A stretch of DNA of 64,000 bases from the NCBI GenBank assembly GCA_964602115.1, contig CAZRQN010000002.1, positions 248-64,247 on the forward strand, written 5' to 3'. The translations under genes were made by a program, and so were the position numbers. Numbering within the stretch: the stretch's first letter is position 1; each line of letters begins with the position of its first letter. This document shows positions 1 to 64,000 of this stretch, piece after piece. Below the pieces are notes generated by a model. That model did no database searches. It was not told the DNA's origin and saw nothing but the letters and a program-made list of their open reading frames with translations. Source of the DNA: an uncultured Rhodobacterales bacterium. GTDB taxonomy: Bacteria > Pseudomonadota > Alphaproteobacteria > Rhodobacterales > Rhodobacteraceae.

Positions 1-1
1 C

Positions 2-937
2 TCGCTTGACGCGCCGCTGGCCCGGCCGCTGATCGAGGCCTTCCAGCGGCAGGCGCCCGGCGTCTCGGTGCATTACGAGGACCTGCTGACCGGCGAGATC
101 GCCGACCGGGTGATGGCGGAGACCGAGCGGGGGCGCACGGCGGATTTCGTCTTTTCCTCCGCCATGGACCTGACGGTGAAGCTTGCCAACGACGGCTATG
201 CCCGCGCGGTGGATCTGCCGCTTGCGGCCAACTGGCCGGGCTGGGCGAACTGGCGCGACATGGCCTTTGCCCTGACCTTTGAGCCGGCGGTGATCGTCTA
301 TCACCGCCCGGCCTTTCCGGACGGGCCGCCTGACACAAGGGCGGCGCTGATCGACTGGCTGGCGCAGGCGCCGCGCGGCGCGATCGGCACCTATGACATC
401 GCCCGCTCTGCCGTGGGCTATCTGTTCCTGTCGCGCGACATGGAGCAGTTCGCTGACCTCTGGCCGCTGGTCGAGGCGATGGGCCATGCCGGGGTGCGCA
501 CCTTTCCGACCTCGCAGGAGGTGATCGAGCGGGTGAATAGCGGCGAGCTGCTCCTCGGCTACAACATCCTCGGCTCCTATGCCGCCGACCAGTCCGCGCG
601 CCTGCCCGATCTCGGCCTCGTCCTGCCGCAGGACTATGTCGTCGTCGTCAGCCGGGTGGCGATGGTGCCGCGCGCCGCCGCTTCGCCCGAGCTGGGCGAG
701 GCCTTTCTCGACTTCCTGCTCAGCCGCGAAGGCCAGACCCTGCTGGCCGAACGCCTGCGCCTGCCTGCGGTCAGCCTGGAGGTCGCCGGAAAGGACAGCG
801 CGGCGGCGATGCAGGAGGCGCTGGGGGCGCGGCTCAGGCCCGTCCCCGTTTCGCCCGGCCTGCTCGCCTATCTCGATCCGGCCAACCGCGCCCGCGTCCT
901 CGCCCGCTGGAAGGCGGCGCTGGAAAGCGGGGAGTAG
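2..937 (+). CDS. ABC transporter periplasmic substrate-binding protein (Fe3+/solute-binding type). The 5' end lies outside the window.
   Basis: The reading frame is open from nt 2 (SLDAPLARPLIEAFQRQAPGVSVHYEDL...), upstream of the listed ATG at 68. Length and composition fit a two-lobe SBP. The family call is by eye only. Confidence 0.6.
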   Translation, partial: SLDAPLARPLIEAFQRQAPGVSVHYEDLLTGEIADRVMAETERGRTADFVFSSAMDLTVKLANDGYARAVDLPLAANWPGWANWRDMAFALTFEPAVIVYHRPAFPDGPPDTRAALIDWLAQAPRGAIGTYDIARSAVGYLFLSRDMEQFADLWPLVEAMGHAGVRTFPTSQEVIERVNSGELLLGYNILGSYAADQSARLPDLGLVLPQDYVVVVSRVAMVPRAAASPELGEAFLDFLLSREGQTLLAERLRLPAVSLEVAGKDSAAAMQEALGARLRPVPVSPGLLAYLDPANRARVLARWKAALESGE

Positions 938-1053
938 TTTTCCGCCGGTGTCAGGTTGGTGACAGCTTTGTGTGCTGCACTGCCCCGGCTTGGGGGCCGC
1001 AACAGTCCCCGACAGATTCGGCGGCCCCAGCGCCGCCCCATGGGAGGATAGCG

Positions 1054-1998
1054 ATGAAACACGTGCTTCTCGGCGCGGCCCTGGCGGCTGCGCTGGCCGT
1101 TCCGGCCTTTGCCCAGGACTACACGATCATGGCCCCGGCCAATCCCGGCGGCGGCTGGGACGGCACCGCCCGGGCGATGCAGGAAGTGATGCAGGCCGAA
1201 GGCATCGCCGGGTCGGTCGAGGTGATCAACGTGCCCGGCGCCGGCGGCACCGTCGGCCTGGCCCAGTTCGCCGCCGACAGCGCCGGCGACCCGACCAAGC
1301 TGATCGTCGGCGGCTATGTCATGGTGGGCGCCATTCTGACCAATGCCTCGCCGGTGACGCTGAAGGACGTGACCCCGGTTGCGCGCCTGACCGGCGATAC
1401 CGAGGCGATCGTCGTGCCGGCCTCGTCCGACATCCAGACGCTGGGCGATCTGGTCGAGAAGCTGAAGGCCGATCCCGGCGCGGTGAGCTGGGCCGGCGGC
1501 TCGGCGGGCGGCACCGACCACATCACCGTCGGCCTTCTGGCCAAGGCGGCGGGCGTCGATCCCACCAAGATCAACTATGTCGCCTTCTCGGGCGGCGGCG
1601 AGGCGATGGCGGCGATCCTCGGGGCGCAGGTGACGGCCGGGGTCTCCTCGGTCGGCGAGTTCGCCGAACAGATCAAGGCCGGCTCGATGCGGCTTCTGGC
1701 CGTCTCCTCGGCCGAGCGCCTGCCGGGCGTGGATGCGCCGACCATCAAGGAAGCGGGCTTTGACGTGGTCGTCCAGAACTGGCGCATGGTTGCCGCCGCG
1801 CCGGGCCTCTCGGCCGACCAGCTGGCCAAGATCGCGGCCGATATCGAGAAGCTGAACGCCTCGGCGGGCTGGACCTCGATGCTGGAGGCCAAGGGCTGGG
1901 CGAATACCTATCTCGCCGGCGACGCTTTCCTTGCCCAGCTCGATGCCGACATCGCTGCGACCGAAGCGGTTCTGCGCGACGTCGGTCTGGTGAAATGA
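1054..1998 (+). CDS. tctC: Tripartite tricarboxylate transporter substrate-binding protein (TctC/Bug family)
   Basis: An ATG at 1054 follows GGGAGGA (1042-1048). The signal peptide is [20 protein letters not shown]. The mature N-terminus [16 protein letters not shown] and the motif NVPGAGG are typical of the Bug/TctC family. The gene is followed by tctB and tctA. Confidence 0.85.
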
Positions 1999-2483
1999 CC
2001 GGTGGAAACACCGAAGAACGCCGCCCCAGGGGGGCGGCGTTCGTCATCGCGGCAGGGCTCGCCGCTGTTGCGGCGGTCCTTCTGTGGGATGCGGCCGGAC
2101 TGAAGCAGGACGGCGGCTATGCCGGCGTCGGGCCCGCCGACGTGCCGCGCCTGATCGCCTATGGCCTGCTGGCGCTCGCCGCGCTGACGGCATTGGCCGG
2201 GTTCAGGGGCGACCTGCCCCATCCTCCGGCGCAGGCCCCGGCGCCGGTCCTGTGGATTCTCTCAGGCCTTGGCCTGCAGCTGGCGCTGCTGCACACCGCT
2301 GGTTTCATCGTCTCCGGGGCGCTGCTCTTCGGCTTCACCGCGCGCGGTTTCGGCCAGAGGCCCCTGTGGCGCAACCTGGTGGTCGGGCTTGTCATCGCCT
2401 TCGTCATCTATGGCGTCTTCGACCGCCTGCTGAAGCTGAACCTGCCCGGCGGGCCGCTCGAACAGATGATTTTCCGGGGGTAA
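1995..2483 (+). CDS. tctB: Tripartite tricarboxylate transporter small membrane subunit (TctB-like)
   Basis: The start overlaps the tctC stop as ATGA. The product is a 162-aa hydrophobic protein with about four predicted TM segments. It sits between tctC and tctA. Confidence 0.7.
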   Translation: MTGGNTEERRPRGAAFVIAAGLAAVAAVLLWDAAGLKQDGGYAGVGPADVPRLIAYGLLALAALTALAGFRGDLPHPPAQAPAPVLWILSGLGLQLALLHTAGFIVSGALLFGFTARGFGQRPLWRNLVVGLVIAFVIYGVFDRLLKLNLPGGPLEQMIFRG

Positions 2484-2489
2484 CGGCGC

Positions 2490-4004
2490 ATGGAAAGTTT
2501 TGGCCTCCTGCTGCACGGCCTGTCCACGGCGATGGATCCGCTGATCCTGTTCTACGCCCTGATCGGGGTGACGCTCGGCACCGCCGTGGGGGTGCTGCCC
2601 GGCATCGGGCCGGCGCTGACCGTGGCGCTGTTGCTTCCCGTGACCTATGGACTCGACCCGGCCGGTTCGCTCGTCATGTTCGCCGGCATCTACTACGGCG
2701 GCATGTATGGCGGTTCGACCACGTCGATCCTGCTGAACACGCCGGGCGAGAGCGCCTCGATCGTCACCGCCATCGAAGGCAACCGCATGGCCAAGGACGG
2801 CCGCGCCGGACCGGCGCTGGCCACCGCCGCCATCGGCAGCTTCGTCGCCGGGCTGATCGCCACGCTGCTCCTCGCCTTCCTTGCCCCGCAGGTGGTGAAG
2901 CTCGCGCTCACGCTCGGGCCGCGCGAATATTTCGCCCTGATGATGCTGGCCTTTGTCACCGTCTCGGCCACGTTCGGCGACAGCGCCCTGCGCGGGCTGA
3001 CCTCGCTGTTCATCGGCCTGGCGCTCGCCTGTGTCGGCATCGACGGCCTGACCGGCGCGGCGCGGCTGACCTTCGGCGTGCCGCAGCTGATGGACGGGAT
3101 CGAGACGACCACCCTGGCCGTCGCCCTTTTCGCCCTGGGCGAGGCGCTGGCAGTGGCCGGCACCATCGCGCCGGAGGAGGGCATGCACCAGATCAAGGGC
3201 CGCGTCAGCATGTCGGCCGAGGACTGGAGGCGGTCGTGGAAGGCCTGGCTGCGCGGGACGCTGATCGGCTTTCCGATCGGCTCGATGCCGGCGGGCGGGG
3301 CGGATGTGGCCTCGTTCCTGTCCTATGCGGCGGAGAAAAAGCTGGCCAAGTACCCCGAGGAATTCGGCAAGGGCGCCATCGAGGGGGTTGCCGGGCCGGA
3401 GGCCGCCAACAACGCCGCCGCCGCCGGCACGCTGGTGCCGCTGCTGACGCTGGGCCTGCCGACGACGGCGACGGCCGCGATCATGCTGGCCGGTTTCCAG
3501 CAGTTCGGGCTGCAACCCGGACCGCTGCTGTTCGTGATGAATGCCGAGCTGGTCTGGGGCCTGATCGCCAGCTTGCTGATCGCCAACGTGATGCTCGTGG
3601 TCCTGAACCTGCCGCTGATCGGGCTGTGGATCCGGCTGCTGTCGATCCCCAAGCCCTGGCTCTATGCCGGGATCATGCTCTTCGCCACGCTGGGCACCAT
3701 CGGGGTCAACCCCTCGCCGGTGGAACTGGGGATGCTGATCCTTTTCGGCCTGATGGGCTATGGGCTGCGGCTTTTCGGCTATCCGGTCGCACCGGTGGTG
3801 GTGGGGCTGATCCTCGGTCCGATGGCCGAGCAGCAGCTTCGCCGGGCGCTGTCCATCGCCCAGGGCGACTGGACGACGCTGGTTTCCACCCCGGTCGCGG
3901 CGACGCTGATGGTCATCACGGCGCTGTTCCTCGTCGTTCCGACGGCGATGCGCCTGCTGGGCCGTGGCCGGGCGCTGGCGCAGATGGGCGGCGATTCGGA
4001 CTGA
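2490..4004 (+). CDS. tctA: Tripartite tricarboxylate transporter large permease (TctA family)
   Basis: The product is a 504-aa polytopic membrane protein. The motifs GVLPGIGPA and [18 protein letters not shown] are characteristic of TctA. Confidence 0.9.
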
Positions 4005-4240
4005 CGGCGGCCGGCGATTTCCCGGGGCGCAGGCCGTACCGCCCGCGCGCAAGGGGCATGGGTGAACTCGCGTGTCCGGGCGACGGCCGCCCCGGTCGCG
4101 CGGGGATCGTGGATGACGTTCGTCGATCCGGTCCTGGCGGTGGCTGGGTCAGCCATGGTGGGCATATGCCGCCGCCCGAAGAAGATTCCAGCGGGATTTG
4201 GCCCCCCGGCGCGAAGGGGAGAAGGACATTGTTCGAATAC

Positions 4241-4263
4241 ATTAATTCGGATACCCTATTAAT
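4241..4263. promoter_or_regulatory. ATTAAT-N11-ATTAAT dyad (contains T-N11-A), a candidate LysR-type operator
   Basis: The sequence attaat tcggataccct attaat lies in an AT-rich patch 46-68 nt upstream of the LysR start at 4309. Confidence 0.25.
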
Positions 4264-4308
4264 GATCCGCTCGAGTCACGCGGGCGCGCCGGACCGAAGG
4301 ACACCTGC

Positions 4309-5232
4309 TTGTCGATCAACAGCCTTCAACTGCGCCATATCCGGTCGTTTCTGGCGGTTGCCGAACGGAGAAGCTTTGTCGAAGCCGCCAGCCATCTGGG
4401 CGTGTCGCAGCCTGCGTTGTCCCAGACGATCAGCCACTTCGAGCAAGTGCTCGGCGTCAAGCTCTTCACGCGCACGACCCGGCATGTCGAGCTGACAGAG
4501 AGCGGGCAGAAGCTTCTGAAGAAGTCGGGCGACCTGGACCTTGAAATCAAGAGATACTTCAAGGAACTGAAGGACATCCGCGACAGCGCGGGATCAACGA
4601 TCCGCATCGGCTATCTCATCGGCACGGGCGTTCAGATCATCCCTGAGGCCATCCGCCGGTTCGAAGAGAAATTTCCCAATGTAAAGGTCGATCTGGCCGA
4701 GTTCGACTTCAATCGTCCCGACGTCGGGCTTCGGGAGGGCGAGGTTGACTGCGCGATCGTCCGGCCGCCGATCGGACTTGACGACATCCAGCTGGATCAT
4801 CTGTTCCACGAAGGTTGCGTCGTCTGTCTTGCCGAAGGGCATCCGCTGGCCGCGTTCGACAGCCTCACGATAGCGCAGATCGAGGATGTGCCCGTGGTCG
4901 CGGCTCCGGGTTCCGGGGTCTGGCGTGACTACTGGCTGGCCCGCGACCTGAGGACGAGAGAATCGCTGAACATCGCGGTCGAGGCCGCCACGCTGGATTC
5001 GGAACTGCAGGCCGTCGCCACCCGGAAAGGGTTGAGCATCACCGCCGAGAGCACGGCCAAATTCTATGCCCGCCCCGGCGTCACCTTTCGCCCGCTGACC
5101 GACATGGACGACTGCAGTGTGGCCATCGGCTATCGCAGCGGCGGCAACCCGCGCGCACTTGATTTCGTCAAGATCCTCAAGAAGGTTGCCGAGGGCTTCC
5201 GCCGGGGTCAGGCGCCGGCCCAGACAGGCTGA
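4309..5232 (+). CDS. LysR family transcriptional regulator
   Basis: The N-terminal wHTH is LRHIRSFLAVAERRSFVEAASHLGVSQPALSQTISHFEQVLGVKLFTR. The length of 307 aa is typical. The first in-frame start is TTG. GC looks lower than in the neighbours. Confidence 0.85.
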   Translation: MSINSLQLRHIRSFLAVAERRSFVEAASHLGVSQPALSQTISHFEQVLGVKLFTRTTRHVELTESGQKLLKKSGDLDLEIKRYFKELKDIRDSAGSTIRIGYLIGTGVQIIPEAIRRFEEKFPNVKVDLAEFDFNRPDVGLREGEVDCAIVRPPIGLDDIQLDHLFHEGCVVCLAEGHPLAAFDSLTIAQIEDVPVVAAPGSGVWRDYWLARDLRTRESLNIAVEAATLDSELQAVATRKGLSITAESTAKFYARPGVTFRPLTDMDDCSVAIGYRSGGNPRALDFVKILKKVAEGFRRGQAPAQTG

Positions 5233-5577
5233 CCGACAGGGCAAGCCGAACAATCGACGGTTTCCTTGTTCCAGGGTCCGTGCCATCTCATCGTCTGGAT
5301 CGGTTCGTCCTGCAGGATTTGAGGCGGATCTTGCCAGGAGACGGACCGGCCCGGATCAAATGAAGGTCCCCTGACACGGCCCGACGGGCGGCTTGGTCTG
5401 GTTCTTCACGCCCCGGACAGCCGCCGGCCTTTGCCAACTTTCGCGCAGGGAACGCATCGCTGTCGAACGCGGGACACGACTTCGACGCCACTTCAAGGCC
5501 GCCGAGAGGCGCGGAAGCGAGGCCGTTCTCGTGCCGCGCACGGCGCGCGCCTGACGTGCAACAGGGCAGTGCCGCGC

Positions 5578-5601
5578 AATTTTTCGGCAGACCGGAAAAT
5601 T
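5578..5601. repeat. Imperfect 10-4-10 inverted repeat AATTTTTCGG-caga-CCGGAAAATT
   Basis: Read directly from the sequence, with one mismatch between the arms. It lies in an AT-rich patch of the 730-bp non-coding region upstream of the first GTPase gene. Confidence 0.3.
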
Positions 5602-5740
5602 TATCAACCTTTACAATATGGTACGGCGAAGCCCCGGGAAACGGCGGAGGCGACGGCGGCGCAGCAGTGTCCTGAAACCCGGACCCAATCGAGAGCCGCC
5701 AGGTCGCATTGTCCATCACAGGCCCGCAATCGCAGCGGTA

Positions 5741-5760
5741 TTGCGACACCCTTGCGACAC
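5741..5760. repeat. Tandem direct repeat TTGCGACAC-cc-TTGCGACAC (11-bp register)
   Basis: Read directly from the sequence, about 205 nt upstream of the ATG at 5964. It is preceded by the small dyad CGCAAT-N9-ATTGCG (5725-5745). Confidence 0.3.
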
Positions 5761-5883
5761 CAAGTTACCACATTCCGCCGGCCAATCGGGCGTTGTGAAG
5801 GTCGGTCGAAGCGAATTGCTGCCCCGGTGAAGGCGCCGGACAGCGGCGAAACGCCCGTCTTCAAGGGCTTGTTGGAGGAGTTG

Positions 5884-5964
5884 ATGCCGGACGCAGGGAC
5901 CAACCACCCCGCCGCGAAGCTTGCCGTCGGCAGCGCGGCGACAACCGGCGCGGAGAAGGGCTGA
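5884..5964 (+). CDS. Possible 26-codon upstream/leader ORF coupled to the first GTPase gene
   Basis: GGAGGAG at 5874-5880 lies 3 nt before an ATG at 5884. The stop TGA (5962-5964) overlaps the ATG at 5964 as TGATG. There is no homology evidence. Confidence 0.2.
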   Translation: MPDAGTNHPAAKLAVGSAATTGAEKG

Positions 5965-7994
5965 TGACAATGAACAGGCAGGAGCAGTTCCTTTCGGCCG
6001 GAAGCAGCGCCCTGGCGAACCGCGCGGCAGCATTGACGGACCTGTCCGGAAAGCTCCACCGGCTTTCCGGGCTGGCCGACGCCAGAACCGCCGACCGGGC
6101 CCGGGGCATGCGGGAGCAGATCGCCGCGTTTTCGGCTAAGGTCACGCTGATCGGTCAGGTCAAGGCAGGCAAATCCGCCCTGACCAGCATCCTGGCCGGT
6201 GTGCCGGGCCTGTTGCCGTCGGATGTGAACCCCTGGACTTCGGTCGTGACCACGCTGGTCCTGAACCCTCCGGTGACCGGCCCCGACCAGGACGTCAAGG
6301 CGCGCTTCACCTTCTTCGACCGCAAGGAATGGGACCATCTGGTCGTCGGCGGCGGCCGTCTGGGCGAACTCGCCGAGCGGACCGGGGCGGGAGAGGAACG
6401 GGACGACATCCGGCGGCAGGTCAATGCCATGCGCGAGGCGGCCGAGCGGCGCCTCGGGCGGCAGTTCGAACTGCTCCTCGGGCAGACGCACAGCTATGGC
6501 TATGTCGATAGCGCTCTGATCGAGCGCTATGTCTGCCTCAGCGACGATCCGGGCCAGCCGGCGGCGAACCCGAAGGCCGGGCGCTTTGCCGATGTCACCC
6601 GATCCGCCGAGATCCGGCTGAAGGTGCCGGCCTATCCGCTGTCGATCACCCTGTGCGACACGCCGGGCGTGAACGACACCTTCATGGTGCGCGAGCAGAT
6701 CACGATCCAGAATCTTCATGGCTCAGAGGTCTGCGTCGTCGTCCTATCGGCGCATCAGGCGCTCACAACCGCCGACATGGCGCTGATGCGGATCATCTCG
6801 TCACTCGACAACGGGCAAACGATCATCTTCGTCAACCGGATCGACGAGCTGAGCGACCCCGTGACGCAGGTCGGCGAAATCCGCGCCAGCATCAGCCGGA
6901 CCCTTCAGCAAAGCCGCATCGGCAACGAGGTGTCGATCGTCTTCGGCAGCGCCAAATGGGCCGAGGCGGGCATGGGCGGCAAGATGGAGGTCCTGAGCCC
7001 GGATTCGCTCAATTGCCTCAACAGCTATGCCGCAGCCGAGCCCGGCCTGCGGGGCTTGCCCGCAGACGAGATCGCCTGGCGGGCATCCGGCGTTCCCGCG
7101 CTGCTCCATCAGGTCGGCGAACGCATCAGCGAGGGCAGTGCCAAGCGCCTTGACGCCCAGATACGCCGCAGCACGCTGACGCTGACCAACGAGTTGCGCG
7201 CGGCACTTTCGGTCGGGCGAGGCAGCGGTGCAGGCGCGGGCAAGACCGGGCCTGAAGCGATCGATCCGGTCCGCGCCATCGCGGAAATCGCCGGCAGCCA
7301 TGGCCGCAAATGCGAGGAGTTCCTCGCGCGGCTCTCGGCGGAATTCCATGAAAGGCTGACGAACTCGCAGGCGACTTTCGTCAAGCGTGCGACGGACGCC
7401 CTTGTCGATTTCCTCCAGCGGAACGGCGAGAAGGGGACGTGGAGCTACGATGCGGCGGGGTTCCGCGCGTTGCAGCGCGCGGCCTACACGAGCTTTGCCC
7501 GGTCGATCCACACGACCGGCGGAAAGATGCTGGACGAGGCCGCTCAGGCGGTACAGTCGATCTACCTGTCGGTCCTTGGGCCGGATGTCGCGGACTTTGT
7601 CATTTCCGCCCCGTTGCCCCCCCAGGCGCCGCCGCCCGTCGGCCTGGGCAAGACCATCGCGCTTGACCTGCAGCAAAGCTGGTGGCGGGCCTGGTGGCGG
7701 AATCGGCGCAGCGTCGAGGAGTCTGCGCAGTCCTATGTTCACCTGATCAAGGCGGAGGTGCAGTCGATCAGCGACGACCTTGAGATCAGCAACGCACAGC
7801 CAGCCGTCGAGGCGCTGCGGAAAACCATGCAGGACTTCCTGACCGAACAACAGGAAAGCATCCGCCAGCTGATGGCGGCGAGATCAAGGCCTGCCGAGCG
7901 TGGATCACGGTCGGGTGGGCAGTCCGAAAACCATGAAGATCGTTTCACTTCGCTGGTCACTCTCCTGGGTGATCTCGAAGCCACGGCCGCGTGA
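5964..7994 (+). CDS. Bacterial dynamin-like protein (long form, 676 aa)
   Basis: The GTPase motifs are G1 GQVKAGKSALTSIL, G3 CDTPGVND and G4 VNRIDEL. A long helical C-terminal half follows, with the Trp/Arg-rich segment LQQSWWRAWWRNRRS. Confidence 0.85.
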   Translation: MTMNRQEQFLSAGSSALANRAAALTDLSGKLHRLSGLADARTADRARGMREQIAAFSAKVTLIGQVKAGKSALTSILAGVPGLLPSDVNPWTSVVTTLVLNPPVTGPDQDVKARFTFFDRKEWDHLVVGGGRLGELAERTGAGEERDDIRRQVNAMREAAERRLGRQFELLLGQTHSYGYVDSALIERYVCLSDDPGQPAANPKAGRFADVTRSAEIRLKVPAYPLSITLCDTPGVNDTFMVREQITIQNLHGSEVCVVVLSAHQALTTADMALMRIISSLDNGQTIIFVNRIDELSDPVTQVGEIRASISRTLQQSRIGNEVSIVFGSAKWAEAGMGGKMEVLSPDSLNCLNSYAAAEPGLRGLPADEIAWRASGVPALLHQVGERISEGSAKRLDAQIRRSTLTLTNELRAALSVGRGSGAGAGKTGPEAIDPVRAIAEIAGSHGRKCEEFLARLSAEFHERLTNSQATFVKRATDALVDFLQRNGEKGTWSYDAAGFRALQRAAYTSFARSIHTTGGKMLDEAAQAVQSIYLSVLGPDVADFVISAPLPPQAPPPVGLGKTIALDLQQSWWRAWWRNRRSVEESAQSYVHLIKAEVQSISDDLEISNAQPAVEALRKTMQDFLTEQQESIRQLMAARSRPAERGSRSGGQSENHEDRFTSLVTLLGDLEATAA

Positions 7995-8006
7995 GGAGAT
8001 ACTGTA

Positions 8007-9485
8007 GTGACCAAGTCCATTGACATGACGCAACTCGAGTCCTCGCAGAGCGTGACCCCTGCCGACAGACGGCGGGCCCGCGTCGGCCTGATGGGTGAAT
8101 TCAGCGCCGGGAAGACGACGCTGATCAATTTTCTGCTGGGCGAGAACATCCTGCCGACGCGCGTGACCGCGACGCAATTCCCGCCCGTCTGGATGAGCCA
8201 CGGAGAGCGGGATGCCTTCGCGGTCGCCCCTTCGGGCGAGGAGCGGCGGATCGGAATGGATGGTCTGGAAGCGGTTCCCCTTGCCGACACCGCCTATGTC
8301 AAGCTGACCTGCGAATCCGAGTTCCTGCGGGAGTTCGAGCTGATCGACACGCCCGGCATTTCCGATCCGAACCTCGCTGACGGCTACCGGCAGGCGATGA
8401 CGGTCGGGCTTGATGCGCTGATCTGGTGTACCCATGCCACCCAGGCCTGGCGCGAAAGCGAACGGCGCGCTTTCATGGCCCTGCCCGAGGAGTTGCGCGC
8501 CCAGTCGGTGCTGCTGGCGACACGGTCGGACAAACTGAGCCCGGAGGACCGCCAGAAGGTGAAGGGACGGCTCGACCGCGAGTGCGGCAGCCTTTTCCGC
8601 GAAGTCATCATGTTCTCCACGGTTGATGCCATTGCCGCCTGCGAGGCCGGCGATGAAGACGGGTTGTTTGTCACCAGCGGCGCGGATGCGCTGATTTCGC
8701 AGCTGCTGAAGATCGACGCCGACCTCAGTTCCCGGAACCTGCTCGCCGGGGTCGGGCCTGATTTCGCGCCGCAACTCCTCGCCGATCTGGAAAGCGAACC
8801 TGCCGACGAGCCGATGGAAGCGGCGGAACCGCCAAGGGACGATCAGGTGGTTGTCTCCCTGCAATCGGCCCGCGTTCGTCCCAAGCGCGTGGTCGCGCAG
8901 GGCCGGACGGGACAGGAGCGCATCAGTGCCGACGAGGCCGCCCGTTTCCAGGCCCAGATCCTGAGCACCGTGCCGCAGCCGCCGCAGGCAGGCACTCCCG
9001 CTGGCCATGCGGGTGACGTTCTGCCCTTGCGGCGTGTCACCCCGCCCGAGCCGGCTGCGGCCGGATCGGCATCGACCCTGCTGCTCGAACATCCGCTGCC
9101 GAAGACCGCCACGGCGGATGAACAGCCGGTCCGGCTGAGGGAGATCTTCAGCCTGCCGCCCGAGAGCGAGGCGGAAACTCCCGAAGCCATCGAAACCGCT
9201 GACGACCCGGGCGACGCGACAGAAATTCACTCCCAGCTTGCGAAGGTGATGGAGGAAATTGCGGCCGGGCTTGGCACGCTGCCGGCACGGGAAGACGCGG
9301 AGGAGGAGGAGACTTCGCCGACGCCGCCGCAGACGGATATCGAGATGCCGGAGCTTCCCGTCTCGGCCTCCGCGATCTGGCAGGCCATCGTCGCCGAGCA
9401 GTTGCCGGAGACGGTCTCCGACCTGGTTGCGGCGCTCGGTCAGTTCGCCGCGCTGCTGGATGAGAGGGGGCTGGTGCGTGCCTGA
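8007..9485 (+). CDS. Dynamin-family GTPase, short form with a long acidic disordered tail (492 aa)
   Basis: A GTG start lies 8 nt after GAGGAG (7993-7998). The motifs are G1 GEFSAGKTTLINFLLG, G3 IDTPGISD and G4 ATRSDKL. About 270 aa of Pro/Glu/Ala/Thr-rich sequence follow, then a short helical C-terminus. Confidence 0.8.
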   Translation: MTKSIDMTQLESSQSVTPADRRRARVGLMGEFSAGKTTLINFLLGENILPTRVTATQFPPVWMSHGERDAFAVAPSGEERRIGMDGLEAVPLADTAYVKLTCESEFLREFELIDTPGISDPNLADGYRQAMTVGLDALIWCTHATQAWRESERRAFMALPEELRAQSVLLATRSDKLSPEDRQKVKGRLDRECGSLFREVIMFSTVDAIAACEAGDEDGLFVTSGADALISQLLKIDADLSSRNLLAGVGPDFAPQLLADLESEPADEPMEAAEPPRDDQVVVSLQSARVRPKRVVAQGRTGQERISADEAARFQAQILSTVPQPPQAGTPAGHAGDVLPLRRVTPPEPAAAGSASTLLLEHPLPKTATADEQPVRLREIFSLPPESEAETPEAIETADDPGDATEIHSQLAKVMEEIAAGLGTLPAREDAEEEETSPTPPQTDIEMPELPVSASAIWQAIVAEQLPETVSDLVAALGQFAALLDERGLVRA

Positions 9486-9500
9486 TCTCAGCCGAACGGC

Positions 9501-9516
9501 AATTCCGGAATTCCGG
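9501..9516. repeat. AATTCCGG-AATTCCGG tandem, containing the 12-nt palindrome CCGGAATTCCGG
   Basis: Read directly from the sequence. It lies in the 44-nt spacer between the second GTPase gene and the Roadblock-like gene. Confidence 0.3.
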
Positions 9517-9529
9517 CCAGGGTGAACCC

Positions 9530-9919
9530 ATGCACTTTCGAACGGCGCTGGGGCGCGGACTGGAAACCGTACCGGACTGCAGGGCGGTCTGCTATGTCGA
9601 TCTGACCAGCGGGCTTGTCCTGGCCTCCAGCCTGCGATCCTACCTTCCGCAGGAGCAGCTCAATCTGGTTGCCACTGTCGGCGCGGACCTGATCGAGAGC
9701 GGAGCCAGATACGCAGCTGCCGGCCCCTCTGCGGCTGCGGGCGGGTGCGCGCCCTCGATCGTCACCGTGCACGGGAAGACCGATCTTTTCGTCTATGTGC
9801 GCCTGAAAGAGGAGGATGCGCATATGCTCTGTTACTGCTGTGGCCCCGATGCAGGGTCAGGTCAGGTCATGGATGCAGTGCTGAAAAATTGCGCCGAGGT
9901 ATCGGACCTGCTTGGGTGA
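9530..9919 (+). CDS. Small protein with a Roadblock/LC7 (MglB-like) sequence pattern (129 aa)
   Basis: LETVPDCRAVCYVDLTSGLVLASSL...LNLVATVGADLIESG...IVTVHGKTDLFVYVRLKEEDAHMLCYCCGPDAGSGQV fits the Roadblock alpha-beta-beta ... beta-beta-alpha pattern by eye. The CDS is likely real. The fold assignment is tentative. Confidence 0.55.
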   Translation: MHFRTALGRGLETVPDCRAVCYVDLTSGLVLASSLRSYLPQEQLNLVATVGADLIESGARYAAAGPSAAAGGCAPSIVTVHGKTDLFVYVRLKEEDAHMLCYCCGPDAGSGQVMDAVLKNCAEVSDLLG

Positions 9920-10706
9920 GCGCCCGGTACCCCAGACCCAAACGAAAAGACTGATCGTGAAACGCCTTCCAGAAGTCCTCGCAGTTCTCGAACTGGCCGC
10001 AACCGCGCGGCCGGGTTCCGACACAAAGAAGCTGCCCGCCGGCCGTGACGCGCGGCTGCGCGAGATACTGGACGCCATTGATCTGACCGTCCTGCCGAGA
10101 CGGATCGAATTCCACACCGCCGATCGCCATATCGGCTCGCTGGATGTCGAGGGCGGCAGGGTCATGGGCATCGATGGCCGAACGGTCGGTGAGGACCGGG
10201 ACGCGGCACTCGCCGCATGGGCGCAATGGTTCGGCGACGTGGTCGCTCCGCCCGAGGATCTGCAGCTGCGCCCGGTGCCCGAACCGTCGTTCAGCGGAAG
10301 GTTTGCCGCCGGTCTTTCGGCGAACGACCTGCGGAATGCTGTCGGAGATGCTGGAGGAACCGACCCGAGGGCGGCGCATTCGCCCCCCCGGGCAGGTTCC
10401 CCGCCCCTGATTGTCGCATTCCACGGCCATGCGCGCGGGGCCAGGCAGTTCAGCCTCTCGGCGCCGCCCGATGCCTTGCCGGAGGCGGCTGGGGAGGCGC
10501 CCGTCACCCCGCTCGTCGCCGAAGTGCTGCGGGTATGCCCCTCGATTTCCCAACTGGTCGGCAAGGACTTTCTCATTCACCTGACAACCGGCGGCCAGTC
10601 GGGCGCTGCAATCGCGGTTTCGGAGGACGACGGTTCATTCGGGCATCTCGATTGCGACGACCTCGCCGCCGTACTGGCCGGCTGGCGCGCAGGGGACCGG
10701 CCATGA
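9912..10706 (+). CDS. Hypothetical protein (about 250-264 aa) with no recognised family
   Basis: The ORF overlaps the previous stop (TTG at 9912; an alternative GTG lies at 9957). Its TGA overlaps the next gene's ATG as ATGA. It is on the same strand inside the GTPase cluster. Confidence 0.55.
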   Translation: MGERPVPQTQTKRLIVKRLPEVLAVLELAATARPGSDTKKLPAGRDARLREILDAIDLTVLPRRIEFHTADRHIGSLDVEGGRVMGIDGRTVGEDRDAALAAWAQWFGDVVAPPEDLQLRPVPEPSFSGRFAAGLSANDLRNAVGDAGGTDPRAAHSPPRAGSPPLIVAFHGHARGARQFSLSAPPDALPEAAGEAPVTPLVAEVLRVCPSISQLVGKDFLIHLTTGGQSGAAIAVSEDDGSFGHLDCDDLAAVLAGWRAGDRP

Positions 10707-12001
10707 ACCCGGCCCCGAAGGATCCGGAGCTGGCGCAGCTGGACCTGCTCCTCGCTGCGGTCGATCGGCTGGTGCCTGACCCCGATGCCGCTCAGGCCGA
10801 GATCGTCGCACAGGTTCACCGTTGGAAGCACCGCCTGCAAGGTCCGGTGCGCCTGGCGTTTGTTGGAGGGGCGGGGGTCGGAAAGTCCGGCCTCATCAAC
10901 CTCCTCGTCGGTGAGCCGCTCCTGCCGCCCTCCGAAACCGCCCTGCCGATGCCGGTGACGATCGTCAGCCACGGACCGCGCGACAGGCTGGTCGCGAGCT
11001 GGTGGGACCGGCCAGGCGCAGAGGTTTCCGGCCAGGATCTCGGAGCCGCCCTCGCGCTTGGACCGGACCTGCTGACGCTGGAATCCGGCTGCGAGGTGCT
11101 TGAGGATCTCACCTTTGTCGAAGCCCGCTGGCCTGCGGACCAACGCGGACAGAAGCAGTGCCTTTTCGCACTGTCACGGCTCGCGGACGTGGTGTTCTGG
11201 TGCGCCGATGGCCGCGACCCGGAAACCTGGCCCGGCCCCGCGACACTGGGGCAGTTGCCGCAGCGCTTGACCCGCAACTCGCGCCTGGTTCTCACCCACG
11301 CCGACGGGACAGCCGGGGACGCGCAGCAAATCGAGGAGCGCGCGGCGAAGTCAACGCGCTGGCGTTGTCTGCCGATCTCTGTCCCGGCGGCCATGGCCGC
11401 CTTGCAAGACCTGCCCGACGATTTCGAGACGCGTTGGGCGGGCAGCGGCGCCGAAGCTCTTGTTCAGGAGGTCGCCGAGGCGGCGATCCGCTTCCGGGCT
11501 GCCGAACGCGAGAAAGTGCGGGCCGGAATTGCCGAATCCGTCGCGCCTTGGCTGGAGGCTCTGCGTCAGGCGTTTCCGGCAACGTTCGCCGATGGGGGCG
11601 AGAGCCTGGTCCCGACAAGCGGAACGGAGCCACAGGAACACGGTGCCCCCGCCCCTGAACCCGCGCACGGACATGGGGAAGAGGTTGCGCAGGCATCGGA
11701 CAGCATCACGGAACAGCAGCCGCAGAGCGAACTCGCCGTTCGGGCGGCCGGCATCCTCTCGGAGCTGCAGGCCGGGACCCTGGCCAGCAATGCCGAGGTG
11801 ATCTCCGCCGTGCTGGAAGCGGTGGAGGCGGTACATGAATCCGCCTGCTCCGAGACGGGATCTCCGGTCGGGGATCCGCAGAAGGACTTCGACCGCGCCC
11901 GCGACCTCCTGACGCTGATGCAGTTCGAGGCCGACGACAAGGCCGCGCTGGATGCCGTCCGCATCCTGTGGCAGCTCGCGAGTCTGCCGGTTCGGCTCTG
12001 A
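10703..12001 (+). CDS. P-loop GTPase-like paralog of the short dynamin-family protein, with a degenerate G3 (432 aa)
   Basis: The ATG at 10703 overlaps the upstream stop as ATGA. G1 is VGGAGVGKSGLINLLVG and G4-like is LTHADG. The position equivalent to DTPG reads FVEARWPAD, so there is no DxxG. The tail is acidic, as in the 8007 gene. The ORF extension back to 10217 is Arg/Pro-rich and was rejected. Confidence 0.75.
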   Translation: MNPAPKDPELAQLDLLLAAVDRLVPDPDAAQAEIVAQVHRWKHRLQGPVRLAFVGGAGVGKSGLINLLVGEPLLPPSETALPMPVTIVSHGPRDRLVASWWDRPGAEVSGQDLGAALALGPDLLTLESGCEVLEDLTFVEARWPADQRGQKQCLFALSRLADVVFWCADGRDPETWPGPATLGQLPQRLTRNSRLVLTHADGTAGDAQQIEERAAKSTRWRCLPISVPAAMAALQDLPDDFETRWAGSGAEALVQEVAEAAIRFRAAEREKVRAGIAESVAPWLEALRQAFPATFADGGESLVPTSGTEPQEHGAPAPEPAHGHGEEVAQASDSITEQQPQSELAVRAAGILSELQAGTLASNAEVISAVLEAVEAVHESACSETGSPVGDPQKDFDRARDLLTLMQFEADDKAALDAVRILWQLASLPVRL

Positions 12002-12504
12002 ACTCCGGACAATTCGCGACCGCTGCGAGGACATCAGACTTCCCGTGAAACGGTTGCCGGCGGCGCGCCGCCGCATGGCGCGTGAGTCTTTTCGACAGAC
12101 CGGCGGCATCCGGCCGATGATTCATTCGCAAACCAACTGCGATTGATCACGCGAGCGAAGGAAGAGCCAGTTGGGGACTATCCCGAAGACCCCACGAAAA
12201 TGTCTTTTCGGGGACACAAGGGAGTTCGGGACAGCAGCCCCCCAGCCGGCAAAACACGGCACATTTTCGTTGTTTTTCAAATCATTAGCGACTCTTCCCA
12301 GGGGCGGTTACCCCAGTTCCATCCAGTTTTCCCCTTTGCTGCGCCAAACTTTTGCCGCCAACGAATCGGCAGATTGTCCCCGGAATTGGTTCTGGTTTGT
12401 GAACGATCAGTCGCGGTTCTTCCGGCGTGGGGAATCTGCCTCGCATCTGCGCAAGAGGCCGGCGACGTCGTTTCCCATCCAGGATCGGACGTCGGTCGTA
12501 GGGG

Positions 12505-14721
12505 ATGAAAATGGCTATGGAAGCAGTCGTGACGAAAGAAGACGAAGGTGCCGAGAGCGTCGTTGACGAACTCAAGCCCGGGACCAAGCTTCTCAATGGT
12601 CAGTACACGATCAACCAGTTTCTGAACAACGGCGGGTTCGGGATCACATATCTCGCCACCGACAGTCTCAACCGGACAGTCGTGGTCAAGGAGTGTTTCC
12701 CCAACGCCTTCTGCCGGCGTTCGAAGACGGTCGTGGCGGCGCGGTCGCGGGCGCACCAGGCAGAGCTCCGGTCGGTGGTGAAGCTCTTCGTGCAAGAGGC
12801 CCACAATCTCGCCAAGCTCGCGCATCCGCATATCGTCGCCGTGCATCAGGTCTTCGAGGACAACGGCACCGCCTATATGGCGATCGACTATGTGGACGGT
12901 CGCGATCTGCTGAACCTGATCGAGGACAAGTCCCTTCACCTGACGCCGACCGAGGTGATCGGGATCACCAGAAAGCTTCTGTCTGCGGTCGCCTTCATCC
13001 ACGACCACGACATGCTTCACCGGGACATCTCGCCCGACAACATCCTGCTGAACAAGAAGGGCGAACCGGTCCTCATCGACTTCGGCGCCGCACGCGAGCA
13101 GGCATCGCGCAAGAGCCGCGCCCTGACGGCCCTCCGGGTCGTGAAGGACGGGTATTCCCCGCAGGAATTCTACATTGCCGGCAGCGAACAGGGCCCCTGG
13201 AGCGATCTCTATGCCCTGGCCGCCTCGCTCTACCACCTGATCGTCGGCGAAGCGCCGGCCAACGGGCAGATGCGGCTCGCCGCCCTCGCGGAGAACCGCG
13301 AAGACCCCTACCAGCCGCTGGTCGGCCGTGTAGAGGGCTATCCGGAGGCATTCCTGGCGGCCATCGACAAAGCGTTGAACACGCTGCCCAAGCGCCGGCT
13401 GCAGTCGGCGGCGGAATGGCTGAGCTGCATCGACAACGCGGAAGCCGCCGTGCCTGTGCCGCCGCAGGCGGCGGGTGCGGAGCCCGAAGCCGCAGGACAG
13501 GAACAGGCGCCGCAGCCCAAACCGTCGAAGGCCGACCGGACTTTTGCGCCGATCCGCGACAGCGCCGGCCAGGAACCCGTCTCGCTCCGCAGGTCGCGGA
13601 CCCGCCTGCTGGCCGCCTGCGCCGCCGCCAGCCTCGTCGCGGCAGGTTCATGGCTTGCAACGCCTCAGAAAGGGCCGGCCCCCGCAGCCAAGCCGGTCGT
13701 CATCGCCTCCGGCGCCGCCGGTACCGTCGCAGGCACCAGCGCGAAGCCGGAGCCCAAAGCCTCGACACCCGCTGTTCCTGTGGCCAGTGCGGCCCCCGCC
13801 GGGAAAGCTCCGAGCAGCGCGCCGGAGCCTGCGGTCAAGCCTGAACCGCAGACGGCCGTGGCGACGGCCGAACCTGCGGCCAGGGCCGAAGCCGCCAACC
13901 CCAAGGTCGAGATCGCCGCCGCAGCGCCGGCCGCCGATCCTGCTGCCATTGCGCCGGCTGTCGAAACTGCGGCCGAGCCTGCAGAGGCTGCCGCCGCTGT
14001 GCTGCCGCCCCTGGCGGAGGTGGTCAAGGCCGGCGACGAGCAGACAGCCGCCGCCGCTCCGGCCGAGCCCGGACCCGAAGCTGTTCCCGCCAAGGTGACG
14101 CTGGCGGAAACCCAGGTCAATTTCGCGGCCTGGGATGTGCACATGCCCTTCGTCAGCAGCATCCGCAACGTGAACGCTGACTCGGCAGTGGTGATCGTTC
14201 TGGTGAACAGCGACGCCGATCTTGCGACTTCCGGCGACTGGATCCGGGCCGGCACCGCGATTTTTGCAGTCAACGGAAACCCGGTTCGCGCCGGTCAGAC
14301 CCTGCCGGGACTGATGCTGAACGCACTGCATGTGGACCCAGATGGCTACACGCGGGCCGGCGTGGAATACCGAAACGGCACCACGAACGAGCGCCAGCAG
14401 GGATTGCTGGCAGTCCCGGTAATCCGGCTCATCAGCCTGGCGAACGGCGTTGACCTGCAGGCGACGGTCATCGACGGCAAGTGGCAGACCGTCGTCACCA
14501 AGGTCATTGCCGAACAACCCGATGGCCTGAAAGTCGGCGACGTGCTGCACCGCGACAAGGGCAGCGATCTTGCTCTCGACGGGCCCCAGTCTCTGGAGAG
14601 CCTGATCGCCGATCTTCAGGCGCGAGATGTGCCCACCACCGAGATGGCGGTCGTTCGCGACAGTCGCCTGGTCACCGTCAAGTTCGCCCTGGCGACCATA
14701 GCTGCGGCGGCAAGCGAGTGA
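12505..14721 (+). CDS. Hanks-type Ser/Thr protein kinase with one TM segment and an extracytoplasmic C-terminal region (738 aa)
   Basis: The kinase motifs are the glycine loop NNGGFGITY, VVVKE (Lys), HRDISPDNILL and DFGAAR. The TM segment is LLAACAAASLVAAGSWLA. A Pro/Ala/Glu linker of about 170 aa follows, then about 210 aa with two PDZ-like stretches. Confidence 0.9.
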   Translation: MKMAMEAVVTKEDEGAESVVDELKPGTKLLNGQYTINQFLNNGGFGITYLATDSLNRTVVVKECFPNAFCRRSKTVVAARSRAHQAELRSVVKLFVQEAHNLAKLAHPHIVAVHQVFEDNGTAYMAIDYVDGRDLLNLIEDKSLHLTPTEVIGITRKLLSAVAFIHDHDMLHRDISPDNILLNKKGEPVLIDFGAAREQASRKSRALTALRVVKDGYSPQEFYIAGSEQGPWSDLYALAASLYHLIVGEAPANGQMRLAALAENREDPYQPLVGRVEGYPEAFLAAIDKALNTLPKRRLQSAAEWLSCIDNAEAAVPVPPQAAGAEPEAAGQEQAPQPKPSKADRTFAPIRDSAGQEPVSLRRSRTRLLAACAAASLVAAGSWLATPQKGPAPAAKPVVIASGAAGTVAGTSAKPEPKASTPAVPVASAAPAGKAPSSAPEPAVKPEPQTAVATAEPAARAEAANPKVEIAAAAPAADPAAIAPAVETAAEPAEAAAAVLPPLAEVVKAGDEQTAAAAPAEPGPEAVPAKVTLAETQVNFAAWDVHMPFVSSIRNVNADSAVVIVLVNSDADLATSGDWIRAGTAIFAVNGNPVRAGQTLPGLMLNALHVDPDGYTRAGVEYRNGTTNERQQGLLAVPVIRLISLANGVDLQATVIDGKWQTVVTKVIAEQPDGLKVGDVLHRDKGSDLALDGPQSLESLIADLQARDVPTTEMAVVRDSRLVTVKFALATIAAAASE

Positions 14722-14762
14722 ACGGCCAGGAAACGGGGGCTGACAGCCGAAAGACCACTCCG

Positions 14763-15686
14763 ATGAAACCCCGTTCGGGATTTGGAAAACGAGGATTCTG
14801 GCGGGCCAAGAGGCGCCAGCCGGAGCAGATGCAGGATCAAACCGTGATGACAATGCCAGAGAAAATCGCACCGCAGTCGCAGGATGCGGCCGATCTCATC
14901 CCCCGGGACGGACGGGTGCCCGCTGAACCCGAGAAGCGTCGCATCGCATCGCCCCTTAGCCTTCTGGCGCGGCGCCTGCGGGCCTCGGTCGAGACCACCG
15001 GTGCCGGCGCACCGCCGGCCGCTGCGGTGGTCGCGCCCGAAGTCTCCGCCGCCGCCGACCCCGCGCTTGCCGATCCGGCCCCCGCCGAAACACCGGCTGC
15101 TGCGCCGGAGGCTGTCCCCGCGTCGATGGCCGGGGAGGCAGGCCTGCCGGCACCGGAGGTCGAACCGTCGATCGAGAAGGCCGCTGAAACGGCCATGCCG
15201 GAGGCGCGCCCCCTTGAGGTTCCGCCGCGCCGCGCTGCCCGGGTGAAGACCACCTTCCTGGGCTTCGAGCATTCGGACGGCCGCATCGACGACTTCTTTG
15301 CCAAGGAGCAGAACGCGGCCGGCCCGAAACCCTCGCTCTTTCCGGTGGGCTGGCTTGTGGTGGTCGCCGGTCCGGGGCGCGGGAACTGGTTCGCGCTGGC
15401 CACCGGCGTCTCGCAGATCGGGCGCGGCGACGACCAGGCCGTCCAGCTCGATTTCGGCGACAACGCCATCTCGCGCAGCAACCACGCCGCCATCGCCTAC
15501 GATGACGAGGAGAACAAATTCTACATCGGGCACGGCGGAAAGACGAACATCGTCCGCCTGAACGGGCGCCCGGTTCTGTCAACCGAAATGCTCGCGGCCG
15601 GCGATCACATCCGCATGGGCGAAACGACCCTCAAGTTCGTCCCGCTCTGCGGCGCCGAATTCCAATGGAACGCGCCAATTGACTGA
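14763..15686 (+). CDS. FHA domain-containing protein
   Basis: The C-terminal FHA pattern is GWLVVVAGPGRGNWFALATGVSQIGRGDDQAVQLDFGDNAISRSNHAAIAYDDEENKFYIGHGG..IVRLNGRPV. The N-terminal half is a Pro/Ala/Glu-rich linker. The start is uncertain, with candidates at GTG 14718, ATG 14763 and ATG 14829. Confidence 0.85.
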   Translation: MKPRSGFGKRGFWRAKRRQPEQMQDQTVMTMPEKIAPQSQDAADLIPRDGRVPAEPEKRRIASPLSLLARRLRASVETTGAGAPPAAAVVAPEVSAAADPALADPAPAETPAAAPEAVPASMAGEAGLPAPEVEPSIEKAAETAMPEARPLEVPPRRAARVKTTFLGFEHSDGRIDDFFAKEQNAAGPKPSLFPVGWLVVVAGPGRGNWFALATGVSQIGRGDDQAVQLDFGDNAISRSNHAAIAYDDEENKFYIGHGGKTNIVRLNGRPVLSTEMLAAGDHIRMGETTLKFVPLCGAEFQWNAPID

Positions 15687-15693
15687 GGATTGC

Positions 15694-16458
15694 ATGATGA
15701 TCGATGTCGCTGGCGCCGCGTCGAAGGGGCGCAGGGAATATCAGGAGGATGCCGTCGCGATCGACTTCGTCGAGGGCGACAGCCGGGGTTTCGTGGCACT
15801 GGCGGACGGCATGGGAGGCCATGAAGCGGGCGACATCGCCAGCCGCATCGTGGTCCGCAAGATGACGGAATTCCTCCGCGAACGCCTCTATCTGAAACAC
15901 ATGCAGGAAACCGCAATTCCGGACCTGCTGAAGGAAGGTGCGAAGACGGCGAATGCGGCAATCGCCGCCTATGTGACCCGAAACCGTGAAGTCGCCGGCA
16001 TGGGTGCGACACTTGTCGTGCCGGTTCTGTCGAAAGACCGACTCTACTGGCTGTCGATCGGTGACTCCCCCCTCTACCACTTCGACGGAGAGGTGCTGCG
16101 CCAGGTCAATGAGGATCACTCTCTGGGACCGCAGATCGACCTGATGGTGAGGGCAGGCGTGCTCGACCCCGAAATGGGAAAGAACCACCCCGACCGGAAT
16201 TGCCTGACCTCGGTACTCACCGGCAGCGAAATTCCCCGGGTGGATTGCGGTCGGTCGCTGAGGGTAGAGCCCGGCCATATCGTCATCGTGTCGAGCGACG
16301 GGCTGCAGTTTCTGTCGCCGGACGAAATCGAAAGCATCGTCCGCAAACACCGGGAAAGCAACGGAAGCACGCTCGCCGGCGCCCTGATGGAGGCGATCGA
16401 CCACCTGAACGATCCCGATCAGGACAATGTCTCGCTTGCTGTGATCAAGATCACATGA
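15694..16458 (+). CDS. PP2C-family Ser/Thr phosphatase
   Basis: The motifs are REYQEDAV, LADGMGGHEAGDIAS, GATLV, IGDSPLY and VSSDGL. An ATG lies 4 nt after GAGGA. The ORF opens at TTG 15679, which overlaps the FHA stop. Confidence 0.9.
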   Translation: MMIDVAGAASKGRREYQEDAVAIDFVEGDSRGFVALADGMGGHEAGDIASRIVVRKMTEFLRERLYLKHMQETAIPDLLKEGAKTANAAIAAYVTRNREVAGMGATLVVPVLSKDRLYWLSIGDSPLYHFDGEVLRQVNEDHSLGPQIDLMVRAGVLDPEMGKNHPDRNCLTSVLTGSEIPRVDCGRSLRVEPGHIVIVSSDGLQFLSPDEIESIVRKHRESNGSTLAGALMEAIDHLNDPDQDNVSLAVIKIT

Positions 16459-16524
16459 CCCGCAATCCCCCAATTCAGAAGCAGTCCGATGCCGGGCCGC
16501 TCTTCGCAGCAACAGGAGTCAGAC

Positions 16525-17613
16525 GTGCATAGATTGGCGAATTCGGCAGCAATAGCAGCGCTTGCCGTCTGGGCGGGCGGCTCGGCATCGGCGCAGGAAG
16601 CCTGCCAGGTCTATCAGGTCCGGTCGGGCGACAACTTGCGGAACATTTCTCGCAGCGCCTATGGCGATCCCGACAAATATCGCCTCGTCTTCGAGGCCAA
16701 CCGGGATGCGATCGGGCGCAGCGCCGACCTGATCGCCGTGGGGATGACGCTGGTCCTTCCCTGCGATGACGGAACGGTGCCGCAGGAGGTGGCGGCTGTC
16801 GCGGCGCAGCCCGAGGTAGCGGCAGAAGCGCCGCCGCCGGACCAGCCGCTCCCCGAGCGGCCACGGCTCATGGCCGTGACCGGGAACGGCTTCCCGCCCT
16901 TCACCGACGAAAGGCTGCCCGGCCGCGGCATGTTCACGCAACTGGTTGAAATGGCTCTTTTCCGGGCCGATCCCGAGCGCGACTATGCCGTGAGCTTCGT
17001 CAACGACTGGCAGTCGCATCTCGACGTCCTGCTGCCGAGCGGCGCCTTCGGCCTGTCGTTTCCCTGGCTGCGCCCGGCCTGCGAGCAACCCGAGACCCTT
17101 TCCGATGTCGATCGCGGCCGTTGCGACAGCCTGGCCTTCTCGGATCCGTTCTTCGAGAGCGTGGACGGCTTCTTCGCACTGACCGAAAGCGGGCTGGCCA
17201 GCGCCACCTCCACCGAGGAATTCCGCGGGAAACGCATCTGTCGTCCGGAGGGCGCAGATACCGGCGTTCTGGACCGGTCCGGCCTGGTGGAGCCCGTGGT
17301 GGAATTGCTACGCCCGACCACGCCCCGCGAATGCTTTGAAATGCTGGTCGCCGGTTCGGTCGATCTTGTCGCGCTGGATACGGCCGTCGGCGCCGACGAG
17401 GTCCGGCGCCAGAATCTCACGGGGAAAGTGGCGGAGAACCCCCAGCTTTCGACGATCACCAGCCTGCATGTGATCGCCCTGAAATCCAACACGGCGGCGG
17501 TCGCCGACCTCGCCCTGCTCAATACCGGGCTGCGCGAGATGTACGAGTCCGGCGAGTGGCACGACATCGTTTCCGAAGCTCTGGAGCAGCATCGGAAGGT
17601 CCTTTCACAATGA
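16525..17613 (+). CDS. Secreted LysM domain fused to a type-3 solute-binding-protein-like domain (paralog 1)
   Basis: A GTG lies after AGGAG. The signal peptide ends ASA-QEAC. The Cys-bracketed LysM is CQVYQVRSGDNLRNISRSAYGD..YRLVFEANRD....LIAVGMTLVLPC. An SBP-like body follows (GNGFPPFTD...WQSHLDVLLPSGA...). Confidence 0.8.
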   Translation: MHRLANSAAIAALAVWAGGSASAQEACQVYQVRSGDNLRNISRSAYGDPDKYRLVFEANRDAIGRSADLIAVGMTLVLPCDDGTVPQEVAAVAAQPEVAAEAPPPDQPLPERPRLMAVTGNGFPPFTDERLPGRGMFTQLVEMALFRADPERDYAVSFVNDWQSHLDVLLPSGAFGLSFPWLRPACEQPETLSDVDRGRCDSLAFSDPFFESVDGFFALTESGLASATSTEEFRGKRICRPEGADTGVLDRSGLVEPVVELLRPTTPRECFEMLVAGSVDLVALDTAVGADEVRRQNLTGKVAENPQLSTITSLHVIALKSNTAAVADLALLNTGLREMYESGEWHDIVSEALEQHRKVLSQ

Positions 17614-17738
17614 GAATGCGAATGAACCCATCCCTGGCGAGCGTCTGGATCAGTGGAAGCGCGGCCCAGACAGCCGAATCCTCGCAACCTGCGCGCAGCC
17701 CGATGAAATCTCCAAACACCAGAAGGAACGGACAAGTC

Positions 17739-18833
17739 ATGAAGATCCACGAAAACCTGCGGCAACTCGCGGCGACATGCGCGCTGTTGCTCGCCTTCCC
17801 GCTGTCGGCGGCCGCTCAGGAAGCCTGCTCGACCTATTCCGTCAAGCCCGGAGACAGCCTGGGCTCGATCGCCCAGGCAGCCTACGGCTCGTTCGACTAC
17901 CAGATGATCTTCAACGCGAACCGGGAGGTGCTCGCGGGGAACCCCAACAATCTCAAGGAAGGTCTCCAGCTGGTGCTCCCCTGCGCCGACGGCCGCCTCA
18001 CGGCAGACAGCGAACTGTCCGAGGTGATCAAGGCCGAGGAGGAGAAACAGGCGGCGACGGCGAAGAAGTCGAACGTTTACGAACCGCCGCTGAAGTTCAT
18101 CACGGGTGACGGATGGGCGCCGTTCACGGCGAAGAACCTGACGGGCGGCGGTATCCTGACGCGGATCGCGGTGACCGCCATCCAGCGCGGCGGCAACGAC
18201 CGGCAATATACCGTGTCCTGGGTCGATGACTGGCAGTCGCACCTCGATGCGCTGCTTCCGTCAGGCGCCTATGACATCTCGATCGCCTGGGAGCAGCACG
18301 ACTGCGAGGAGCTTGAGATGCTGTCGGCCGAGATGGTCAAACGCTGCACCGACTTCGACTATTCCCTGCCCGTCTATGAGGTTGCCGAAGGCTTCTTCTC
18401 GCTGCCGGACAATGCCTTCGCCGGTGCGAAGGTGGTCGAGGACTACAAGGGTGCGAAACTTTGCCGGCCGAGCGCCTGGGGCACGGCAGATCTCGAGAAG
18501 TCCGGCCTGGTTTCGCCCTTCATCGAGATGATCCAGCCGAAGACGCCGAAGGAATGCGCCGAGATGGTTCTGGAGGGCAAAGCCGACATCTTCACCATCG
18601 AGCTTGAGACTGCCCTTGGAACCTTCAAGGAGCTCGAGGCCGGCGACAAGGTTGTCCAGAACCCGAACATCATCAACATGGCGTCCTACAGCCTCGTCAC
18701 CAGCAAGAACAACCCGCGCGGCCGCGTCTATATCGCCATGCTCAACAAGGGCATCGCCGAAATGCGGGAATCCGGCGAATGGTACGACATCGTCGCCACC
18801 GGCCTCTCGGAGTACAACGGAATTTCCAACTGA
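17739..18833 (+). CDS. Secreted LysM domain fused to a type-3 solute-binding-protein-like domain (paralog 2)
   Basis: The signal peptide is MKIHENLRQLAATCALLLAFPLSAAA-QEAC. The LysM is CSTYSVKPGDSLGSIAQAAYGS..YQMIFNANRE...LKEGLQLVLPC. The body is colinear with paralog 1 (WQSHLDALLPSGA, conserved Cys residues, ESGEWYDIV). Confidence 0.8.
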   Translation: MKIHENLRQLAATCALLLAFPLSAAAQEACSTYSVKPGDSLGSIAQAAYGSFDYQMIFNANREVLAGNPNNLKEGLQLVLPCADGRLTADSELSEVIKAEEEKQAATAKKSNVYEPPLKFITGDGWAPFTAKNLTGGGILTRIAVTAIQRGGNDRQYTVSWVDDWQSHLDALLPSGAYDISIAWEQHDCEELEMLSAEMVKRCTDFDYSLPVYEVAEGFFSLPDNAFAGAKVVEDYKGAKLCRPSAWGTADLEKSGLVSPFIEMIQPKTPKECAEMVLEGKADIFTIELETALGTFKELEAGDKVVQNPNIINMASYSLVTSKNNPRGRVYIAMLNKGIAEMRESGEWYDIVATGLSEYNGISN

Positions 18834-18855
18834 CCTGTCAATTCATGAAATGACC

Positions 18856-18886
18856 AAGGGCGGCCGCCAGGCCGCCCTTGCTTTTC
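18856..18886. terminator. Rho-independent terminator between convergent genes
   Basis: The hairpin AAGGGCGGCC-gcca-GGCCGCCCTT has a 10-bp GC-rich stem. It is followed by GCTTTTCC and lies 23 nt after the stop at 18833. Confidence 0.6.
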
Positions 18887-18950
18887 CTCGTCCAGGCGAA
18901 ATTTCGGAATAGCCGGCGCGAGCCGGGTCGGGCAGTCGCCGCGAGCCGCC

Positions 18951-19901
18951 CTACAGGAGGCGTATCGCCGAAGCCAAATCGGGGCGGGACTCGCGCATGG
19001 CATCGAGACTCTGGGCCACGACTTCCTTCAGACATCCGACCAGTTCGGACGCCGCGCTGGCAACAGGGTTCCCATGTCGGCCCATGATGCCGATGGTCAT
19101 CGGCGGAAAGCTCTCGGCCGTGGGGACACTAACGATGCGGAAGCCGGCAGCCGGCAAGACAGTGAGCATCTTCGGGCCCCAGGTGCACATGCCGGCACCG
19201 ATCATCGCCTCGATCATCGAATAGGTCTGTGCGACCACGATCCTCTGCTCGGGGGCCGTGAGTCCAAACCGTCCGAAGACATGGTCGAGAACCTTCTCGC
19301 GCGCGTCGGGGGAATAGTTGAGCACCCAATGCATGTCCCTCAGGCTGTTTATCGACCGGGCATTCTCCAACGAGTGCCCCTTGCGCACCAGAATGGCCGT
19401 CTCGAACTGGAGGAGCATCTCGGTGAAAAAGTCGTTCCCCGCAGAATCCTGGACGGGAACGCAACCAATCACCACATCGGCAACGCCGTCGCGCAACAGC
19501 GGTTGCGTCAGGGTCATCGCGGCTTCGCAAAGCTCCAGCCGAACGTCCGGCCGCCGTACAAGAAAGAGTGCAGCCGCCTCCGCAAGAAATGGCCGCACAA
19601 CCCAGGGCGATGCTCCCACCCGCAGAACAATTCCGCTTTCTGCGCGCATTTGCGCCATTGAGCTTTCCGCGCGCTCGATGCGGCCGAGTATGGCCCTCGC
19701 ATGCGCAAGAAGCGTCAGTCCGGTATCGGTAAAGCGAAGCCCGCTGGGGGACCGGATCAGCAGCGAGGTCTTGTGCGTTTCCTCAAGCTCGCGCAGTGCC
19801 CGCGTCACTGCAGCCTGGGAAAGGCCCAGATATCTCGCTGCGGCACGAATGCCGTTCGTCTCGGCGCAGGCGACCAGGGCCTGCAATTGATGGAGTTTCA
19901 T
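18951..19901 (-). CDS. LysR family transcriptional regulator (paralog group member 1)
   Basis: The N-terminus is MKLHQLQALVACAETNGIRAAARYLGLSQAAVTRALRELEETHKTSLLIRSPSGLRFTDTG. The ORF also allows a GTG at 19931. Confidence 0.85.
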   Translation of the reverse strand: MKLHQLQALVACAETNGIRAAARYLGLSQAAVTRALRELEETHKTSLLIRSPSGLRFTDTGLTLLAHARAILGRIERAESSMAQMRAESGIVLRVGASPWVVRPFLAEAAALFLVRRPDVRLELCEAAMTLTQPLLRDGVADVVIGCVPVQDSAGNDFFTEMLLQFETAILVRKGHSLENARSINSLRDMHWVLNYSPDAREKVLDHVFGRFGLTAPEQRIVVAQTYSMIEAMIGAGMCTWGPKMLTVLPAAGFRIVSVPTAESFPPMTIGIMGRHGNPVASAASELVGCLKEVVAQSLDAMRESRPDLASAIRLL

Positions 19902-20001
19902 CGGGGCAGCATTAGGGTCGGCTTCGAACACCGAAGGGCGGAGAATTCACAGTCAGCGCGATTTTCAGGTCGATCTTGCGCCGGTTTTCCACTCCGGCCC
20001 G

Positions 20002-21069
20002 TCATGCAGTCCGCCTTGCTGCGGGACGAAAGCCAGGCTCGCTCGTCTGTCGATAAGCCCGGGGGGTGGTGCCGTACCACCGCCGGAATGCACTCGAAAA
20101 CGCCGGCATGCTGTCGTAGTCCAGCATCCTTGCGATCGTCGATATTGCCACCGACGATCCGGTCAGATAACGGCCGGCCCGCTCTCTCCGCGTCGTGTCA
20201 AGGATCGCGGCGTAGCTTGTGCCCTCCTGCGCGAGCAGTCGCTGAAGTTTCTTTTCATGCATTCCGAGCATTCTGGCGACGAATTCGATCGAGCTGCAGC
20301 AGCCGCCGAGAAGGCCGCTAAGAACGCATTGGACCATCGCTGTGATCGACTGATCGAACCTGCGGTTTCCCTCGTGCCGCTGGCGAATGAAGCCGTCAAC
20401 GGACCGCTGAAACCATGCTTCACTGAGCTTGATCGGGCGACCGAGATCCTCGCGCGGCGCCATGACCGCCGTATGCTCGGCGCCGAATTCGACCGGACAG
20501 CGGAAAATTCGGTCATGTGTCGATCTGCTGACCGGCGCATCATGGGTAAACGTGATGAGGCTGGGGGCCCAGTCCGCATCGTCAATAATACGCCGAACCA
20601 GAAGAACCGCCACAGCCACCGTATGTTCGGCTTTCTGTCGACTCAGAAGGATCGGCCCCTGACGGCCGATCCTGACGGAAACCTGGCGATCCGTCGGACT
20701 TTCCGAAACGCCAATTTCATACGCATTCGTGAAAATCGCCAGATGATCCGCAACCCTGAACAACCAGTCTCCGATGGAACTGGCGAAATAGGCGTGCAGA
20801 GGAATCGCGCCCAGGGACTGAAAACTGGGAAAGCTCGTCTCTGCAAACCGAAGGCCGAGATCCGGCCGTCCCAGGCTTGCTGCAGTGATTTCGAGGAGCC
20901 GGGTATAAGAACGGAACGAGAGCATGTCGTCAGGACATCGGGCTTCGCCAGGATCGATGCCACAGGCGCGAAGCAGGTGTTCCGGATCTCCGCCGATATC
21001 CGCGACGAATTTCTCGAACCCGGACAGGACTGAACTGCGAATGTAGGTCCGATCCGGAAACTGTAACAT
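20002..21069 (-). CDS. AraC family transcriptional regulator
   Basis: The C-terminal double HTH is KKLQRLLAQEGTSYAAILDTTRRERAGRYLTGSSVAISTIARMLDYDSMPAFSSAFRRWYGTTPRAYR. The N-terminal half looks like an AraC-type ligand-binding domain. Confidence 0.85.
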   Translation of the reverse strand: MLQFPDRTYIRSSVLSGFEKFVADIGGDPEHLLRACGIDPGEARCPDDMLSFRSYTRLLEITAASLGRPDLGLRFAETSFPSFQSLGAIPLHAYFASSIGDWLFRVADHLAIFTNAYEIGVSESPTDRQVSVRIGRQGPILLSRQKAEHTVAVAVLLVRRIIDDADWAPSLITFTHDAPVSRSTHDRIFRCPVEFGAEHTAVMAPREDLGRPIKLSEAWFQRSVDGFIRQRHEGNRRFDQSITAMVQCVLSGLLGGCCSSIEFVARMLGMHEKKLQRLLAQEGTSYAAILDTTRRERAGRYLTGSSVAISTIARMLDYDSMPAFSSAFRRWYGTTPRAYRQTSEPGFRPAARRTA

Positions 21070-21199
21070 TTCTATGGTCCTTCTGGAGAGAAATCGTCAG
21101 CTCGGGCGGCAAGTCGGTTCGATTGTTTTCTGGTCTCTGAGCGGGCGTCCTCGCAGATCGGCATTCATCCGCCGGTGGCGCCGGGTAAAGAATCTCCGC

Positions 21200-21214
21200 T
21201 GCGTCAATGACGCA
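21200..21214. promoter_or_regulatory. Perfect palindrome TGCGTCA-a-TGACGCA, a candidate operator
   Basis: Read directly from the sequence in the AraC/LysR divergent intergenic region. Confidence 0.3.
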
Positions 21215-21260
21215 TGAGGCAGAAACTTCGGGGGGGCGCGGCGGTCAATCTTAGGTAGGT

Positions 21261-21272
21261 GTTTGCGCAAAC
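21261..21272. promoter_or_regulatory. Perfect 12-nt palindrome GTTTGCGCAAAC, a candidate operator
   Basis: Read directly from the sequence in the same AT-richer intergenic region (21070-21435). Confidence 0.3.
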
Positions 21273-21435
21273 AACTGGTTCGGGAAAGACAAAAGATGGT
21301 TGCGATGATTGCCGTAGGTTGTCAGTGACTGTACAACTCAACCAGGGTTAATGAGGTTGCGCGGATAGCGTCTGCCGCCTCGTTCCGCTTCGCGCGGGCA
21401 TGTGCGGCGTGCGGTTCGGAACTTTGGAGGGGACT

Positions 21436-22401
21436 GTGGCAGCCGGACTGAAACTGCATCAGCTTCAGGCCCTGGCGACCTGTGCGGAAGCAGGAAGCAT
21501 CCGGGGTGGGGCCCGTGCACTGGGGATTTCGCAAGCTGCCGTCACCCGCGCGCTCCGGGAACTCGAAAGTTCGCAGGGTGTCGAGCTCTTGATCCGCTCC
21601 TCGGCCGGTCTGGCATTCACCGACGCCGGCAGGACGCTGGTCCGGCATGCAGAAGCCATCCTGGCTCAGATGTCTCGGGCGGCAGATGACGTGGCGCGAA
21701 TGCGCGAACAGGCACATGCGGGCCTGAGTATCGGGATATCGCCCTGGGTGGCACGTGCCTTCCTGCCCGAAATCATCGCCCTGTTCCGCACCCGCGCGCC
21801 CGAGATCCGCCTGGAATTCTTCGAAAGCCTGATGACCGTTGCGCAGCCCATGTTACGGACAGGAAAGCTGAATTTCGTCTTCGGGGCTTTTCCCGGTGTG
21901 GACAGTGCCGGAAGCGATCTCGCCATTGAACCGTTCCTGGAATGCGAGACCGGCATCCTGGTCCGGGAAGGGCACAGCCATGCTTCTTGCCGGTCAATCC
22001 ACGATCTGCTCGGACTCGACTGGGTGTTGAACCTGCCGGCGGATGCGCGCGGCAATCTTCTCATGACGATCTTTGGCCAGTTCGGCGCGCAGATGGACGA
22101 AAACCGGATCATTACCGCGCATACACAAGCGACGGTCGAGACTATGGTCTCCATGGCGGACATGTGTACCTGGGCACCGAAGGTCTATTGCAACCTTCCC
22201 AGCACGTTGGTGCGCTTCACGTCGGTACCCATCGTCGAAGCCTATGCCCCGCGGACGCTTGGCGTCATCAGTCGTCGCGACACGCCCCAGTCCGACCTTG
22301 CGCTGGAGCTCATCGACTGCATCAAGACGGCGGTGCGGCGGAAACTGCGCCAGACCTGGCGCAGCAAGGACGAAATATTTCGGTCCGTCCGCCTGCTCTG
22401 A
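21436..22401 (+). CDS. LysR family transcriptional regulator (paralog group member 2)
   Basis: A GTG lies after GGAGGGG. The N-terminus is LKLHQLQALATCAEAGSIRGGARALGISQAAVTRALRELESSQGVELLIRSSAGLAFTDAG. The ORF opens at ATG 21400. Confidence 0.85.
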   Translation: MAAGLKLHQLQALATCAEAGSIRGGARALGISQAAVTRALRELESSQGVELLIRSSAGLAFTDAGRTLVRHAEAILAQMSRAADDVARMREQAHAGLSIGISPWVARAFLPEIIALFRTRAPEIRLEFFESLMTVAQPMLRTGKLNFVFGAFPGVDSAGSDLAIEPFLECETGILVREGHSHASCRSIHDLLGLDWVLNLPADARGNLLMTIFGQFGAQMDENRIITAHTQATVETMVSMADMCTWAPKVYCNLPSTLVRFTSVPIVEAYAPRTLGVISRRDTPQSDLALELIDCIKTAVRRKLRQTWRSKDEIFRSVRLL

Positions 22402-22464
22402 ACTCTGCCCCCAAGGATGGGCGCCGCCCCGAAGGAGCCACGTCAAGATGGAACCATACTGACA

Positions 22465-23421
22465 ATGGCAATGAAACTTCACCAGCTCCAGGCGCTGGTC
22501 GCCTGTGCCGACGCCGGCGGCGTCCGGGCGGCCGCTCGGCTGCTGGACATTTCCCAGGCCTCCGTCACACGCGCCCTGCACGAGCTTGAGGAGGCGCAGC
22601 AGCTTCCCCTGCTGGTGCGCACCCCGACCGGATCACGTTTCACGGTTTACGGCACCAGCCTCCTGTCGCATGCACGCATCATCCTCAAGCAAATGGCCAG
22701 GGCCGCCGACGACATCGCCCTTACCCGGGGCGAGGGCGGCACCCTTGGCATCGGCGCGTCGCAGTGGATGCAGATCAATTTCTTCCCCGAGGCGATCGGC
22801 GCCTTCAGGGCGCGCATGCCCGGTGTCCGGATCGAGATATCGGACAGTTACCTGACGCTTGCCGAGCCATTGCTCCGTGAGGGGCGGATCGATTTCATCT
22901 TCGGCTTCTTGCCGATGTTCGGAGGGGTCAAGTCCGACCTGAACTATGAGCCGCTCATCGAATATGAGCCCAGTGTGGTCGCCAGAAAAGGCCACCCGAA
23001 GGAAAACAGCACCAGCCTGCACGACCTGACGGATCAGAACTGGGCGCTCAATGTATCGAAGGAAGGCCGCTCCGCCTTCCTGCACTATGTATTCGGTCAG
23101 TTCGGCGTCCAGATCGACCCGGCGCGCATTTTCGCGGCCCACACGCTTTCGCTCGTCGAACTCATGACCGGGCAGATGGACATGCTGTCCGTCGCACCCC
23201 GAATGCTTTTCACGCTGCCACAGCTCCAGGGCAAATGGGCCATCGTTCCCGTCAAGGAAGTTCATCAGCGCCAGACACTTGGGATCATCTCGCTGCGCGA
23301 CACGCCGCTGACGGCGGCTGCCGCCTGCTTTATCGATTGCCTGATGGGGGTGGTGCGGCAGGGACTGATTGCTGCCGAAGCCAAGGGCTTGCCGGGTTTC
23401 GATTCCGTGCGCCTGATATAG
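22465..23421 (+). CDS. LysR family transcriptional regulator (paralog group member 3)
   Basis: The N-terminus is MAMKLHQLQALVACADAGGVRAAARLLDISQASVTRALHELEEAQQLPLLVRTPTGSRFTVYG. The ORF opens at ATG 22417. Confidence 0.85.
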   Translation: MAMKLHQLQALVACADAGGVRAAARLLDISQASVTRALHELEEAQQLPLLVRTPTGSRFTVYGTSLLSHARIILKQMARAADDIALTRGEGGTLGIGASQWMQINFFPEAIGAFRARMPGVRIEISDSYLTLAEPLLREGRIDFIFGFLPMFGGVKSDLNYEPLIEYEPSVVARKGHPKENSTSLHDLTDQNWALNVSKEGRSAFLHYVFGQFGVQIDPARIFAAHTLSLVELMTGQMDMLSVAPRMLFTLPQLQGKWAIVPVKEVHQRQTLGIISLRDTPLTAAAACFIDCLMGVVRQGLIAAEAKGLPGFDSVRLI

Positions 23422-23843
23422 CACGGACCTGCGCGGGCAACTTGCGTCCGCCACCGGTACCGGCGATCATCCGGGCGGGCTTGTCGCGGAAGTGCCTGAC
23501 GGCACCTTGCTTCCACGGGGCCGCGCGGCGGCAGGCCAAGCGCCAAGCCTGCCCCGGCTCCGCCGTCCCCTGTGTCGAAGGCAGCCGCATGCCCGGACCG
23601 GGCCGGGTGCGAAAGGCGCCTTCGCAAGGGCCGGACGCGGAGGAAAAGGCCGGAGCGGTCCCGGCTCTGAACACTTCGCTGCGAAGAGGGAAAGATCCGG
23701 GAGCCGCAGTGCCCGCAGGCTTGGTCGGTGTCGTGGTCTTGTCCGGGTCTTCCCGGTGGCGGTATGTGACCGGCTTCCACAGCCCGCTTCGGCCTCTCGG
23801 CCCCGCAGACGCGCGCATCACAATTCCACAACACGGCTTGGCA

Positions 23844-23857
23844 TTGACCTCCGTCAA
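23844..23857. promoter_or_regulatory. FNR/ANR-type box TTGACCTCCGTCAA
   Basis: It is a perfect TTGAC-N4-GTCAA palindrome in non-coding DNA, 358 nt upstream of the elaB-like ATG. Confidence 0.55.
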
Positions 23858-24214
23858 TGACGTTTGGTCCCGACGCCCCGCATCATCGCATGGATGAACG
23901 GACGGAGAGAACCTTGGACCGCGCGCTTCGACTGGACGGCCTGATCCCGGTGCCGGGGCTGTGGGGGTTTGCAGGCATGGCCGGCGCAGCCGGGTCCGCC
24001 GCCAGCGAAAGCATCTCCCCGGTCCCGTCAAGCGGCGGGAGGCATTGCACCGATAGGGCGCGCCAAGCGGCCGCCCGGAAGAGGGTGGCCCGTTCCGGCC
24101 AGAACCGCCGGACCTGCGAGCGCCCGCGCCGTCACCCGATGCTTCCGGCAGCGCAAGGCGCTGATGCCTTCCCGGCGACGGGCGGCGCCAACCCTGGACC
24201 AAACGAGGTGTCAC

Positions 24215-24556
24215 ATGGCTGATACTGCGACAGAACCCGAAGCCGCCGCCGGGACGAAGGCGGACGTCGGGGCGCAACTTGACGACATCCGGCGCGATAT
24301 CGCGGCGCTCGCCAAATCGCTGGGCGCCTTCGGCCGCAGCCAGTCTGCGTCCTGGGGCGACGAGGCGCGCCTGCTTTCGCAAGAGGCGCTGGCCGAATTG
24401 AAGAGGTTGCTGCATGAAGCCCAGCAGCAGCTCGGCACCGCCGAAAGGAAAGCGGAAAGAAGCGTTCACGAACACCCCGGGCAATGGCTCGGTGGCGTGC
24501 TCGGGCTTCTGGGCCTCGGCGTCCTTTTCGGCATGATCTTCGGACGCAGGAACTGA
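24215..24556 (+). CDS. DUF883/ElaB-YqjD family tail-anchored stress protein
   Basis: An ATG lies after GAGGTG. The product is 113 aa, with a helical N-terminal part and a C-terminal anchor HPGQWLGGVLGLLGLGVLFGMIFGRRN, typical of ElaB/YqjD. Confidence 0.75.
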   Translation: MADTATEPEAAAGTKADVGAQLDDIRRDIAALAKSLGAFGRSQSASWGDEARLLSQEALAELKRLLHEAQQQLGTAERKAERSVHEHPGQWLGGVLGLLGLGVLFGMIFGRRN

Positions 24557-24566
24557 GCTCCGCACA

Positions 24567-24959
24567 ATGGGACGCTTCCTGAGTTCACGGCTGCGGGCCG
24601 CTTTCGGGACGGTGGCGCTCGTCACCGTCGCTGCAATCCTGTCGCTCATTGCCCTTGGTCTTCTGGTTGCTGCCTTTGCGGTCTGGCTCGCGAGCCATAT
24701 CGGCACAATCCCTGCCCTGCTGGCGCTCGGGTCCGGATGCCTGGCGCTTGCCGCCGTGCTGGTCCTGATCCGGGCGGCGCTTGTCCGTCAGCAAAGGCGT
24801 GCCGGCCAGCGCGCGGCAGAGGCGGCGGCCCTCAGGATCGCGTTTGACCTCATACCCCGGCTCGGCGGCCGCCGGGCGACGCTTCTGGCCGCCTCTGTTC
24901 TCCTTGGCCTCGCCGCCCTGCTTCTCGGCGCGCCTCCGCCACCGGCGAAGGACGAGTAG
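24567..24959 (+). CDS. YqjE-like / phage-holin-family small membrane protein
   Basis: The product is 130 aa with three hydrophobic segments. It lies 10 nt downstream of the elaB-like gene, matching the yqjD-yqjE-type arrangement. Confidence 0.55.
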   Translation: MGRFLSSRLRAAFGTVALVTVAAILSLIALGLLVAAFAVWLASHIGTIPALLALGSGCLALAAVLVLIRAALVRQQRRAGQRAAEAAALRIAFDLIPRLGGRRATLLAASVLLGLAALLLGAPPPPAKDE

Positions 24960-25274
24960 GCGGCCCCACCCGGAAAAACCGGGCTCGACCGTTCATTGAT
25001 GACGCGGTCCGCGTCGCAGGAATGAACGCCAGTTCCAGAGCGGCCAATTCCTGCGGTCAAAGCCCGCAGCCGTCGGCCCTGCGGCATCGCCGCGCGGCGG
25101 CGCGTTGGCCGCACCTGCGATCCATCGGCGCTTCGGCATCCAATCCTAGAAACGGACCGCCCGGGCAAGGACCTCCATTCGCCGACAACCGCCAGTTCGT
25201 CGGGCGCCCGCTCGGCTTGACCAAGGGCGGCGGGTGCCTTGAGATCCAACGGGAAATGGCGGCCGGCCGGCCTG

Positions 25275-25727
25275 CTAATCCCAACCCAGTTCCGTTCGCA
25301 ACATGGCGGGCAGAGCGCTTTCATCAATGCCGGCGAAATTCTTTGCGATTTCACCACTGATGATATGGCGGAGACTCCCGGGCAATTCCTCGCGCCAAAG
25401 TCCCAGGGTACGCGGCGCCGAAACGACGACCAGACGCTCGAACTCCCCTGCGTGGAGATGCGCCTCGACCAGAGCGATAACCTGCCGCAGGAACTCGATC
25501 TCATCCTGTCGCAGCGGATCGCTGCCATATTCCATCGCCGACCGCATTCGCTTGCTGCCGGAGGAAAAGCTGCGTCCCGGCTTGTCGGACATGATGTCAC
25601 GCAATTTGTGGCTTGGCGCCCGCAACACCAGCTCGGGACGGGCGGGCTCGCCGGGCGCGGGCAGGCCCCGGAGAAGCCGGGCCCGTGTCGCGCTCAGAAC
25701 CAGAATCCATTCGGTCGGTCTGCTCAT
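25275..25727 (-). CDS. Host-attachment protein family (baeRF, release-factor-like fold)
   Basis: The sequence is MSRPTEWILVLSATRARLL...HKLRDIMSDKPGRSFSS....RSAMEYGSDP...EFLRQVIALVE.....FERLVVVSAPRTLGLWREELP. The ATG at 25727 lies 6 nt after AGGTG. The ORF opens at 25766. Confidence 0.7.
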   Translation of the reverse strand: MSRPTEWILVLSATRARLLRGLPAPGEPARPELVLRAPSHKLRDIMSDKPGRSFSSGSKRMRSAMEYGSDPLRQDEIEFLRQVIALVEAHLHAGEFERLVVVSAPRTLGLWREELPGSLRHIISGEIAKNFAGIDESALPAMLRTELGWD

Positions 25728-25772
25728 GGTCATCACCTGACCACTTGATCGCCCGACGGCGAGCACCTGGCA

Positions 25773-25786
25773 TTGACCATGGTCAA
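25773..25786. promoter_or_regulatory. FNR/ANR-type box TTGACCATGGTCAA
   Basis: It is a perfect palindrome centred about 52 nt upstream of the ATG at 25727 of the host-attachment-family gene. Confidence 0.7.
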
Positions 25787-25829
25787 CGATGCGGCAGAAG
25801 CGCAGTGCCGGCCGGCGATCAAAGCGACC

Positions 25830-26597
25830 CTAGCGTGCGTTGCGCAATGCGGCCCGGCGCAGGGGCTGCGCCAGATCCAGCCCCGAAGCTTCGGCCAGAG
25901 CATCGAGATCGCCGATCTCGAACCGGTCGGTGTCAAGGATGCGGATCAACCCTTCGCGCGCCAGTCCGTGAATGGCGCGGCTGAGCGTTTCGGACCGCAC
26001 GCCCAGACAGCGGGCAAAGTCGCCGCGGCCCATCGGCAGGCGCACCGTGACCTCCCCGGCCGTCACGCTGCCCGCAGACCGGTGCTGCCGGTGGGCGAGA
26101 ATCACCAGAAACGCCGCCACGCGTTCGGTGACGCGGGTGCCGTTCAGCAGCAACACCCATTCGCGTGCAGCATCAAGTTCGTCCAGAAGCGAGACGAGGA
26201 ACATTCGCTCCAGTTCCGGCGCCTCGCGCAGGACCGCCTCGAAGGGCGCGCGCTCGAAGCACAACAGGCGGCAGTCGCTGAGCGCCTCAAGCCGATGGTT
26301 GAAGGGCCCGTCGAAGATCCGGCCGAACATGTCGGACGGAAGCAGCAGGCCGATGATGTGTTCGCGCCCGTCAGGCAGGGTCTTGGCCATGCCGAGCGTT
26401 CCGTCGAGCACATAGCCGACCTGGGCGCTGGTTCCCCCGTCGGGAACCACGATTTCGCCGCGCGAAGCCTGGCGCAGACCTGCGGCGCCAGCGAGCCGCG
26501 CCTGAAGCGCGTGGGCAAGCCGATCCAGTGCCGACACCAGAGGCGCATGATCAGCGGCGAGAAAGCCGCGCAGTTCTGCAAACGAAATCGCGCTCAT
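25830..26597 (-). CDS. Crp/Fnr family transcriptional regulator without an N-terminal Cys cluster
   Basis: It has a cNMP-binding-like beta-roll. The C-terminal HTH is RGDFARCLGVRSETLSRAIHGLAREGLI, with the E--SR recognition motif of the FNR class. Confidence 0.85.
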   Translation of the reverse strand: MSAISFAELRGFLAADHAPLVSALDRLAHALQARLAGAAGLRQASRGEIVVPDGGTSAQVGYVLDGTLGMAKTLPDGREHIIGLLLPSDMFGRIFDGPFNHRLEALSDCRLLCFERAPFEAVLREAPELERMFLVSLLDELDAAREWVLLLNGTRVTERVAAFLVILAHRQHRSAGSVTAGEVTVRLPMGRGDFARCLGVRSETLSRAIHGLAREGLIRILDTDRFEIGDLDALAEASGLDLAQPLRRAALRNAR

Positions 26598-26673
26598 TGC
26601 CGCCGCCTATTGCAGAGTCGCGGGATGCAGCCTGACATGTTTCGCCGCGCTGCCAAATGGAAAGCAGCCCGGT

Positions 26674-26687
26674 TTGACCTCAGTCAA
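26674..26687. promoter_or_regulatory. FNR/ANR-type box TTGACCTCAGTCAA shared by two divergent Crp/Fnr genes
   Basis: It is a perfect palindrome lying between the start at 26597 (minus strand) and the start at 26742 (plus strand). Confidence 0.75.
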
Positions 26688-26741
26688 AGCACCCTGCTGC
26701 AAGATCGCTTTCCATCGGGCGACAGTCGCCATGGGGCGCGC

Positions 26742-27539
26742 ATGGACATTTCATCCGGCCTTGTCTTGCACGAAGGGGAGCGGTCCCTGCCAGGGTTGGC
26801 GGCGCGGGCTGCCTCCGAGCCCCCCGCCTGCGCGGCTTGCCATGCACGCAGTGCGGGGTTCTGCCGAAGCCTTTGCGATCCGGCGCTCGGGATCATTGCC
26901 AAACGCTCGGTCCGCATCAGTCTCCCTGCCAATCAGGCGGTTTTTGACCATGGCGGCGGCGCGGACTTCGGCATCCTTGTCCGAGGGTATCTGCGGCGCG
27001 TGCATTACACCGCCGAGGGCCGCCGCCAGATTGTGAGCCTGACGGCCCCGGGCGAGACTTTCGCACTTCAGGATACCGAGGGTCAGGGTGTGCTGGAGAC
27101 GGCAACCAAGGCTCAGATCTGCCGCATTCAGGCATCGAACTATGCCCAGGCCTTGCGCGACAGCCGCCAGTTCCGGCGCCTCATCTTCCGCCAGGCGCAA
27201 GCGAAGTTCGACCGGCTGTGCGATCTCACCTGGGCGCTTGGCGCGCTCGGTCCCGAAGAGCGCCTTGCAGGCTTTCTGGTCCGATCCATCGCCTTCATGC
27301 CGTGGAGGCCACTGCCAGCCGGCGGCGGGATCCTGACCATCGAACTCGGGCGGACGGATATTGCCGATCTCCTGGGCACGACGCTTGAATCGATCAGCCG
27401 CATCACCCAGCGCTTCCACCGCGAGGGGGTGATCCGCATCCTTGATCCGCGCCACTTCGAGATCGCCGACCCGGCGCGCCTGGCCCGGCTGGGAGCGATT
27501 TCCGAGATGCCCGGGCCAAGTGCCACCAGAGCCGCTTGA
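26742..27539 (+). CDS. FNR-like regulator with an N-terminal cysteine cluster (candidate O2-sensing Fe-S type)
   Basis: The N-terminus contains PPACAACHARSAGFCRSLC, and there is a central Cys in KAQICRIQ. The HTH is RTDIADLLGTTLESISRITQRFHREGVI (E--SR motif). The 5' two thirds of the listed 588-aa ORF are antisense to the neighbouring gene and were rejected. Confidence 0.8.
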   Translation: MDISSGLVLHEGERSLPGLAARAASEPPACAACHARSAGFCRSLCDPALGIIAKRSVRISLPANQAVFDHGGGADFGILVRGYLRRVHYTAEGRRQIVSLTAPGETFALQDTEGQGVLETATKAQICRIQASNYAQALRDSRQFRRLIFRQAQAKFDRLCDLTWALGALGPEERLAGFLVRSIAFMPWRPLPAGGGILTIELGRTDIADLLGTTLESISRITQRFHREGVIRILDPRHFEIADPARLARLGAISEMPGPSATRAA

Positions 27540-27780
27540 CCTGGCCGGCAAGGGGCAAGGCGCCTTGCTGACGATGACTGCGGAAGGCCGGTTCACCCTC
27601 CCGGCCGCTGCTGCCCACCGATTCGGACGGTCCCGGTCAGCCGGTGTCGGGGGAGATGACCGAAATCAATGAAATGCGCCGCAAGCGGGAACAATTGGAA
27701 CAGTCTGACCAAGGGAAAGGTCTCGGCCCCGTCCCCCAGGGGGCCGATCCGTCGAGCAGCCCCATCCTTTCCGTCAGGCC

Positions 27781-27822
27781 GATCACCGGAGCGGGGATGG
27801 TTGCCTCACCGCTCCGGTGATC
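27781..27822. repeat. Perfect 14-bp inverted repeat (hairpin) GATCACCGGAGCGG-N14-CCGCTCCGGTGATC
   Basis: Read directly from the sequence. It lies in the 465-bp non-coding gap, 184 nt downstream of the ftsH-like stop. No U-tract is present on either strand. Confidence 0.5.
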
Positions 27823-28005
27823 CCGAACTTCCCTCGTGGCCAGGTCCGTTCCCACGATCGCAGTCGATGCCCGGCCGCCCGAGGTCTCGAAAATGGGGCC
27901 CTCCATCGGGGCGGTCGCGAGCTGCACGGGAACCCGCCAAGGGAGATTCCGGACGCGGACAGACCGCCTTCGACGAACCCGGCGAGAGCCGCCAACGGAC
28001 GCACG

Positions 28006-29808
<1,803 letters not shown>

Positions 29809-29870
29809 CCCTGCCCCTGTTCCGCTGGCGGTGCCCTCTGCCCTGCTGGCCCATGGCGATGCGGGCGGCA

Positions 29871-29884
29871 TTGATCCGGGTCAA
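29871..29884. promoter_or_regulatory. FNR/ANR-type box TTGATCCGGGTCAA
   Basis: It matches TTGAT-N4-GTCAA perfectly and is centred about 70 nt upstream of the ftsH-like ATG at 29808. Confidence 0.65.
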
Positions 29885-30107
29885 TCCGGCGCCTGAACGC
29901 TGGCCCGCAAGACCGGCCCTCGCCCCATCGGCCGGGGGGCCGGACTGGGGACGGCCGCTCAACTTGCCGCCTCCCGACTCATGCCAATCCGACCTGTGAC
30001 GACCGCGCGACCTGCCTTACCCAGCTCCCTATCGTCGATGGTCAGCCGGACCTCCGGGCCAGATCGACTCACCCTGCGCCGATCCACCGGATGCCGGGGC
30101 TGAACTC

Positions 30108-31298
30108 CTAGCTGCCGGCCGCCGCCTCGACCCGCACGCCATCGGCGATCAGGTCGTTGGGGTGCAGGATCACGACCTCGCCGGGCTCCAGCCCTTCGGC
30201 CACGGCGGCGTAGTCGCTGTTGCGTTCGCCGAGCGCGATCCGTCGCAGGCTGGCGCGGCCATCCACGACAACGAAGGTCGCCCAGTCGCTGCCCGCCCGG
30301 AACAACGCCCCGACGGGGATGGCGGTCAGTCCCTGACCTTCCCAGACCTCGATCCGCGCCGTGATCCGGTAGCCATCGCCCAGTTCGGCCCAGGCCGCAG
30401 GATCGCCGTCAAGGCCGAGAACCACGCGGACCCGTTGCTCCTCGATCCCCAGCGCCGAGACGCGGGTGCTGGCCGATGGATCGATGCGCAGGACCCGGGC
30501 CGGGATCGGCGCTCCGCCCCAGCCATTGATCACGGCCTCGGCGCCGGGCGCGATGCGGACCGCATCGGAAGACAGGAGGTCAACGTCGATTTCCATGTCA
30601 CCGGGGTCGCCGATTTCCAGAAGCGGCTGACCGGGCTGGACCACCTGTTCGCTTTCCGCAAGCACCCGAAGCACCTGGCCCGTCGCAGGCGCCCTGAGAT
30701 CGGTGCAACAGATGCCTCCCTCGCCCAGGTCCTCCTCCGACAGCGCGGCGCGCGCGCTGTCGCGCTCGCGTTCGCGCACCGCGAGGTTCGCCCGGGCACT
30801 CGCAAGCGCTGCCTCGGCGGTCGCAAGGACCAGTTGCGCCATGTCGTAGTCGCGTGCCGAAATCGCGTCGCGCTCGCGGAGCGAAGCTGCCCGCGTCGCA
30901 TCGCCCTGGCGGAAGCCAAGCTCGGCCAGGGCGCGCGCCACTTCGGCCTTGCTCAGCTCGACCGCCGCCTCTGCCGCTTCAACGCTCGCTTCGGCGACTT
31001 GCCGACTACGCGCGTCGAGAAGCGCCGGCGGGACCGGGCGGATCCGGGCGACGACGGTTTCGCCTGCCACTACCTGGTCGCCAGCATGCAGTTCGAGCCG
31101 CGACATGCGTCCGGCGATCGAGGCCGATACGGTGAAGACCTCGCGGATACGTGCCGTGCCCTCCTCCTCGACATGAACCGCGATGGTGCGCCGGTCGATC
31201 GCCTCCGTCTCTACGGCGACCGGTCGCGGCCAGAAGGCCCACAGGAATGCGCCAAGGACGGCGAGCGCGACAGACAGGATCAGCAGGCGGCGGATCAT
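30108..31298 (-). CDS. HlyD/MacA-family periplasmic adaptor subunit
   Basis: It has an N-terminal TM anchor, a long coiled-coil region (AEASVEAAEAAVELSKAEVARALAEL...) and barrel-sandwich/beta-barrel segments. The ATG lies 1 nt after the permease stop. Confidence 0.85.
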   Translation of the reverse strand: MIRRLLILSVALAVLGAFLWAFWPRPVAVETEAIDRRTIAVHVEEEGTARIREVFTVSASIAGRMSRLELHAGDQVVAGETVVARIRPVPPALLDARSRQVAEASVEAAEAAVELSKAEVARALAELGFRQGDATRAASLRERDAISARDYDMAQLVLATAEAALASARANLAVRERERDSARAALSEEDLGEGGICCTDLRAPATGQVLRVLAESEQVVQPGQPLLEIGDPGDMEIDVDLLSSDAVRIAPGAEAVINGWGGAPIPARVLRIDPSASTRVSALGIEEQRVRVVLGLDGDPAAWAELGDGYRITARIEVWEGQGLTAIPVGALFRAGSDWATFVVVDGRASLRRIALGERNSDYAAVAEGLEPGEVVILHPNDLIADGVRVEAAAGS

Positions 31299-31299
31299 C

Positions 31300-33675
31300 T
31301 CATTCCCTCGTCTTCAGGACCTCGATCATGTCGAGCCGGTTGATGCGCCCCCGGATCAGCAGCGCCGAGCCGAAGGCCGACACGAGCACGATGAGGCTCG
31401 CATTCGCATAGACGTCGCGCGTGATGATCAGGGGTACCCGATACAGTTCGGAGCTGAAGGCGGCGAGCACCGCCTGGGCGAAGCCATAGCCGATCAGCCA
31501 GCCGAGCGGCTGGGCAATGAGGACGACGGCGGCCAGTTCGGCATAGAGGATTCGCGCCACCTCGGCCCGGGTGAAGCCCAGAACGCGAAGGCTGGCCAGC
31601 TCGCGGCCCTGTTCGGACAGCACGATGCGGGCAAAGTTATAGACCACGCCCACCGCGATGATCGCCCCGAAGGCGACATAGACCACCGTCATGATCTGCA
31701 CGTTCTCCGCGAGAGTCGTGCGGAACTTGGCCAGCGAAAGCCGCATCAGTGCCAGGAACCCGGTCGTCGGCGTCTTGCGGATTTCGGCGTAGAACGCCGA
31801 CTGCTGCCTGGGGTCGAGCGCCAGATGAACGCCGGAAATCCGCCCTCCGGTGCCCGTCATCCGGTCAAGCGCAGAAAAGCCTGCATAGGCACCAAGCCCG
31901 AGATAGCCGAGGCTGATGCCGCTGACCGGCGTCCGAAATTGCCTCTGGTCGCCTTCCAGAAGGGTGACATCCACCTCGTCGCCAACCCGGACCTTCAGGA
32001 TGCCGGCCAAAGCGTCGGACAGGACCACGCCATCCGCAGGCATGGCCATCGGCCGTTCCTCGCGGTCAAGGACGCGCGACAGGTCGGTGCCCCCGTCCGG
32101 CAGACCCTGCAGGGCAAGGCGGCGCGAGGCCGTGCCGTTCGAGATGCGCACGGCGACGGTGCGGTAGGGTTCGGCGGACAGTACGCCGGGCAGACGTGCG
32201 GCCGCGTAGAGGGCAGCCATCGGCCGCTCCCCGGTAAAGGTGATCGTGGCGTCCTGTCGCGCCGTGCGGAAGAAGACGATATCGATCATCCTGTCGATCG
32301 ACCCTTCGCTCCATTGCGATCCGACCAGAACGCCCACCGCAAATGCGACCCCCAGGATCGACGTTCCGGTGCGGATGGGCCAGCGCAGCAAATGGCGCGC
32401 GACCATCACGCCCGACTGGCGGATGAAGCGTGCCGCCTCGAACAGGTCGCCCAGGAGGCGCCGGTAGCGCAGGGGCGCCGGCGGTTGCATCGCGACCGCC
32501 GGCGGCAGCCAGGCGACGGAGCGGACCGCATAGGCCGCGCCCGCGACGGCCGAGCCGAGCGTGATCAGCGCGGCGATGGCATAGACCGACGGATCGCGGC
32601 TGAAGATGAGGAACGGAAAGTGGTAGAACCGGGCATAAAGCGCCGCGAGCCCCGCGCCAAGCCAGGCGCCCGACACGCTCCCGATGGCGACGCCGATTAC
32701 TGCGATGGCCAGCACGAATTCGACATAGTGCTCCGCAATGGCCCAGGGCCCGTAGCCGATCGCCTTCAGAAGGCCGATCTGCTCGCGCTCCAGCGCGACA
32801 AGACGCGACAGGGTCATGTTGACCAGAAAGGCCGCCACCAGCAGGAAGATCGGCGGCAGCACCCGGCTCATGCCGCGCAATTGCTGAAGCTCGGCGTCGA
32901 GGAAGGCGTGGCTGAGCTGGTCCTTGCGGCCATAGGCCCCGGTGCCGCCATAGGGCGCAAGCAGGCGGTCAAGCTCGGCAATGACGGCCGCCTCCGACGC
33001 GCCGGGCGCCAGCACCAGCGAGACGCTCGAAAAGGCGCCGTCGAGATCAAAGGCCGCCGCCAGCGCCTTGTCCGACATCCAGACGATACCGAACCGCCGT
33101 TCGTCGGGCATCGCATCGCCGGGACCAAGCGCGTAGATGAACTCGGGCGACAGCGCGATCCCCGTCACCAGCAGCCTTCGCTCGCGTCCGTTCATCAGGA
33201 CCGAGAATCCTGCGCCCGGCACCAGACCATGAGCGGTGGCGAAGCCCTCCGAGATGACCGCCTCGGAAGCCGCCTGCGGGTCGGGCAGGCGACCCGCGCG
33301 CAGGTAGAGATGGTTCAGCGCGCCCGGGTCGTCGCCCGGAGAGGAGATCAGCATGGCATTGCCCGGCTCCTCCATCCCCTCGATCCGGGTCAGCGCCAGG
33401 CGGGCGATGCGGGTCTGGACCGCTAGCACCCCGTCGATGGTGGCGATGCGGGCGGCCAGCGCGCGGGGCGCACGGGTCACCTCGGCGAAGACGTCGCCAA
33501 ACCGGCTTTCGGCATAATAGGCCGCGCGGGTGCGGTCGAGCGATGCATGGGCACCCACGCCCAGGACCAGGGTCGCGACGCCGGCCGCCATGACCAGCGC
33601 GATGGCCAGCGCCTGCGCCCAAAGCCTGCGCAGGTCGCGCAGGAGCTTGATGCGAAGGGGCGACAGCGCAGTCAC
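31300..33675 (-). CDS. ABC transporter permease with duplicated FtsX-like domains (791 aa)
   Basis: The GTG at 33675 overlaps the ATPase stop as GTGA. The N-terminus is [32 protein letters not shown]. There are two FtsX-type four-TM modules with large periplasmic loops. The ORF extension up to 34443 is out of register with the ATPase gene and was rejected. Confidence 0.8.
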
Positions 33676-34388
33676 CAGCTCACCTCCGCCGGGGCCTTGC
33701 GCGCGGCGTTGACCTCGTCCGACAGGATCGTCCCGTTGCCGAAGCGCACGACCCGGTGGGCGATCTGGCGGATCGCAACGTTGTGGGTGATGACCAGCGT
33801 CGTCGCCCCGATCGCCCTGTTCACATCGGTCAGCGCCTCCAGAACCTTGATGCCGGTATGGGAATCGAGCGCCCCGGTCGGCTCGTCGCACAGAAGCACC
33901 TCGGGGTTCTTGGCGATGGCGCGCGCGATCGCCACACGCTGCTGCTCGCCTCCGGAAAGCTGCGCTGGGAAATGGTCCATCCGTTCGGCCAGCCCGACCA
34001 TGGCCAGCGCCTCCTCGGCCCTCATCGGCCGCCGGGCGATCTCGGTCACCAGCCGCACATTCTCGCGTGCGGTGAGGCTCGGGACGAGATTGTAGAACTG
34101 GAAAACAAAGCCCACATGGTCCCGCCGGTAGCGGGTGAGCTCGGAATCGCCGGCCCTGGTCAGTTCCTGATCCATGAACCAGACGCTGCCCGCAGTCGCC
34201 GTATCGAGCCCGCCGACGATATTGAGGAAGGTGGACTTGCCCGACCCCGAAGGGCCGAGGATCACCACGAACTCTCCCGCCCGCGCCGCAAAATCGACAC
34301 CGCGCAAAGCCTGCACCTCGACCTCGCCCGAACGGTAGGTCTTTGACAGGCCGCTCACGCGGAAGACTGGCTGATCGGTGTCGTTCAT
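33672..34388 (-). CDS. ABC transporter ATP-binding protein (MacB/LolD-like)
   Basis: Walker A is GPSGSGKST, the signature is [14 protein letters not shown] and Walker B is [11 protein letters not shown]. The ATG at 34388 follows GGAGGG. Confidence 0.9.
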
Positions 34389-34442
34389 CCCGGGGCGCCC
34401 TCCGCTCGGGCCCCTGATTGCAGCGTCCCGGTCCAGTTCGCA

Positions 34443-34456
34443 TTGATTCCGGTCAA
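34443..34456. promoter_or_regulatory. FNR/ANR-type box TTGATTCCGGTCAA
   Basis: It is a perfect match centred about 62 nt upstream of the ABC ATPase ATG at 34388 (minus strand). Confidence 0.65.
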
Positions 34457-34558
34457 ATCTGGCTGGCGGGGCCGTTTCGGGATTGGAAAGCCGGCCGCGA
34501 ACCTTCCGGCGCAAGGAAAGGGATGGCGGACGCCGGCAAATTCCCTGGGCGCTGCCCA

Positions 34559-34572
34559 TTGACCAAAATCAA
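34559..34572. promoter_or_regulatory. FNR/ANR-type box TTGACCAAAATCAA
   Basis: It is a perfect match lying 282 nt upstream of the arcD ATG. ANR-dependent arcDABC promoters are established in Pseudomonas aeruginosa. Confidence 0.65.
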
Positions 34573-34853
34573 TGCCCGGCCCCGGCTTCCAGGTGACTTT
34601 CAGACAAATACCGCGCCTGCCAACCGATCAGGAACCGGAGCGATGAGGCGATTTGGCCAGACTGCGCCCGTCGCGAGGGTGCTCGGGGCCATGCTCCGCG
34701 CCCCAGGTCAGGACCCGGCCAGCGGAGAAACCTGCGGACCCGGGGACCGGGTCGTCAAGCGCGGCTCGCGTCACTGCGCCCTGACGCCCGCAACCTGACG
34801 GCCGGCCCCGACGACCCTGACTGCGAACACCGTATCAAGCTGGGAGTGTCGCC

Positions 34854-36323
34854 ATGAGCACCACGCATCCTTTTCCCGGTTCCGCCGCCAGCGCGCAGTC
34901 AGACGATCGGCTCGGGCTTTGGTCGCTGATTGCCCTTGTCGTCGGATCCATGATCGGGGGCGGCGTCTTCAGCCTGCCGCAGAACATGGCCAAGGGGGCG
35001 TCGCCCGGGGCGGTGATGCTTGGCTGGCTGATCAGTGGCGTGGGCATCCTGGCGCTCGCGCTGGTCTATCAGGGGCTTTCGATGCGCAAGCCAGCGCTGG
35101 ACGCCGGGCCCTATGCCTATGCCCGCGCCGGGTTCGGCGATTTCATCGGCTTTAACAGCGCCTGGGGCTACTGGCTCAGCGCCTGGATCGGCAACGTTTC
35201 CTATGCCGTCCTGATCTTCGGCGCGCTCAGCTATTTTGTCCCGGCTTTCGGCGCCGAGGGGAACACCTGGCAGGCGATCCTCGGCGCGTCGATCTGCCTC
35301 TGGGCGATCCATGCGCTGGTGCTGGTCGGCGTCCGTCAGGCGGCCATCGTCAATGTCGTGACGACCATCGCCAAGCTCGCGCCGATCTTCATCTTCATCG
35401 TTGCGCTGCTGGCGGTCTTCCACCTGCCGACCTTCAAGCTCGATCTCCGGGGCGCGGGGGTGCCGGACCTGGGCGACGTGATGACCCAGGTGAAAAGCAC
35501 GATGCTGGTCACGCTCTGGGTGTTCATCGGAATCGAGGGGGCGAGCGTCGTCTCGGCCCGCGCCGCGCGGCGCGACGACATCGGGCGGGCGACGATCCTT
35601 GGATTTCTCGTCTCCCTGGCCGTCTATCTTCTGGTCTCGCTTCTGTCTTTCGGGATCATGACCCAGCCCGAACTGGCCGCCCTTCCGGGTACGGCCTCCA
35701 TGGCCGATGTGCTGGAAAAGGTCGTCGGGCCCTGGGGGTCGGTGCTGGTGCGGATCGGCCTCGTCGTCTCGGTCGCAGGAGCGTTCCTCAGCTGGACGCT
35801 CTTTGCCGCCGAAATCCCCTACCGCGCCGCCAGCGAGGGGATGCTGCCCGACATCTTCGCCTCCGAGAACGGCAAGGGCTCGCCCTCGGGCGCGCTCTGG
35901 ATCACCAACATTCTCGTCCAGTTCTTCCTGATCCTGACGCTCTACGCCAACTCGACCTATCTCGCGCTCTTCTACATCGCCTCGACGGCGATCCTCGTGC
36001 CCTATGTCCTTTCGGGCGCCTATGCGGTCAAACTGGCGCTCAGCGGCGAGGGCTATCGAGCGGGGGAAGCGCGGGGGCGCGACATGGTCGTGGGCGCGCT
36101 TGCCACGGTCTATGGAGCCTGGCTCGTCTATGCCGCAGGCCCGAATTACCTCCTGATGTGCGCGATCCTCTATGCGCTGGGGATCCCCTTCTATTGGTGG
36201 GCGCGCCAGGAACGCGGCGAGCGGGCCTTTACCGGGGTCGAGGGCCTGATCGCCCTGGCCATCGTGATCGCGGCAGGGATCGCATCCTATCTGATGTGGA
36301 CCGGCGCAATCAGTGCCCTGTGA
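34854..36323 (+). CDS. arcD: Arginine/ornithine antiporter
   Basis: The product is a 489-aa APC-superfamily permease. The N-terminus LGLWSLIALVVGSMIGGGVFSLPQNMA is typical of ArcD. It is the first gene of an arc operon. Confidence 0.85.
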   Translation: MSTTHPFPGSAASAQSDDRLGLWSLIALVVGSMIGGGVFSLPQNMAKGASPGAVMLGWLISGVGILALALVYQGLSMRKPALDAGPYAYARAGFGDFIGFNSAWGYWLSAWIGNVSYAVLIFGALSYFVPAFGAEGNTWQAILGASICLWAIHALVLVGVRQAAIVNVVTTIAKLAPIFIFIVALLAVFHLPTFKLDLRGAGVPDLGDVMTQVKSTMLVTLWVFIGIEGASVVSARAARRDDIGRATILGFLVSLAVYLLVSLLSFGIMTQPELAALPGTASMADVLEKVVGPWGSVLVRIGLVVSVAGAFLSWTLFAAEIPYRAASEGMLPDIFASENGKGSPSGALWITNILVQFFLILTLYANSTYLALFYIASTAILVPYVLSGAYAVKLALSGEGYRAGEARGRDMVVGALATVYGAWLVYAAGPNYLLMCAILYALGIPFYWWARQERGERAFTGVEGLIALAIVIAAGIASYLMWTGAISAL

Positions 36324-36335
36324 CCGGAGCTGCCC

Positions 36336-37556
36336 ATGACCCTCGGCGTTCACTCGGAAACCGGACGGCTCAGGCAGGTCATCGTCTGCCGCCCTGGCCT
36401 CGCCCACCGCCGCCTCACGCCCTCGAACTGTCAGGAACTGCTCTTTGACGATGTCTTCTGGGTCAAGCAGGCACAGAAGGACCATGACGTCTTCGCGCGT
36501 GTGATGCGCGACGAAGGGGTTGAGGTTCTGGACGTGAACCACCTTCTCGCCGAGGTGATGGAGCGGCCCGAGGGCCGCGCCTGGGTGCTCGACCACCGGA
36601 TCACGCCGGACGATGTGGGCGTCGGCATGGGGGCGGAGCTGCGGGCCTGGCTGGAGGAATTGCCCGGGGCAAGGCTGGCCGAATTCCTCCTGGGCGGACT
36701 GGCCGCCGACGATCTGCCGTTCCGGCCGAGCGATCTCTTCGGGAGTTACCTCGGCCATCACGGCTTCATCCTGCCGCCGCTGCCCAATGCATTGTTCACC
36801 CGGGACTATTCCTCCTGGATCTACGGCGGGGTGACGGTGAACCCAATGTTCTGGCCCGCGCGCCGGCCCGAGACCCTGCTCGTCACCGCGATCTACAAGT
36901 TCCACCCGAAATTCGCGGGCCAGGTGACGATCCATTGGGGCGACCCGCTGCGGGACCACGGGCTGGCCACCCTGGAAGGCGGCGACGTGATGCCGGTGGG
37001 CAACCGCACGGTTCTGGTCGGCATGGGCGAGCGCTCCTCTCCGCAAGCGATCGGTCAGTTGGCCGTGGCGCTTTTCGCCAGGAATGTGGTGGACCGCGTG
37101 CTCGCCTTCCGCATCCCGGCCTCCCGCGCGGCGATGCATCTCGACACGGTCTTCACCCTCTGCGGCGGCGATGTGGTGACGACCTTCCGGGAGGTCGCCG
37201 AGGCGCTCGTCTGCTACGACATCCGCCCCGGCGAGGGGAAAGCGCCCCTGTCCTTCCGCCGCGACCCGAGGCCGATCTTCGAGATCGTGGCCGAGGTCCT
37301 GGGCTACCGGCGGCTCCAGATCGTCCCGACCGGCGGGACGACCGAGGAGGAGCGGGCCCGCGAGCAGTGGAACGACGGCAACAACGTACTCGCGCTGCGG
37401 CCCGGGGTGGTGGTCGCCTATGACCGCAACGACGACACCAACGCCGCGCTCAGGGCCGCCGGGATCGAGGTTCTGACCATCCCGGGCGCCGAACTGGGCC
37501 GGGGCCGGGGCGGCGGCCATTGCATGAGCTGCCCGACGATCCGCGATCCACTCTGA
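36336..37556 (+). CDS. arcA: Arginine deiminase
   Basis: The sequence starts [35 protein letters not shown] and ends with the C-terminal catalytic [11 protein letters not shown] motif. The length is 406 aa. Confidence 0.9.
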
Positions 37557-37573
37557 CCGGACAGGACCCCGCC

Positions 37574-38575
37574 ATGGCCTTCAACCTGAAGAACCGGAGC
37601 CTCCTTTCCCTGCGCGACTATACCCCGCGCGAGATCGGCTTCCTCCTGAAGCTTGCCGCCGATCTCAAGGCCGCGAAATATGCCGGGACCGAGGTTCCGA
37701 AACTGCGCGGCAAGGATATTGCCCTGATCTTCGAGAAGGATTCGACCCGGACAAGGGTCGGGTTCGAGGTTGCGGCCTATGACCAGGGCGCGCGGGTCAC
37801 CTATCTGGGGCCGACCGGCAGCCATATCGGCCACAAGGAGACGGTCAAGGACACCGCCCGAGTGCTGGGGCGCATCTACGATGCCATCGAATATCGCGGC
37901 TTCGGGCAGGAGGTGGTGGAGGAACTGGCGAAAAATGCTGGCGTGCCGGTCTATAACGGCCTGACGGATCAATTCCACCCGACGCAGATTCTCGCCGATT
38001 TCCTGACCATGCAGGAGCACAGCGAGAAACCCCTGCGCGAGATTGCCTTTGTCTTCGTAGGTGACGCCGCCAACAACATGGGTGACAGCCTGCTGATCGG
38101 CGGGGCGAAGATGGGCATGGATGTCCGGCTCTGTGCCCCCGGGGCCTGCTGGCCGCACCAGTCAATCCGGGACGAGGCGGCGGCGGTCGCCCGCGAAACC
38201 GGCGCACGGATCATGGTCAGCGATGACATCGCCAAGGCAGTCGCGGGCGTCGATTTCGTCTATACTGATGTCTGGCTTTCCATGGGCGAGCCCGCAGAGA
38301 AGTGGGCCGAACGCATCCGCCTGCTGATGCCCTATCAGGTCAACGCCGCGATGATGGCCGGGACAGGCAACCCGCGCGTGAAGTTCATGCATTGCCTGCC
38401 CGCCTTCCATAATGCCGGGACGACCGTCGGGGCCGAGATCAAGGAGAAATTCGGCATCGAAGCGATGGAGGTGACCGAGGAAGTCTTCGAAAGCCCCGCC
38501 TCGATCGTCTTCGATCAGGCCGAGAACCGGCTCCATACGATCAAGGCGGTTCTGGTCGCCACGCTGGGGGCCTGA
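37574..38575 (+). CDS. arcB: Ornithine carbamoyltransferase (catabolic by operon context)
   Basis: The N-terminus is [32 protein letters not shown]. The carbamoyl-phosphate motif STRTR and the motif HCLPAFH are present. Confidence 0.9.
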
Positions 38576-38576
38576 G

Positions 38577-39500
38577 GTGCTGATCGTCGCGGCCCTGGGC
38601 GGCAATGCCCTTCTGCGGCGCGGCCAGCCGCTGACGGCCGAACTTCAGCGCGCCAATGTCCGGGTCGCGGCCCAGGCCCTGGCGCATATCGTCCGGGCCG
38701 GGCACCGGCTGGTCGTGACCCATGGCAACGGCCCGCAGGTCGGGCTTCTGGCGCTGCAGGGAGCGGCCTACCGGCCGGACGAGGCCTATCCGCTGGACGT
38801 GCTCGGTGCCGAGACCGAGGGCATGATCGGCTATATGATCGAGCAGGAACTGGAGAATGTCCTGGCTCATCGCCAACCGGTCGCGACGCTCCTGACCCAG
38901 GTGGTGGTTGACGCCCGCGACCCGGCCTTTGCCAAACCGACCAAATTCGTCGGCCCGGTCTATGACCGGCCGGAGGCCGAATCCCGGGCAAGGGCGGCCG
39001 GCTGGAACATTGCCCCGGATGGCGACAAGTGGCGCCGGGTCGTGCCTTCGCCCAAACCCATCGAAATTCCTGACCTGCGGGTGCTGCGGCTGCTGCTTGA
39101 CGCGGGCGTGACCGTCATCTGCGCCGGCGGAGGCGGCATCCCGGTGCTGCGCAGCCCCGATGGCAGTCTGATCGGGGTCGAGGCGGTGATCGACAAGGAC
39201 GCGGCCAGCGCGTTGCTGGCGGCGGAACTTGATGCAGATGCGCTCCTCCTCCTGACGGATGTCGATGGCGTCTATGACGACTGGGGAACCCGGCGGCAGC
39301 GACGCCTGGACAGGCTCTCCCGGGCAGAGGCCCAAGCCCGGACCTTTCCGGCCGGGTCGATGGGACCAAAGGTCGAGGCTGCGGTGGCCTTTGCGGAAAG
39401 GACCGGAAAGGTCGCGGGCATCGGCAGGCTTGACCAGGCGCTGGCGATCCTGAGCGGAACCTCCGGCACGCTTGTCGGAGACCTGCGTCCGACGACCTAG
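38577..39500 (+). CDS. arcC: Carbamate kinase
   Basis: A GTG start lies 1 nt after the arcB stop. The N-terminus is [16 protein letters not shown]....[11 protein letters not shown], and CAGGGGIPV is also present. The length is 307 aa. Confidence 0.9.
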
Positions 39501-39878
39501 GGAAAGAACCCATCGATCCGTTTGCGGACGGCAGTGCGGCCTCCGCCACGCCCGGCATCCGAGTTGGGGTCCCTTGCCGGTGGCGCGCGTCCCGCCTCGC
39601 GCGCCGCCCCCGGCGCCTTCGCCATGCGCGTCCTGACCTCAACTTCGGCCCGTCGCGAGGCGGCATCCGTTTCGAACCGGACCACCGTGAAGTTGGGCGC
39701 CGGGCCTGCCAGTCCAACACCGTATCGCCGAATGCCGGACAGAGACTCGCGCCGCCCTGACCGGAAGTACCGGACGCGAATGCAGCCCTCCAGATGCCGG
39801 CGGGGCTCGCAAGCTGCGAAAGACGCACCATGGCGGCTATGGCAAGAACGCCATCAATGCGTTGGAAGTGGCGGTGCC

Positions 39879-39967
39879 GTCAGACGAATGCGAACGCGTC
39901 TCCGCCTGCCCTACGCACGCCGGGCGTCAGGACGCGAGAAGGCCGCGCCGCTCGGCGAGAGCGGCGG
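39879..39967. repeat. Copy A of an 89-nt repeat, the 3' tail of an unidentified mobile-element gene on the minus strand
   Basis: By hand alignment, 75 of 89 positions are identical to 63227-63315, in the same orientation. The minus strand reads ...AAALAERRGLLAS-stop. The repeat is truncated by the IS3 derivative at 40020. Confidence 0.5.
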
Positions 39968-40019
39968 CTCGGTTCGCATTGCAGTGGTCACGGGAGGACA
40001 GGGCGCGCCCCGGGGGAAA

Positions 40020-40585
40020 TGGAACCGCACCCGGTTTGCCTGAGGCTGATTTCGGTTGAATGCGCGGCGAAGGGTCCAGGTTCCAGAGCGGCGTGGAAGT
40101 TGGTCTCGGCTTGTGACGGCGGGATGTTCCGGATTGGCTTGAGGAGACGGCGGTTGGTGAACCAGTCCACCCATTCCGGCGTTCGTATTCGACCGCTTCG
40201 AAGCTGCTCCACGGTCCAGGCTGGATGACCCCCGCCACCGCAAAACATGCTGATGCGCTGCGAAGGAACTCGTTCGCCTTGCGCAGCTCATGGTTCTCCC
40301 GCTCTGGCGCATCCATCCTCTCGGCTACATGGGTCGGAACGCCTGGTCGCTGACCGCTGCCGACGTCAGCCTTTTGGACCCGGTCGTTCAGCGCCGGCGG
40401 CATGCAGCCAATCCTCGTCGAGATCGACCTGACCGCCTGCCAGCGGGACGCGTGCTGGCCCTCGGTGTGGAGAACCAACCGCACCGCACGCCCGCGCACT
40501 TCAGGGAGAAAACTTGTTCGTGGTCTTGCTGATGATGCTCATCCCACTCAAGGGTCTTAGCCTCCGGCAAACCCGGCGCGGTTCA
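40020..40585 (-). mobile_element. IS3-family internal-deletion derivative (about 566 bp) with both terminal inverted repeats
   Basis: The IRs TGAACCGCGCCGGGTTTGCCGGAGGCT (revcomp of ..40585) and GGAACCGCACCCGGTTTGCCTGAGGCT (40021..) differ at 4 of about 27 positions. The orfA-like frame is MSIISKTTNKFSP(frameshift)EVRGRAVRLVL...ERENHELRKANEFLRSASACFA. It is fused to the orfB C-terminal scrap FEAVEY..EWVDWFTNRRLLKPIRNIPPSQAE. Confidence 0.7.
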
Positions 40586-40802
40586 AGTCCGACTTGTCGG
40601 GCAGCACCGTCAGGACGCCTAAGCCGTCTCCGGGCCGGGCTCGCAGAACCCCAAGGGGCGCGGACAATAAGCTATCAAAAACAATGAACTACATGAGAGC
40701 GCCGGAGTGGGCGCAAAGGAGAATGGCTTTGCAGCAGATCATGATTGACTCTAAGGTTAGAATAAATATATCAATATAGTGAATATGGGCGAGGAGGGCT
40801 CA

Positions 40803-41561
40803 GTGACCTATGATGTTGAGCCGCTCCGGCGGCCCGAAGGGGGCTTGGCTGACGAGCTTGTCCGCAGGATGGAGGCTCTGATCAGCGAGCGGGGCGCGCG
40901 TGGCGAAATGCGCCTCGGCTCCAAGGAGGAATTGCGGCAAGCCTTCCAGGTGGCGCATGGCACCTTGAACGAAGCGCTGCGCGTGCTCGAATCCCGCGGA
41001 TTGATCGAGTTGCGGCGCGGCCCGCAGGGGGGCTGCTTCGTTGCCCGGCCCTCGGTCTATGTGCGTTTGAGCAACATCTTCCTGGGGTTCAAAGGTACGT
41101 CGGAAGAGACGGTGAAGGACTGCTTGTGGGTTCGTGATCAGCTTGAAGTTCTGATCACCGTCGAGGCGGCCAAGGCCGCGCCGTCGCGGCCGCAAGATGT
41201 CGCCCGGCTTTACGAACTGCTGAAAAGTATGGGCGACACGGTCCACGAGCCGCAGGTCAGCTTGAAGTGGAACTGGGAGCTGCACCGCACGATCTGCCAC
41301 ATGGGGCGCAACAAGGTCCTGGCCGGCATGTATCTGGCGCTGCTCGATTATGTCGAAGCAGAGCTTGAAGTTGTTGCGCCCGCTTCCAGTGCGGAACGCA
41401 ACAAGAAGATCATGGAAATGCACCGCGAGATCGTGGACGCCGTCGCATCGGGGGACCCGACTCGCGCCAAAATGGCCGCCCGCATGCACCCCTTGCCGCC
41501 CGAGGAGGCCGAACCAGCGGCTGCCAGTGCGGCACAGTCCGACCGCTTGGATGGAGAGTGA
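40803..41561 (+). CDS. GntR/FadR-family transcriptional regulator (FCD-type C-terminal domain)
   Basis: The wHTH is LGSKEELRQAFQVAHGTLNEALRVLESRGLIELRRGPQGGCFV. A GTG lies 4-5 nt after GAGGAGGG. The ORF opens at 40779. Confidence 0.8.
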   Translation: MTYDVEPLRRPEGGLADELVRRMEALISERGARGEMRLGSKEELRQAFQVAHGTLNEALRVLESRGLIELRRGPQGGCFVARPSVYVRLSNIFLGFKGTSEETVKDCLWVRDQLEVLITVEAAKAAPSRPQDVARLYELLKSMGDTVHEPQVSLKWNWELHRTICHMGRNKVLAGMYLALLDYVEAELEVVAPASSAERNKKIMEMHREIVDAVASGDPTRAKMAARMHPLPPEEAEPAAASAAQSDRLDGE

Positions 41562-41562
41562 C

Positions 41563-43101
41563 ATGCAGAATGTCGCATCTCAGTCCAATCCCGACGCCAA
41601 GGTGATCCTGACGTTCACGGGGGTGACCAAGCAGTTCGGCGGCACTCAGGCTTTGCGCAATGTCGACTTCGACGTTCGTTCGGGTGAGGCCCACGCGCTC
41701 TTGGGCGCAAACGGCGCCGGGAAATCCACGCTGATCAAGATCCTTGCCGGCATCCACGCGCAGGACAAGGGCGAGATCCTGCTCGGTGGCGAGGCTTTGA
41801 CAGAGGCCATGCTGGGAACCCGGATTTCCTTTGTTCATCAAGACCTCGGACTGATCGACAGCATGAGCGTGGGCGAGAACATGGCGATGGCCTATGGCTA
41901 TCCGCGCAAGGGACGACTGATTGACTGGGCATCGGTCAACGCGCGGGCGAGCAAGGCCCTGGCGCAACTTGGCACCCCGTTGCCCTCAGAGAGGAAGGTC
42001 GCCGATCTCAGCCAGGCGGAGAAGGCGATCGTTGCGATTGCCCGTGCCGTCGCGCGGAATGTGGACGTCCTTGTGCTGGACGAACCTACGGCCAGCCTGC
42101 CCGATGCCGATGTGGAACGGCTCTTCGCCGCCGTGCGCGCGCTGAAAGCGCAGAACGTCGGCGTCATCTATGTCAGCCATCGTCTTGATGAAATCTTCAA
42201 GATTGCCGATGCCGTGACCGTACTGCGCGACGGTCAGGTGGTGGCGACCTATCGGCCGCTGACCGTTACCCCGGACCAGCTGGTGCTGGACATTTGTGGC
42301 AAGGCGCCCATCAAACGCCACTCCGCCGGACGCAGGAGCCAGAGCCCTGTCGCCATGCGCGTGACCAATCTTGAAGTTGAAGGGGCAGGCCCGGTCACGT
42401 TCGAGGTGATGGCCGGCGAGATATTGGGCCTCGCCGGTTTGCGTGGCCAGGGCCAGGAGGCCGTCGGCCGTGCCATCGGGGGGCTGCGGCGGGCCGGCGC
42501 CGGCACTATCGAAGTTGGCGGGCGGGTCCAGTCCATCGCGGCTCCATCCCAAGCCATCGCTGCCGGGATCGGTTTCGCATCGTCAAAACGTGCAGAAGAA
42601 GGTTTGGCTGCGAACTTGACCGTTCGGGAGAACCTTTATCTCAACCCGACGAATTTCGGCCGAAAAGCCCTTCAATTCCTGGGGGCACCCGCCGAAAGCC
42701 GGCAAGCGGCACAGGTTCTGAACCGGTTGGATGTGCGGCCGAAGGATCCCGAAAAGGATGTGATCACGCTGAGCGGCGGCAACCAGCAAAAGGTCGTCCT
42801 CGCCCGCCTCGTGGGGCAATCCTACAAGGTGCTCCTGCTGGAGGATCCGACCATTGGCGTCGATGTGGGCGCCAAGGCCGAGATATACAACACGCTGGCA
42901 AAAGGCGCTGCAGATGGCGCCGCTTGCATCGTCGTTTCCACCGATCTCGAAGAACTCGTCCAGATTTGCGACCGGGTCCTGGCCTTCGGTTCGGGTCGCA
43001 TCGTCGAGGAAATCGACCGCGAGAATCTGACGATGGAAGTTCTGATCAGCGCGATCAGCGGAGCCGACCGTCAGACTGAACTCATGACCCTGCCGTCCTG
43101 A
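41563..43101 (+). CDS. Sugar-type ABC transporter ATP-binding protein (duplicated ABC cassette)
   Basis: The first cassette has GANGAGKSTLIKILAG and LVLDEPTASL. The second cassette has LSGGNQQKVVLAR and LLLEDPTIGVD. The length is 512 aa. Confidence 0.9.
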   Translation: MQNVASQSNPDAKVILTFTGVTKQFGGTQALRNVDFDVRSGEAHALLGANGAGKSTLIKILAGIHAQDKGEILLGGEALTEAMLGTRISFVHQDLGLIDSMSVGENMAMAYGYPRKGRLIDWASVNARASKALAQLGTPLPSERKVADLSQAEKAIVAIARAVARNVDVLVLDEPTASLPDADVERLFAAVRALKAQNVGVIYVSHRLDEIFKIADAVTVLRDGQVVATYRPLTVTPDQLVLDICGKAPIKRHSAGRRSQSPVAMRVTNLEVEGAGPVTFEVMAGEILGLAGLRGQGQEAVGRAIGGLRRAGAGTIEVGGRVQSIAAPSQAIAAGIGFASSKRAEEGLAANLTVRENLYLNPTNFGRKALQFLGAPAESRQAAQVLNRLDVRPKDPEKDVITLSGGNQQKVVLARLVGQSYKVLLLEDPTIGVDVGAKAEIYNTLAKGAADGAACIVVSTDLEELVQICDRVLAFGSGRIVEEIDRENLTMEVLISAISGADRQTELMTLPS

Positions 43102-43148
43102 ACACCACCGGCACATCCCATCAGGTGCGGCTCGGAACAACGGAAACA

Positions 43149-44192
43149 ATGGCGATGAACAGTACGAAAGCAAAGGCGTCACTGCCGAACACAACGCCAG
43201 CCGAGCCCGCAGACGCCCGGAGGCGCAGCCTGGGGCAAACGCTGCTCGGGGTGGCGTCGAACCAGGGGTTGTTCGTCCTCGCGATCATATTCGTCGTCGT
43301 CTATGCGATCCTTCTGCCCGACACCTTCCTGTCGAAACAGACGTTCCGTGCCATCGTGGCGTCCAGCGTCATCGTGGCATTCCTCAGCCTTGCTCAAACG
43401 ATCGTTGTGGCGTCGAACAATTACGACCTTTCCATCGCCTACAATCTGGGCCTGTCCCATATCGTGGTCCTGGGCATCCTCACCCAGACTAGTCTGCCGT
43501 GGCCACTTGCGGTGGCATTGACGGTCGGAATGGGCGTCGTGATTGGACTCATCAATGGCCTGCTGGTCGAGAAAGCGAAGATCGACAGCCTGATAGCGAC
43601 ACTTGGAATCGGCACGATCCTCTATGGTCTCGGTGCCTGGTACACTAACGGTGCGCAGGTGATCGGTGATCTTCCCGACTATTTCACGGCGATTAATGAC
43701 GGGACGATCTTCGGGGTGCCGCTGCCCGCCCTTTTTGTCGCGGTACTGGTTGCGGCAGTCTGGATTGCCTTCGAGTACCTGCCGATCGGGCGTCAGGTCT
43801 ATGCTGTTGGCGGCAATCGCAAAGCAGCGGTACTGACGGGCATCAATTCGCAGAAGCTGATCATCGGTGTCTTCATGGTCAGCGGTGCGATTGCAAGCTT
43901 CGCCGGAGTGGTCCTCGGTGCCCGGCTCCATGTCGCGCAAAGCGCGGTGGGGCCCGAGTTCCTGTTGCCCTCCTTTGTCGGTGCCTTGTTGGGCAGCACC
44001 ACCATTCGACCGGGTCGCCCGAATGCTCTGGGCACGATTGTCGCTGTCCTTGTCCTGGCCATCGGGATCGCAGGACTGCAGCAACTCGGCGGCGGCTTCT
44101 GGGTAGAACCGGTCTTTCAGGGCTCCAGTCTCATCTTGTCCGTCGGGCTTGCGGGCTACGCCGCGCGGCGACGACGCGAGGGCAATCGCTAG
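43149..44192 (+). CDS. Sugar ABC transporter permease (RbsC/BPD_transp_2 type)
   Basis: It is a polytopic membrane protein with IDSLIATLGIGTILYG and AVGGNRKAAVLTGIN motifs, typical of ribose-type permeases. Confidence 0.85.
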   Translation: MAMNSTKAKASLPNTTPAEPADARRRSLGQTLLGVASNQGLFVLAIIFVVVYAILLPDTFLSKQTFRAIVASSVIVAFLSLAQTIVVASNNYDLSIAYNLGLSHIVVLGILTQTSLPWPLAVALTVGMGVVIGLINGLLVEKAKIDSLIATLGIGTILYGLGAWYTNGAQVIGDLPDYFTAINDGTIFGVPLPALFVAVLVAAVWIAFEYLPIGRQVYAVGGNRKAAVLTGINSQKLIIGVFMVSGAIASFAGVVLGARLHVAQSAVGPEFLLPSFVGALLGSTTIRPGRPNALGTIVAVLVLAIGIAGLQQLGGGFWVEPVFQGSSLILSVGLAGYAARRRREGNR

Positions 44193-44276
44193 GCGTGAAC
44201 CGACGCAGGGCGTGAACAGGCCCGCATGACCGCCTGAATCAAGAGTCGTGCGAAACATAAAGGGAGGAATCCGAGA

Positions 44277-45395
44277 ATGTACACCAAGCGTAAACTCTTG
44301 GCCTTGGTCGGCGCGTCCGCTTTGCTCGGTGCAACCAGCCTGGCCACCCCGGTCCTGGCCGAAAGCCTGGACCAGATCATCGCGGACTCCAATGCCGCCA
44401 CCGCGCCGGTCACTCAGTGGGACGGCCCCACGACCGGACCCGCCGCTGATCCCGGGAAATTCATCGTTTACGTCGCCGACACCCAGACCAATGCCGGCAG
44501 CGCCGGTACGGCCGCAGGTGCGAAGGAAGCGGCCGATGCCTTGGGGTGGAAGTTCCAGCTGCTTGATGGCCAGAACACGGCGACAGGAGAGTCGGCGGCT
44601 CTGGAGCAGGCGATTGCCCTCAAGCCGGACGGCATCATCCTTGGCAGTCTCCCGGTGGAACGGTTCGCCGATCTGTTGAAGCGCGCCGACGAGGCGGGGA
44701 TCAAGATTGTCGGCTGGCACGTCGCGGCATCGCCGGGCAAGGTCGAAGGCGTTCCGCAAATCTTCTGGAACCTGTCGACCGATCCCTATGCCATTGCCAA
44801 TACCGCTGCCAAATTCGCAGTCGCGCACAGCAACGGGACCGCGAAAGTGGTGATCCTGAGCGACCGCCAATATCCGATCGTCGTGACCAAGGTCACCGGC
44901 CAGATCGACGGGATCAAGGCCTGCGACACCTGCGAAGTTCTGTCCGAAGAAAACGCGCCCTACACCGAAATCTCGCAGCGCATGCCGTCGCTGATGGGGG
45001 CCTTGCTGCAGCGCTATGGCGACAATCTGGGCTACATGCTGGCCTTCAACGATCTCTACTTCGACTTCTCGGTGCCGACCCTGCGCGCCAACGGCATCGC
45101 GGCGGATCAGAAGCCGTTCCTGATTTCGGCGGGCGACGGTTCGGAATCGGCCTACGACCGCATTCGCAAGGGCGAATACCAGATCGGCACTGTGCCCGAG
45201 CCGCTGAACATGCACGGCTGGCAGGCGATTGACGAGTTGAACCGCGCGTTCCACGGCGAAGAGCCTTCGGGCTACATTACCAAGGTCCACCTGGTCACCA
45301 AGGACAACATCGACGCCGATGGCGGTGACAAGAACAGCTTCGATCCCGGCAACGGCTATAGGGATGAATACAAGAAGATCTGGGGCATCCAGTAA
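44277..45395 (+). CDS. Sugar ABC transporter periplasmic substrate-binding protein
   Basis: The signal peptide is MYTKRKLLALVGASALLGATSLATPVLA. The body is like the LacI/RbsB-type periplasmic binding fold (KPDGIILGS, KIVGWH). Confidence 0.85.
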   Translation: MYTKRKLLALVGASALLGATSLATPVLAESLDQIIADSNAATAPVTQWDGPTTGPAADPGKFIVYVADTQTNAGSAGTAAGAKEAADALGWKFQLLDGQNTATGESAALEQAIALKPDGIILGSLPVERFADLLKRADEAGIKIVGWHVAASPGKVEGVPQIFWNLSTDPYAIANTAAKFAVAHSNGTAKVVILSDRQYPIVVTKVTGQIDGIKACDTCEVLSEENAPYTEISQRMPSLMGALLQRYGDNLGYMLAFNDLYFDFSVPTLRANGIAADQKPFLISAGDGSESAYDRIRKGEYQIGTVPEPLNMHGWQAIDELNRAFHGEEPSGYITKVHLVTKDNIDADGGDKNSFDPGNGYRDEYKKIWGIQ

Positions 45396-45413
45396 CCTGC
45401 AAATCAGAAATCC

Positions 45414-45439
45414 GGGCTGGCGGTCCAATCCGCCAGCCC
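45414..45439 (+). terminator. Terminator-like hairpin GGGCTGGCGG-tccaat-CCGCCAGCCC without a U-tract
   Basis: Read directly from the sequence. It lies 19 nt after the SBP stop. Confidence 0.4.
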
Positions 45440-45472
45440 CGAACGATGCAGCAGCCGGCCGGGGTCCAGAAC

Positions 45473-46453
45473 ATGGCAAGATTCGCTGAACGCGTTTTCG
45501 TCTTTGAACGCATTGATCCGACCGATGCATCGACGGTCTGGCTGCAGGAGCAGGGCGTTGAGGTCGTGCTGGGACGCCCGATGTGGGAGAAGGGCTTCCA
45601 ACGGTATTCGGACGACGAGATCATTGCGGCGGCGCGGGGCTTTGATGCGGTCATGGGGGCCAGCGGAGCCCATTTCCCGCGCCATGTGCTTGAGGCTTTG
45701 CCTCAACTGAAATTCATCTCGAAATACGGCGTGGGTTACGATTCCATCGACATCGCTGCGGCCAAAGATCGCGGCGTGATCGTTACCAACACGCCGACGC
45801 TGACCCAATCCTTCCCGGTCGCCGAACATGCCATCGCCATGATGCTGGCTCTGCGCAAGAAGCTCAACGTCTGGACGCCGCAGTTCATGGCCGAAGGCGG
45901 GTGGCGCGGCGACATCTTCGCCAACATCATCGGGGGAAGCACCGTCGGCATCGTCGGGCTTGGCAAGATCGGCGCGGGCGTGGCCCAGCGTCTTGCCGGT
46001 TGGGATGTCAGAATTCTGGCCTTCGATCCCTATCTGAAATCCGCGCCGGGCGGCGTCGAACTCTGCGGCCTCGATCACCTTCTCGCCGAGTCTGACATCG
46101 TGACTCTGCACGCGGCACCCAGCAACGAGAACCGCATGCTGATCAACGCGGAACGCCTTGCGCTGATGAAACCGAACGCCCTTCTGATCAATACCGGGCG
46201 GGCGTGGCTGGTGGACTATCCGGCTCTTCGTGCGGCTTTGCAGTCGGGGCAGATCGCCGGTGCCGGTCTTGACGTGTTCGAGACCGAACCGCCCGATGTC
46301 AATGACCCGCTTTTCAAGATGGGGAATGTCGTCGTGTCGCCGCACGCCGCAACCTGGACGGTCGAAAGCATGGCCAACATGGGCTGGCGCGGCGCGCGCA
46401 ATCTGATGGCGCTGATCAGCAGGGAAGGGTCGGCCGATATCGTCAATCCGTGA
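45473..46453 (+). CDS. D-isomer-specific 2-hydroxyacid dehydrogenase family protein
   Basis: The NAD fold is GSTVGIVGLGKIGAGVAQRL. The motifs LHAAP....MLIN, LINTGR, AGLDVF and SPHAA are also present. Confidence 0.85.
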   Translation: MARFAERVFVFERIDPTDASTVWLQEQGVEVVLGRPMWEKGFQRYSDDEIIAAARGFDAVMGASGAHFPRHVLEALPQLKFISKYGVGYDSIDIAAAKDRGVIVTNTPTLTQSFPVAEHAIAMMLALRKKLNVWTPQFMAEGGWRGDIFANIIGGSTVGIVGLGKIGAGVAQRLAGWDVRILAFDPYLKSAPGGVELCGLDHLLAESDIVTLHAAPSNENRMLINAERLALMKPNALLINTGRAWLVDYPALRAALQSGQIAGAGLDVFETEPPDVNDPLFKMGNVVVSPHAATWTVESMANMGWRGARNLMALISREGSADIVNP

Positions 46454-46472
46454 CGAGGGCTGTGCAAGGGGG

Positions 46473-47720
46473 ATGAAAATGGCTCAAGGACTCATCGCGG
46501 AAAGCGCGCGCAACGTCAAATTCCTGGGCCATTCGGATCAGGGCGGCCGCCCTGATGGCTGTCAGGTCATGGTCTCGAACGGCTTTGCCTATGTCTGCAA
46601 CAACTTCTCGGCTGGCCTGACCGTGCTGGACGTGCGCAATCCACGCGACCCCAAGGCTGTCAACTTCCTGCCGGTGCATCCCAATTCCTGGTCGATCCAC
46701 TGCCAGACCCACGGCGATCTGATGCTCGTGGTGGAAGAGTTCAATTTTTACAAGGTCTATGACAACGAAGAAAGCTACTATGGCGGTTCGATATCGGGCG
46801 TGCACAGTTCGAAATTCGGTGTGCGCGGCAAGGACTACACGGCGGGCCTAAGGGTCTATGACATTTCGGACCGGGCAAATCCGCGCGCCATCGGCTTCAT
46901 GGAAGTCGAAGGATTGGGGCTGCACCGGGTCTGGTGGGTCGGGGAACGCTATGCCTATGCCTCGGCTTTCCTCGATGGCTATTCCGACCACATGTTCATC
47001 ATCATCGACCTGGCAGACCCGACCAAGCCGGTTGAGGTCGGGCGGTGGTGGTTGCCAGGGATGTGGACGGCGGGAGGCGAGAAGGCGGATTTCTTCGGCC
47101 GGGTCGCATTGCACCATGCCGTCATCGCCGATGACGTGGCATATGGATGCTGGCGGGACGGTGGTCTGACGCTTCTGGACATCAAGGACAAGGCCAATCC
47201 CAAACTGATCGCCCACCGCAACTGGTGTCCGCCGTTTGCGGGCGGCACGCACAGCGCTCTGCCCTTGCCTGACCGAAAACTGGTGATCGTGGCGGATGAG
47301 GCGGTGAGGAACATCGACGTCGAGCCTCTGAAATACACATGGGTCGTGGACGTTCGCGCACCGGAAAACCCTGTGACGATTTCGACAATGCCGACACCGA
47401 CGGATCAGGACTACTTCAGAAAGCCGGGGCATTTCGGACCGCACAACCTCTGGGAAAACCGCCCTGAGGGCTATCAAAGTTCGCGCTACATCTTTGCGAC
47501 CTACCAGAACGCGGGTCTTCGGATTTTCGACATCGATAACCCGTTCCGGCCGGAAGAAGTCGGTTGGTTCGTGCCGCCGCCGCCGCGAAAGCTGGTGGAT
47601 TTCCGCCCCGACATCACGCTCCAACTCCACACGGCAGACATCTACGTTGAGAAGAATGGTCTTGGCTACATGACCGATTTCAACGGCGGGCTCTACGTCG
47701 TCGAAATCGACGGCATCTGA
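46473..47720 (+). CDS. LVIVD-repeat beta-propeller protein with no signal peptide
   Basis: There are seven spaced repeats of the form GL.(V/I).D(V/I)..p.nP. They are GLTVLDVRNPRDP, GLRVYDISDRANP, MFIIIDLADPTKP, GLTLLDIKDKANP, YTWVVDVRAPENP, GLRIFDIDNPFRP and GLYVVEIDG. Confidence 0.65.
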   Translation: MKMAQGLIAESARNVKFLGHSDQGGRPDGCQVMVSNGFAYVCNNFSAGLTVLDVRNPRDPKAVNFLPVHPNSWSIHCQTHGDLMLVVEEFNFYKVYDNEESYYGGSISGVHSSKFGVRGKDYTAGLRVYDISDRANPRAIGFMEVEGLGLHRVWWVGERYAYASAFLDGYSDHMFIIIDLADPTKPVEVGRWWLPGMWTAGGEKADFFGRVALHHAVIADDVAYGCWRDGGLTLLDIKDKANPKLIAHRNWCPPFAGGTHSALPLPDRKLVIVADEAVRNIDVEPLKYTWVVDVRAPENPVTISTMPTPTDQDYFRKPGHFGPHNLWENRPEGYQSSRYIFATYQNAGLRIFDIDNPFRPEEVGWFVPPPPRKLVDFRPDITLQLHTADIYVEKNGLGYMTDFNGGLYVVEIDGI

Positions 47721-47741
47721 AGCGCGGAACGAGGGACGGCC

Positions 47742-48641
47742 ATGTACGACAAATCTGACCCGCGGGCGCAATTGGCAACTCAGAGTGCCGGCGCTCCGAA
47801 AGCGGTCGAACTCTATGCGGCGGACTATAAGCGGTTCTACGAACATGCGCCCGCTGTCCAAAGCGACGTCGAGTGCACCTGGTTCACCAGCGGCGTCAAT
47901 GCCGTGATCAGCTATACCGAGGCCAAACCGAACTGTGTGCTTGAGCGTGGGGACCAGGCTGACGAATGGGCACTGCTGTTGCCGGATGTGCCGACCCGCG
48001 TCCGGATAACGGCGGGTGGCTCCGAGCAGGTCGTCGATGGCCACAGCCTGACCTTTGTCCCGCCGGGTCCGAGCAAGTTGGAGGTCCTCGCGCCGGGACG
48101 ATTGGTGCGCGTCTTTACCACCCAATCAAGGGACCTGGTGATGGCCGCAGGGGCAAAACGGGTTGGGAGCCGGCGGCCCGCTCAAATCCCGGAGTTCGCC
48201 CCTTGGCCGATCCCACCCGATGGCTACAAGATCCGCACCTACGCGCTGAATGTACCTGATGCCCCCGGTCGTTTTGGCAGGATTTGGCGCTGCACCACGT
48301 TGATGGTCAACGTCTTGGCGCCGACGATCGGTCCAAGGGACATCACCATGATGTCGCCTCATCACCATGACGAGTTCGAGCAGTACTCGCTGGCGCTGAA
48401 AGGGTCGTTCATCCATCACATGCGCTGGCCCTGGACCCCGGACATGCGGACCTGGCGCAACGACGACCATGAGTTCTGCGGCACGCCCTCCGTCGCCATA
48501 ATCCCGCCGCCTGCCATTCACACCACGCAAGCCGTCGATCCCGGCGTCAACGACTTGGTCGATATCTTCAGCCCTCCTCGCGAGGATTTCTCGAAGATGG
48601 CAGGCTGGGTCCTGAACGAGGCGGACTATCCAAATGCTTGA
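47742..48641 (+). CDS. Hypothetical protein, possibly cupin-fold
   Basis: The ATG follows GAGGGA. A His-rich stretch MMSPHHHDEFEQYSLALKGSFIHH resembles a cupin metal site. The assignment is weak. Confidence 0.45.
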   Translation: MYDKSDPRAQLATQSAGAPKAVELYAADYKRFYEHAPAVQSDVECTWFTSGVNAVISYTEAKPNCVLERGDQADEWALLLPDVPTRVRITAGGSEQVVDGHSLTFVPPGPSKLEVLAPGRLVRVFTTQSRDLVMAAGAKRVGSRRPAQIPEFAPWPIPPDGYKIRTYALNVPDAPGRFGRIWRCTTLMVNVLAPTIGPRDITMMSPHHHDEFEQYSLALKGSFIHHMRWPWTPDMRTWRNDDHEFCGTPSVAIIPPPAIHTTQAVDPGVNDLVDIFSPPREDFSKMAGWVLNEADYPNA

Positions 48642-48674
48642 CACATCGACACTCTTGTCCGTTCGGGGCGCAAG

Positions 48675-49442
48675 ATGAGCCCGAACTTCCGTGTGCGGTT
48701 CCAGTCTAGGCAGGCCCTGCTGGGCACCTTCATCAAGACGCCCACCCCGCAGGCGACGGAAATCCTGGGTCTGATCGGCTTTGATTTTGTCGTCGTCGAT
48801 GACGAACACGCAGCATTCAACCGTCTGGCCATCGACACGATCCTGCTTGGCGCGCGGGCCACAGCAATTTCTGCCCTCGTGCGCGTGGCAGAGGCTTCCC
48901 CGACGCGCATCCTGGCTGCGCTGGACGATGGCGCCGACGGTGTTGTCGTGCCCCATGTGAAGACACCCGAAATCGCCCGCGAGGTCGCCGCAGCCTGTCG
49001 TTATCGCGGGGGAAGCCGGGGCTATTCGAACTCACCACGGGCGGGGGGCTACGGTCAGTTTGACCTCGCTGATCATACCGCCCGGGCAGACGATCTTGTG
49101 ACTTGCGTCGGCATGATCGAGGATCCCGAAGCGTTGGCCCAGATCGACGAGATCGTGGCGGTCGAAGGCCTGCACGGCTTCTTCATCGGGCGCGGTGATC
49201 TTGCGGTCGCCATGGGCGCAAGTTCGATGTCGGACTCGAAAGTGACCGAATTTGCCGAGGCCGTTGTCGCTGCGGCCCGGCGCGTGGGCAAACCGTGCTG
49301 TCTCATGGTTGCCGACGCGGCCGAGGCCCAACGCTGGCACGCGATCGGAGCCTCTGCCTTCGTCATCTCTTCGGATCAGGGTTTGTTGCGCGCCGCTGCA
49401 ACCCGGGTCCGCGCCGAATTCTCCATCGCTCTGGCGACCTGA
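48675..49442 (+). CDS. HpcH/HpaI-family (class II 2-keto-3-deoxy-acid) aldolase
   Basis: The sequence GTFIKTPTPQATEILGLIGFDFVVVDDEHAAFN....RV......ILAALDDGADGVVVPHV matches the family pattern by eye. Confidence 0.8.
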   Translation: MSPNFRVRFQSRQALLGTFIKTPTPQATEILGLIGFDFVVVDDEHAAFNRLAIDTILLGARATAISALVRVAEASPTRILAALDDGADGVVVPHVKTPEIAREVAAACRYRGGSRGYSNSPRAGGYGQFDLADHTARADDLVTCVGMIEDPEALAQIDEIVAVEGLHGFFIGRGDLAVAMGASSMSDSKVTEFAEAVVAAARRVGKPCCLMVADAAEAQRWHAIGASAFVISSDQGLLRAAATRVRAEFSIALAT

Positions 49443-49609
49443 CCCATCCCTGCTCTGCCGCTTCCCTCAGGGCAGCAAGGCACTCATCTCAGGTATCCCA
49501 TGATCGAACACACCACGACCTGACCTGCTGCGGGATCCTTCCTCCGTCTGCAACTACAGCCCGCCCCAGGCAAGGGACGGACAAGGGAGCAAGAAGTTCG
49601 GACCGACGA

Positions 49610-49750
49610 GCAGATCACTGCTATCTTGCGGCAGGCCTCGGCCGTCTTCGCCCCTGCCCCCTTCTCTCGCAGAACCGCGATGATCCGCCCTTCGGTGACT
49701 TCGATCCCTTCATGGTCCGGTCCTTTCGCCGGGCCAGACTCTAGCTTCAG
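49610..49750 (-). pseudogene. IS3-family orfA 5' remnant (HTH_Tnp_1-like), frameshifted and truncated
   Basis: The minus strand reads MKGSK / VTEGRIIAVLREKGAGAKTAEACRK across two frames. This resembles IS407-group orfA (..FTEEQIIAVLRE.EAGAKTAEVCRK..). A TGA-type element end lies near 49750. Confidence 0.45.
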
Positions 49751-49815
49751 GTGGACGAGCTATCGGGGGTCACGGAAGCAAGTGCAGAGGAATACCTGAT
49801 TTGCGAAGCCGAACC

Positions 49816-50787
49816 CTATCCGGCGGCAGCGATTTCCGGTGAATGTAGATGGCATTCCACGCAGCGGCCGCCGACGACATGCGTGGCAGGCGTCGCGACG
49901 GCGCAGGTTTCGAATGCCTGCGGGCAGCGTGTGCGGAACCTGCAGCCTGACGGTGGCGCGAAGGGGCTGGGCAGGTCGCCCTTCAGCAGGGTCCGGGTCC
50001 TGACTCGCTCCTGCCGAGGGTCGATCCCGAGGATGGCCTGCGTCAGCGCCCCGGAATAGGGATGCCAGGGATCAGCATACAGCATCTCACTCGGGCCGCT
50101 TTCGACGATCCGGCCCAAGTACATCACGTTCACCCGTGCGCTCGCCTGCCGCACCACCGCGAGGTCATGCGCAATCAGCACGATGGCCAGCCCGAGTTCG
50201 TCCCTCAGGCGCAGGAATTCGTTCATCACCTGCGCCTTGAGCGAGGTGTCGAGCGACGAGACGGGCTCGTCGCAGATCAGCACCTTGGGATCGGCAAGGA
50301 GCGCGCGCGCGATGCAGACGCGCTGGCGCTGGCCCCCCGACAATTCGGTCGGCCGGCGTGTCAGGATGCCTGCAGGCAGGTTGGTGGCCGCAAGGACTTC
50401 CAGGACCCGCGCCTCGCGGGCTTTCACATTTCGTTCGCCCCGGATGATGAGCGCCTCGGTCAGCGATCCGCCAATGGTCTGGCGCGGTTCCAGCGCCGCG
50501 AGCGAATCCTGAAATACATATTGAATCCCGCGCCGCGCCTTGCGCTGTTCGCCGGGCCGCAAGGCGGTGATGTCCACGCCGCCAAAGACGATCCGCCCTG
50601 CGGCCGCGCTCTCCAGCCCAACGATCGCCCGGCCCAGCGTTGACTTGCCGCAGCCGGATTCGCCGACCAGCCCGACGATCTCGGCCTCGTTGACGGTCAG
50701 GGACACGCCATCGCAGGCGCGGTTGATCCGGCCAGTGTCAAGGTCACGGAACTCCACCGTCAGTTCGGCAACCTCAAGCAGCGGCAT
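49816..50787 (-). CDS. Peptide/opine-type ABC transporter ATP-binding protein (DppF/OppF-like)
   Basis: The start reads [13 protein letters not shown]. Walker A is GESGCGKST, the signature is LSGGQRQRVCIARA and Walker B is LICDEPVSSLD. The C-terminal oligopeptide-type extension contains Cys residues. Confidence 0.85.
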   Translation of the reverse strand: MPLLEVAELTVEFRDLDTGRINRACDGVSLTVNEAEIVGLVGESGCGKSTLGRAIVGLESAAAGRIVFGGVDITALRPGEQRKARRGIQYVFQDSLAALEPRQTIGGSLTEALIIRGERNVKAREARVLEVLAATNLPAGILTRRPTELSGGQRQRVCIARALLADPKVLICDEPVSSLDTSLKAQVMNEFLRLRDELGLAIVLIAHDLAVVRQASARVNVMYLGRIVESGPSEMLYADPWHPYSGALTQAILGIDPRQERVRTRTLLKGDLPSPFAPPSGCRFRTRCPQAFETCAVATPATHVVGGRCVECHLHSPEIAAAG

Positions 50788-51847
50788 TGCTGGCGGTCTC
50801 CTGCATGCGCGCGGCGGGGTTGGTGACGAGGCAGGCGGCCTGATGGATCGAGCCCGGCGCAATGGCCGCGAGGCTTGGCCGGAAGGCGGAACACGCGGGC
50901 TCGGCCAAGGCGCAGCGTGGAGCGAAGGCGCAACCGGACCCCGGACGGGACAGGTCGGGCGGGGCGCCGTTCAGGCCGGTGAATGGGCTTCCGACCGGTG
51001 CGTCGGGCGGCGGGACCGAGGCCAGAAGTGCCCGGGTATAGGGGTGATGCGGCGAAGTCAGAACCTGTTCGGCGCTGCCGCATTCGACGATCTCCCCGGC
51101 ATACATGACGGCCACCTGATCGGCGACATTGGCGACGACGCCGATGTCATGCGTGACAATCACCATGGCCATACCCAGACGGTCCTGAAGCGTCTTCAGC
51201 AGGTGCAGAATCTGAGCTTGGATCGTCACGTCCAGCGCGGTCGTCGGCTCATCCGCGATCAGCACCTTGGGCTCGCCCGCAAGGGCGATGGCGATCATCA
51301 CGCGCTGGCGCATCCCGCCGGACAGTTCGTGCGGATAAAGCCGCATCCGGCGTTCGGGCTCGGGGATGCCGACGAGGGTCAGAAGATCCGCCACCCGCCT
51401 GCGGGCGGCGGCGGCTTCAAGCCCCAGGCGGAGGGTCAGGATTTCTTCGATCTGGATGCCGATCCGCCGGTTCGGGTTCAGGGCGCTCAGCGGGTCCTGG
51501 AACACGACCCCGATCTCGCGCCCGCGGATCGCCATGAGCACGTCTTCCCTCGCGCCAACCAGTTCCCTCCCGGACAGGGTGACAGAGCCCCGGACATCGA
51601 CGCTGACCCCGGCGGGCATCAGGCCGAGAGGCGCCAGATTCATCACCGTCTTGCCGCTGCCGCTTTCCCCCACGAAGGCAAGCGTCTTGCCCGCCGGGAC
51701 AGAATAGCTGACCGAGGACACCGCCCGGACGGCTGCGGTTTCGGTGAAAAGAAGGATGGACAGGTCACTGACGCGCAACACCGCGTCCGTGGCGAAAGCC
51801 GTTGCGGGCCAATTTTTCCCGCCGGTGTCGATCATCGGCGCGCTCAT
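50774..51847 (-). CDS. Peptide/opine-type ABC transporter ATP-binding protein (DppD/OppD-like)
   Basis: The ATG overlaps the permease stop as ATGA. Walker A is GESGSGKTV, the signature is [14 protein letters not shown] and Walker B is [11 protein letters not shown]. Confidence 0.85.
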
Positions 51848-52731
51848 GCGGCCTGCGCCTGTTTTGCGATTTCGATCCGCTTGCGCAGCATGCGTGCCGA
51901 CATTGGTTTCGGCATGTTGAGCGCAGCCAGACGTTCGCCGAGATAATTGAAGCCCGCGACCGTCAGGGTCAGGGCTATGCCAGGCAGCAGAACCTGGCGC
52001 GGGCTTTCCTCCAGAAAGGGCATCGCATCGACAAACATCTCGCCCCATTCGGCCGTCGGGGGCTGGATGCCGAGGCCAAGGAAGCTGAGCGTCGCGATAG
52101 CCAGCGCCAGCACCCCGGCGTCGACCGAGGCATAGACGATGATCGAACGCAGCACCGAGGGCAGAAGATGCAGCCCGATCAGCCGTGCCCGCGAGGCGCC
52201 AAGCACCCAGAGGCTTTCGATATGCGGCTGGTGAATGTTGGCGGCAACGACGCCCCGGCTGATCCTTGCATAGACTGGCACCCAGGCGATGGTCAGGGCG
52301 GCGACCATGTTCCAGTAGCCCAGCCCGAAAATCCCGATCATCGCCAGCGCGACGATCAGAGCCGGAACGCTGAGCATGAAATCAATAAACCGCATCGCCA
52401 GCTCGTCGATCCAGCCGCCGACATAGCCCGAGATCACGCCGATGAAGACGCCGATGCTCATCGCGATGACGACAACGACGGCAACGGCCACAAGCGTGGT
52501 CTGGGCACCGGCGATCAGGCGGCTGAGCGTATCGCGCCCAAGGTGATCGGTGCCGAGCCAATGGGCCGCCGAGAAGGACTGGTTGGCGGCCATCAAGTCC
52601 TGCGCGGCCGGGCCGTAAGGCGTGAGCCGATGGGCGAAGAGGGCCAGAACAAGATCGATCGCGATGATGAGGAGGGCGAACCAGCCCAGACGGCGCCCGA
52701 AAGTGACCAGCGATTGGATATTGTCCGTCAC
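51844..52731 (-). CDS. ABC transporter permease (DppC-like)
   Basis: It has six TM segments and an N-terminal DppC-type motif (LGTDHLGRDTLSRL). Its start overlaps the upstream gene. Confidence 0.85.
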   Translation of the reverse strand: MTDNIQSLVTFGRRLGWFALLIIAIDLVLALFAHRLTPYGPAAQDLMAANQSFSAAHWLGTDHLGRDTLSRLIAGAQTTLVAVAVVVVIAMSIGVFIGVISGYVGGWIDELAMRFIDFMLSVPALIVALAMIGIFGLGYWNMVAALTIAWVPVYARISRGVVAANIHQPHIESLWVLGASRARLIGLHLLPSVLRSIIVYASVDAGVLALAIATLSFLGLGIQPPTAEWGEMFVDAMPFLEESPRQVLLPGIALTLTVAGFNYLGERLAALNMPKPMSARMLRKRIEIAKQAQAA

Positions 52732-53666
52732 GCCAGCCTCGCCAGACGTTGCTTGGGATCGATGCTCAGCGTGAGCAGATCGACGGCCAGATTGACCAGA
52801 ATGAAGAAAACACAGAAGACCAGCATGCAGGACTGTACGACCTGAAAATCGCGGAAGCGGACGGCTTCAAGGAAATAGGCTGCAAGGCCGGGCCAGGCGA
52901 AGATCGGCTCGATCACCAGCGCCGCCTGCACCATGAAGGCAAAATGCATGGCGAACGTGTTGATCGTCACCGGAAGCGCATTCGGCACCACATCGCGGAT
53001 CAGGATATGGCGGCGTGACATCCCCTTGCTGACCGATGTCACCACATACTGTTTCCCCATCTCCTCGGCCAATGCCACACGGGCGACGCGGCTGAGGATC
53101 GAACCGGGAATGATCCCGATGGCGATACAGGGCATCGTCCATGACAGGGGCCCCGAAAACCCATAGGTCGGCAGCCATTGCAGGGTGATGCCGAAGACGT
53201 AGATCAGAAGGGCGGCGACGAAGAACTTGGGGGCGGAAGCGCCAAACAGCGACAGGACGTGGATCGCATGATCGAAGGCTGAGCGGGGAAAGAGCGCGCC
53301 GAGAAATGCGAGACCGGCCCCCATGACCAGCGAGAAGAGGCCGCCTCCGATCAGCAGGATAACGGTCGGCACCGAACGCGAAACCAGCGCCGCGCCCACG
53401 TCTTCGCCCGAACGCAGGCTTTCGCCGAAATCGCCCTGCAGGGCCTTGCCGACCCAGGCGATATAGCGGACGGGCAGGGGGTCGTTCAGGTGATACTGGG
53501 CCTCGATCTGGCGGACGATTTCGTCCGAGACCGTCGCCGATCGCTTTTCAGCGATCAGCCGCGCGACGTTGCCGGGAAAGACCGAGACGATGGAGAAGCA
53601 AACGACCGAGGCCAGCGCCATCAGGATGAGCGCGCTGATCAATCGGCGGATCACCAATCGCCGCAT
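52728..53666 (-). CDS. ABC transporter permease (DppB-like)
   Basis: The N-terminus is MRRLVIRRLISALILM..., and the LNDPLPVRY motif is typical of DppB/OppB. Confidence 0.85.
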   Translation of the reverse strand: MRRLVIRRLISALILMALASVVCFSIVSVFPGNVARLIAEKRSATVSDEIVRQIEAQYHLNDPLPVRYIAWVGKALQGDFGESLRSGEDVGAALVSRSVPTVILLIGGGLFSLVMGAGLAFLGALFPRSAFDHAIHVLSLFGASAPKFFVAALLIYVFGITLQWLPTYGFSGPLSWTMPCIAIGIIPGSILSRVARVALAEEMGKQYVVTSVSKGMSRRHILIRDVVPNALPVTINTFAMHFAFMVQAALVIEPIFAWPGLAAYFLEAVRFRDFQVVQSCMLVFCVFFILVNLAVDLLTLSIDPKQRLARLA

Positions 53667-53671
53667 CGCGC

Positions 53672-55246
53672 TTACGCTAGGACCACGCCGACATCCGGCA
53701 TTTCGTATTCCGTGACCGGGAAGACAAAGGTCTTGACCTTGTCTGTATGAGCCCAGATGCGTTGCGCGTGATAGATCGGGACGATGGCGTGGTTCGCGGT
53801 CAGCCAGTCGTAAACCGCCTGATAGGCCGCATCGCGGCCGGCCTCGCCCGCATTCAGCGCTGCCGTGACCAAAGGATCGAGATTCTCTGCATCCACGAAC
53901 ATTCTGCCATCGGTGCCAGAGGTGAAGGTGCTCATGAAGTAGACCCCCAGCGTCCCGTGCGGATCGTAGGGCGCCCCCGCCGAGATGAACAAGGACATGT
54001 CGTATTTCATCTGCGGAATGTCATCGTGCCGCGACGCATGGTCAACCTGACGGATCGTCACCTCGAACCCGGCCTCGCCCATCTGGCTCTGCAAGACTTC
54101 GGCCAGAGAGCGCGATCCCGGCACGGCATCCTCTGACACCACGAGTTCCAGCGTCAGCGACACGCCCTCCTTCTGGCGCACCCCCTCGCCCGTCCAGCCT
54201 GCAGCCTCCAGCACCTGTTTGGCAGCCTCCACATCCCGAGCCGGGATCGGCTCCTTGCGGCCGGAATGGGCGACGCTGGGCGGGAAGAGGTTTGCAGTCG
54301 GGTCGGCATAGCCGTTCATCACCACCTGCGCGATGGCCGCACGGTCGACGCACAGCCCGGCCGCTTGGCGCACGGCCGGATCCTTGGTGATGTCGCGCAC
54401 CGGGTTGAAGCCAAGGACGATCGTGTCGGTCCCGGTATCGGTCAGCACCGTGATGCCGGGCGACTTCTTCAGCGTTTCGGCTTCTTGCGGCGTGATCTTC
54501 GACGCGAAACTGCCGCCCATCATGTCGATCTCGCCCGCCAGCATCGCCGCCACACGGCCGCGACCGTCCGGGATCACCGGGATCGACATGCGGTCATGCG
54601 CGGGCTTTTCGCCCCAGTAGAGATCATTGCGTACAAGTTCGGTGCCGCTGGCATCGCTTTTCTCCACGACCCAGCGTCCAGTGGCGACCGGCTTTTGATA
54701 GTTGCCGTCGGCATCTGCCGAAGCCGGGCTGAGGAAACGCATCGGCTGGATCGTGCTAAGCTCCACCATCGCAGGCGGGGCCGCCGTCTTCAGATTGATG
54801 GCAATCGTGTAGTCGTCCACCTTGGCCATGTCCTTGAATGCCGCCGAAACCGTCAGCCAGCTGTGGTCGTCCTTGCCGATCCAGTGCTCGAGGTTCCACA
54901 GAGCCGCATCGGCGTTGAAGGGCGTGCCATCGCTGAAGACGACATCCCTGCGCAGGTGGAACACATAGGACAGACCGTCCTCCGAGATGGTCCAGGATTC
55001 CGCCAGCGCCGGAACGATCTCGCCGCCCTGGGCATAGCGGACCAGCGGTTCGTAGATCAGCGACGAGATGACCCAGAGGCCGGTATATTTGTAGGGATTA
55101 AGCTCATCGGCCTCTTTCGCGGTCGGAACGCGCAGCGTACCGCTGCCTGCGCTCTGGGCAAGAACCCGACCGGAAGACGCGACATATGGCAAGGTTCCGG
55201 CGGCCAGAGCCTGCAGAAGAAAATCCCGTCGTGTGGAAGCGGTCAT
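53672..55246 (-). CDS. Family-5 (peptide/nickel/opine) ABC substrate-binding protein with a Tat-type signal
   Basis: The signal is MTASTRRDFLLQALAAG. The length of 524 aa and the sequence LIYEPLVRY...ALAESW fit the family. Confidence 0.85.
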   Translation of the reverse strand: MTASTRRDFLLQALAAGTLPYVASSGRVLAQSAGSGTLRVPTAKEADELNPYKYTGLWVISSLIYEPLVRYAQGGEIVPALAESWTISEDGLSYVFHLRRDVVFSDGTPFNADAALWNLEHWIGKDDHSWLTVSAAFKDMAKVDDYTIAINLKTAAPPAMVELSTIQPMRFLSPASADADGNYQKPVATGRWVVEKSDASGTELVRNDLYWGEKPAHDRMSIPVIPDGRGRVAAMLAGEIDMMGGSFASKITPQEAETLKKSPGITVLTDTGTDTIVLGFNPVRDITKDPAVRQAAGLCVDRAAIAQVVMNGYADPTANLFPPSVAHSGRKEPIPARDVEAAKQVLEAAGWTGEGVRQKEGVSLTLELVVSEDAVPGSRSLAEVLQSQMGEAGFEVTIRQVDHASRHDDIPQMKYDMSLFISAGAPYDPHGTLGVYFMSTFTSGTDGRMFVDAENLDPLVTAALNAGEAGRDAAYQAVYDWLTANHAIVPIYHAQRIWAHTDKVKTFVFPVTEYEMPDVGVVLA

Positions 55247-55457
55247 GTCGTGTCACCCCGGGTTGGCTTGCAGCTTATTCTATTGCCGTCCCGGAAACCC
55301 GCGGCGCGGCACTGTCTTTTGATGACGATAGTATGAACAAACCGCCCCGGATAATGCCGAAATATGCGGACTTTGGGGTGTTTGGTTATGAACTTGGCCT
55401 TGTCGCGGCCGGGGTCGGGGCAAGCGCCCTGACAGATCGACCGAAAGGGGAAACATG

Positions 55458-56606
55458 CTATGCGGTCAGCCGTTCGATCAGATCGAACAGTCGGGTGACA
55501 TCGGCTTCGTCGTTGTACACATGCGGAGTGATCCGCATCTTTGTGCCCCTTATCGTTACGAAGGCCTTGTTCTCTTTCAGGCGGGGCGCGAGTTCATCGT
55601 GGAACCTGTCGCCCAGTTCCACCACCGCGATATGGGGAGCTCGGAACCCGTGGAGGGGACCGCTGAAACCGCGTTGCTCAGCCTGGTCCCAGATCAGCCT
55701 GTTCAAATGGGTCAGCCGCTCATGCACCACTGGAACGCCCCACCCCTGCAGCAATTCCATGGACTTGATCGCCACCGGCAACACCGCGAAATCCGACCTC
55801 TCGCCCATGTCAAAGCGGCGGGCACCGGGCAGGTAATCCGGCATGGTTTCCAGGTAGAAATCCGAACGCTCGCCCCCTTTGCGGTTCCACGAATGAAATT
55901 CGAGAGGGCGGCCCTTGGCTTGCCATTTCTTGTCGGCATAGAGGAAGGCAAGGCGATAGGGGCCAAGCAGGAACTTGTAGGTGGCAAAGGACAGGAAATC
56001 CGGTCGCACACGGGCCACATCAAAAGGCACGGCCCCTACCCATTGAGTACCGTCCACAACCAAGGCGGCTCCCACCGCATGGGCGGCATCGGACACCGCC
56101 TGAATGTCCACGCTTGTGCCTTCAAACCAATGGACGATGGTGCCCGCCACCACCGAAACCGGGGCAGTCTGGCCACGAATAGCCGCGACCAGCGCTTCAC
56201 CCCAGGGCCGATCCGGCGCGCGCGGCACGGTGACAACCTGTGCGCCCTTCTGCGCGGCCAGTTCATACCAGGCATAGCGGTGCGAGGTATGTTCATTCGC
56301 CATCATCAGGATCACTGACCCTGCGGGCACCGGCACGTTCTGTGCGGCAAGCGCAATGCCATAGCTGGTGGCCGGAATGATCGCGATGTCATCCGCGCCG
56401 GCCCCGATGAAGTTTGCTGCCAGTTCGCGCGCCCGCTCCACCTCGTCATAGTAGTTGGCGATCGTCATGTCCCAGGGCGCCGCCTTGACCTGCGTGCCCT
56501 TGATCCCGGCTTCGGCTGCGGCCAGCGGGATGGGCGACATATAGGCCGCATCCAGATAGGTCACGTCATCCGGCATCGCGAAAAGATGGCGTTGGCTGGA
56601 CAGCAT
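55458..56606 (-). CDS. Class V aminotransferase-fold PLP-dependent enzyme
   Basis: The sequence is MLSSQRHLFAMPDDVTYLDAAYMSPIP... with FATYKFLLGP (candidate PLP Lys). The ORF extension up to 56783 overlaps the upstream gene and was rejected. Confidence 0.75.
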   Translation of the reverse strand: MLSSQRHLFAMPDDVTYLDAAYMSPIPLAAAEAGIKGTQVKAAPWDMTIANYYDEVERARELAANFIGAGADDIAIIPATSYGIALAAQNVPVPAGSVILMMANEHTSHRYAWYELAAQKGAQVVTVPRAPDRPWGEALVAAIRGQTAPVSVVAGTIVHWFEGTSVDIQAVSDAAHAVGAALVVDGTQWVGAVPFDVARVRPDFLSFATYKFLLGPYRLAFLYADKKWQAKGRPLEFHSWNRKGGERSDFYLETMPDYLPGARRFDMGERSDFAVLPVAIKSMELLQGWGVPVVHERLTHLNRLIWDQAEQRGFSGPLHGFRAPHIAVVELGDRFHDELAPRLKENKAFVTIRGTKMRITPHVYNDEADVTRLFDLIERLTA

Positions 56607-56613
56607 CGGGGCC

Positions 56614-57609
56614 TCACATGGAAACGAAGGTGCCAAGACCCGCAGCCCTGGCTTTTTCATAGACGAAGTTCGCCAGTTCGATGTCTTGCGCGGGCACCCC
56701 GAGCGAGCGGTAGAGCGTGATCTCGTCCATGGCGCTGCGACCGCGAACCACGCCGTTGAGCATTGCGCCGATCTCCCCCACAATGCGGGAGCGGTCGATG
56801 ATCCCTTTCTGAAGCGGCTCGAAAATATCGGAGGCGGCCGTCATCGCCATCGGCATATGGTCCACCCAGATGGACGACCGCATCACGCAAGCAAGGTCGA
56901 TCTCCTGGAGCGCGGCAATGCTGGCCCCGACTGCGTTGATGTGTGTGCCAGGCGTCAGCCATTCGCCCATCAATACAGGCCGGGCTGCCGAGGTGACGGT
57001 ACAGACGATATCGGCCCCCTCAACCGCAGCGCTTGCGGTTGGCATGGCTACTGCGGCAAAGCCCTTGGCCTGTTGCGCATCGGCGAAAGCCCGGGCTTTC
57101 TGCGGGTCACGCCCCCAGACGCGCACTCTTGAAATCGGTCGCACCAGAGAAATCGACGCGATGTGCCGCGCCGCCTGTTCGCCATAGCCGATCAGGGCCA
57201 GTTCGCCAGCACCGTCGCGGGACAGGGCGCGCGTCGCCACGGCACTTGCAGCGGGCGTGCGCAGGCCGGTTATGGCACCGGCATTGATCAGGGCAACCGG
57301 ACGGCCGTTATCCTTGTCAAACAACAGGACGCCGCCCTGATGCGACGGCATTCCGCGCTCAAAGTTGTGCGGATAGACGGCCTGCACCTTGGCCCCGAAA
57401 TTCTGCCGGTCGTCCAATGAAGCATACATCAGCGACAAGCAGGTTCCGGCCTCTCCTGGCAGGCCAAGAGTGCGCCGGATATCCTGATGGGCCACCCCGG
57501 CGGACGTTTTTCTCAGTGCCGCTTCGGCCTGTTCCAGCGCCTCGGCCGGGCCGACTAGCGCCTCGACAGTGGGCCCGTCTATGACCAGCAGCCCCGATGT
57601 CTGCACCAT
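56614..57609 (-). CDS. Ornithine cyclodeaminase / mu-crystallin family protein
   Basis: The Rossmann segment is LALIGYGEQAARHI. The motifs ITGLRTPAASAVA, INAVGA and SLGVPAQDI are also present. Confidence 0.8.
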   Translation of the reverse strand: MVQTSGLLVIDGPTVEALVGPAEALEQAEAALRKTSAGVAHQDIRRTLGLPGEAGTCLSLMYASLDDRQNFGAKVQAVYPHNFERGMPSHQGGVLLFDKDNGRPVALINAGAITGLRTPAASAVATRALSRDGAGELALIGYGEQAARHIASISLVRPISRVRVWGRDPQKARAFADAQQAKGFAAVAMPTASAAVEGADIVCTVTSAARPVLMGEWLTPGTHINAVGASIAALQEIDLACVMRSSIWVDHMPMAMTAASDIFEPLQKGIIDRSRIVGEIGAMLNGVVRGRSAMDEITLYRSLGVPAQDIELANFVYEKARAAGLGTFVSM

Positions 57610-57764
57610 TTGCCCCTGTTTCCCGGCGCCGAACCTAGCACCGGACATTGGCCCCCGGGTGAAGGAAGTTGATAACTATTGGCTGGCAACCCAATGGGCC
57701 GGGTTATTTGACCGGCGGTGCGGGTCCCGGGCAAAAGCACCAAATCCGTAACTCAGGACCTACC

Positions 57765-58118
57765 GTGACAATCCAGCGCATTGCCAGAACCGAACGCCTC
57801 AGCAGGGTCGTTGTTCATGGCAGCACCGCCTATTTCTCGGGCCTTACGGCGGCTGACCGGAGCCAGGGCGCAACCGGCCAAACCCGACAGATACTGGCCA
57901 AGGCGAATGAATATCTCACCCAGATCGGATCGGACCGGTCGCTGATCCTGAGTGCAACGGTCTGGCTGCGCGACATGGCGGATTTTGACGCGATGAATGC
58001 AGCCTGGCTGGAATGGGTGGACCCGGTCGAGCTTCCCGCCCGCGCCACGGTTCAGGCCGTTTTGGGCCTTCCGGATATTCTGGTCGAGATTCAGTTCACT
58101 GCGGCCCTGCCGTCTTAG
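57765..58118 (+). CDS. RidA/YjgF/UK114-family protein
   Basis: It has a GTG start and a 117-aa product: VVVHGSTAYFSGLTA...QTRQILAKANEYL...GSDRSLILSATVWLRDMADFDAMNAAW....PARATVQA.L....LVEIQFTA. Confidence 0.75.
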   Translation: MTIQRIARTERLSRVVVHGSTAYFSGLTAADRSQGATGQTRQILAKANEYLTQIGSDRSLILSATVWLRDMADFDAMNAAWLEWVDPVELPARATVQAVLGLPDILVEIQFTAALPS

Positions 58119-59383
58119 CGGATCATCAAACCACCAAGCGCCGCAGCAAGGCCGATCAATGCGCCATCGGCCTTGGGCCGGGCGGCAAGCTGGACCGAGG
58201 CGGGCAGGCCATCTGCAAGGCGGACGGGAACCGCCACTGCGGGAATGCCTATCGTATTGGCCCACATACGAAACTCGGCACCGGCCATGCCATAGGGCAC
58301 CCATTGGCCATTGACCTGCGTGTGTTCATCAGCAAGACGCGGGGCAAGACCGGGGGCGACCGGGGCGAGCATGGCGTCGAACTGGTCAAGCTGGCGGTGC
58401 CAGATGGCGCGATGTTCCAGGGCCAGGCCTTTGGCTTCTTCATATTCTGCAAAGGAAACCGCACTGGCCGATTGAACAAAGGCCCGGACTTCTGGCGACA
58501 CCTGTTCGGGTCTGGCCGCGATATCCTGCCCGTAGTGGCGGGCGAATTCATGGCGCAGAATGATGCGGCCCGCCTGGGCCAAGGCTTCGGCGCCCCTGAC
58601 TTCCATCGCAACCACCCGACCACCACCGGCACGAATGGCGTCCAGCGCCCTGTTCAGCGCCTCTTGCACGCTGATGTCCACCACGCCGTAGAGCCCGGTG
58701 GGAAGTGCGATGACCACGCCTTCCAGCGTTGCGGGCGCAACCGAGGCTTCGCCGCCAAGCGCCGCAAATGCCTTTGCGAGTGTCACCCCATCCGGTGCCA
58801 GGATGCCCAAAGTATCCAGTGTCGGGGCTACGGGCAGCACACCGTCCAGTGAAACCGTGCCATTCGTCGGCTTGTACCCGTAGATGCCCACAGCTGCCGC
58901 GACCGAACGGTTCGACCCGCCGCTGTCGGTGCCAAGCGCAAAGTCGCAAAACCCCGCAACCACCGCCGCCGCTGACCCGCTGCTGGTGCCACCCGTACCG
59001 TGGTCAGGTGACAGAGGGTTGATCACCTGTCCGAACCACGGATTGCGGGCGGAACCCACCGCCAGTTCATGCATGTTGGCTTTGGCCAAGACCACCGCCC
59101 CGGCGGCTTGCAGGGCATGGACGCAGGCCGCATCTGTTGTTGCCGGCACTTCCGGGAACAACCGCGAGCCGCCTCCGGTCGGCAGACCCGCCACGTCGAT
59201 CTGGTCCTTGGCGACGAAGGTCAGGCCCAGCAGCGGTTTTTCACCTCTGGCCGCATCGACCGCCACCGCGCGCGCGCGCGCGCCGGCCGCATCAAGATGG
59301 GTCAGCGCCCGGATGCGGTGATTGTCGCGCGCGATCGCCGCGAGCGATGTCGCAACCGCCGCCGTGGCGCGTCCGTCAGGCAT
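58115..59383 (-). CDS. Amidase-signature family amidase
   Basis: It contains KDQIDVAGLPTGGGS and GGTSSGSAAAVVAG (the AS signature). The ATG at 59383 overlaps the upstream stop by 8 nt. Confidence 0.85.
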   Translation of the reverse strand: MPDGRATAAVATSLAAIARDNHRIRALTHLDAAGARARAVAVDAARGEKPLLGLTFVAKDQIDVAGLPTGGGSRLFPEVPATTDAACVHALQAAGAVVLAKANMHELAVGSARNPWFGQVINPLSPDHGTGGTSSGSAAAVVAGFCDFALGTDSGGSNRSVAAAVGIYGYKPTNGTVSLDGVLPVAPTLDTLGILAPDGVTLAKAFAALGGEASVAPATLEGVVIALPTGLYGVVDISVQEALNRALDAIRAGGGRVVAMEVRGAEALAQAGRIILRHEFARHYGQDIAARPEQVSPEVRAFVQSASAVSFAEYEEAKGLALEHRAIWHRQLDQFDAMLAPVAPGLAPRLADEHTQVNGQWVPYGMAGAEFRMWANTIGIPAVAVPVRLADGLPASVQLAARPKADGALIGLAAALGGLMIR

Positions 59384-60500
59384 GAGCGACCCTCGCCTGC
59401 TTTTCCGGCGTATCGAAGCGGGCCAGGCTGAATGGTGCCATCTCGGCGGGGAAGCCCCCGTCGGCGATCCATCCGGCGATCCTGGTCGCATGGATCGCCG
59501 CCAGCGACACCCCGCTGTGACAGGTAACCAGATAGGCCCCGGGTGCGATTTCATCATAGATCGGCGCGTTGTCAGGGGCGAGGATCCGCAGCGCCGACCA
59601 ACTGCGTACCAGACGCACATTGGCCAGGAACGGGAAATACCGGATCGCCAGCGCGGCGATGTCGGCGGTCACGTCAAAGGTGGTCGAGGTGTCATAGCCC
59701 ACATCCTCCCAGCTTCCGCCCAGAAGGAAGGTGCCATCCTTGGTTTGCCGGACGTTTTCGCTGGGAAGGGTCAAGATAGGCGCACAGCGCTCCGTCACCA
59801 GAATCTGCCCGCGCATCGGGATGATCGGCAGGCTGACCCCTAGGCTTTCGGCCAGTTTCACGTTGCCAAGCCCCGCCCCCAGCACAACCTTTTCGCAGGT
59901 GAAACTGCCTTTCGCCGTGATCAGCCGATAGCCGCCCGGAGCAGGCTCGATCCTTTCAACCCGCGCGTCGCGCCGCAGGCTGCCCTCCTTCGGGGCGATA
60001 GCCGCATGAGAGGCGCGCAGCAGTTTCATCGGGTTGGAACTGCCATCTACCTTGCAGAAGATGGCGCCGGGGAACCGGTTGGAAACGCCGGGCATGGTGC
60101 GGGCGATGTCGGCCGGCTTCATAACGTCGTAGTCCAGCCCGCAAACCCTGCGCAGCCTTTCCATCATCGCTGCGCGGTCCTCCAGGCTTGCCTCGTCGCG
60201 GCAAAAGACAAAGCCGCCGTTCTGCTCCAACTCCAGATCAACCCCGGTTTCCGCTTCCAGCTTTGCCGCGAATTCAGCCCAAAGCGCCACACCTTCGCAG
60301 GCCCAGGGGGCATATTCCTCCAGATGTGCGCCCTTGCCCTGCGCCCAGACCAGGCCAAAGTTGCCCCGGCTAGCCCGAAAAGCGGCGTCGCCCTCGTCGA
60401 ACAGGGCGACATCCGCGCCTTGCTGCACCAGCCCATAGGCAACAGCCGCGCCCACCAACCCGCCGCCGATGACGGCAATATTCGCATGCGCGCGGGTCAC
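59376..60500 (-). CDS. FAD-dependent oxidoreductase (DAO family; HcnC / opine-oxidase-B-like)
   Basis: The N-terminal dinucleotide fold is IAVIGGGLVGAAVAYGL..G..VALFDEG. It is the third gene of a small-FeS / two-flavoprotein trio. Confidence 0.8.
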   Translation of the reverse strand: MTRAHANIAVIGGGLVGAAVAYGLVQQGADVALFDEGDAAFRASRGNFGLVWAQGKGAHLEEYAPWACEGVALWAEFAAKLEAETGVDLELEQNGGFVFCRDEASLEDRAAMMERLRRVCGLDYDVMKPADIARTMPGVSNRFPGAIFCKVDGSSNPMKLLRASHAAIAPKEGSLRRDARVERIEPAPGGYRLITAKGSFTCEKVVLGAGLGNVKLAESLGVSLPIIPMRGQILVTERCAPILTLPSENVRQTKDGTFLLGGSWEDVGYDTSTTFDVTADIAALAIRYFPFLANVRLVRSWSALRILAPDNAPIYDEIAPGAYLVTCHSGVSLAAIHATRIAGWIADGGFPAEMAPFSLARFDTPEKQARVAHA

Positions 60501-61870
60501 TCTGCAGCCCCCAATGCGCTGGCAATCCGGCCGAGCGGGATCGGCTTCAAGGGCGCGCGGATGTCGTGGCGGCCGATGGCCCGAATGTCACAGCCAAGTT
60601 CCTCGGCCATGATTTCCGCTGCGGCCATGGCACAACCGCGGCCCTGACAAGGTCCCATCCCGCAGCGGGTAAAGGACTTCAATTGGCTTGGCCCGGTTCC
60701 CCCTTGCGCCACCGCCAGCCGGATTTCCCCCGCCGTCACGTTTTCGCAGCGGCAGATGACAGTTTCATCCGCCGCCTTGGCTGCGCACGACAGTACAGGC
60801 GGAAACCGCATTTCCAGAAACGGCCGGAATGCCCGTTGACGGCCAGATTCCCGCAGCAGAGGTGCAGCGCGTGCATCCCGTACCGAAATATCGATCACCC
60901 CCAACTGTCGCGCAATTTCCAGTGCTGCAATCTCACCCGCCAATTCGGCCACCCGCGCGCCCCAGATGCCCGTGCAATCCCCCGCCGCGAAAATGCCGGG
61001 AAGCGAGGTTTCGCCCCAGCCATCCACAACCGGAGCAAAGGCATGCTGCGAAACCAGCCATCGTTCCGCGCAGCCCAAGGCCCGCGTGAGGTGATCATTG
61101 GGAATGACGCCGTCATGCAGCAGGACCAGATCAGCCGCAATCTCGTGCCGCCCCCGCGCATCGGTGAACGCCACCCCTTCCGCATATTTGCTGCCGATGA
61201 CGGAAACACCGGTTGCCCGTCTATACCACGGAACGCCCGCCTTCCGGATCGCCCGCCCCAGCCCCAACCCCTTGAACACCATGTCCGGCGCATTCAGGGC
61301 CGTTGGGAGCTGGCGGACATTCGCCCGCAATCCCATGCGGGGGGTCGTTTCCACCAAAGCTGCAGGCGTCACCCGCAAAGCCAGCAACTGCCGCGCCAAT
61401 AGCAGCAATAGCGGCCCGCTGCCCACCAGAACCACACGGCCCTTCGGCACCAGAGCCGCCGTTTTCAGCATCACCTGTGCAGCACCCGCATGCATCACAC
61501 CGGGCAGCACTGACCCCGGAATGGGCACGGGCCGCTCCATCGCGCCGGTTGCCACAAGTACCTTTTTCGGCGTTACCCGGCGCGTGCTGCCCGTCTCGCC
61601 CAGCGTGAAGCACTGGCCGTCCTGATCCACCCGCCAGGCCAGCGTCCCGCTGTCGATCTGCCCAACCCGCGCCAGGAGGGCCGCTCCCTTGGCGTGATCT
61701 GCCCCAAAGACCGCATCCGTCACCGGCCCCGCGATCCCGGCATAGAAGTTCCCGCCGGGTGCTGGTCGCTCATCCACCAGTGCAACGCCAAGCCCTAGCG
61801 CGCGCGCCGTTGCCGCTGCCGAAAGCCCCGCCGCCCCGCCGCCGATGATCAACAGGTCCGGCGCGCTCAT
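60497..61870 (-). CDS. NAD(P)/FAD-dependent oxidoreductase with a BFD-like [2Fe-2S] motif (HcnB / opine-oxidase-A-like)
   Basis: It contains LLIIGGGAAGLSAA and a second nucleotide fold VVLVGSGPLLL. The C-terminal part reads CRCENVTAGEI...CGMGPCQGRGC. Confidence 0.8.
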   Translation of the reverse strand: MSAPDLLIIGGGAAGLSAAATARALGLGVALVDERPAPGGNFYAGIAGPVTDAVFGADHAKGAALLARVGQIDSGTLAWRVDQDGQCFTLGETGSTRRVTPKKVLVATGAMERPVPIPGSVLPGVMHAGAAQVMLKTAALVPKGRVVLVGSGPLLLLLARQLLALRVTPAALVETTPRMGLRANVRQLPTALNAPDMVFKGLGLGRAIRKAGVPWYRRATGVSVIGSKYAEGVAFTDARGRHEIAADLVLLHDGVIPNDHLTRALGCAERWLVSQHAFAPVVDGWGETSLPGIFAAGDCTGIWGARVAELAGEIAALEIARQLGVIDISVRDARAAPLLRESGRQRAFRPFLEMRFPPVLSCAAKAADETVICRCENVTAGEIRLAVAQGGTGPSQLKSFTRCGMGPCQGRGCAMAAAEIMAEELGCDIRAIGRHDIRAPLKPIPLGRIASALGAAE

Positions 61871-62193
61871 GCCGAAAGCCCATCTTGCCGCCGGATGCGC
61901 ATGCCTTCCCGCACAGATATCAGACAGCCTTGCTGGTTGGCCTGCCCATCAACCTCGATCAGGCACTCAAAGCAGACCCCCATCATGCACAACGGCGCGC
62001 GTGGCTGGCCCGAAACGACCGACACCCGATAGCTCTCCGGGGTAGCTATGCGCAGAAGCAAACCCGCCACCGTCTCCTGGTCGCGCGCCAGAACGGGACT
62101 TCCGTCCAGCTCGACCCGGACTGTCGGGGGAATGCCATGAACCGGCCGGAACAGCGGCCCGCGGGCGGGGAGTTGCTTGTCTGACTTGTTCAT
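61867..62193 (-). CDS. Small (2Fe-2S)-binding subunit (HcnA-like)
   Basis: The 108-aa product reads VRVELDGSPVLARDQETVAGLLL....PLCMMGVCFECLIEVDG...QGCL..V.EGM. Confidence 0.7.
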   Translation of the reverse strand: MNKSDKQLPARGPLFRPVHGIPPTVRVELDGSPVLARDQETVAGLLLRIATPESYRVSVVSGQPRAPLCMMGVCFECLIEVDGQANQQGCLISVREGMRIRRQDGLSA

Positions 62194-62286
62194 AATCCCA
62201 ACCTAAGTTATGCCGGAACACCGCGCCAATTCCAAAAAAGCCCAATCCTTGGTCAAAAGGTTATGAAGTTGCGCAGGGGGGATTTG

Positions 62287-63204
62287 ATGGACGACGAAGA
62301 TTTCAAACCGCGCGAGATAGAGGTTTTTGCCGCCCTCATGATGCATGGCACCACGACGCGTGCCGCCGAGGCGCTGGAACTGACCCAGCCCGCCATCAGC
62401 AAGACCCTGGCAAAGTTTCAGCAAAAGGCCGGGTTTGAGGTGTTCAAGAAACACCGCCAGCGCCTGGTCCCGACGCAAGAGGCGCATATGCTTTATGCCG
62501 AAGTCCAGCGCACATATGAATCAACCCGCCAGATTTCGCGCACCGCTCGCGATATTCGCAGCCTGCGCAACGGGCGGCTGAACATCTGCACTCTTCCGGC
62601 TATCGGCACGACTATCCTGCCCGGTATTATTGCCGAGTTCTCTGCCGAACATCCCGATGTGCCCGTTACCATCGACATCCGCGCCTCGGCCACCGTCATT
62701 GAACGTGCCAGCCGGGGCCAGATCGACCTTGGGATCGCCGTCACCTCGATGATCGAGAACCCTGCCGTCACCCGCCGCGCGCTGACGTCCACCAGGGCCG
62801 TTTGTGTTCTGCCAAAGGGGCATTCCCTAGCGGCCCTCGCCCAGATCGCACCGTCGGATCTGGCGGGTCTGAACTTCATCTCGCTGGGCCACGGCGACCC
62901 ACTGAGAATGCAGATCGACCGGGCCTGCGATGACGCGGGCGCCACCCGCAACATGCACATCGAATGCACCTTGGCATCTGCCTGCCTAGGCCTTGTGGCT
63001 GCGGGCGCAGGGATCAGCATTGTCGATGACATCTCGGCCTTCAGCATGCGCCACATGATCGACTTCCGCCCCTTTGTGCCTCAACTTCAGATCGAACTCA
63101 GCCTCTATCGCCCCTGGGGCACCCTGCCTTCGGCCATCGGGAACGCCTTTACCGAACACCTTGTCCGGCGCGTGAAGGAGATTGAAAAGGGCGCGGTGTG
63201 CTGA
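62287..63204 (+). CDS. LysR family transcriptional regulator, divergent from the oxidase operon
   Basis: The ATG follows AGGGGGG. The HTH is REIEVFAALMMHGTTTRAAEALELTQPAISKTLAKFQQKAGFEVFKK. The ORF opens at 62263. Confidence 0.85.
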   Translation: MDDEDFKPREIEVFAALMMHGTTTRAAEALELTQPAISKTLAKFQQKAGFEVFKKHRQRLVPTQEAHMLYAEVQRTYESTRQISRTARDIRSLRNGRLNICTLPAIGTTILPGIIAEFSAEHPDVPVTIDIRASATVIERASRGQIDLGIAVTSMIENPAVTRRALTSTRAVCVLPKGHSLAALAQIAPSDLAGLNFISLGHGDPLRMQIDRACDDAGATRNMHIECTLASACLGLVAAGAGISIVDDISAFSMRHMIDFRPFVPQLQIELSLYRPWGTLPSAIGNAFTEHLVRRVKEIEKGAVC

Positions 63205-63226
63205 AGCGCAGTTGTCTGCGCGGTCT

Positions 63227-63315
63227 GTCAGACGAATGCGAACTCGCCTCTTCTTGCCCTACCCATGCCGGCCGTCAGGCAGCGAGGAGCCCGCGCCACT
63301 CGGAGAGAGCGGCGG
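63227..63315. repeat. Copy B of the 89-nt mobile-element tail repeat
   Basis: By hand alignment, 75 of 89 positions are identical to 39879-39967. The minus strand reads ...HLNTYKQTHAAALSEWRGLLAA-stop. It begins 23 nt after the LysR stop and is followed by the IS5 element. Confidence 0.5.
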
Positions 63316-63423
63316 CATGGGTCTGCTTGTAGGTGTTGAGGTGCCCCCAGGGTCAGGACCCATTGATCTGCCTGAGGCCGCCCGGCCTGCGTGATTCAAG
63401 CTCCCGAACTGACCGGGGTGTTG

Positions 63424-64000
63424 ATGAGCAACCCTTTCTGGCTAACCGCCGAGCAGATGGAGCGGTTGGAGCCGTTCTTCCCAAAAGCCATGGCAAGCCG
63501 CGGGTGGATGACCGGCGCGTGTTGAGCGGCATGATCTTCATCAATCGCAATGGCTTGCGCTGGTGCGATGCGCCGAGGGAATATGGCCCGCCGAAGACCC
63601 TCTACAACCGTTGGAAGCGGTGGGGCGACATGGGTGCCTTTGCGCGCATGATGGAGGGACTGGCCTCCCAGGGCGGCGAGGAAAGGATCGTCATGATCGA
63701 TGCGACCTGCCTGAAAGCGCATCGCACGGCCTCGAGCCTGCGGGCGAAAATGGGGGGGGGCCGATGATCAGCGCGGGCGCCTGATCGCGCGCACGAAGGG
63801 GGGGCTGAACACCAAGCTGCATGCCGCCACTGACGCCAGGGGACGACCCCTGAAGTTCTTCATGACCGCAGGGCAGGTCAGCGACCATACCGGAGCCGCC
63901 GCCTTGCTGGGCAGCCTGCCTGCTGCCGAGTGGATGATCGCAGACTGCGGCTATGACGCCGACTGGTTCCGGGATGCGTTGAAACACAAGCGGATACGCC
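63424..64000 (+). mobile_element. IS5-family (IS427-group-like) transposase gene, frame-broken, running off the window
   Basis: The N-terminal part is MSNPFWLTAEQMERLEPFFPK. The middle part is SHGKPRVDDRRVLSGMIFINRNGLRWCDAPREYGPPKTLYNRWKRWGDMG...IDATCLKAHRTASS. The C-terminal part is GRLIARTKGGLNTKLHAATDARGRPL.FFMTAGQVSDHTGAAALL...ADCGYDADWFRDAL. The three segments lie in frames 1, 0 and 1. The breaks occur at A4 (63484-63487) and G9 (63752-63760). Confidence 0.75.

Follow-up and report, generated by a model that had tools for sequence, protein, structure and literature searches.

A Rhodobacterales gene cassette that joins three dynamin-family GTPases and a predicted Roadblock-fold protein to a Ser/Thr kinase, FHA and PP2C module

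Gene content of the locus

The window, a 64,000-nucleotide stretch of DNA from an uncultured Rhodobacterales bacterium, carries ten consecutive open reading frames, all on the plus strand, whose positions were checked on the window sequence. These genes (g1-g10, here D1, D2, h3, h4, D5, K, F, P, S9 and S10) are present as the original prediction described them, and those encoding proteins of 492, 129, 264 and 432 aa (g2-g5) are called identically in an independent assembly, Logan SRR16481184. Profile searches recovered Dynamin_N in g1 and g2, Pkinase in g6, FHA in g7 and PP2C_2 in g8, and no Pfam match in g3 or g4. The domain predictions hold up for g1, g2 and g5 as dynamin-family GTPases, g6 as a Hanks kinase, g7 as an FHA protein and g8 as a PP2C phosphatase; the LysM and substrate-binding protein (SBP) assignments fall below threshold but are plausible.

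D1 (5964..7994, 676 aa) is a full-length bacterial dynamin-like protein (DLP) that matches Dynamin_N above the gathering score (6.9e-9) and, among PDB sequences, Nostoc BDLP (2j68, 1e-5) and Campylobacter jejuni DLP1 (5owv_A, 1e-4). Its G1 (GQVKAGKS), G3 (DTPG) and G4 (NRID) motifs, already noted as intact, are conserved in about 80 orthologs (81 sequences aligned), as is a motif at residues 573-585, WWxxWW[KR]xxRGY. D1 also aligns weakly with the PADLOC LeoA model over the GTPase and stalk (4e-8, 30.7 bits). D2 (8007..9485, 492 aa) is a short dynamin-family GTPase (Dynamin_N 1.4e-9) with conserved G1 (GEFSAGKT), G3 (DTPG) and G4 (TRSD) motifs and PDB matches to C. jejuni DLP2 (5owv_C, 2.7e-10) and mitofusin-2 (6e-4), and by sequence the two together recall the heterotypic pair DLP1/DLP2 of C. 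jejuni. The acidic tail ascribed to D2 is borne out (44 D/E against 17 K/R in residues 251-492) and is lineage-specific, with majority-type orthologs of roughly 315 aa lacking it. D5 (10703..12001, 432 aa) is a degenerate paralog (Dynamin_N 0.0037; 25% identical to D2, E 3e-9) that keeps a P-loop and TxAD, both conserved across its family, and the absence of DxxG (G3) that had been seen in this one protein extends to the whole D5 family. In Ruegeria D5 is paired with an extra long DLP. A transmembrane (TM) helix is predicted in none of the window DLPs.

Between D2 and D5 lie two fast-evolving genes. The h3 protein (9530..9919, 129 aa) has no Pfam match of its own, and among 41 orthologs Robl_LC7 is weakly matched by two and LAMTOR5 by one. 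A single-sequence AF2 model of low confidence (pLDDT 58.8, pTM 0.52; topology a-b-b-a-b-b-b-a) nevertheless predicts a Roadblock/LC7 fold, in keeping with the original call: the top 50 Foldseek matches in the PDB all belong to the Roadblock superfamily (Roadblock/MglB/MglC/LAMTOR/Rag-CTD; TM 0.57-0.68), the best being Asgard Roadblock, MglC, MglB, LAMTOR and Rag C-terminal domains. The family is narrow, with 49 clusters at 50% identity among 1.84 billion representatives, and an ortholog profile built without the window sequence recovers h3 at 2.6e-24. The h4 protein (9912..10706, 264 aa), of which no family had been recognized, is a conserved orphan: it has no match in Pfam, NCBIfam, PADLOC or the PDB, its AF2 model has a pLDDT of 35.8, and an h4 profile built without the window sequence recovers it at 8.9e-24.

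The second half of the array opens with K (12505..14721, 738 aa), a Hanks Ser/Thr kinase (Pkinase 1e-31) with HRD and DFG in its translation. As anticipated, it is a membrane kinase with an extracytoplasmic region: one TM helix is predicted at residues 368-386, together with a linker rich in Ala and Pro and, on the periplasmic side, a C-terminal domain of ~200 aa. This domain is conserved in six window-type kinases and may be a tandem PDZ, judging from a weak PDZ match (0.007) in two of the six; the DegP PDZ1-2 matches are not significant. F (14763..15686) is an FHA protein (2.7e-7) whose most likely start is either 14763 or the alternative at 14829. It has a disordered N-terminus and a C-terminal FHA domain preceded immediately by the motif RVKT[RT][LF]LGF, in which all 84 sequences compared have the Thr, with L or I at position +3; sub-threshold NCBIfam matches are to FhaB/FipA (7e-8) and OdhI (1.5e-6). 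P (15694..16458) is a PP2C Ser/Thr phosphatase (PP2C_2 9e-14; Stp1/IreP family 3.4e-43) that most likely starts at ATG 15694, not at the alternative TTG 15679, since a GAGGA ribosome-binding site precedes the ATG. Catalytic or phosphothreonine-binding residues are kept in K, P and F.

S9 (16489..17613) and S10 (17739..18833, with ATG 17739 the most likely start) are the predicted pair of secreted LysM-SBP paralogs. They are 39% identical, and both have signal-peptide-like N-termini (MKIHENLRQLAATCALLLAFPLSAAA in S10). S9 matches NCBIfam LysM (PRK11198, 2e-10) and TIGR01096 (3e-4), with only 0.28 for Pfam SBP_bac_3, and its Ruegeria ortholog is annotated as transporter substrate-binding domain-containing; S10 reaches 0.004 for LysM, 0.006-0.01 for PDB LysM proteins (Kbp) and 0.095 for SBP_bac_3.

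The 503-bp gap reported between D5 and K is real (12002-12504). The array ends, as proposed, at an intrinsic terminator (18855..18880, plus strand; 11-bp stem, 9 GC pairs, CTTTTCC tail), but this is not the only such element: a second terminator-like hairpin lies just after D5 (12063..12083, plus strand; 8-bp stem, 6 GC pairs, T-rich tail), so two transcription units are more probable than a single one. A promoter-like site precedes the kinase unit (12092..12121, plus strand; 9/12 consensus, a pattern match only). At the upstream end, translational coupling had been proposed through TGATG at 5962-5966. The ORF that ends there (5431-5964) is without homologs, nor does it match h0, a family that precedes D1 in relatives; it is probably not a gene, and the TGATG is therefore probably no coupling site.

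Conservation across Rhodobacterales

Relatives were found by an FHA-based scan of GTDB species genomes, which matched 305 of them. The best 80 of these 305 loci are all from Rhodobacterales, and 79 of the 80 contain at least one DLP gene. In the 58 loci with full flanks of 10 kb on either side, to which the co-occurrence count was restricted, all eight families (K, F, P, the three GTPases, h3 and h4) occur together 55 times, with D1 and h4 each kept in 57, so that the adjacency seen in the window is not unique to this genome. At least four gene orders exist, all within Rhodobacterales: the majority order K-F-P-D5-D1-D2-h3-h4; that of the window and Ruegeria, D1-D2-h3-h4-(D1x)-D5 followed by K-F-P-S-S; divergently transcribed units (L004-L006); and K-F-S-S-h0-D1-D2-h3-h4-D5 (L007). 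A further variant (L039) retains K-F-P-D5-h3-h4 and lacks D1 and D2. Beyond these genes the flanks hold no conserved family, the most frequent one occurring in 19 of 83 loci.

The window locus thus represents a self-contained Rhodobacterales module whose core is eight genes, and the co-occurrence of these genes in 55 of 58 loci despite at least four gene orders supports reading the GTPase and kinase/FHA/PP2C genes as one functional unit. The two LysM-SBP genes and the membrane-spanning form of K make up a putative accessory sensor, found in a minority clade to which the window belongs. SBP genes are absent from most loci and were seen only beside kinases with a TM helix and a long periplasmic C-terminus, a co-variation that fits the proposal that the LysM-SBP proteins feed the kinase. 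The absence of SBP genes from most loci goes against envelope sensing as a core property, as do the kinases themselves: 54 of the ORFs tallied have no predicted TM helix, 15 have a TM anchor and 15 are long forms, all but one with a TM helix.

No system matching the cassette was found in PADLOC, Pfam, NCBIfam or the published literature searched, in agreement with the original view that the combination is not a described system. Three dynamin-like membrane GTPases, a protein of predicted Roadblock fold and an orphan protein are here tied to a kinase/FHA/phosphatase switch in many marine Rhodobacterales, and the cassette could reveal how bacterial dynamins are regulated.

Proposed mechanism and alternatives

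We favor, with somewhat better than even confidence, a model in which the eight-gene module ties a machine built of dynamin-like membrane GTPases to a switch that works by reversible Ser/Thr phosphorylation. K would phosphorylate the Thr of the RVKT[RT][LF]LGF motif in F, and possibly the GTPases too. F, acting as a phospho-switch of the GarA/OdhI type or an adaptor of the T6SS-Fha type, would then recruit or release a D1-D2-D5 complex at the membrane, where the conserved Trp-rich WWxxWW motif of D1 could insert; alternatively, the Thr motif could play a structural part, extending the FHA domain at its N-terminal end. By analogy with MglB for MglA and Ragulator for the Rag GTPases, h3, probably with h4, could act on the degenerate D5, or on the D1-D2 pair, as a GAP/GEF-like platform, and P would reset the system. 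In the window subtype K would span the membrane, perhaps with a tandem PDZ in the periplasm, and the two secreted LysM-SBP proteins, which have no transporter of their own, would co-sense a ligand that is periplasmic or associated with the cell wall. When envelope stress or another stress is signaled, the GTPases would use GTP to tether, fuse or repair membranes. DLP genes mostly occur as pairs within operons (PMC6104087), and there is precedent for signaling from an SBP through a kinase to an FHA protein in GlnH-GlnX-PknG-GarA (PMC6069109). Against this mechanism, the window DLPs have no predicted TM helix, most kinases of the family are soluble, and the direction of signaling, from kinase to GTPase or the reverse, is not readable from gene order.

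An unlikely competitor is anti-phage defense, in which a dynamin system like Eleos/LeoABC or DynA would be gated by an infection-sensing Ser/Thr kinase (compare Stk2 and PD-T4-6), with the PP2C phosphatase averting autoimmunity. The distribution is patchy across the 305 matched species genomes, in Leisingera and Ruegeria the cassette often sits on a plasmid or chromid, flanks differ among genomes, and h3, h4 and D5 evolve very fast relative to the conserved signaling core. D1 and D2 match PADLOC LeoA/LeoBC weakly and the kinase matches the PD-T4-6 and Mad6 models, but the kinase matches are generic to the kinase domain and LeoA reaches only 30.7 bits. Moreover, where flanking genes are annotated they are metabolic or regulatory (in the window TctABC, LysR and AraC; in Ruegeria TetR and isocitrate dehydrogenase; in Leisingera heme oxygenase, a histidine kinase and redoxin) and do not form defense islands or mobile elements. 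The carrier plasmids are typed as non-mobilizable, searches of phage and IMG/VR collections found no relatives, and the cassette has no nuclease or other toxic effector.

We give a little less credence to a role in vesicle release or development. The GTPases might promote outer-membrane vesicle release, as proposed for LeoABC, or septal or polar remodeling, as for Streptomyces DynAB, with the kinase module tying them to growth phase, host or surface signals. Three tandem dynamin-family genes recall LeoABC, membrane tethering and fusion are known for DLP pairs (PMC6104087), many carriers are surface- or host-associated roseobacters (Leisingera, Ruegeria), and LysM-SBP proteins suggest the cell wall. 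However, the flanks lack conserved genes for cargo, toxins or division, a core cell-cycle function would call for a less patchy distribution, and no feature separates this reading from a stress-repair role.

It is more doubtful still that the wiring runs in reverse, with the kinase under the control of the GTPases, the Roadblock protein and h4 as a nucleotide-dependent sensor or scaffold, and phosphorylation of targets encoded elsewhere as the output, as in conservon or MglA switches. Roadblock and GTPase modules such as MglAB and the conservons are signaling switches, not effectors, D5 without G3 is degenerate and switch-like, and the L039 variant dispenses with D1 and D2; yet D1, a motif-intact full-length BDLP with a conserved Trp-rich motif, is retained in 57 of 58 loci and fits a mechanochemical effector, and the FHA protein has no output domain. 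Finally, the 503-bp gap, hairpin and promoter-like site that divide the window halves might suggest that a DLP operon lies by coincidence next to a T6SS-type kinase/FHA/PP2C regulator left over from a lost secretion system, but the comparative data contradict this, with linkage held in 79 of 80 loci (the best 80 of 305) through tandem, permuted and divergent arrangements and T6SS genes neither present in the window, as first noted, nor conserved in any flank of related loci.

Relation to known systems

For the GTPases, the closest parallel is C. jejuni DLP1/DLP2 (PDB 5OWV; PMC6104087), where a long and a short dynamin-like gene likewise lie side by side in an operon, although identity to D1 and D2 is low and confined to the GTPase domain, and Campylobacter has no dedicated kinase/FHA/PP2C, Roadblock, h4 or third, G3-less paralog. 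LeoABC of ETEC (Eleos) shares tandem dynamin-family GTPases, and D1 aligns weakly to LeoA; Eleos, however, consists of two genes (LeoA and LeoBC) without phospho-signaling or Roadblock partners, and the match scores here are marginal. A four-DLP cluster in Rhodobacter sp. CZR27 (NZ_CP023549) has a D1 that is 37% identical and the long-short-long-short alternation of the Ruegeria version, but it continues with a sensor histidine kinase, DUF6781 and a UbiB kinase and has no Hanks kinase, FHA, PP2C, Roadblock or h4. In MglA/MglB, MglC, the conservons (CvnA-D) and Ragulator-Rag, as here, a Roadblock/LC7-fold protein, the presumed regulator, is encoded beside a GTPase; their GTPases are small Ras-like or Rag proteins whereas those of the cassette are large GTPases of the dynamin superfamily, and unlike a conservon the cassette has neither a CvnA-type histidine kinase nor a DUF742 protein.

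The signaling half has two parallels. In the T6SS threonine phosphorylation pathway, PpkA, Fha1 and PppA act with periplasmic TagR, an accessory that helps kinase activation. The Fha component of that pathway has been described (PMC5995506). In Actinobacteria, the GlnH-GlnX-PknG-GarA/OdhI pathway relays a signal from an orphan family-3-type SBP to a Ser/Thr kinase, whose substrate, the phospho-switch GarA/OdhI, is a small FHA protein bearing a conserved N-terminal Thr motif (PMC6069109, PMC9769921). F is similar in its invariant Thr motif and sub-threshold OdhI/FhaB matches; however, the actinobacterial target is TCA and glutamate metabolism, not GTPases, and here it is the window kinase that crosses the membrane, the SBPs have LysM domains, and most family members lack the SBP part. 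With the T6SS pathway the cassette shares a co-encoded membrane Hanks kinase, FHA scaffold and PP2C that would turn a membrane-associated machine on and off post-translationally, but in place of T6SS structural genes, which are absent from the window and related loci, the machine that it would control is a set of dynamin-like GTPases.

Conservation of the cassette

Our results show that a set of dynamin-like proteins (DLPs), a protein of predicted Roadblock fold and an orphan protein are obligately co-inherited with a Hanks kinase, an FHA protein and a PP2C phosphatase. Co-conservation of these genes had been set beforehand as the test on which the original prediction would stand or fall, and it was found: the kinase (K), the FHA protein (F), the phosphatase (P), the long and short DLPs (D1 and D2), a degenerate DLP paralog (D5), the Roadblock-fold protein (h3) and the orphan (h4), eight core families in all, are present together in 55 of the 58 related loci with full flanks of ±10 kb. 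These loci come from a survey in which the conserved C-terminus of F was searched in one genome per GTDB species, with the loci then annotated using profiles from the window, Ruegeria and Leisingera proteins. A relative of F is encoded in 305 stretches. The best 80 of these 305 loci all belong to Rhodobacterales, with Leisingera, Roseobacter, Roseovarius, Seohaeicola, Tropicimonas, Marivita, Marinosulfonomonas and Albidovulum among the genera represented, and in 79 of the 80 at least one DLP gene adjoins the FHA gene. For D1 itself there are over 2,000 relatives; the top 120 cover 93-100% of the query length, are from Rhodobacterales and are annotated only as "dynamin family protein".

The majority of loci form a single array. 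Others are tandem, as in the window and in Ruegeria, whose chromid carries the whole set in window order plus D1x, an additional long DLP, and a small gene ahead of it all, or divergent, with two halves on opposite strands (L004-L006). A further arrangement (L007:7272-19978) reads K-F-S-S-h0-D1-D2-h3-h4-D5, where S denotes a LysM-SBP protein and h0 a family found upstream of D1, and lacks PP2C, so that F is followed directly by the SBP genes. On a Leisingera plasmid the order is permuted to K-F-P-D5-D1-D2-h3-h4 and the SBP genes are absent. Single exceptions are a Rhodobacteraceae MAG (L039:5574-14279) with the order K-F-P-D5-h3-h4 and neither D1 nor D2, which suggests that D5, the Roadblock-fold protein and h4 may be a sub-module that can survive where the DLP pair is missing, and a locus with three tandem kinases followed by F and P (L068:2341-11541) that has no DLP within 10 kb. 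No other flanking family is conserved (the best occurs in 19 of 83 loci), and the module is therefore self-contained. Median identity between a window protein and its orthologs is 61% for F, 59% for K, 48% for P, 41% for both D1 and D2, 29% for h3 and 26% for D5; orthologs of h4 are detectable by profile only.

Gene boundaries and transcription units

Within the window, the ORF listing confirms ten co-directional plus-strand genes (g1 to g10) at 5964-18833. Identical DNA occurs in independent metagenome assemblies with the same gene calls of 492, 129, 264 and 432 aa, and the h3 gene (g3) was traced to metagenome runs SRR16481183 and SRR16481184. The closest relatives of the window organism are Albidovulum and Paracoccaceae MAGs. 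The most likely start of g7 is 14763 or 14829, that of g8 15694 and that of g10 17739. Several junctions had been described as apparently coupled in translation, and the layout given for g1/g2 (a 12-nt gap with a GGAGA ribosome-binding site), g3/g4 (an 8-nt overlap, provided the TTG start is correct) and g4/g5 (ATGA) is correct. The TGATG at 5962 is probably not a coupling site, as its upstream ORF is unsupported. That ORF (5431-5964) has an Arg-rich, frame-shift-like translation, no homolog and no match to h0; it is probably not a gene and was rejected. The h0 family (~135 aa) lies directly 5' of D1 in Ruegeria and in L004-L007, for example at L002:16591-17004 and L005:5990-6388 (minus strand), and has no match anywhere in the window. 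The ~730 bp ahead of g1 that hold no supported gene (5233-5963) are possibly a deletion or a decayed gene.

The array had also been thought to have a single strong terminator. The terminator at 18855-18880 is real, but a second terminator-like hairpin (12063-12083) lies in the 503-bp gap ahead of g6, together with a promoter-like site (12092-12121), so the array is likely to comprise two transcription units (g1 to g5 and g6 to g10). Neither of its two large intergenic regions is conserved at the DNA level, and the window contains no Rfam matches, tRNAs or tandem repeats. Directly 3' of the cassette, four regulator genes stand in a row (LysR, AraC, LysR, LysR; 18951-23421). Elsewhere in the window, an FtsH-family AAA protease gene adjoins genes for an HlyD-type adaptor and a large FtsX-type permease, resembling MacAB efflux (28006-34452, minus strand), and a complete arginine deiminase pathway operon (34821-39500) encodes an amino-acid permease, arginine deiminase, ornithine carbamoyltransferase and a carbamate-kinase-like amino-acid kinase.

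The dynamin-family GTPases

Profile searches support the assignment of g1 and g2 (D1 and D2) to the dynamin family (Dynamin_N, 6.9e-9 and 1.4e-9; 36.4 and 38.6 bits in Pfam, over the 27-bit cut-off). The G1 P-loop, G3 DxxG and G4 (N/T)(K/R)xD motifs are kept across 75-81 orthologs of the two proteins, and all three are present in every D1 ortholog. The closest solved structures are Nostoc BDLP and C. jejuni DLP1 for D1 and C. jejuni DLP2 (2.7e-10), then mitofusin-2, for D2. As adjacent, co-oriented genes for a long and a short DLP, g1 and g2 resemble the DLP1/DLP2 pair (5owv_A, 1e-4; 5owv_C, 2.7e-10). No transmembrane helix is predicted in D1; a Trp-rich motif, WWxxWW[KR]xxRGY, at g1 residues 573-585 (window 7680-7718) recurs in at least 80% of 81 orthologs and is a candidate membrane-insertion element. 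The long acidic tail of D2 is limited to the window/Ruegeria subtype.

D5, the product of g5, is a paralog of D2 (E 3e-9) with a weak Dynamin_N match (0.0037; 17.7 bits, under the cut-off). It was predicted to lack DxxG, and this motif is indeed found in 0 of 79 sequences; the P-loop and a TxAD motif are kept. With its G1-G4 set incomplete, D5 is best described on sequence grounds as a degenerate dynamin-superfamily member, one that would bind nucleotide but be impaired in hydrolysis. Because DLP genes alternate long-short-long-short in Ruegeria and on a Rhodobacter plasmid, D5 appears to be the short half of another DLP pair, the long half of which has usually been lost.

The Roadblock-fold protein and the orphan

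Neither g3 nor g4 belongs to a family in Pfam, NCBIfam or PADLOC, and g3 itself does not match Pfam Robl_LC7. The Roadblock/LC7 call for h3 is nevertheless supported. A single-sequence AF2 model of low confidence (pLDDT 58.8, pTM 0.52) has the a-b-b-a-b-b-b-a order of Roadblock/LC7. In a Foldseek search of the PDB with this low-confidence model, the top 50 of 50 matches are to the Roadblock superfamily (E to 3.6e-5, TM 0.57-0.68), including an Asgard Roadblock protein, a Streptomyces Roadblock/LC7 domain, MglC, MglB, LAMTOR and Rag C-terminal domains. Among 41 h3 orthologs, two match Robl_LC7 (E 0.016) and one LAMTOR5 (0.016), all weakly.

By contrast, h4 remains an orphan, with no match by profile, PDB or fold; an AF2 model built from two sequences reached a pLDDT of only 35.8, and its Foldseek matches are meaningless. 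The idea that its C-terminal half is a second Roadblock-like domain was rejected, as it rested only on a b-b-a-b-b-b-a order in this poor model, and hhalign found no match between h3 and h4. Both g3 and g4 score ~1e-24 against ortholog profiles built without them. A word-indexed protein search, whether run with g4 or with h3 and h4 joined into one profile, gave nothing beyond the query's own protein and one from Marivita, although dozens of h3/h4 orthologs are present in the related loci. Ala/Pro-rich words apparently fill the 8000-candidate list, and the near-empty result does not signify that the two families are absent.

The kinase, the FHA protein and the phosphatase

The calls of a Ser/Thr kinase, an FHA protein and a PP2C phosphatase were borne out (Pkinase for g6, 1e-31 and 110.8 bits; FHA for g7, 2.7e-7; PP2C for g8, 9e-14). 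All three proteins keep their catalytic or phosphothreonine-binding residues: VVVKE, HRDISPDN and DFG in K, the canonical GR...SR.NH...NG in F, and DGMGGH and SSDG in P, which also matches the Stp1 family (3.4e-43) and scores above the cut-offs of both PP2C_2 (51.9 bits) and PP2C (28.4 bits).

The N-terminus of F is disordered, and ~35 residues ahead of the FHA domain it carries the motif RVKT[RT][LF]LGF. Across 84 sequences its Thr, Arg, Gly and Phe never vary, the Lys is kept in 83, and the residue at +3 from the Thr is L or I. The +3 position relative to pThr is the one that FHA domains usually select. F thus has the layout of GarA and OdhI, in which a small protein carries an FHA domain preceded by a conserved Thr motif. 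Since it scores 28.1 bits against the NCBIfam OdhI model, far under the cut-off of 200 and short of equivalog-level similarity, F lies outside the OdhI/GarA family and is at most a possible functional analog.

The kinase is the variable part of the cassette. Across the loci, 54 kinase ORFs have no predicted TM helix, 15 have a TM helix without a long extension, most being anchored near the C-terminus, and 15 are long forms like that of the window, of which all but one are predicted to have a TM helix plus an extracytoplasmic extension. The window-type periplasmic domain (~200 aa) is conserved in six kinases, two of which give a weak PDZ signal (E 0.007); matches to DegP PDZ1-2 are not significant, and a PDZ identity for this domain is best treated as a lead.

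A probable accessory sensor layer

The products of g9 and g10 are paralogs (39% identity), each with a signal-peptide-like N-terminus, a Cys-flanked LysM-like segment and a body weakly like SBP_bac_3. The Pfam LysM scores (17.2-17.5 bits) fall under the cut-off of 20.9. The LysM region of NCBIfam PRK11198 matches the two proteins at 2e-10 and 1.7e-7, and LysM proteins in the PDB match them at 0.006-0.09. For SBP_bac_3 the E-values are weak in the window proteins (0.095-0.28) and reach 2.2e-4 in a Ruegeria ortholog; a weak TIGR01096 match (3e-4) was also found, and RefSeq names the Ruegeria orthologs "transporter substrate-binding domain-containing protein". Conserved cysteines bracket the LysM-like segment in both paralogs (QEAC...LVLPC; window 16590-16770 and 17820-17990), an arrangement that fits a disulfide-stabilised periplasmic LysM domain. 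As the original prediction had noted, no cognate ABC permease or ATPase adjoins these genes.

That prediction had also placed envelope sensing at the center of the system. Such a layer is real in a minority clade, but it is not the essence of the cassette, in which most kinases have no predicted TM helix. Kinase type varies and SBP genes are seen solely beside long kinases with a TM helix, and we therefore regard envelope sensing as accessory.

Proposed mechanism and alternatives

In the scenario that we envision, K and P would control whether the invariant Thr of F is phosphorylated, and perhaps do likewise for the GTPases. [quoted passage not shown] D1 and D2 would behave as does the membrane-tethering DLP1/DLP2 pair of Campylobacter (PMC6104087), and h3, perhaps with h4, could be a GAP/GEF platform of the Roadblock type, serving either D5 or the DLP pair. 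In the window subtype, the transporter-less LysM-SBP proteins and the periplasmic domain of K would provide an extracellular input, echoing the GlnH-GlnX-PknG-GarA pathway (PMC6069109, PMC9769921). The output would be membrane repair, tethering or fusion under stress, and this is the least certain step of the model. Taken as a whole, we tentatively suggest that the cassette would be the first dedicated regulatory circuit known for bacterial dynamins, with a kinase/PP2C switch acting through a pThr-reading FHA adaptor and a Roadblock-fold GTPase regulator, a reading to which we give somewhat less than even chances.

The main rival is that the cassette is an anti-phage defence system akin to Eleos or DynA. 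Its patchy distribution, its frequent location on plasmids or chromids, the very fast evolution of h3, h4 and D5 and the weak LeoA matches would all suit such a role. However, the annotated genes around the cassette have metabolic or regulatory functions and do not form defence islands, the carrier plasmids are non-mobilizable, and searches of IMG/VR and phage genomes found no phage-borne or viral relatives; we consider defence unlikely. A vesicle or developmental role strikes us as rather doubtful. The wiring could also run in reverse, with the GTPases upstream of the kinase, but this we hold to be improbable. Coincidental adjacency and a T6SS remnant are both excluded by the comparative data.

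Relation to known systems

Bacterial DLPs are widespread and several structures have been solved. To our knowledge, the activation trigger and cellular role of most of them are largely unknown. In the cassette a DLP pair is firmly tied to a kinase/FHA/phosphatase switch and to a protein of Roadblock fold. It thereby offers concrete candidate regulators, a candidate phospho-acceptor in the invariant Thr of RVKT and, for one subtype, the LysM-SBP proteins and a possible PDZ sensor as a candidate input from outside the cell. Its carriers include culturable, genetically tractable roseobacters (Ruegeria, Leisingera), often with the cassette on plasmids or chromids. That the combination is not a described system agrees with our searches: PADLOC 2.0, Pfam and NCBIfam hold no model for the system, h3 or h4; PMC and bioRxiv full text yielded no paper that links bacterial dynamins to FHA proteins, PP2C phosphatases, Hanks kinases or Roadblock proteins; and dynamin goes unmentioned in the Aravind-lab paper on conflict systems. 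The components are all of known kinds and the wiring is new.

In eukaryotes, Drp1 and dynamin are under phosphorylation control, and Ragulator-Rag is a partnership between Roadblock proteins and GTPases. If the proposed wiring holds, three themes reminiscent of eukaryotes, namely Hanks kinases, phospho-reading by FHA domains and Roadblock-GTPase regulation of dynamin-superfamily proteins, would be joined in one bacterial operon, and phosphorylation control and Roadblock partnership would be matched together in a prokaryotic system whose targets are large GTPases that remodel membranes.

Among bacterial systems, the T6SS threonine phosphorylation pathway shares with the cassette its joint genes for a Hanks kinase, an FHA protein and a PP2C phosphatase. 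It has Tss, Hcp and VgrG neighbours, however, whereas T6SS genes are absent from the annotated ORFs of the window, as had been predicted, and no flanking family is conserved in 83 loci; the link was therefore rejected. Eleos (LeoABC) is a LeoA and LeoBC gene pair and differs in architecture from the eight-gene cassette, although PADLOC gives weak matches to LeoA and LeoBC for g1 (4.1e-8, 30.7 bits, and 7e-4), the LeoA model aligning over residues 227-638, and for g2 (1.2e-5 and 1.1e-3). Conservons combine the histidine-kinase-like CvnA, the Roadblock protein CvnB, the DUF742 protein CvnC and the small GTPase CvnD. The cassette shares only the Roadblock component; it has no histidine-kinase-like or DUF742 match, its GTPases are of the dynamin family, and conservon membership was rejected. 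On a Rhodobacter sp. CZR27 plasmid (NZ_CP023549; L084:817-11267), four tandem dynamin-family genes, long-short-long-short and with a D1 37% identical to that of the window, are followed by genes for a sensor histidine kinase, a DUF6781 protein and a UbiB-family kinase, and the whole may represent a DLP signalling cluster with other wiring. The nearest non-Rhodobacterales relative of F (47% identity) lies on Azospirillum lipoferum 4B plasmid AZO_p4 (L086:5376-20187), in another uncharacterised FHA/PP2C/kinase module that has a second FHA protein, two PP2C genes, a trypsin-like peptidase, DUF805, a Ser/Thr kinase, DUF4384 and OmpA, with an integrase adjoining. Given an FHA/PP2C/kinase cluster with other partners in Azospirillum and a DLP cluster with a histidine kinase in Rhodobacter, the kinase/FHA/PP2C triad looks like a portable switch, captured here by a DLP machine.

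Follow-up and report, generated by a model that had tools for sequence, protein, structure and literature searches.

Six perfect boxes of the FNR/ANR type lie within 10.7 kb of the 64-kb stretch of DNA analysed here (hereafter the window). The question that they raise is whether they mark a compact low-oxygen regulon, as a sequence-only reading had proposed, and which regulator would act through them. The proposal is supported by the sites themselves, by two cognate regulators encoded among them and by the box found upstream of orthologs. With a probability of roughly 0.85, the six boxes would be operators for dimeric regulators of the FNR/FixK class and would make up, with the regulators Crp1 and Crp2, a low-oxygen island complete in itself, which spans some 16 kb (23.8-39.5 kb) of an alphaproteobacterial accessory region.

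Distribution of the boxes in the window

An exact search of the 64 kb for TTGAY-N4-RTCAA gave six matches, at positions 23844, 25773, 26674, 29871, 34443 and 34559, in agreement with the earlier claim that there are exactly six perfect boxes and none elsewhere. This pattern is the alphaproteobacterial form of the 14-bp FNR-class dyad TTGAT-N4-ATCAA. The looser pattern TTGA-N6-TCAA gave the identical six sites (0.45 expected). The previously calculated expectation for the strict pattern, one per 262,144 positions at equal base use and hence less than one per window, is arithmetically correct (0.24 per window); with the real composition it falls to 0.05 per window, of which the intergenic DNA (8.8 kb) would account for 0.007. 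Dinucleotide shuffles of the window contained 0.14 matches on average and one at most, compared with the six observed. As had also been stated, no box falls inside a called CDS: all six are in non-coding DNA, the intergenic share of the window is 13.8%, and the probability that six randomly placed sites would all be intergenic is 7e-6. The distribution is almost all-or-none in intergenic DNA, where, besides the six perfect boxes, a single site has one mismatch and another single site two, while coding DNA holds no perfect box, six sites with one mismatch and 57 with two. We looked for an extended repeat around the six boxes and found none beyond a 5' CA. No sigma-70 −35/−10 consensus promoter was found anywhere in the region, which fits activator-dependent promoters, where this would be expected.

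Box 2 (TTGACCATGGTCAA, 25773..25786) is centred 52.5 nt upstream of the host-attachment ATG, box 3 (TTGACCTCAGTCAA, 26674..26687) is common to the divergent crp1 (83.5 nt) and crp2 (61.5 nt) genes, box 4 (TTGATCCGGGTCAA, 29871..29884) is centred 69.5 nt upstream of the ATG of an ftsH paralog, and box 5 (TTGATTCCGGTCAA, 34443..34456) 61.5 nt upstream of an ABC ATPase ATG. The genes are those that had been listed, but the boxes standing 50-85 nt from a start number four and not five. Such centre-to-ATG distances (52.5-83.5 nt) are compatible with promoter sites near −41.5 (class II) or farther upstream. Box 6 (TTGACCAAAATCAA, 34559..34572), of the form TTGAC-N4-ATCAA, lies 116 bp from box 5 and is centred 288.5 nt upstream of the arcD ATG. 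Box 1 (TTGACCTCCGTCAA, 23844..23857), whose target is uncertain, sits in a non-coding stretch of some 800 nt; the nearest credible start, 364.5 nt downstream of it, is that of an ElaB-like gene. Long leaders would be needed to give boxes 6 and 1 a promoter position. There is also weak evidence for a seventh box, a candidate site with one mismatch (ATGACCGAAATCAA, 27656..27669) in the 466 nt that separate the convergent genes crp2 and ftsH.

The two regulators and the possible signal

The crp1 gene (25830..26597, minus strand) encodes an FnrL-like Crp/Fnr regulator without an N-terminal cysteine motif, and crp2 (26742..27539, plus strand) a Crp/Fnr regulator with CX2CX7CX3C at residues 30-45. 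Both proteins have the Pfam domains HTH_Crp_2 and cNMP_binding (the latter scoring 21.6 in Crp2, below the Pfam gathering score of 27.5), and their best NCBIfam matches are the FnrL and FixK models. The E--SR recognition helix that had been ascribed to both is indeed there, as ETLSR in Crp1 and as ESISR in Crp2, where it is aligned with ETISR of A. fischeri FNR. Residues C30, C33 and C41 of Crp2 match the true FnrL motif C-x2-C-x7-C, C45 is additional, and Cys128 is aligned with FNR Cys122. Members of the Crp2 clade have either both the N-terminal and the central cysteines (window, L001, L007) or neither (L002, L003, L006). Crp2 is a candidate Fe-S oxygen sensor. Since it scores far below the cutoffs of 300 bits, both for the FnrL equivalog model NF045989 (44.5 bits) and for the FixK model (59.4 bits), it is predicted to be FNR-like in mechanism but is not an FnrL ortholog. 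Crp1 reaches 151 bits against the FnrL equivalog model, also short of the cutoff of 300, and is aligned only from model position 39; a search of its sequence for an N-terminal cysteine found none. By its sequence Crp1 is a cysteine-less FnrL-like protein, which resembles FnrL far more than Dnr.

The boxes could be real and yet serve mainly a housekeeping FnrL or FixK protein encoded outside the window, in which case Crp1 and Crp2 would simply belong to its regulon and have different or redundant functions. The sites of FNR, FixK and Dnr proteins cannot be told apart where the proteins have E--SR in common (PMC5398030, PMC2908626), a canonical fnrL preceded by its own box occurs in most related genomes, and both Crp1 and Crp2 diverge from the curated FnrL and FixK models. 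This explanation is nevertheless somewhat unlikely in view of the two cognate regulators at the cluster centre with one box in common, of the complete cysteine ligand set of Crp2, and of the crp2-crp1-hostAtt module, which is conserved, boxes included, in L001, L002 and L006. It overlaps with the reading of the cluster as a self-contained island, and the two are not mutually exclusive.

If the lack of an Fe-S motif in Crp1 and the recognition of the same box by Dnr-type regulators (PMC5398030) could point to nitric oxide or another redox cue as the main signal, received by a Dnr/NnrR-like Crp1 with no direct part for oxygen, such a scheme is quite improbable: denitrification genes are absent from the 64-kb window, Crp1 is much closer to FnrL than to Dnr (the PDB Dnr match has only E=1.4e-5), and the oxygen-sensor motif is present in Crp2.

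Genes of the cluster and their orthologs

The first genes of the cluster encode a tail-anchored ElaB/DUF883-like protein of 113 aa (24215..24556, plus strand), recognised by sequence features only and without significant match in Pfam, and a small membrane protein of 130 aa (24567..24959, plus strand), YqjE-like by inspection, whose gene is probably co-transcribed with that of the ElaB-like protein. The host-attachment gene (25275..25727, minus strand) encodes a Host_attach/baeRF family 12 protein of 150 aa (PF10116, E=6.6e-26; PF18856, E=5.2e-23), and the ftsH paralog (28006..29808, minus strand) a protein of 600 aa (TIGR01241, 713 bits). The genes for the ABC ATPase (33672..34388; PF00005), the FtsX-type permease of 791 aa (31300..33675; PF02687) and the HlyD-type periplasmic adaptor (30108..31298; TIGR01730, 109.7 bits, cutoff 94.9), all on the minus strand, overlap or abut and make up one operon, of which the ATPase gene is the first. 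From its genes it is predicted to encode a MacAB/DevCBA-like tripartite ABC exporter, but the cutoffs of the DevA (203, cutoff 295.8), MacB and LolD equivalog models were not reached. The arcDABC operon (34854..39500, plus strand) has, in arc order, the arginine-ornithine antiporter gene arcD (34854-36323; TIGR03810, 597 bits, cutoff 591), the arginine deiminase gene arcA (36336-37556; PF02274, 388 bits), the ornithine carbamoyltransferase gene arcB (37574-38575; OTCace_N and OTCace) and the carbamate kinase gene arcC (38577-39500; AA_kinase), with 74-85% identity to annotated arcDABC on Rhizobiaceae plasmids. An internally deleted remnant of an IS3-family element (40022..40585) borders the cluster.

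In distant alphaproteobacteria, the box is kept upstream of orthologous genes at similar distances. It lies an estimated 66.5-89.5 nt upstream of host-attachment orthologs, and 64.5 and 70.5 nt upstream of ftsH orthologs (67-70% identity) on Rhizobium and Chelativorans plasmids, compared with 69.5 nt here; it is also found upstream of ftsH in Limimaricola L026 and L043, and no perfect box precedes the Paracoccus versutus ortholog. For the exporter, a box stands before the first gene of the operon at 59.5 nt (BTAi1), 82.5 nt (L020) and 162.5 nt (S. meliloti pSymA), and for arc operons at 150.5 nt (Agrobacterium), 244.5 nt (Shinella) and about 305 nt (pSymA). The motif is short and intergenic DNA slightly richer in A+T, but an origin of the boxes by chance, from intergenic composition or from a repeated element is refuted by the statistics given above and by this positional conservation in other genera; the lack of an extended repeat around the boxes also speaks against it.

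Proposed circuit and comparison with known islands

From these features we infer regulator binding, an oxygen signal, activation rather than repression, and the promoter geometry. A fall in oxygen would lead Crp2, or a housekeeping FnrL/FixK whose gene lies elsewhere, to assemble an Fe-S cluster (held in Crp2 by the CX2CX7C motif and Cys128) and then to dimerise. With its E--SR helix the dimer would bind TTGAC-N4-GTCAA, which would be centred near −41.5 in promoters without a −35 element, and at box 3 it would activate its own gene as well as the divergent crp1. Crp1, as a cysteine-less FnrL derivative, may amplify the response or feed in a second signal, an arrangement like that of the Anr-Dnr, FnrL-Dnr and FixJ-FixK cascades. 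The remaining boxes would turn on five units, namely arc, the ftsH paralog, the host-attachment gene, the ElaB-like/YqjE-like pair and the ABC-FtsX-HlyD exporter; the arginine deiminase operon would yield ATP when respiration fails, through substrate-level phosphorylation, and proteostasis and translation stress may be the concern of the FtsH paralog, the host-attachment/baeRF-like protein and the ElaB-like/YqjE-like pair.

A bolder version, which taken as a whole we regard as unlikely, would make the cluster a horizontally mobile, self-sufficient hypoxia-survival unit with Crp2 as sensor and Crp1 as partner, independent of housekeeping FnrL/FixK. Its core output would be the control of translation and proteostasis by the release-factor-like 'host attachment' protein, the plasmid-type FtsH paralog and the ElaB-like protein, and unannotated RNAs under FNR control, non-coding or antisense, would be driven from box 1 and from the near-box at 27656. 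If this were true, the crp2-crp1-hostAtt module of L001, L002 and L006 would be a distinct, undescribed regulatory unit.

The boxes are real, and the cluster would be an ordinary low-oxygen gene island of a kind already well known, in which such box enrichment is not unusual; it leaves current understanding unchallenged. The motif, the regulation of arc and motif-dense islands such as those of pSymA are already known from work on FnrL, FixK and ANR. With these sites, an accessory region of an alphaproteobacterium that had not been characterised can be given a regulatory annotation with confidence. The comparison across genomes further strengthens the case for three members of the extended FNR/FixK regulon that have received little study: the FtsH paralog of the plasmid type, the host-attachment/baeRF-like protein and the ABC-FtsX-HlyD exporter. 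Finally, Crp2 with and Crp1 without the cysteine motif offer a small, tractable system for the division of work among FNR paralogs sharing one operator.

The Pseudomonas aeruginosa arcDABC promoter is reportedly ANR-dependent. That operon has the same content and order (arcD-arcA-arcB-arcC), an FNR-class box upstream and the same role in making ATP without respiration; here, in contrast, the host is an alphaproteobacterium, the regulators are FnrL/FixK-like and not ANR, and the TTGAC-N4-ATCAA box is at 288.5 nt from the arcD ATG.

ChIP-verified FnrL sites of Rhodobacter sphaeroides have the form TTGAY-N4-RTCAA (PMC2908626), and Dinoroseobacter shibae has an FnrL-Dnr cascade (DnrD/E/F) with bidirectional boxes (PMC5398030). 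The box sequences, an autoregulatory box upstream of the regulator gene, a single box for divergent promoters (PMC2908626, PMC5398030) and the arrangement of a sensor with a cysteine-less partner are all found again here, whereas neither Crp1 nor Crp2 reaches the FnrL equivalog score, the window is without cco, hem and denitrification genes, and the targets (ftsH paralog, exporter, host-attachment, arc) belong to the variable 'extended' regulon. In Bradyrhizobium diazoefficiens the host-attachment proteins bll5315 and bll4645 are induced under microoxia, one of them being marked '+', which we take to mean FixK2 dependence or a FixK2 box (PMC6515984); FixK2, however, is controlled by FixLJ and by oxidation of Cys183, and inspection of the alignment showed no equivalent cysteine in Crp1. 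The lxa locus of Burkholderia cenocepacia (Sass et al.) is described as a low-oxygen-activated, compact accessory cluster that is linked to an Anr/FixK-like regulator and enriched in functions for stress survival; it differs in its betaproteobacterial host, in its size of 50 genes, among which those for universal stress proteins dominate, and in that its regulator is encoded elsewhere (PMC6127331).

The FixK-motif-dense regions SMa0631-SMa0697 and SMa1077-SMa1297 of Sinorhizobium meliloti pSymA share with the window a local enrichment of TTGAT-N4-ATCAA-type motifs with extra Crp/Fnr genes, an arc operon and an HlyD gene (PMC5596199). The exporter ortholog (45% identity) and arcABC each have an upstream box there. 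The pSymA regulators all lack the cysteine motif and depend on FixLJ, whereas Crp2 has the FnrL-type motif, and the island described here is smaller and denser: its six boxes take up 10.7 kb, while the 50 kb sampled there contain seven. An equal density is found on plasmid pBBta01 of Bradyrhizobium sp. BTAi1, which has five boxes in 8.6 kb and the orthologous exporter operon.

Six perfect boxes and the genes beside them

A search of both strands of the 64 kb with TTGAYNNNNRTCAA returned six exact matches, at 23844, 25773, 26674, 29871, 34443 and 34559 (boxes 1 to 6), in agreement with the sequence-only reading, which had counted six perfect FNR-type boxes and no others. One hundred dinucleotide-preserving shuffles gave a mean of 0.14 box and a maximum of one. 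The looser pattern TTGA-N6-TCAA recovered the identical six sites (0.45 expected), and when one mismatch was tolerated 13 sites were found for 3.2 expected. An origin of the boxes in a repeat or mobile element was rejected; no box lies within an extended repeat.

Genes were mapped by codon-usage scoring and Pfam/NCBIfam matches, GC3-only calling having been dropped as too unspecific at 65% G+C. By this map, intergenic DNA accounts for 13.8% of the window; 0.007 intergenic boxes are expected from composition, and the probability that six random sites are all intergenic is 7e-6. The absence of boxes from coding sequences, also claimed earlier, held: sites with 0, 1 and 2 mismatches numbered 6, 1 and 1 in intergenic DNA versus 0, 6 and 57 in coding DNA. 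This nearly all-or-none contrast is the pattern expected of selection on functional sites. The box observation is real and highly non-random. Apart from the 14-mer, the boxes have in common just a 5' CA, in five of the six; it precedes boxes 1, 2, 4, 5 and 6 on the + strand (CATTGA...) regardless of target-gene orientation, and at boxes 1 and 6 TG also follows, extending the dyad to 18 bp.

To the left, the LysR-type genes stop at 23421; box 1 falls in a 793-nt stretch judged non-coding from its GC content by codon position. The genes that follow code for an ElaB-like protein (24215-24556, +) and a small membrane protein (24567-24959, +), both of which were likewise predicted on a Logan contig of identical sequence. 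Then come the host-attachment/baeRF-12 gene (25275-25727, -), box 2, crp1 (25830-26597, -), box 3, crp2 (26742-27539, +), the ftsH paralog (28006-29808, -) and box 4, followed by the exporter genes hlyD (30108-31298, -), ftsX (31300-33675, -) and that of the ABC ATPase (33672-34388, -). Boxes 5 and 6 share one 466-nt divergent gap, to the right of which lie arcD, arcA, arcB and arcC (34854-39500, +).

Measured from box centre to ATG, box 2 is 52.5 nt from the host-attachment gene, box 3 is 83.5 nt from crp1 and 61.5 nt from crp2, box 4 is 69.5 nt from ftsH and box 5 is 61.5 nt from the ABC ATPase gene; the distances are 288.5 nt from box 6 to arcD and 364.5 nt from box 1 to the ElaB-like gene. 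Shine-Dalgarno-like sequences are present at every one of these starts. Five boxes had been placed 50-85 nt upstream of a start codon; this is correct for four boxes serving five genes and fails for a fifth, given the distances of boxes 6 and 1. A scan of the entire region found no sigma-70 consensus promoter, which fits activator-dependent promoters.

The regulators Crp1 and Crp2

Both Crp1 and Crp2 contain an HTH_Crp_2 and a cNMP-binding-type domain. The FNR-class E--SR helix attributed to them is indeed there, as ETLSR in Crp1 and as ESISR in Crp2, where it aligns with ETISR of A. fischeri FNR. Near its N-terminus Crp2 carries C-AA-C-HARSAGF-C-RSL-C, whose C-x2-C-x7-C spacing is that of bona fide FnrL at related loci (C-GD-C-PIRHRAV-C), and its Cys128 aligns with FNR Cys122. 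Within the Crp2 group, the window protein and its relatives at the related loci L001 and L007 have the N-terminal motif as well as the central cysteine; those at L002, L003 and L006 have neither. This co-variation argues for one functional unit, a putative Fe-S site. Crp1 has no N-terminal cysteine; it best resembles FnrL (151 bits), with a match that starts only at model position 39, and its best relative in genome_contigs is 58% identical. Neither protein reaches an equivalog cutoff; both belong to the FNR class without being orthologs of FnrL or FixK.

Exact matches to this DNA were limited to two short Logan contigs, and the runs SRR16481183 and SRR16481184 contain the genome. At positions 1602-2402 of the identical Logan contig L081 (window 26751-27596, -), the public call is an antisense shadow ORF of 266 aa without Pfam match instead of crp2. 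Both Pfam and orthologs sharing 37-46% identity back the Crp2 reading, so that protein databases built from the L081 assembly probably lack this regulator.

The same genes and boxes in other genomes

The divergent crp2-crp1 pair with its common box and a host-attachment gene nearby was also found at L001, L002 and L006. The closest relative is the L001 module (58% identity), with five boxes in 4.4 kb; its box neighbours (6985-13400) encode a CBS-domain protein, Hsp20, a DnaJ-like protein and a MerR-like protein, and its gene content closely resembles that of the microoxia cluster bll4644-blr4659 of B. diazoefficiens. The host-attachment proteins bll5315 and bll4645 of that species are microoxia-induced (PMC6515984). 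More broadly, most canonical fnrL loci (58 of 84 Crp1-like matches) likewise show a box directly ahead of the regulator gene.

For ftsH, orthologs at 67-70% identity on a Rhizobium and a Chelativorans plasmid carry TTGATCGGCGTCAA and TTGACCGATATCAA with centres 64.5 and 70.5 nt ahead of the annotated ATG, versus 69.5 nt in the window. Boxes upstream of ftsH are also present at two Limimaricola loci; none was found upstream of a Paracoccus copy (61% identical). The window protein itself is 59-70% identical to plasmid-borne FtsH of Rhizobium, Chelativorans, Sinorhizobium, Paracoccus and even of a Klebsiella pneumoniae plasmid, the last of which may be comparable to FtsH proteins encoded by heat-resistance or stress-tolerance islands.

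A box precedes the ABC-FtsX-HlyD operon of L020 by 82.5 nt, the first gene of a longer operon with these genes in Bradyrhizobium BTAi1 by 59.5 nt, and hsp20, the leading gene of the S. meliloti pSymA operon, by 162.5 nt. On the BTAi1 plasmid pBBta01 (L090, 3748-12398), five TTGAT-N6-TCAA boxes within 8.6 kb surround the orthologous exporter operon and genes for small cytochrome c and hypothetical proteins, a box density the same as in the window island. Upstream of arc operons, boxes lie at 150.5 nt in Agrobacterium, at 244.5 nt in Shinella (one position off the Y/R rule) and at about 305 nt before pSymA arcA, so that the long distance of box 6 is typical for arc operons of this group. In P. 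aeruginosa, arcDABC is under ANR control.

The FnrL sites mapped by ChIP-chip in R. sphaeroides are TTGAY-N4-RTCAA, and the 'extended' FnrL regulon differs among species (PMC2908626). D. shibae has FnrL and three cysteine-less Dnr proteins with indistinguishable sites, and one box can serve divergent promoters there (PMC5398030). FixK-type motifs and Crp/Fnr genes of S. meliloti pSymA are concentrated in discrete regions, one of which comprises the arc operon, an HlyD gene and a Crp/Fnr gene (PMC5596199), and a compact locus of B. cenocepacia is activated by low oxygen (PMC6127331). The box density of BTAi1 and the gene themes of pSymA are the same as those of the island, itself one more instance of a well-documented type of low-oxygen island.

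A probable local regulon and its surroundings

A local FNR-class regulon is the most likely reading. The sites, their placement, the features of the regulators and the conservation across genomes are demonstrated, and they support as an interpretation the compact low-oxygen regulon that had been proposed. Under oxygen limitation, an oxygen-labile Fe-S regulator, Crp2, possibly plus a housekeeping FnrL/FixK encoded elsewhere, would bind the boxes and, at the shared box 3, activate crp2 and crp1. Together with Crp1 it would turn on arginine fermentation, protein quality control (FtsH), translation/membrane stress proteins (baeRF-like and ElaB-like) and the ABC-FtsX-HlyD exporter. Here we infer binding, signal, sign of regulation and promoter geometry.

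No gene or known RNA was found to account for box 1 and the long arcD leader. No Rfam family (at E<=1 or gathering score), tRNA or significant RNA structure was found at box 1, in the arcD leader or in the gap around 27656; the ORFs in the box 1 and arcD-leader gaps have a flat, non-coding GC-by-codon-position profile; and fold z-scores of -1.4, +1.3 and -0.2 for the predicted leaders and a 172-nt candidate minus-strand RNA bounded by a terminator-like hairpin give no structure signal. Such a hairpin, formed by GCCGGGACCGCTCCGGC and trailed by CTTTTCC, lies at 23649-23665 (-), about 160 nt downstream of the predicted minus-strand start, were box 1 firing leftwards. The product would be a candidate small RNA of ~170 nt, with a fold z-score of only -1.4; terminator-like hairpins occur in the region at a frequency within chance expectation. 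The sole one-mismatch box in intergenic DNA, ATGACCGAAATCAA (27656-27669), sits where crp2 and ftsH converge, in a gap of 466 nt, and no credible ORF adjoins it; about 0.1 such site is expected by chance in the intergenic DNA of the island. If it marks a minus-strand promoter, the RNA would be antisense to the crp2 3' end.

Immediately right of arcC lies an internally deleted IS3-family remnant (40022-40585), two pieces of which share 73-80% identity with IS3 copies from plasmids of Paracoccus, Cereibacter and Pacificitalea, which suggests that the island belongs to the accessory or mobile DNA of a Rhodobacterales-like host. In the flanks lie genes for transporters, for LysR regulators and dynamin-like GTPases, for a Ser/Thr kinase accompanied by FHA and PP2C proteins, and for opine-like catabolic enzymes; within the window, none of these genes is oxygen-related or has a box. 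At 5970-16458, tandem dynamin-like GTPases, two proteins without Pfam match, a Ser/Thr protein kinase, an FHA-domain protein and a PP2C phosphatase form a signalling cluster that appears unrelated to the boxes. On the other side, genes at 55458-61870 (-) code for a class-V aminotransferase, ornithine cyclodeaminase, an amidase, a DAO-type oxidoreductase and a Pyr_redox_2/SO_alpha_A3 oxidoreductase, and a small RidA-like gene on the + strand is interspersed. Together with the adjoining oligopeptide-type ABC importer (49816-55246), this catabolic cluster calls to mind the opine catabolism encoded by Rhizobiaceae plasmids.
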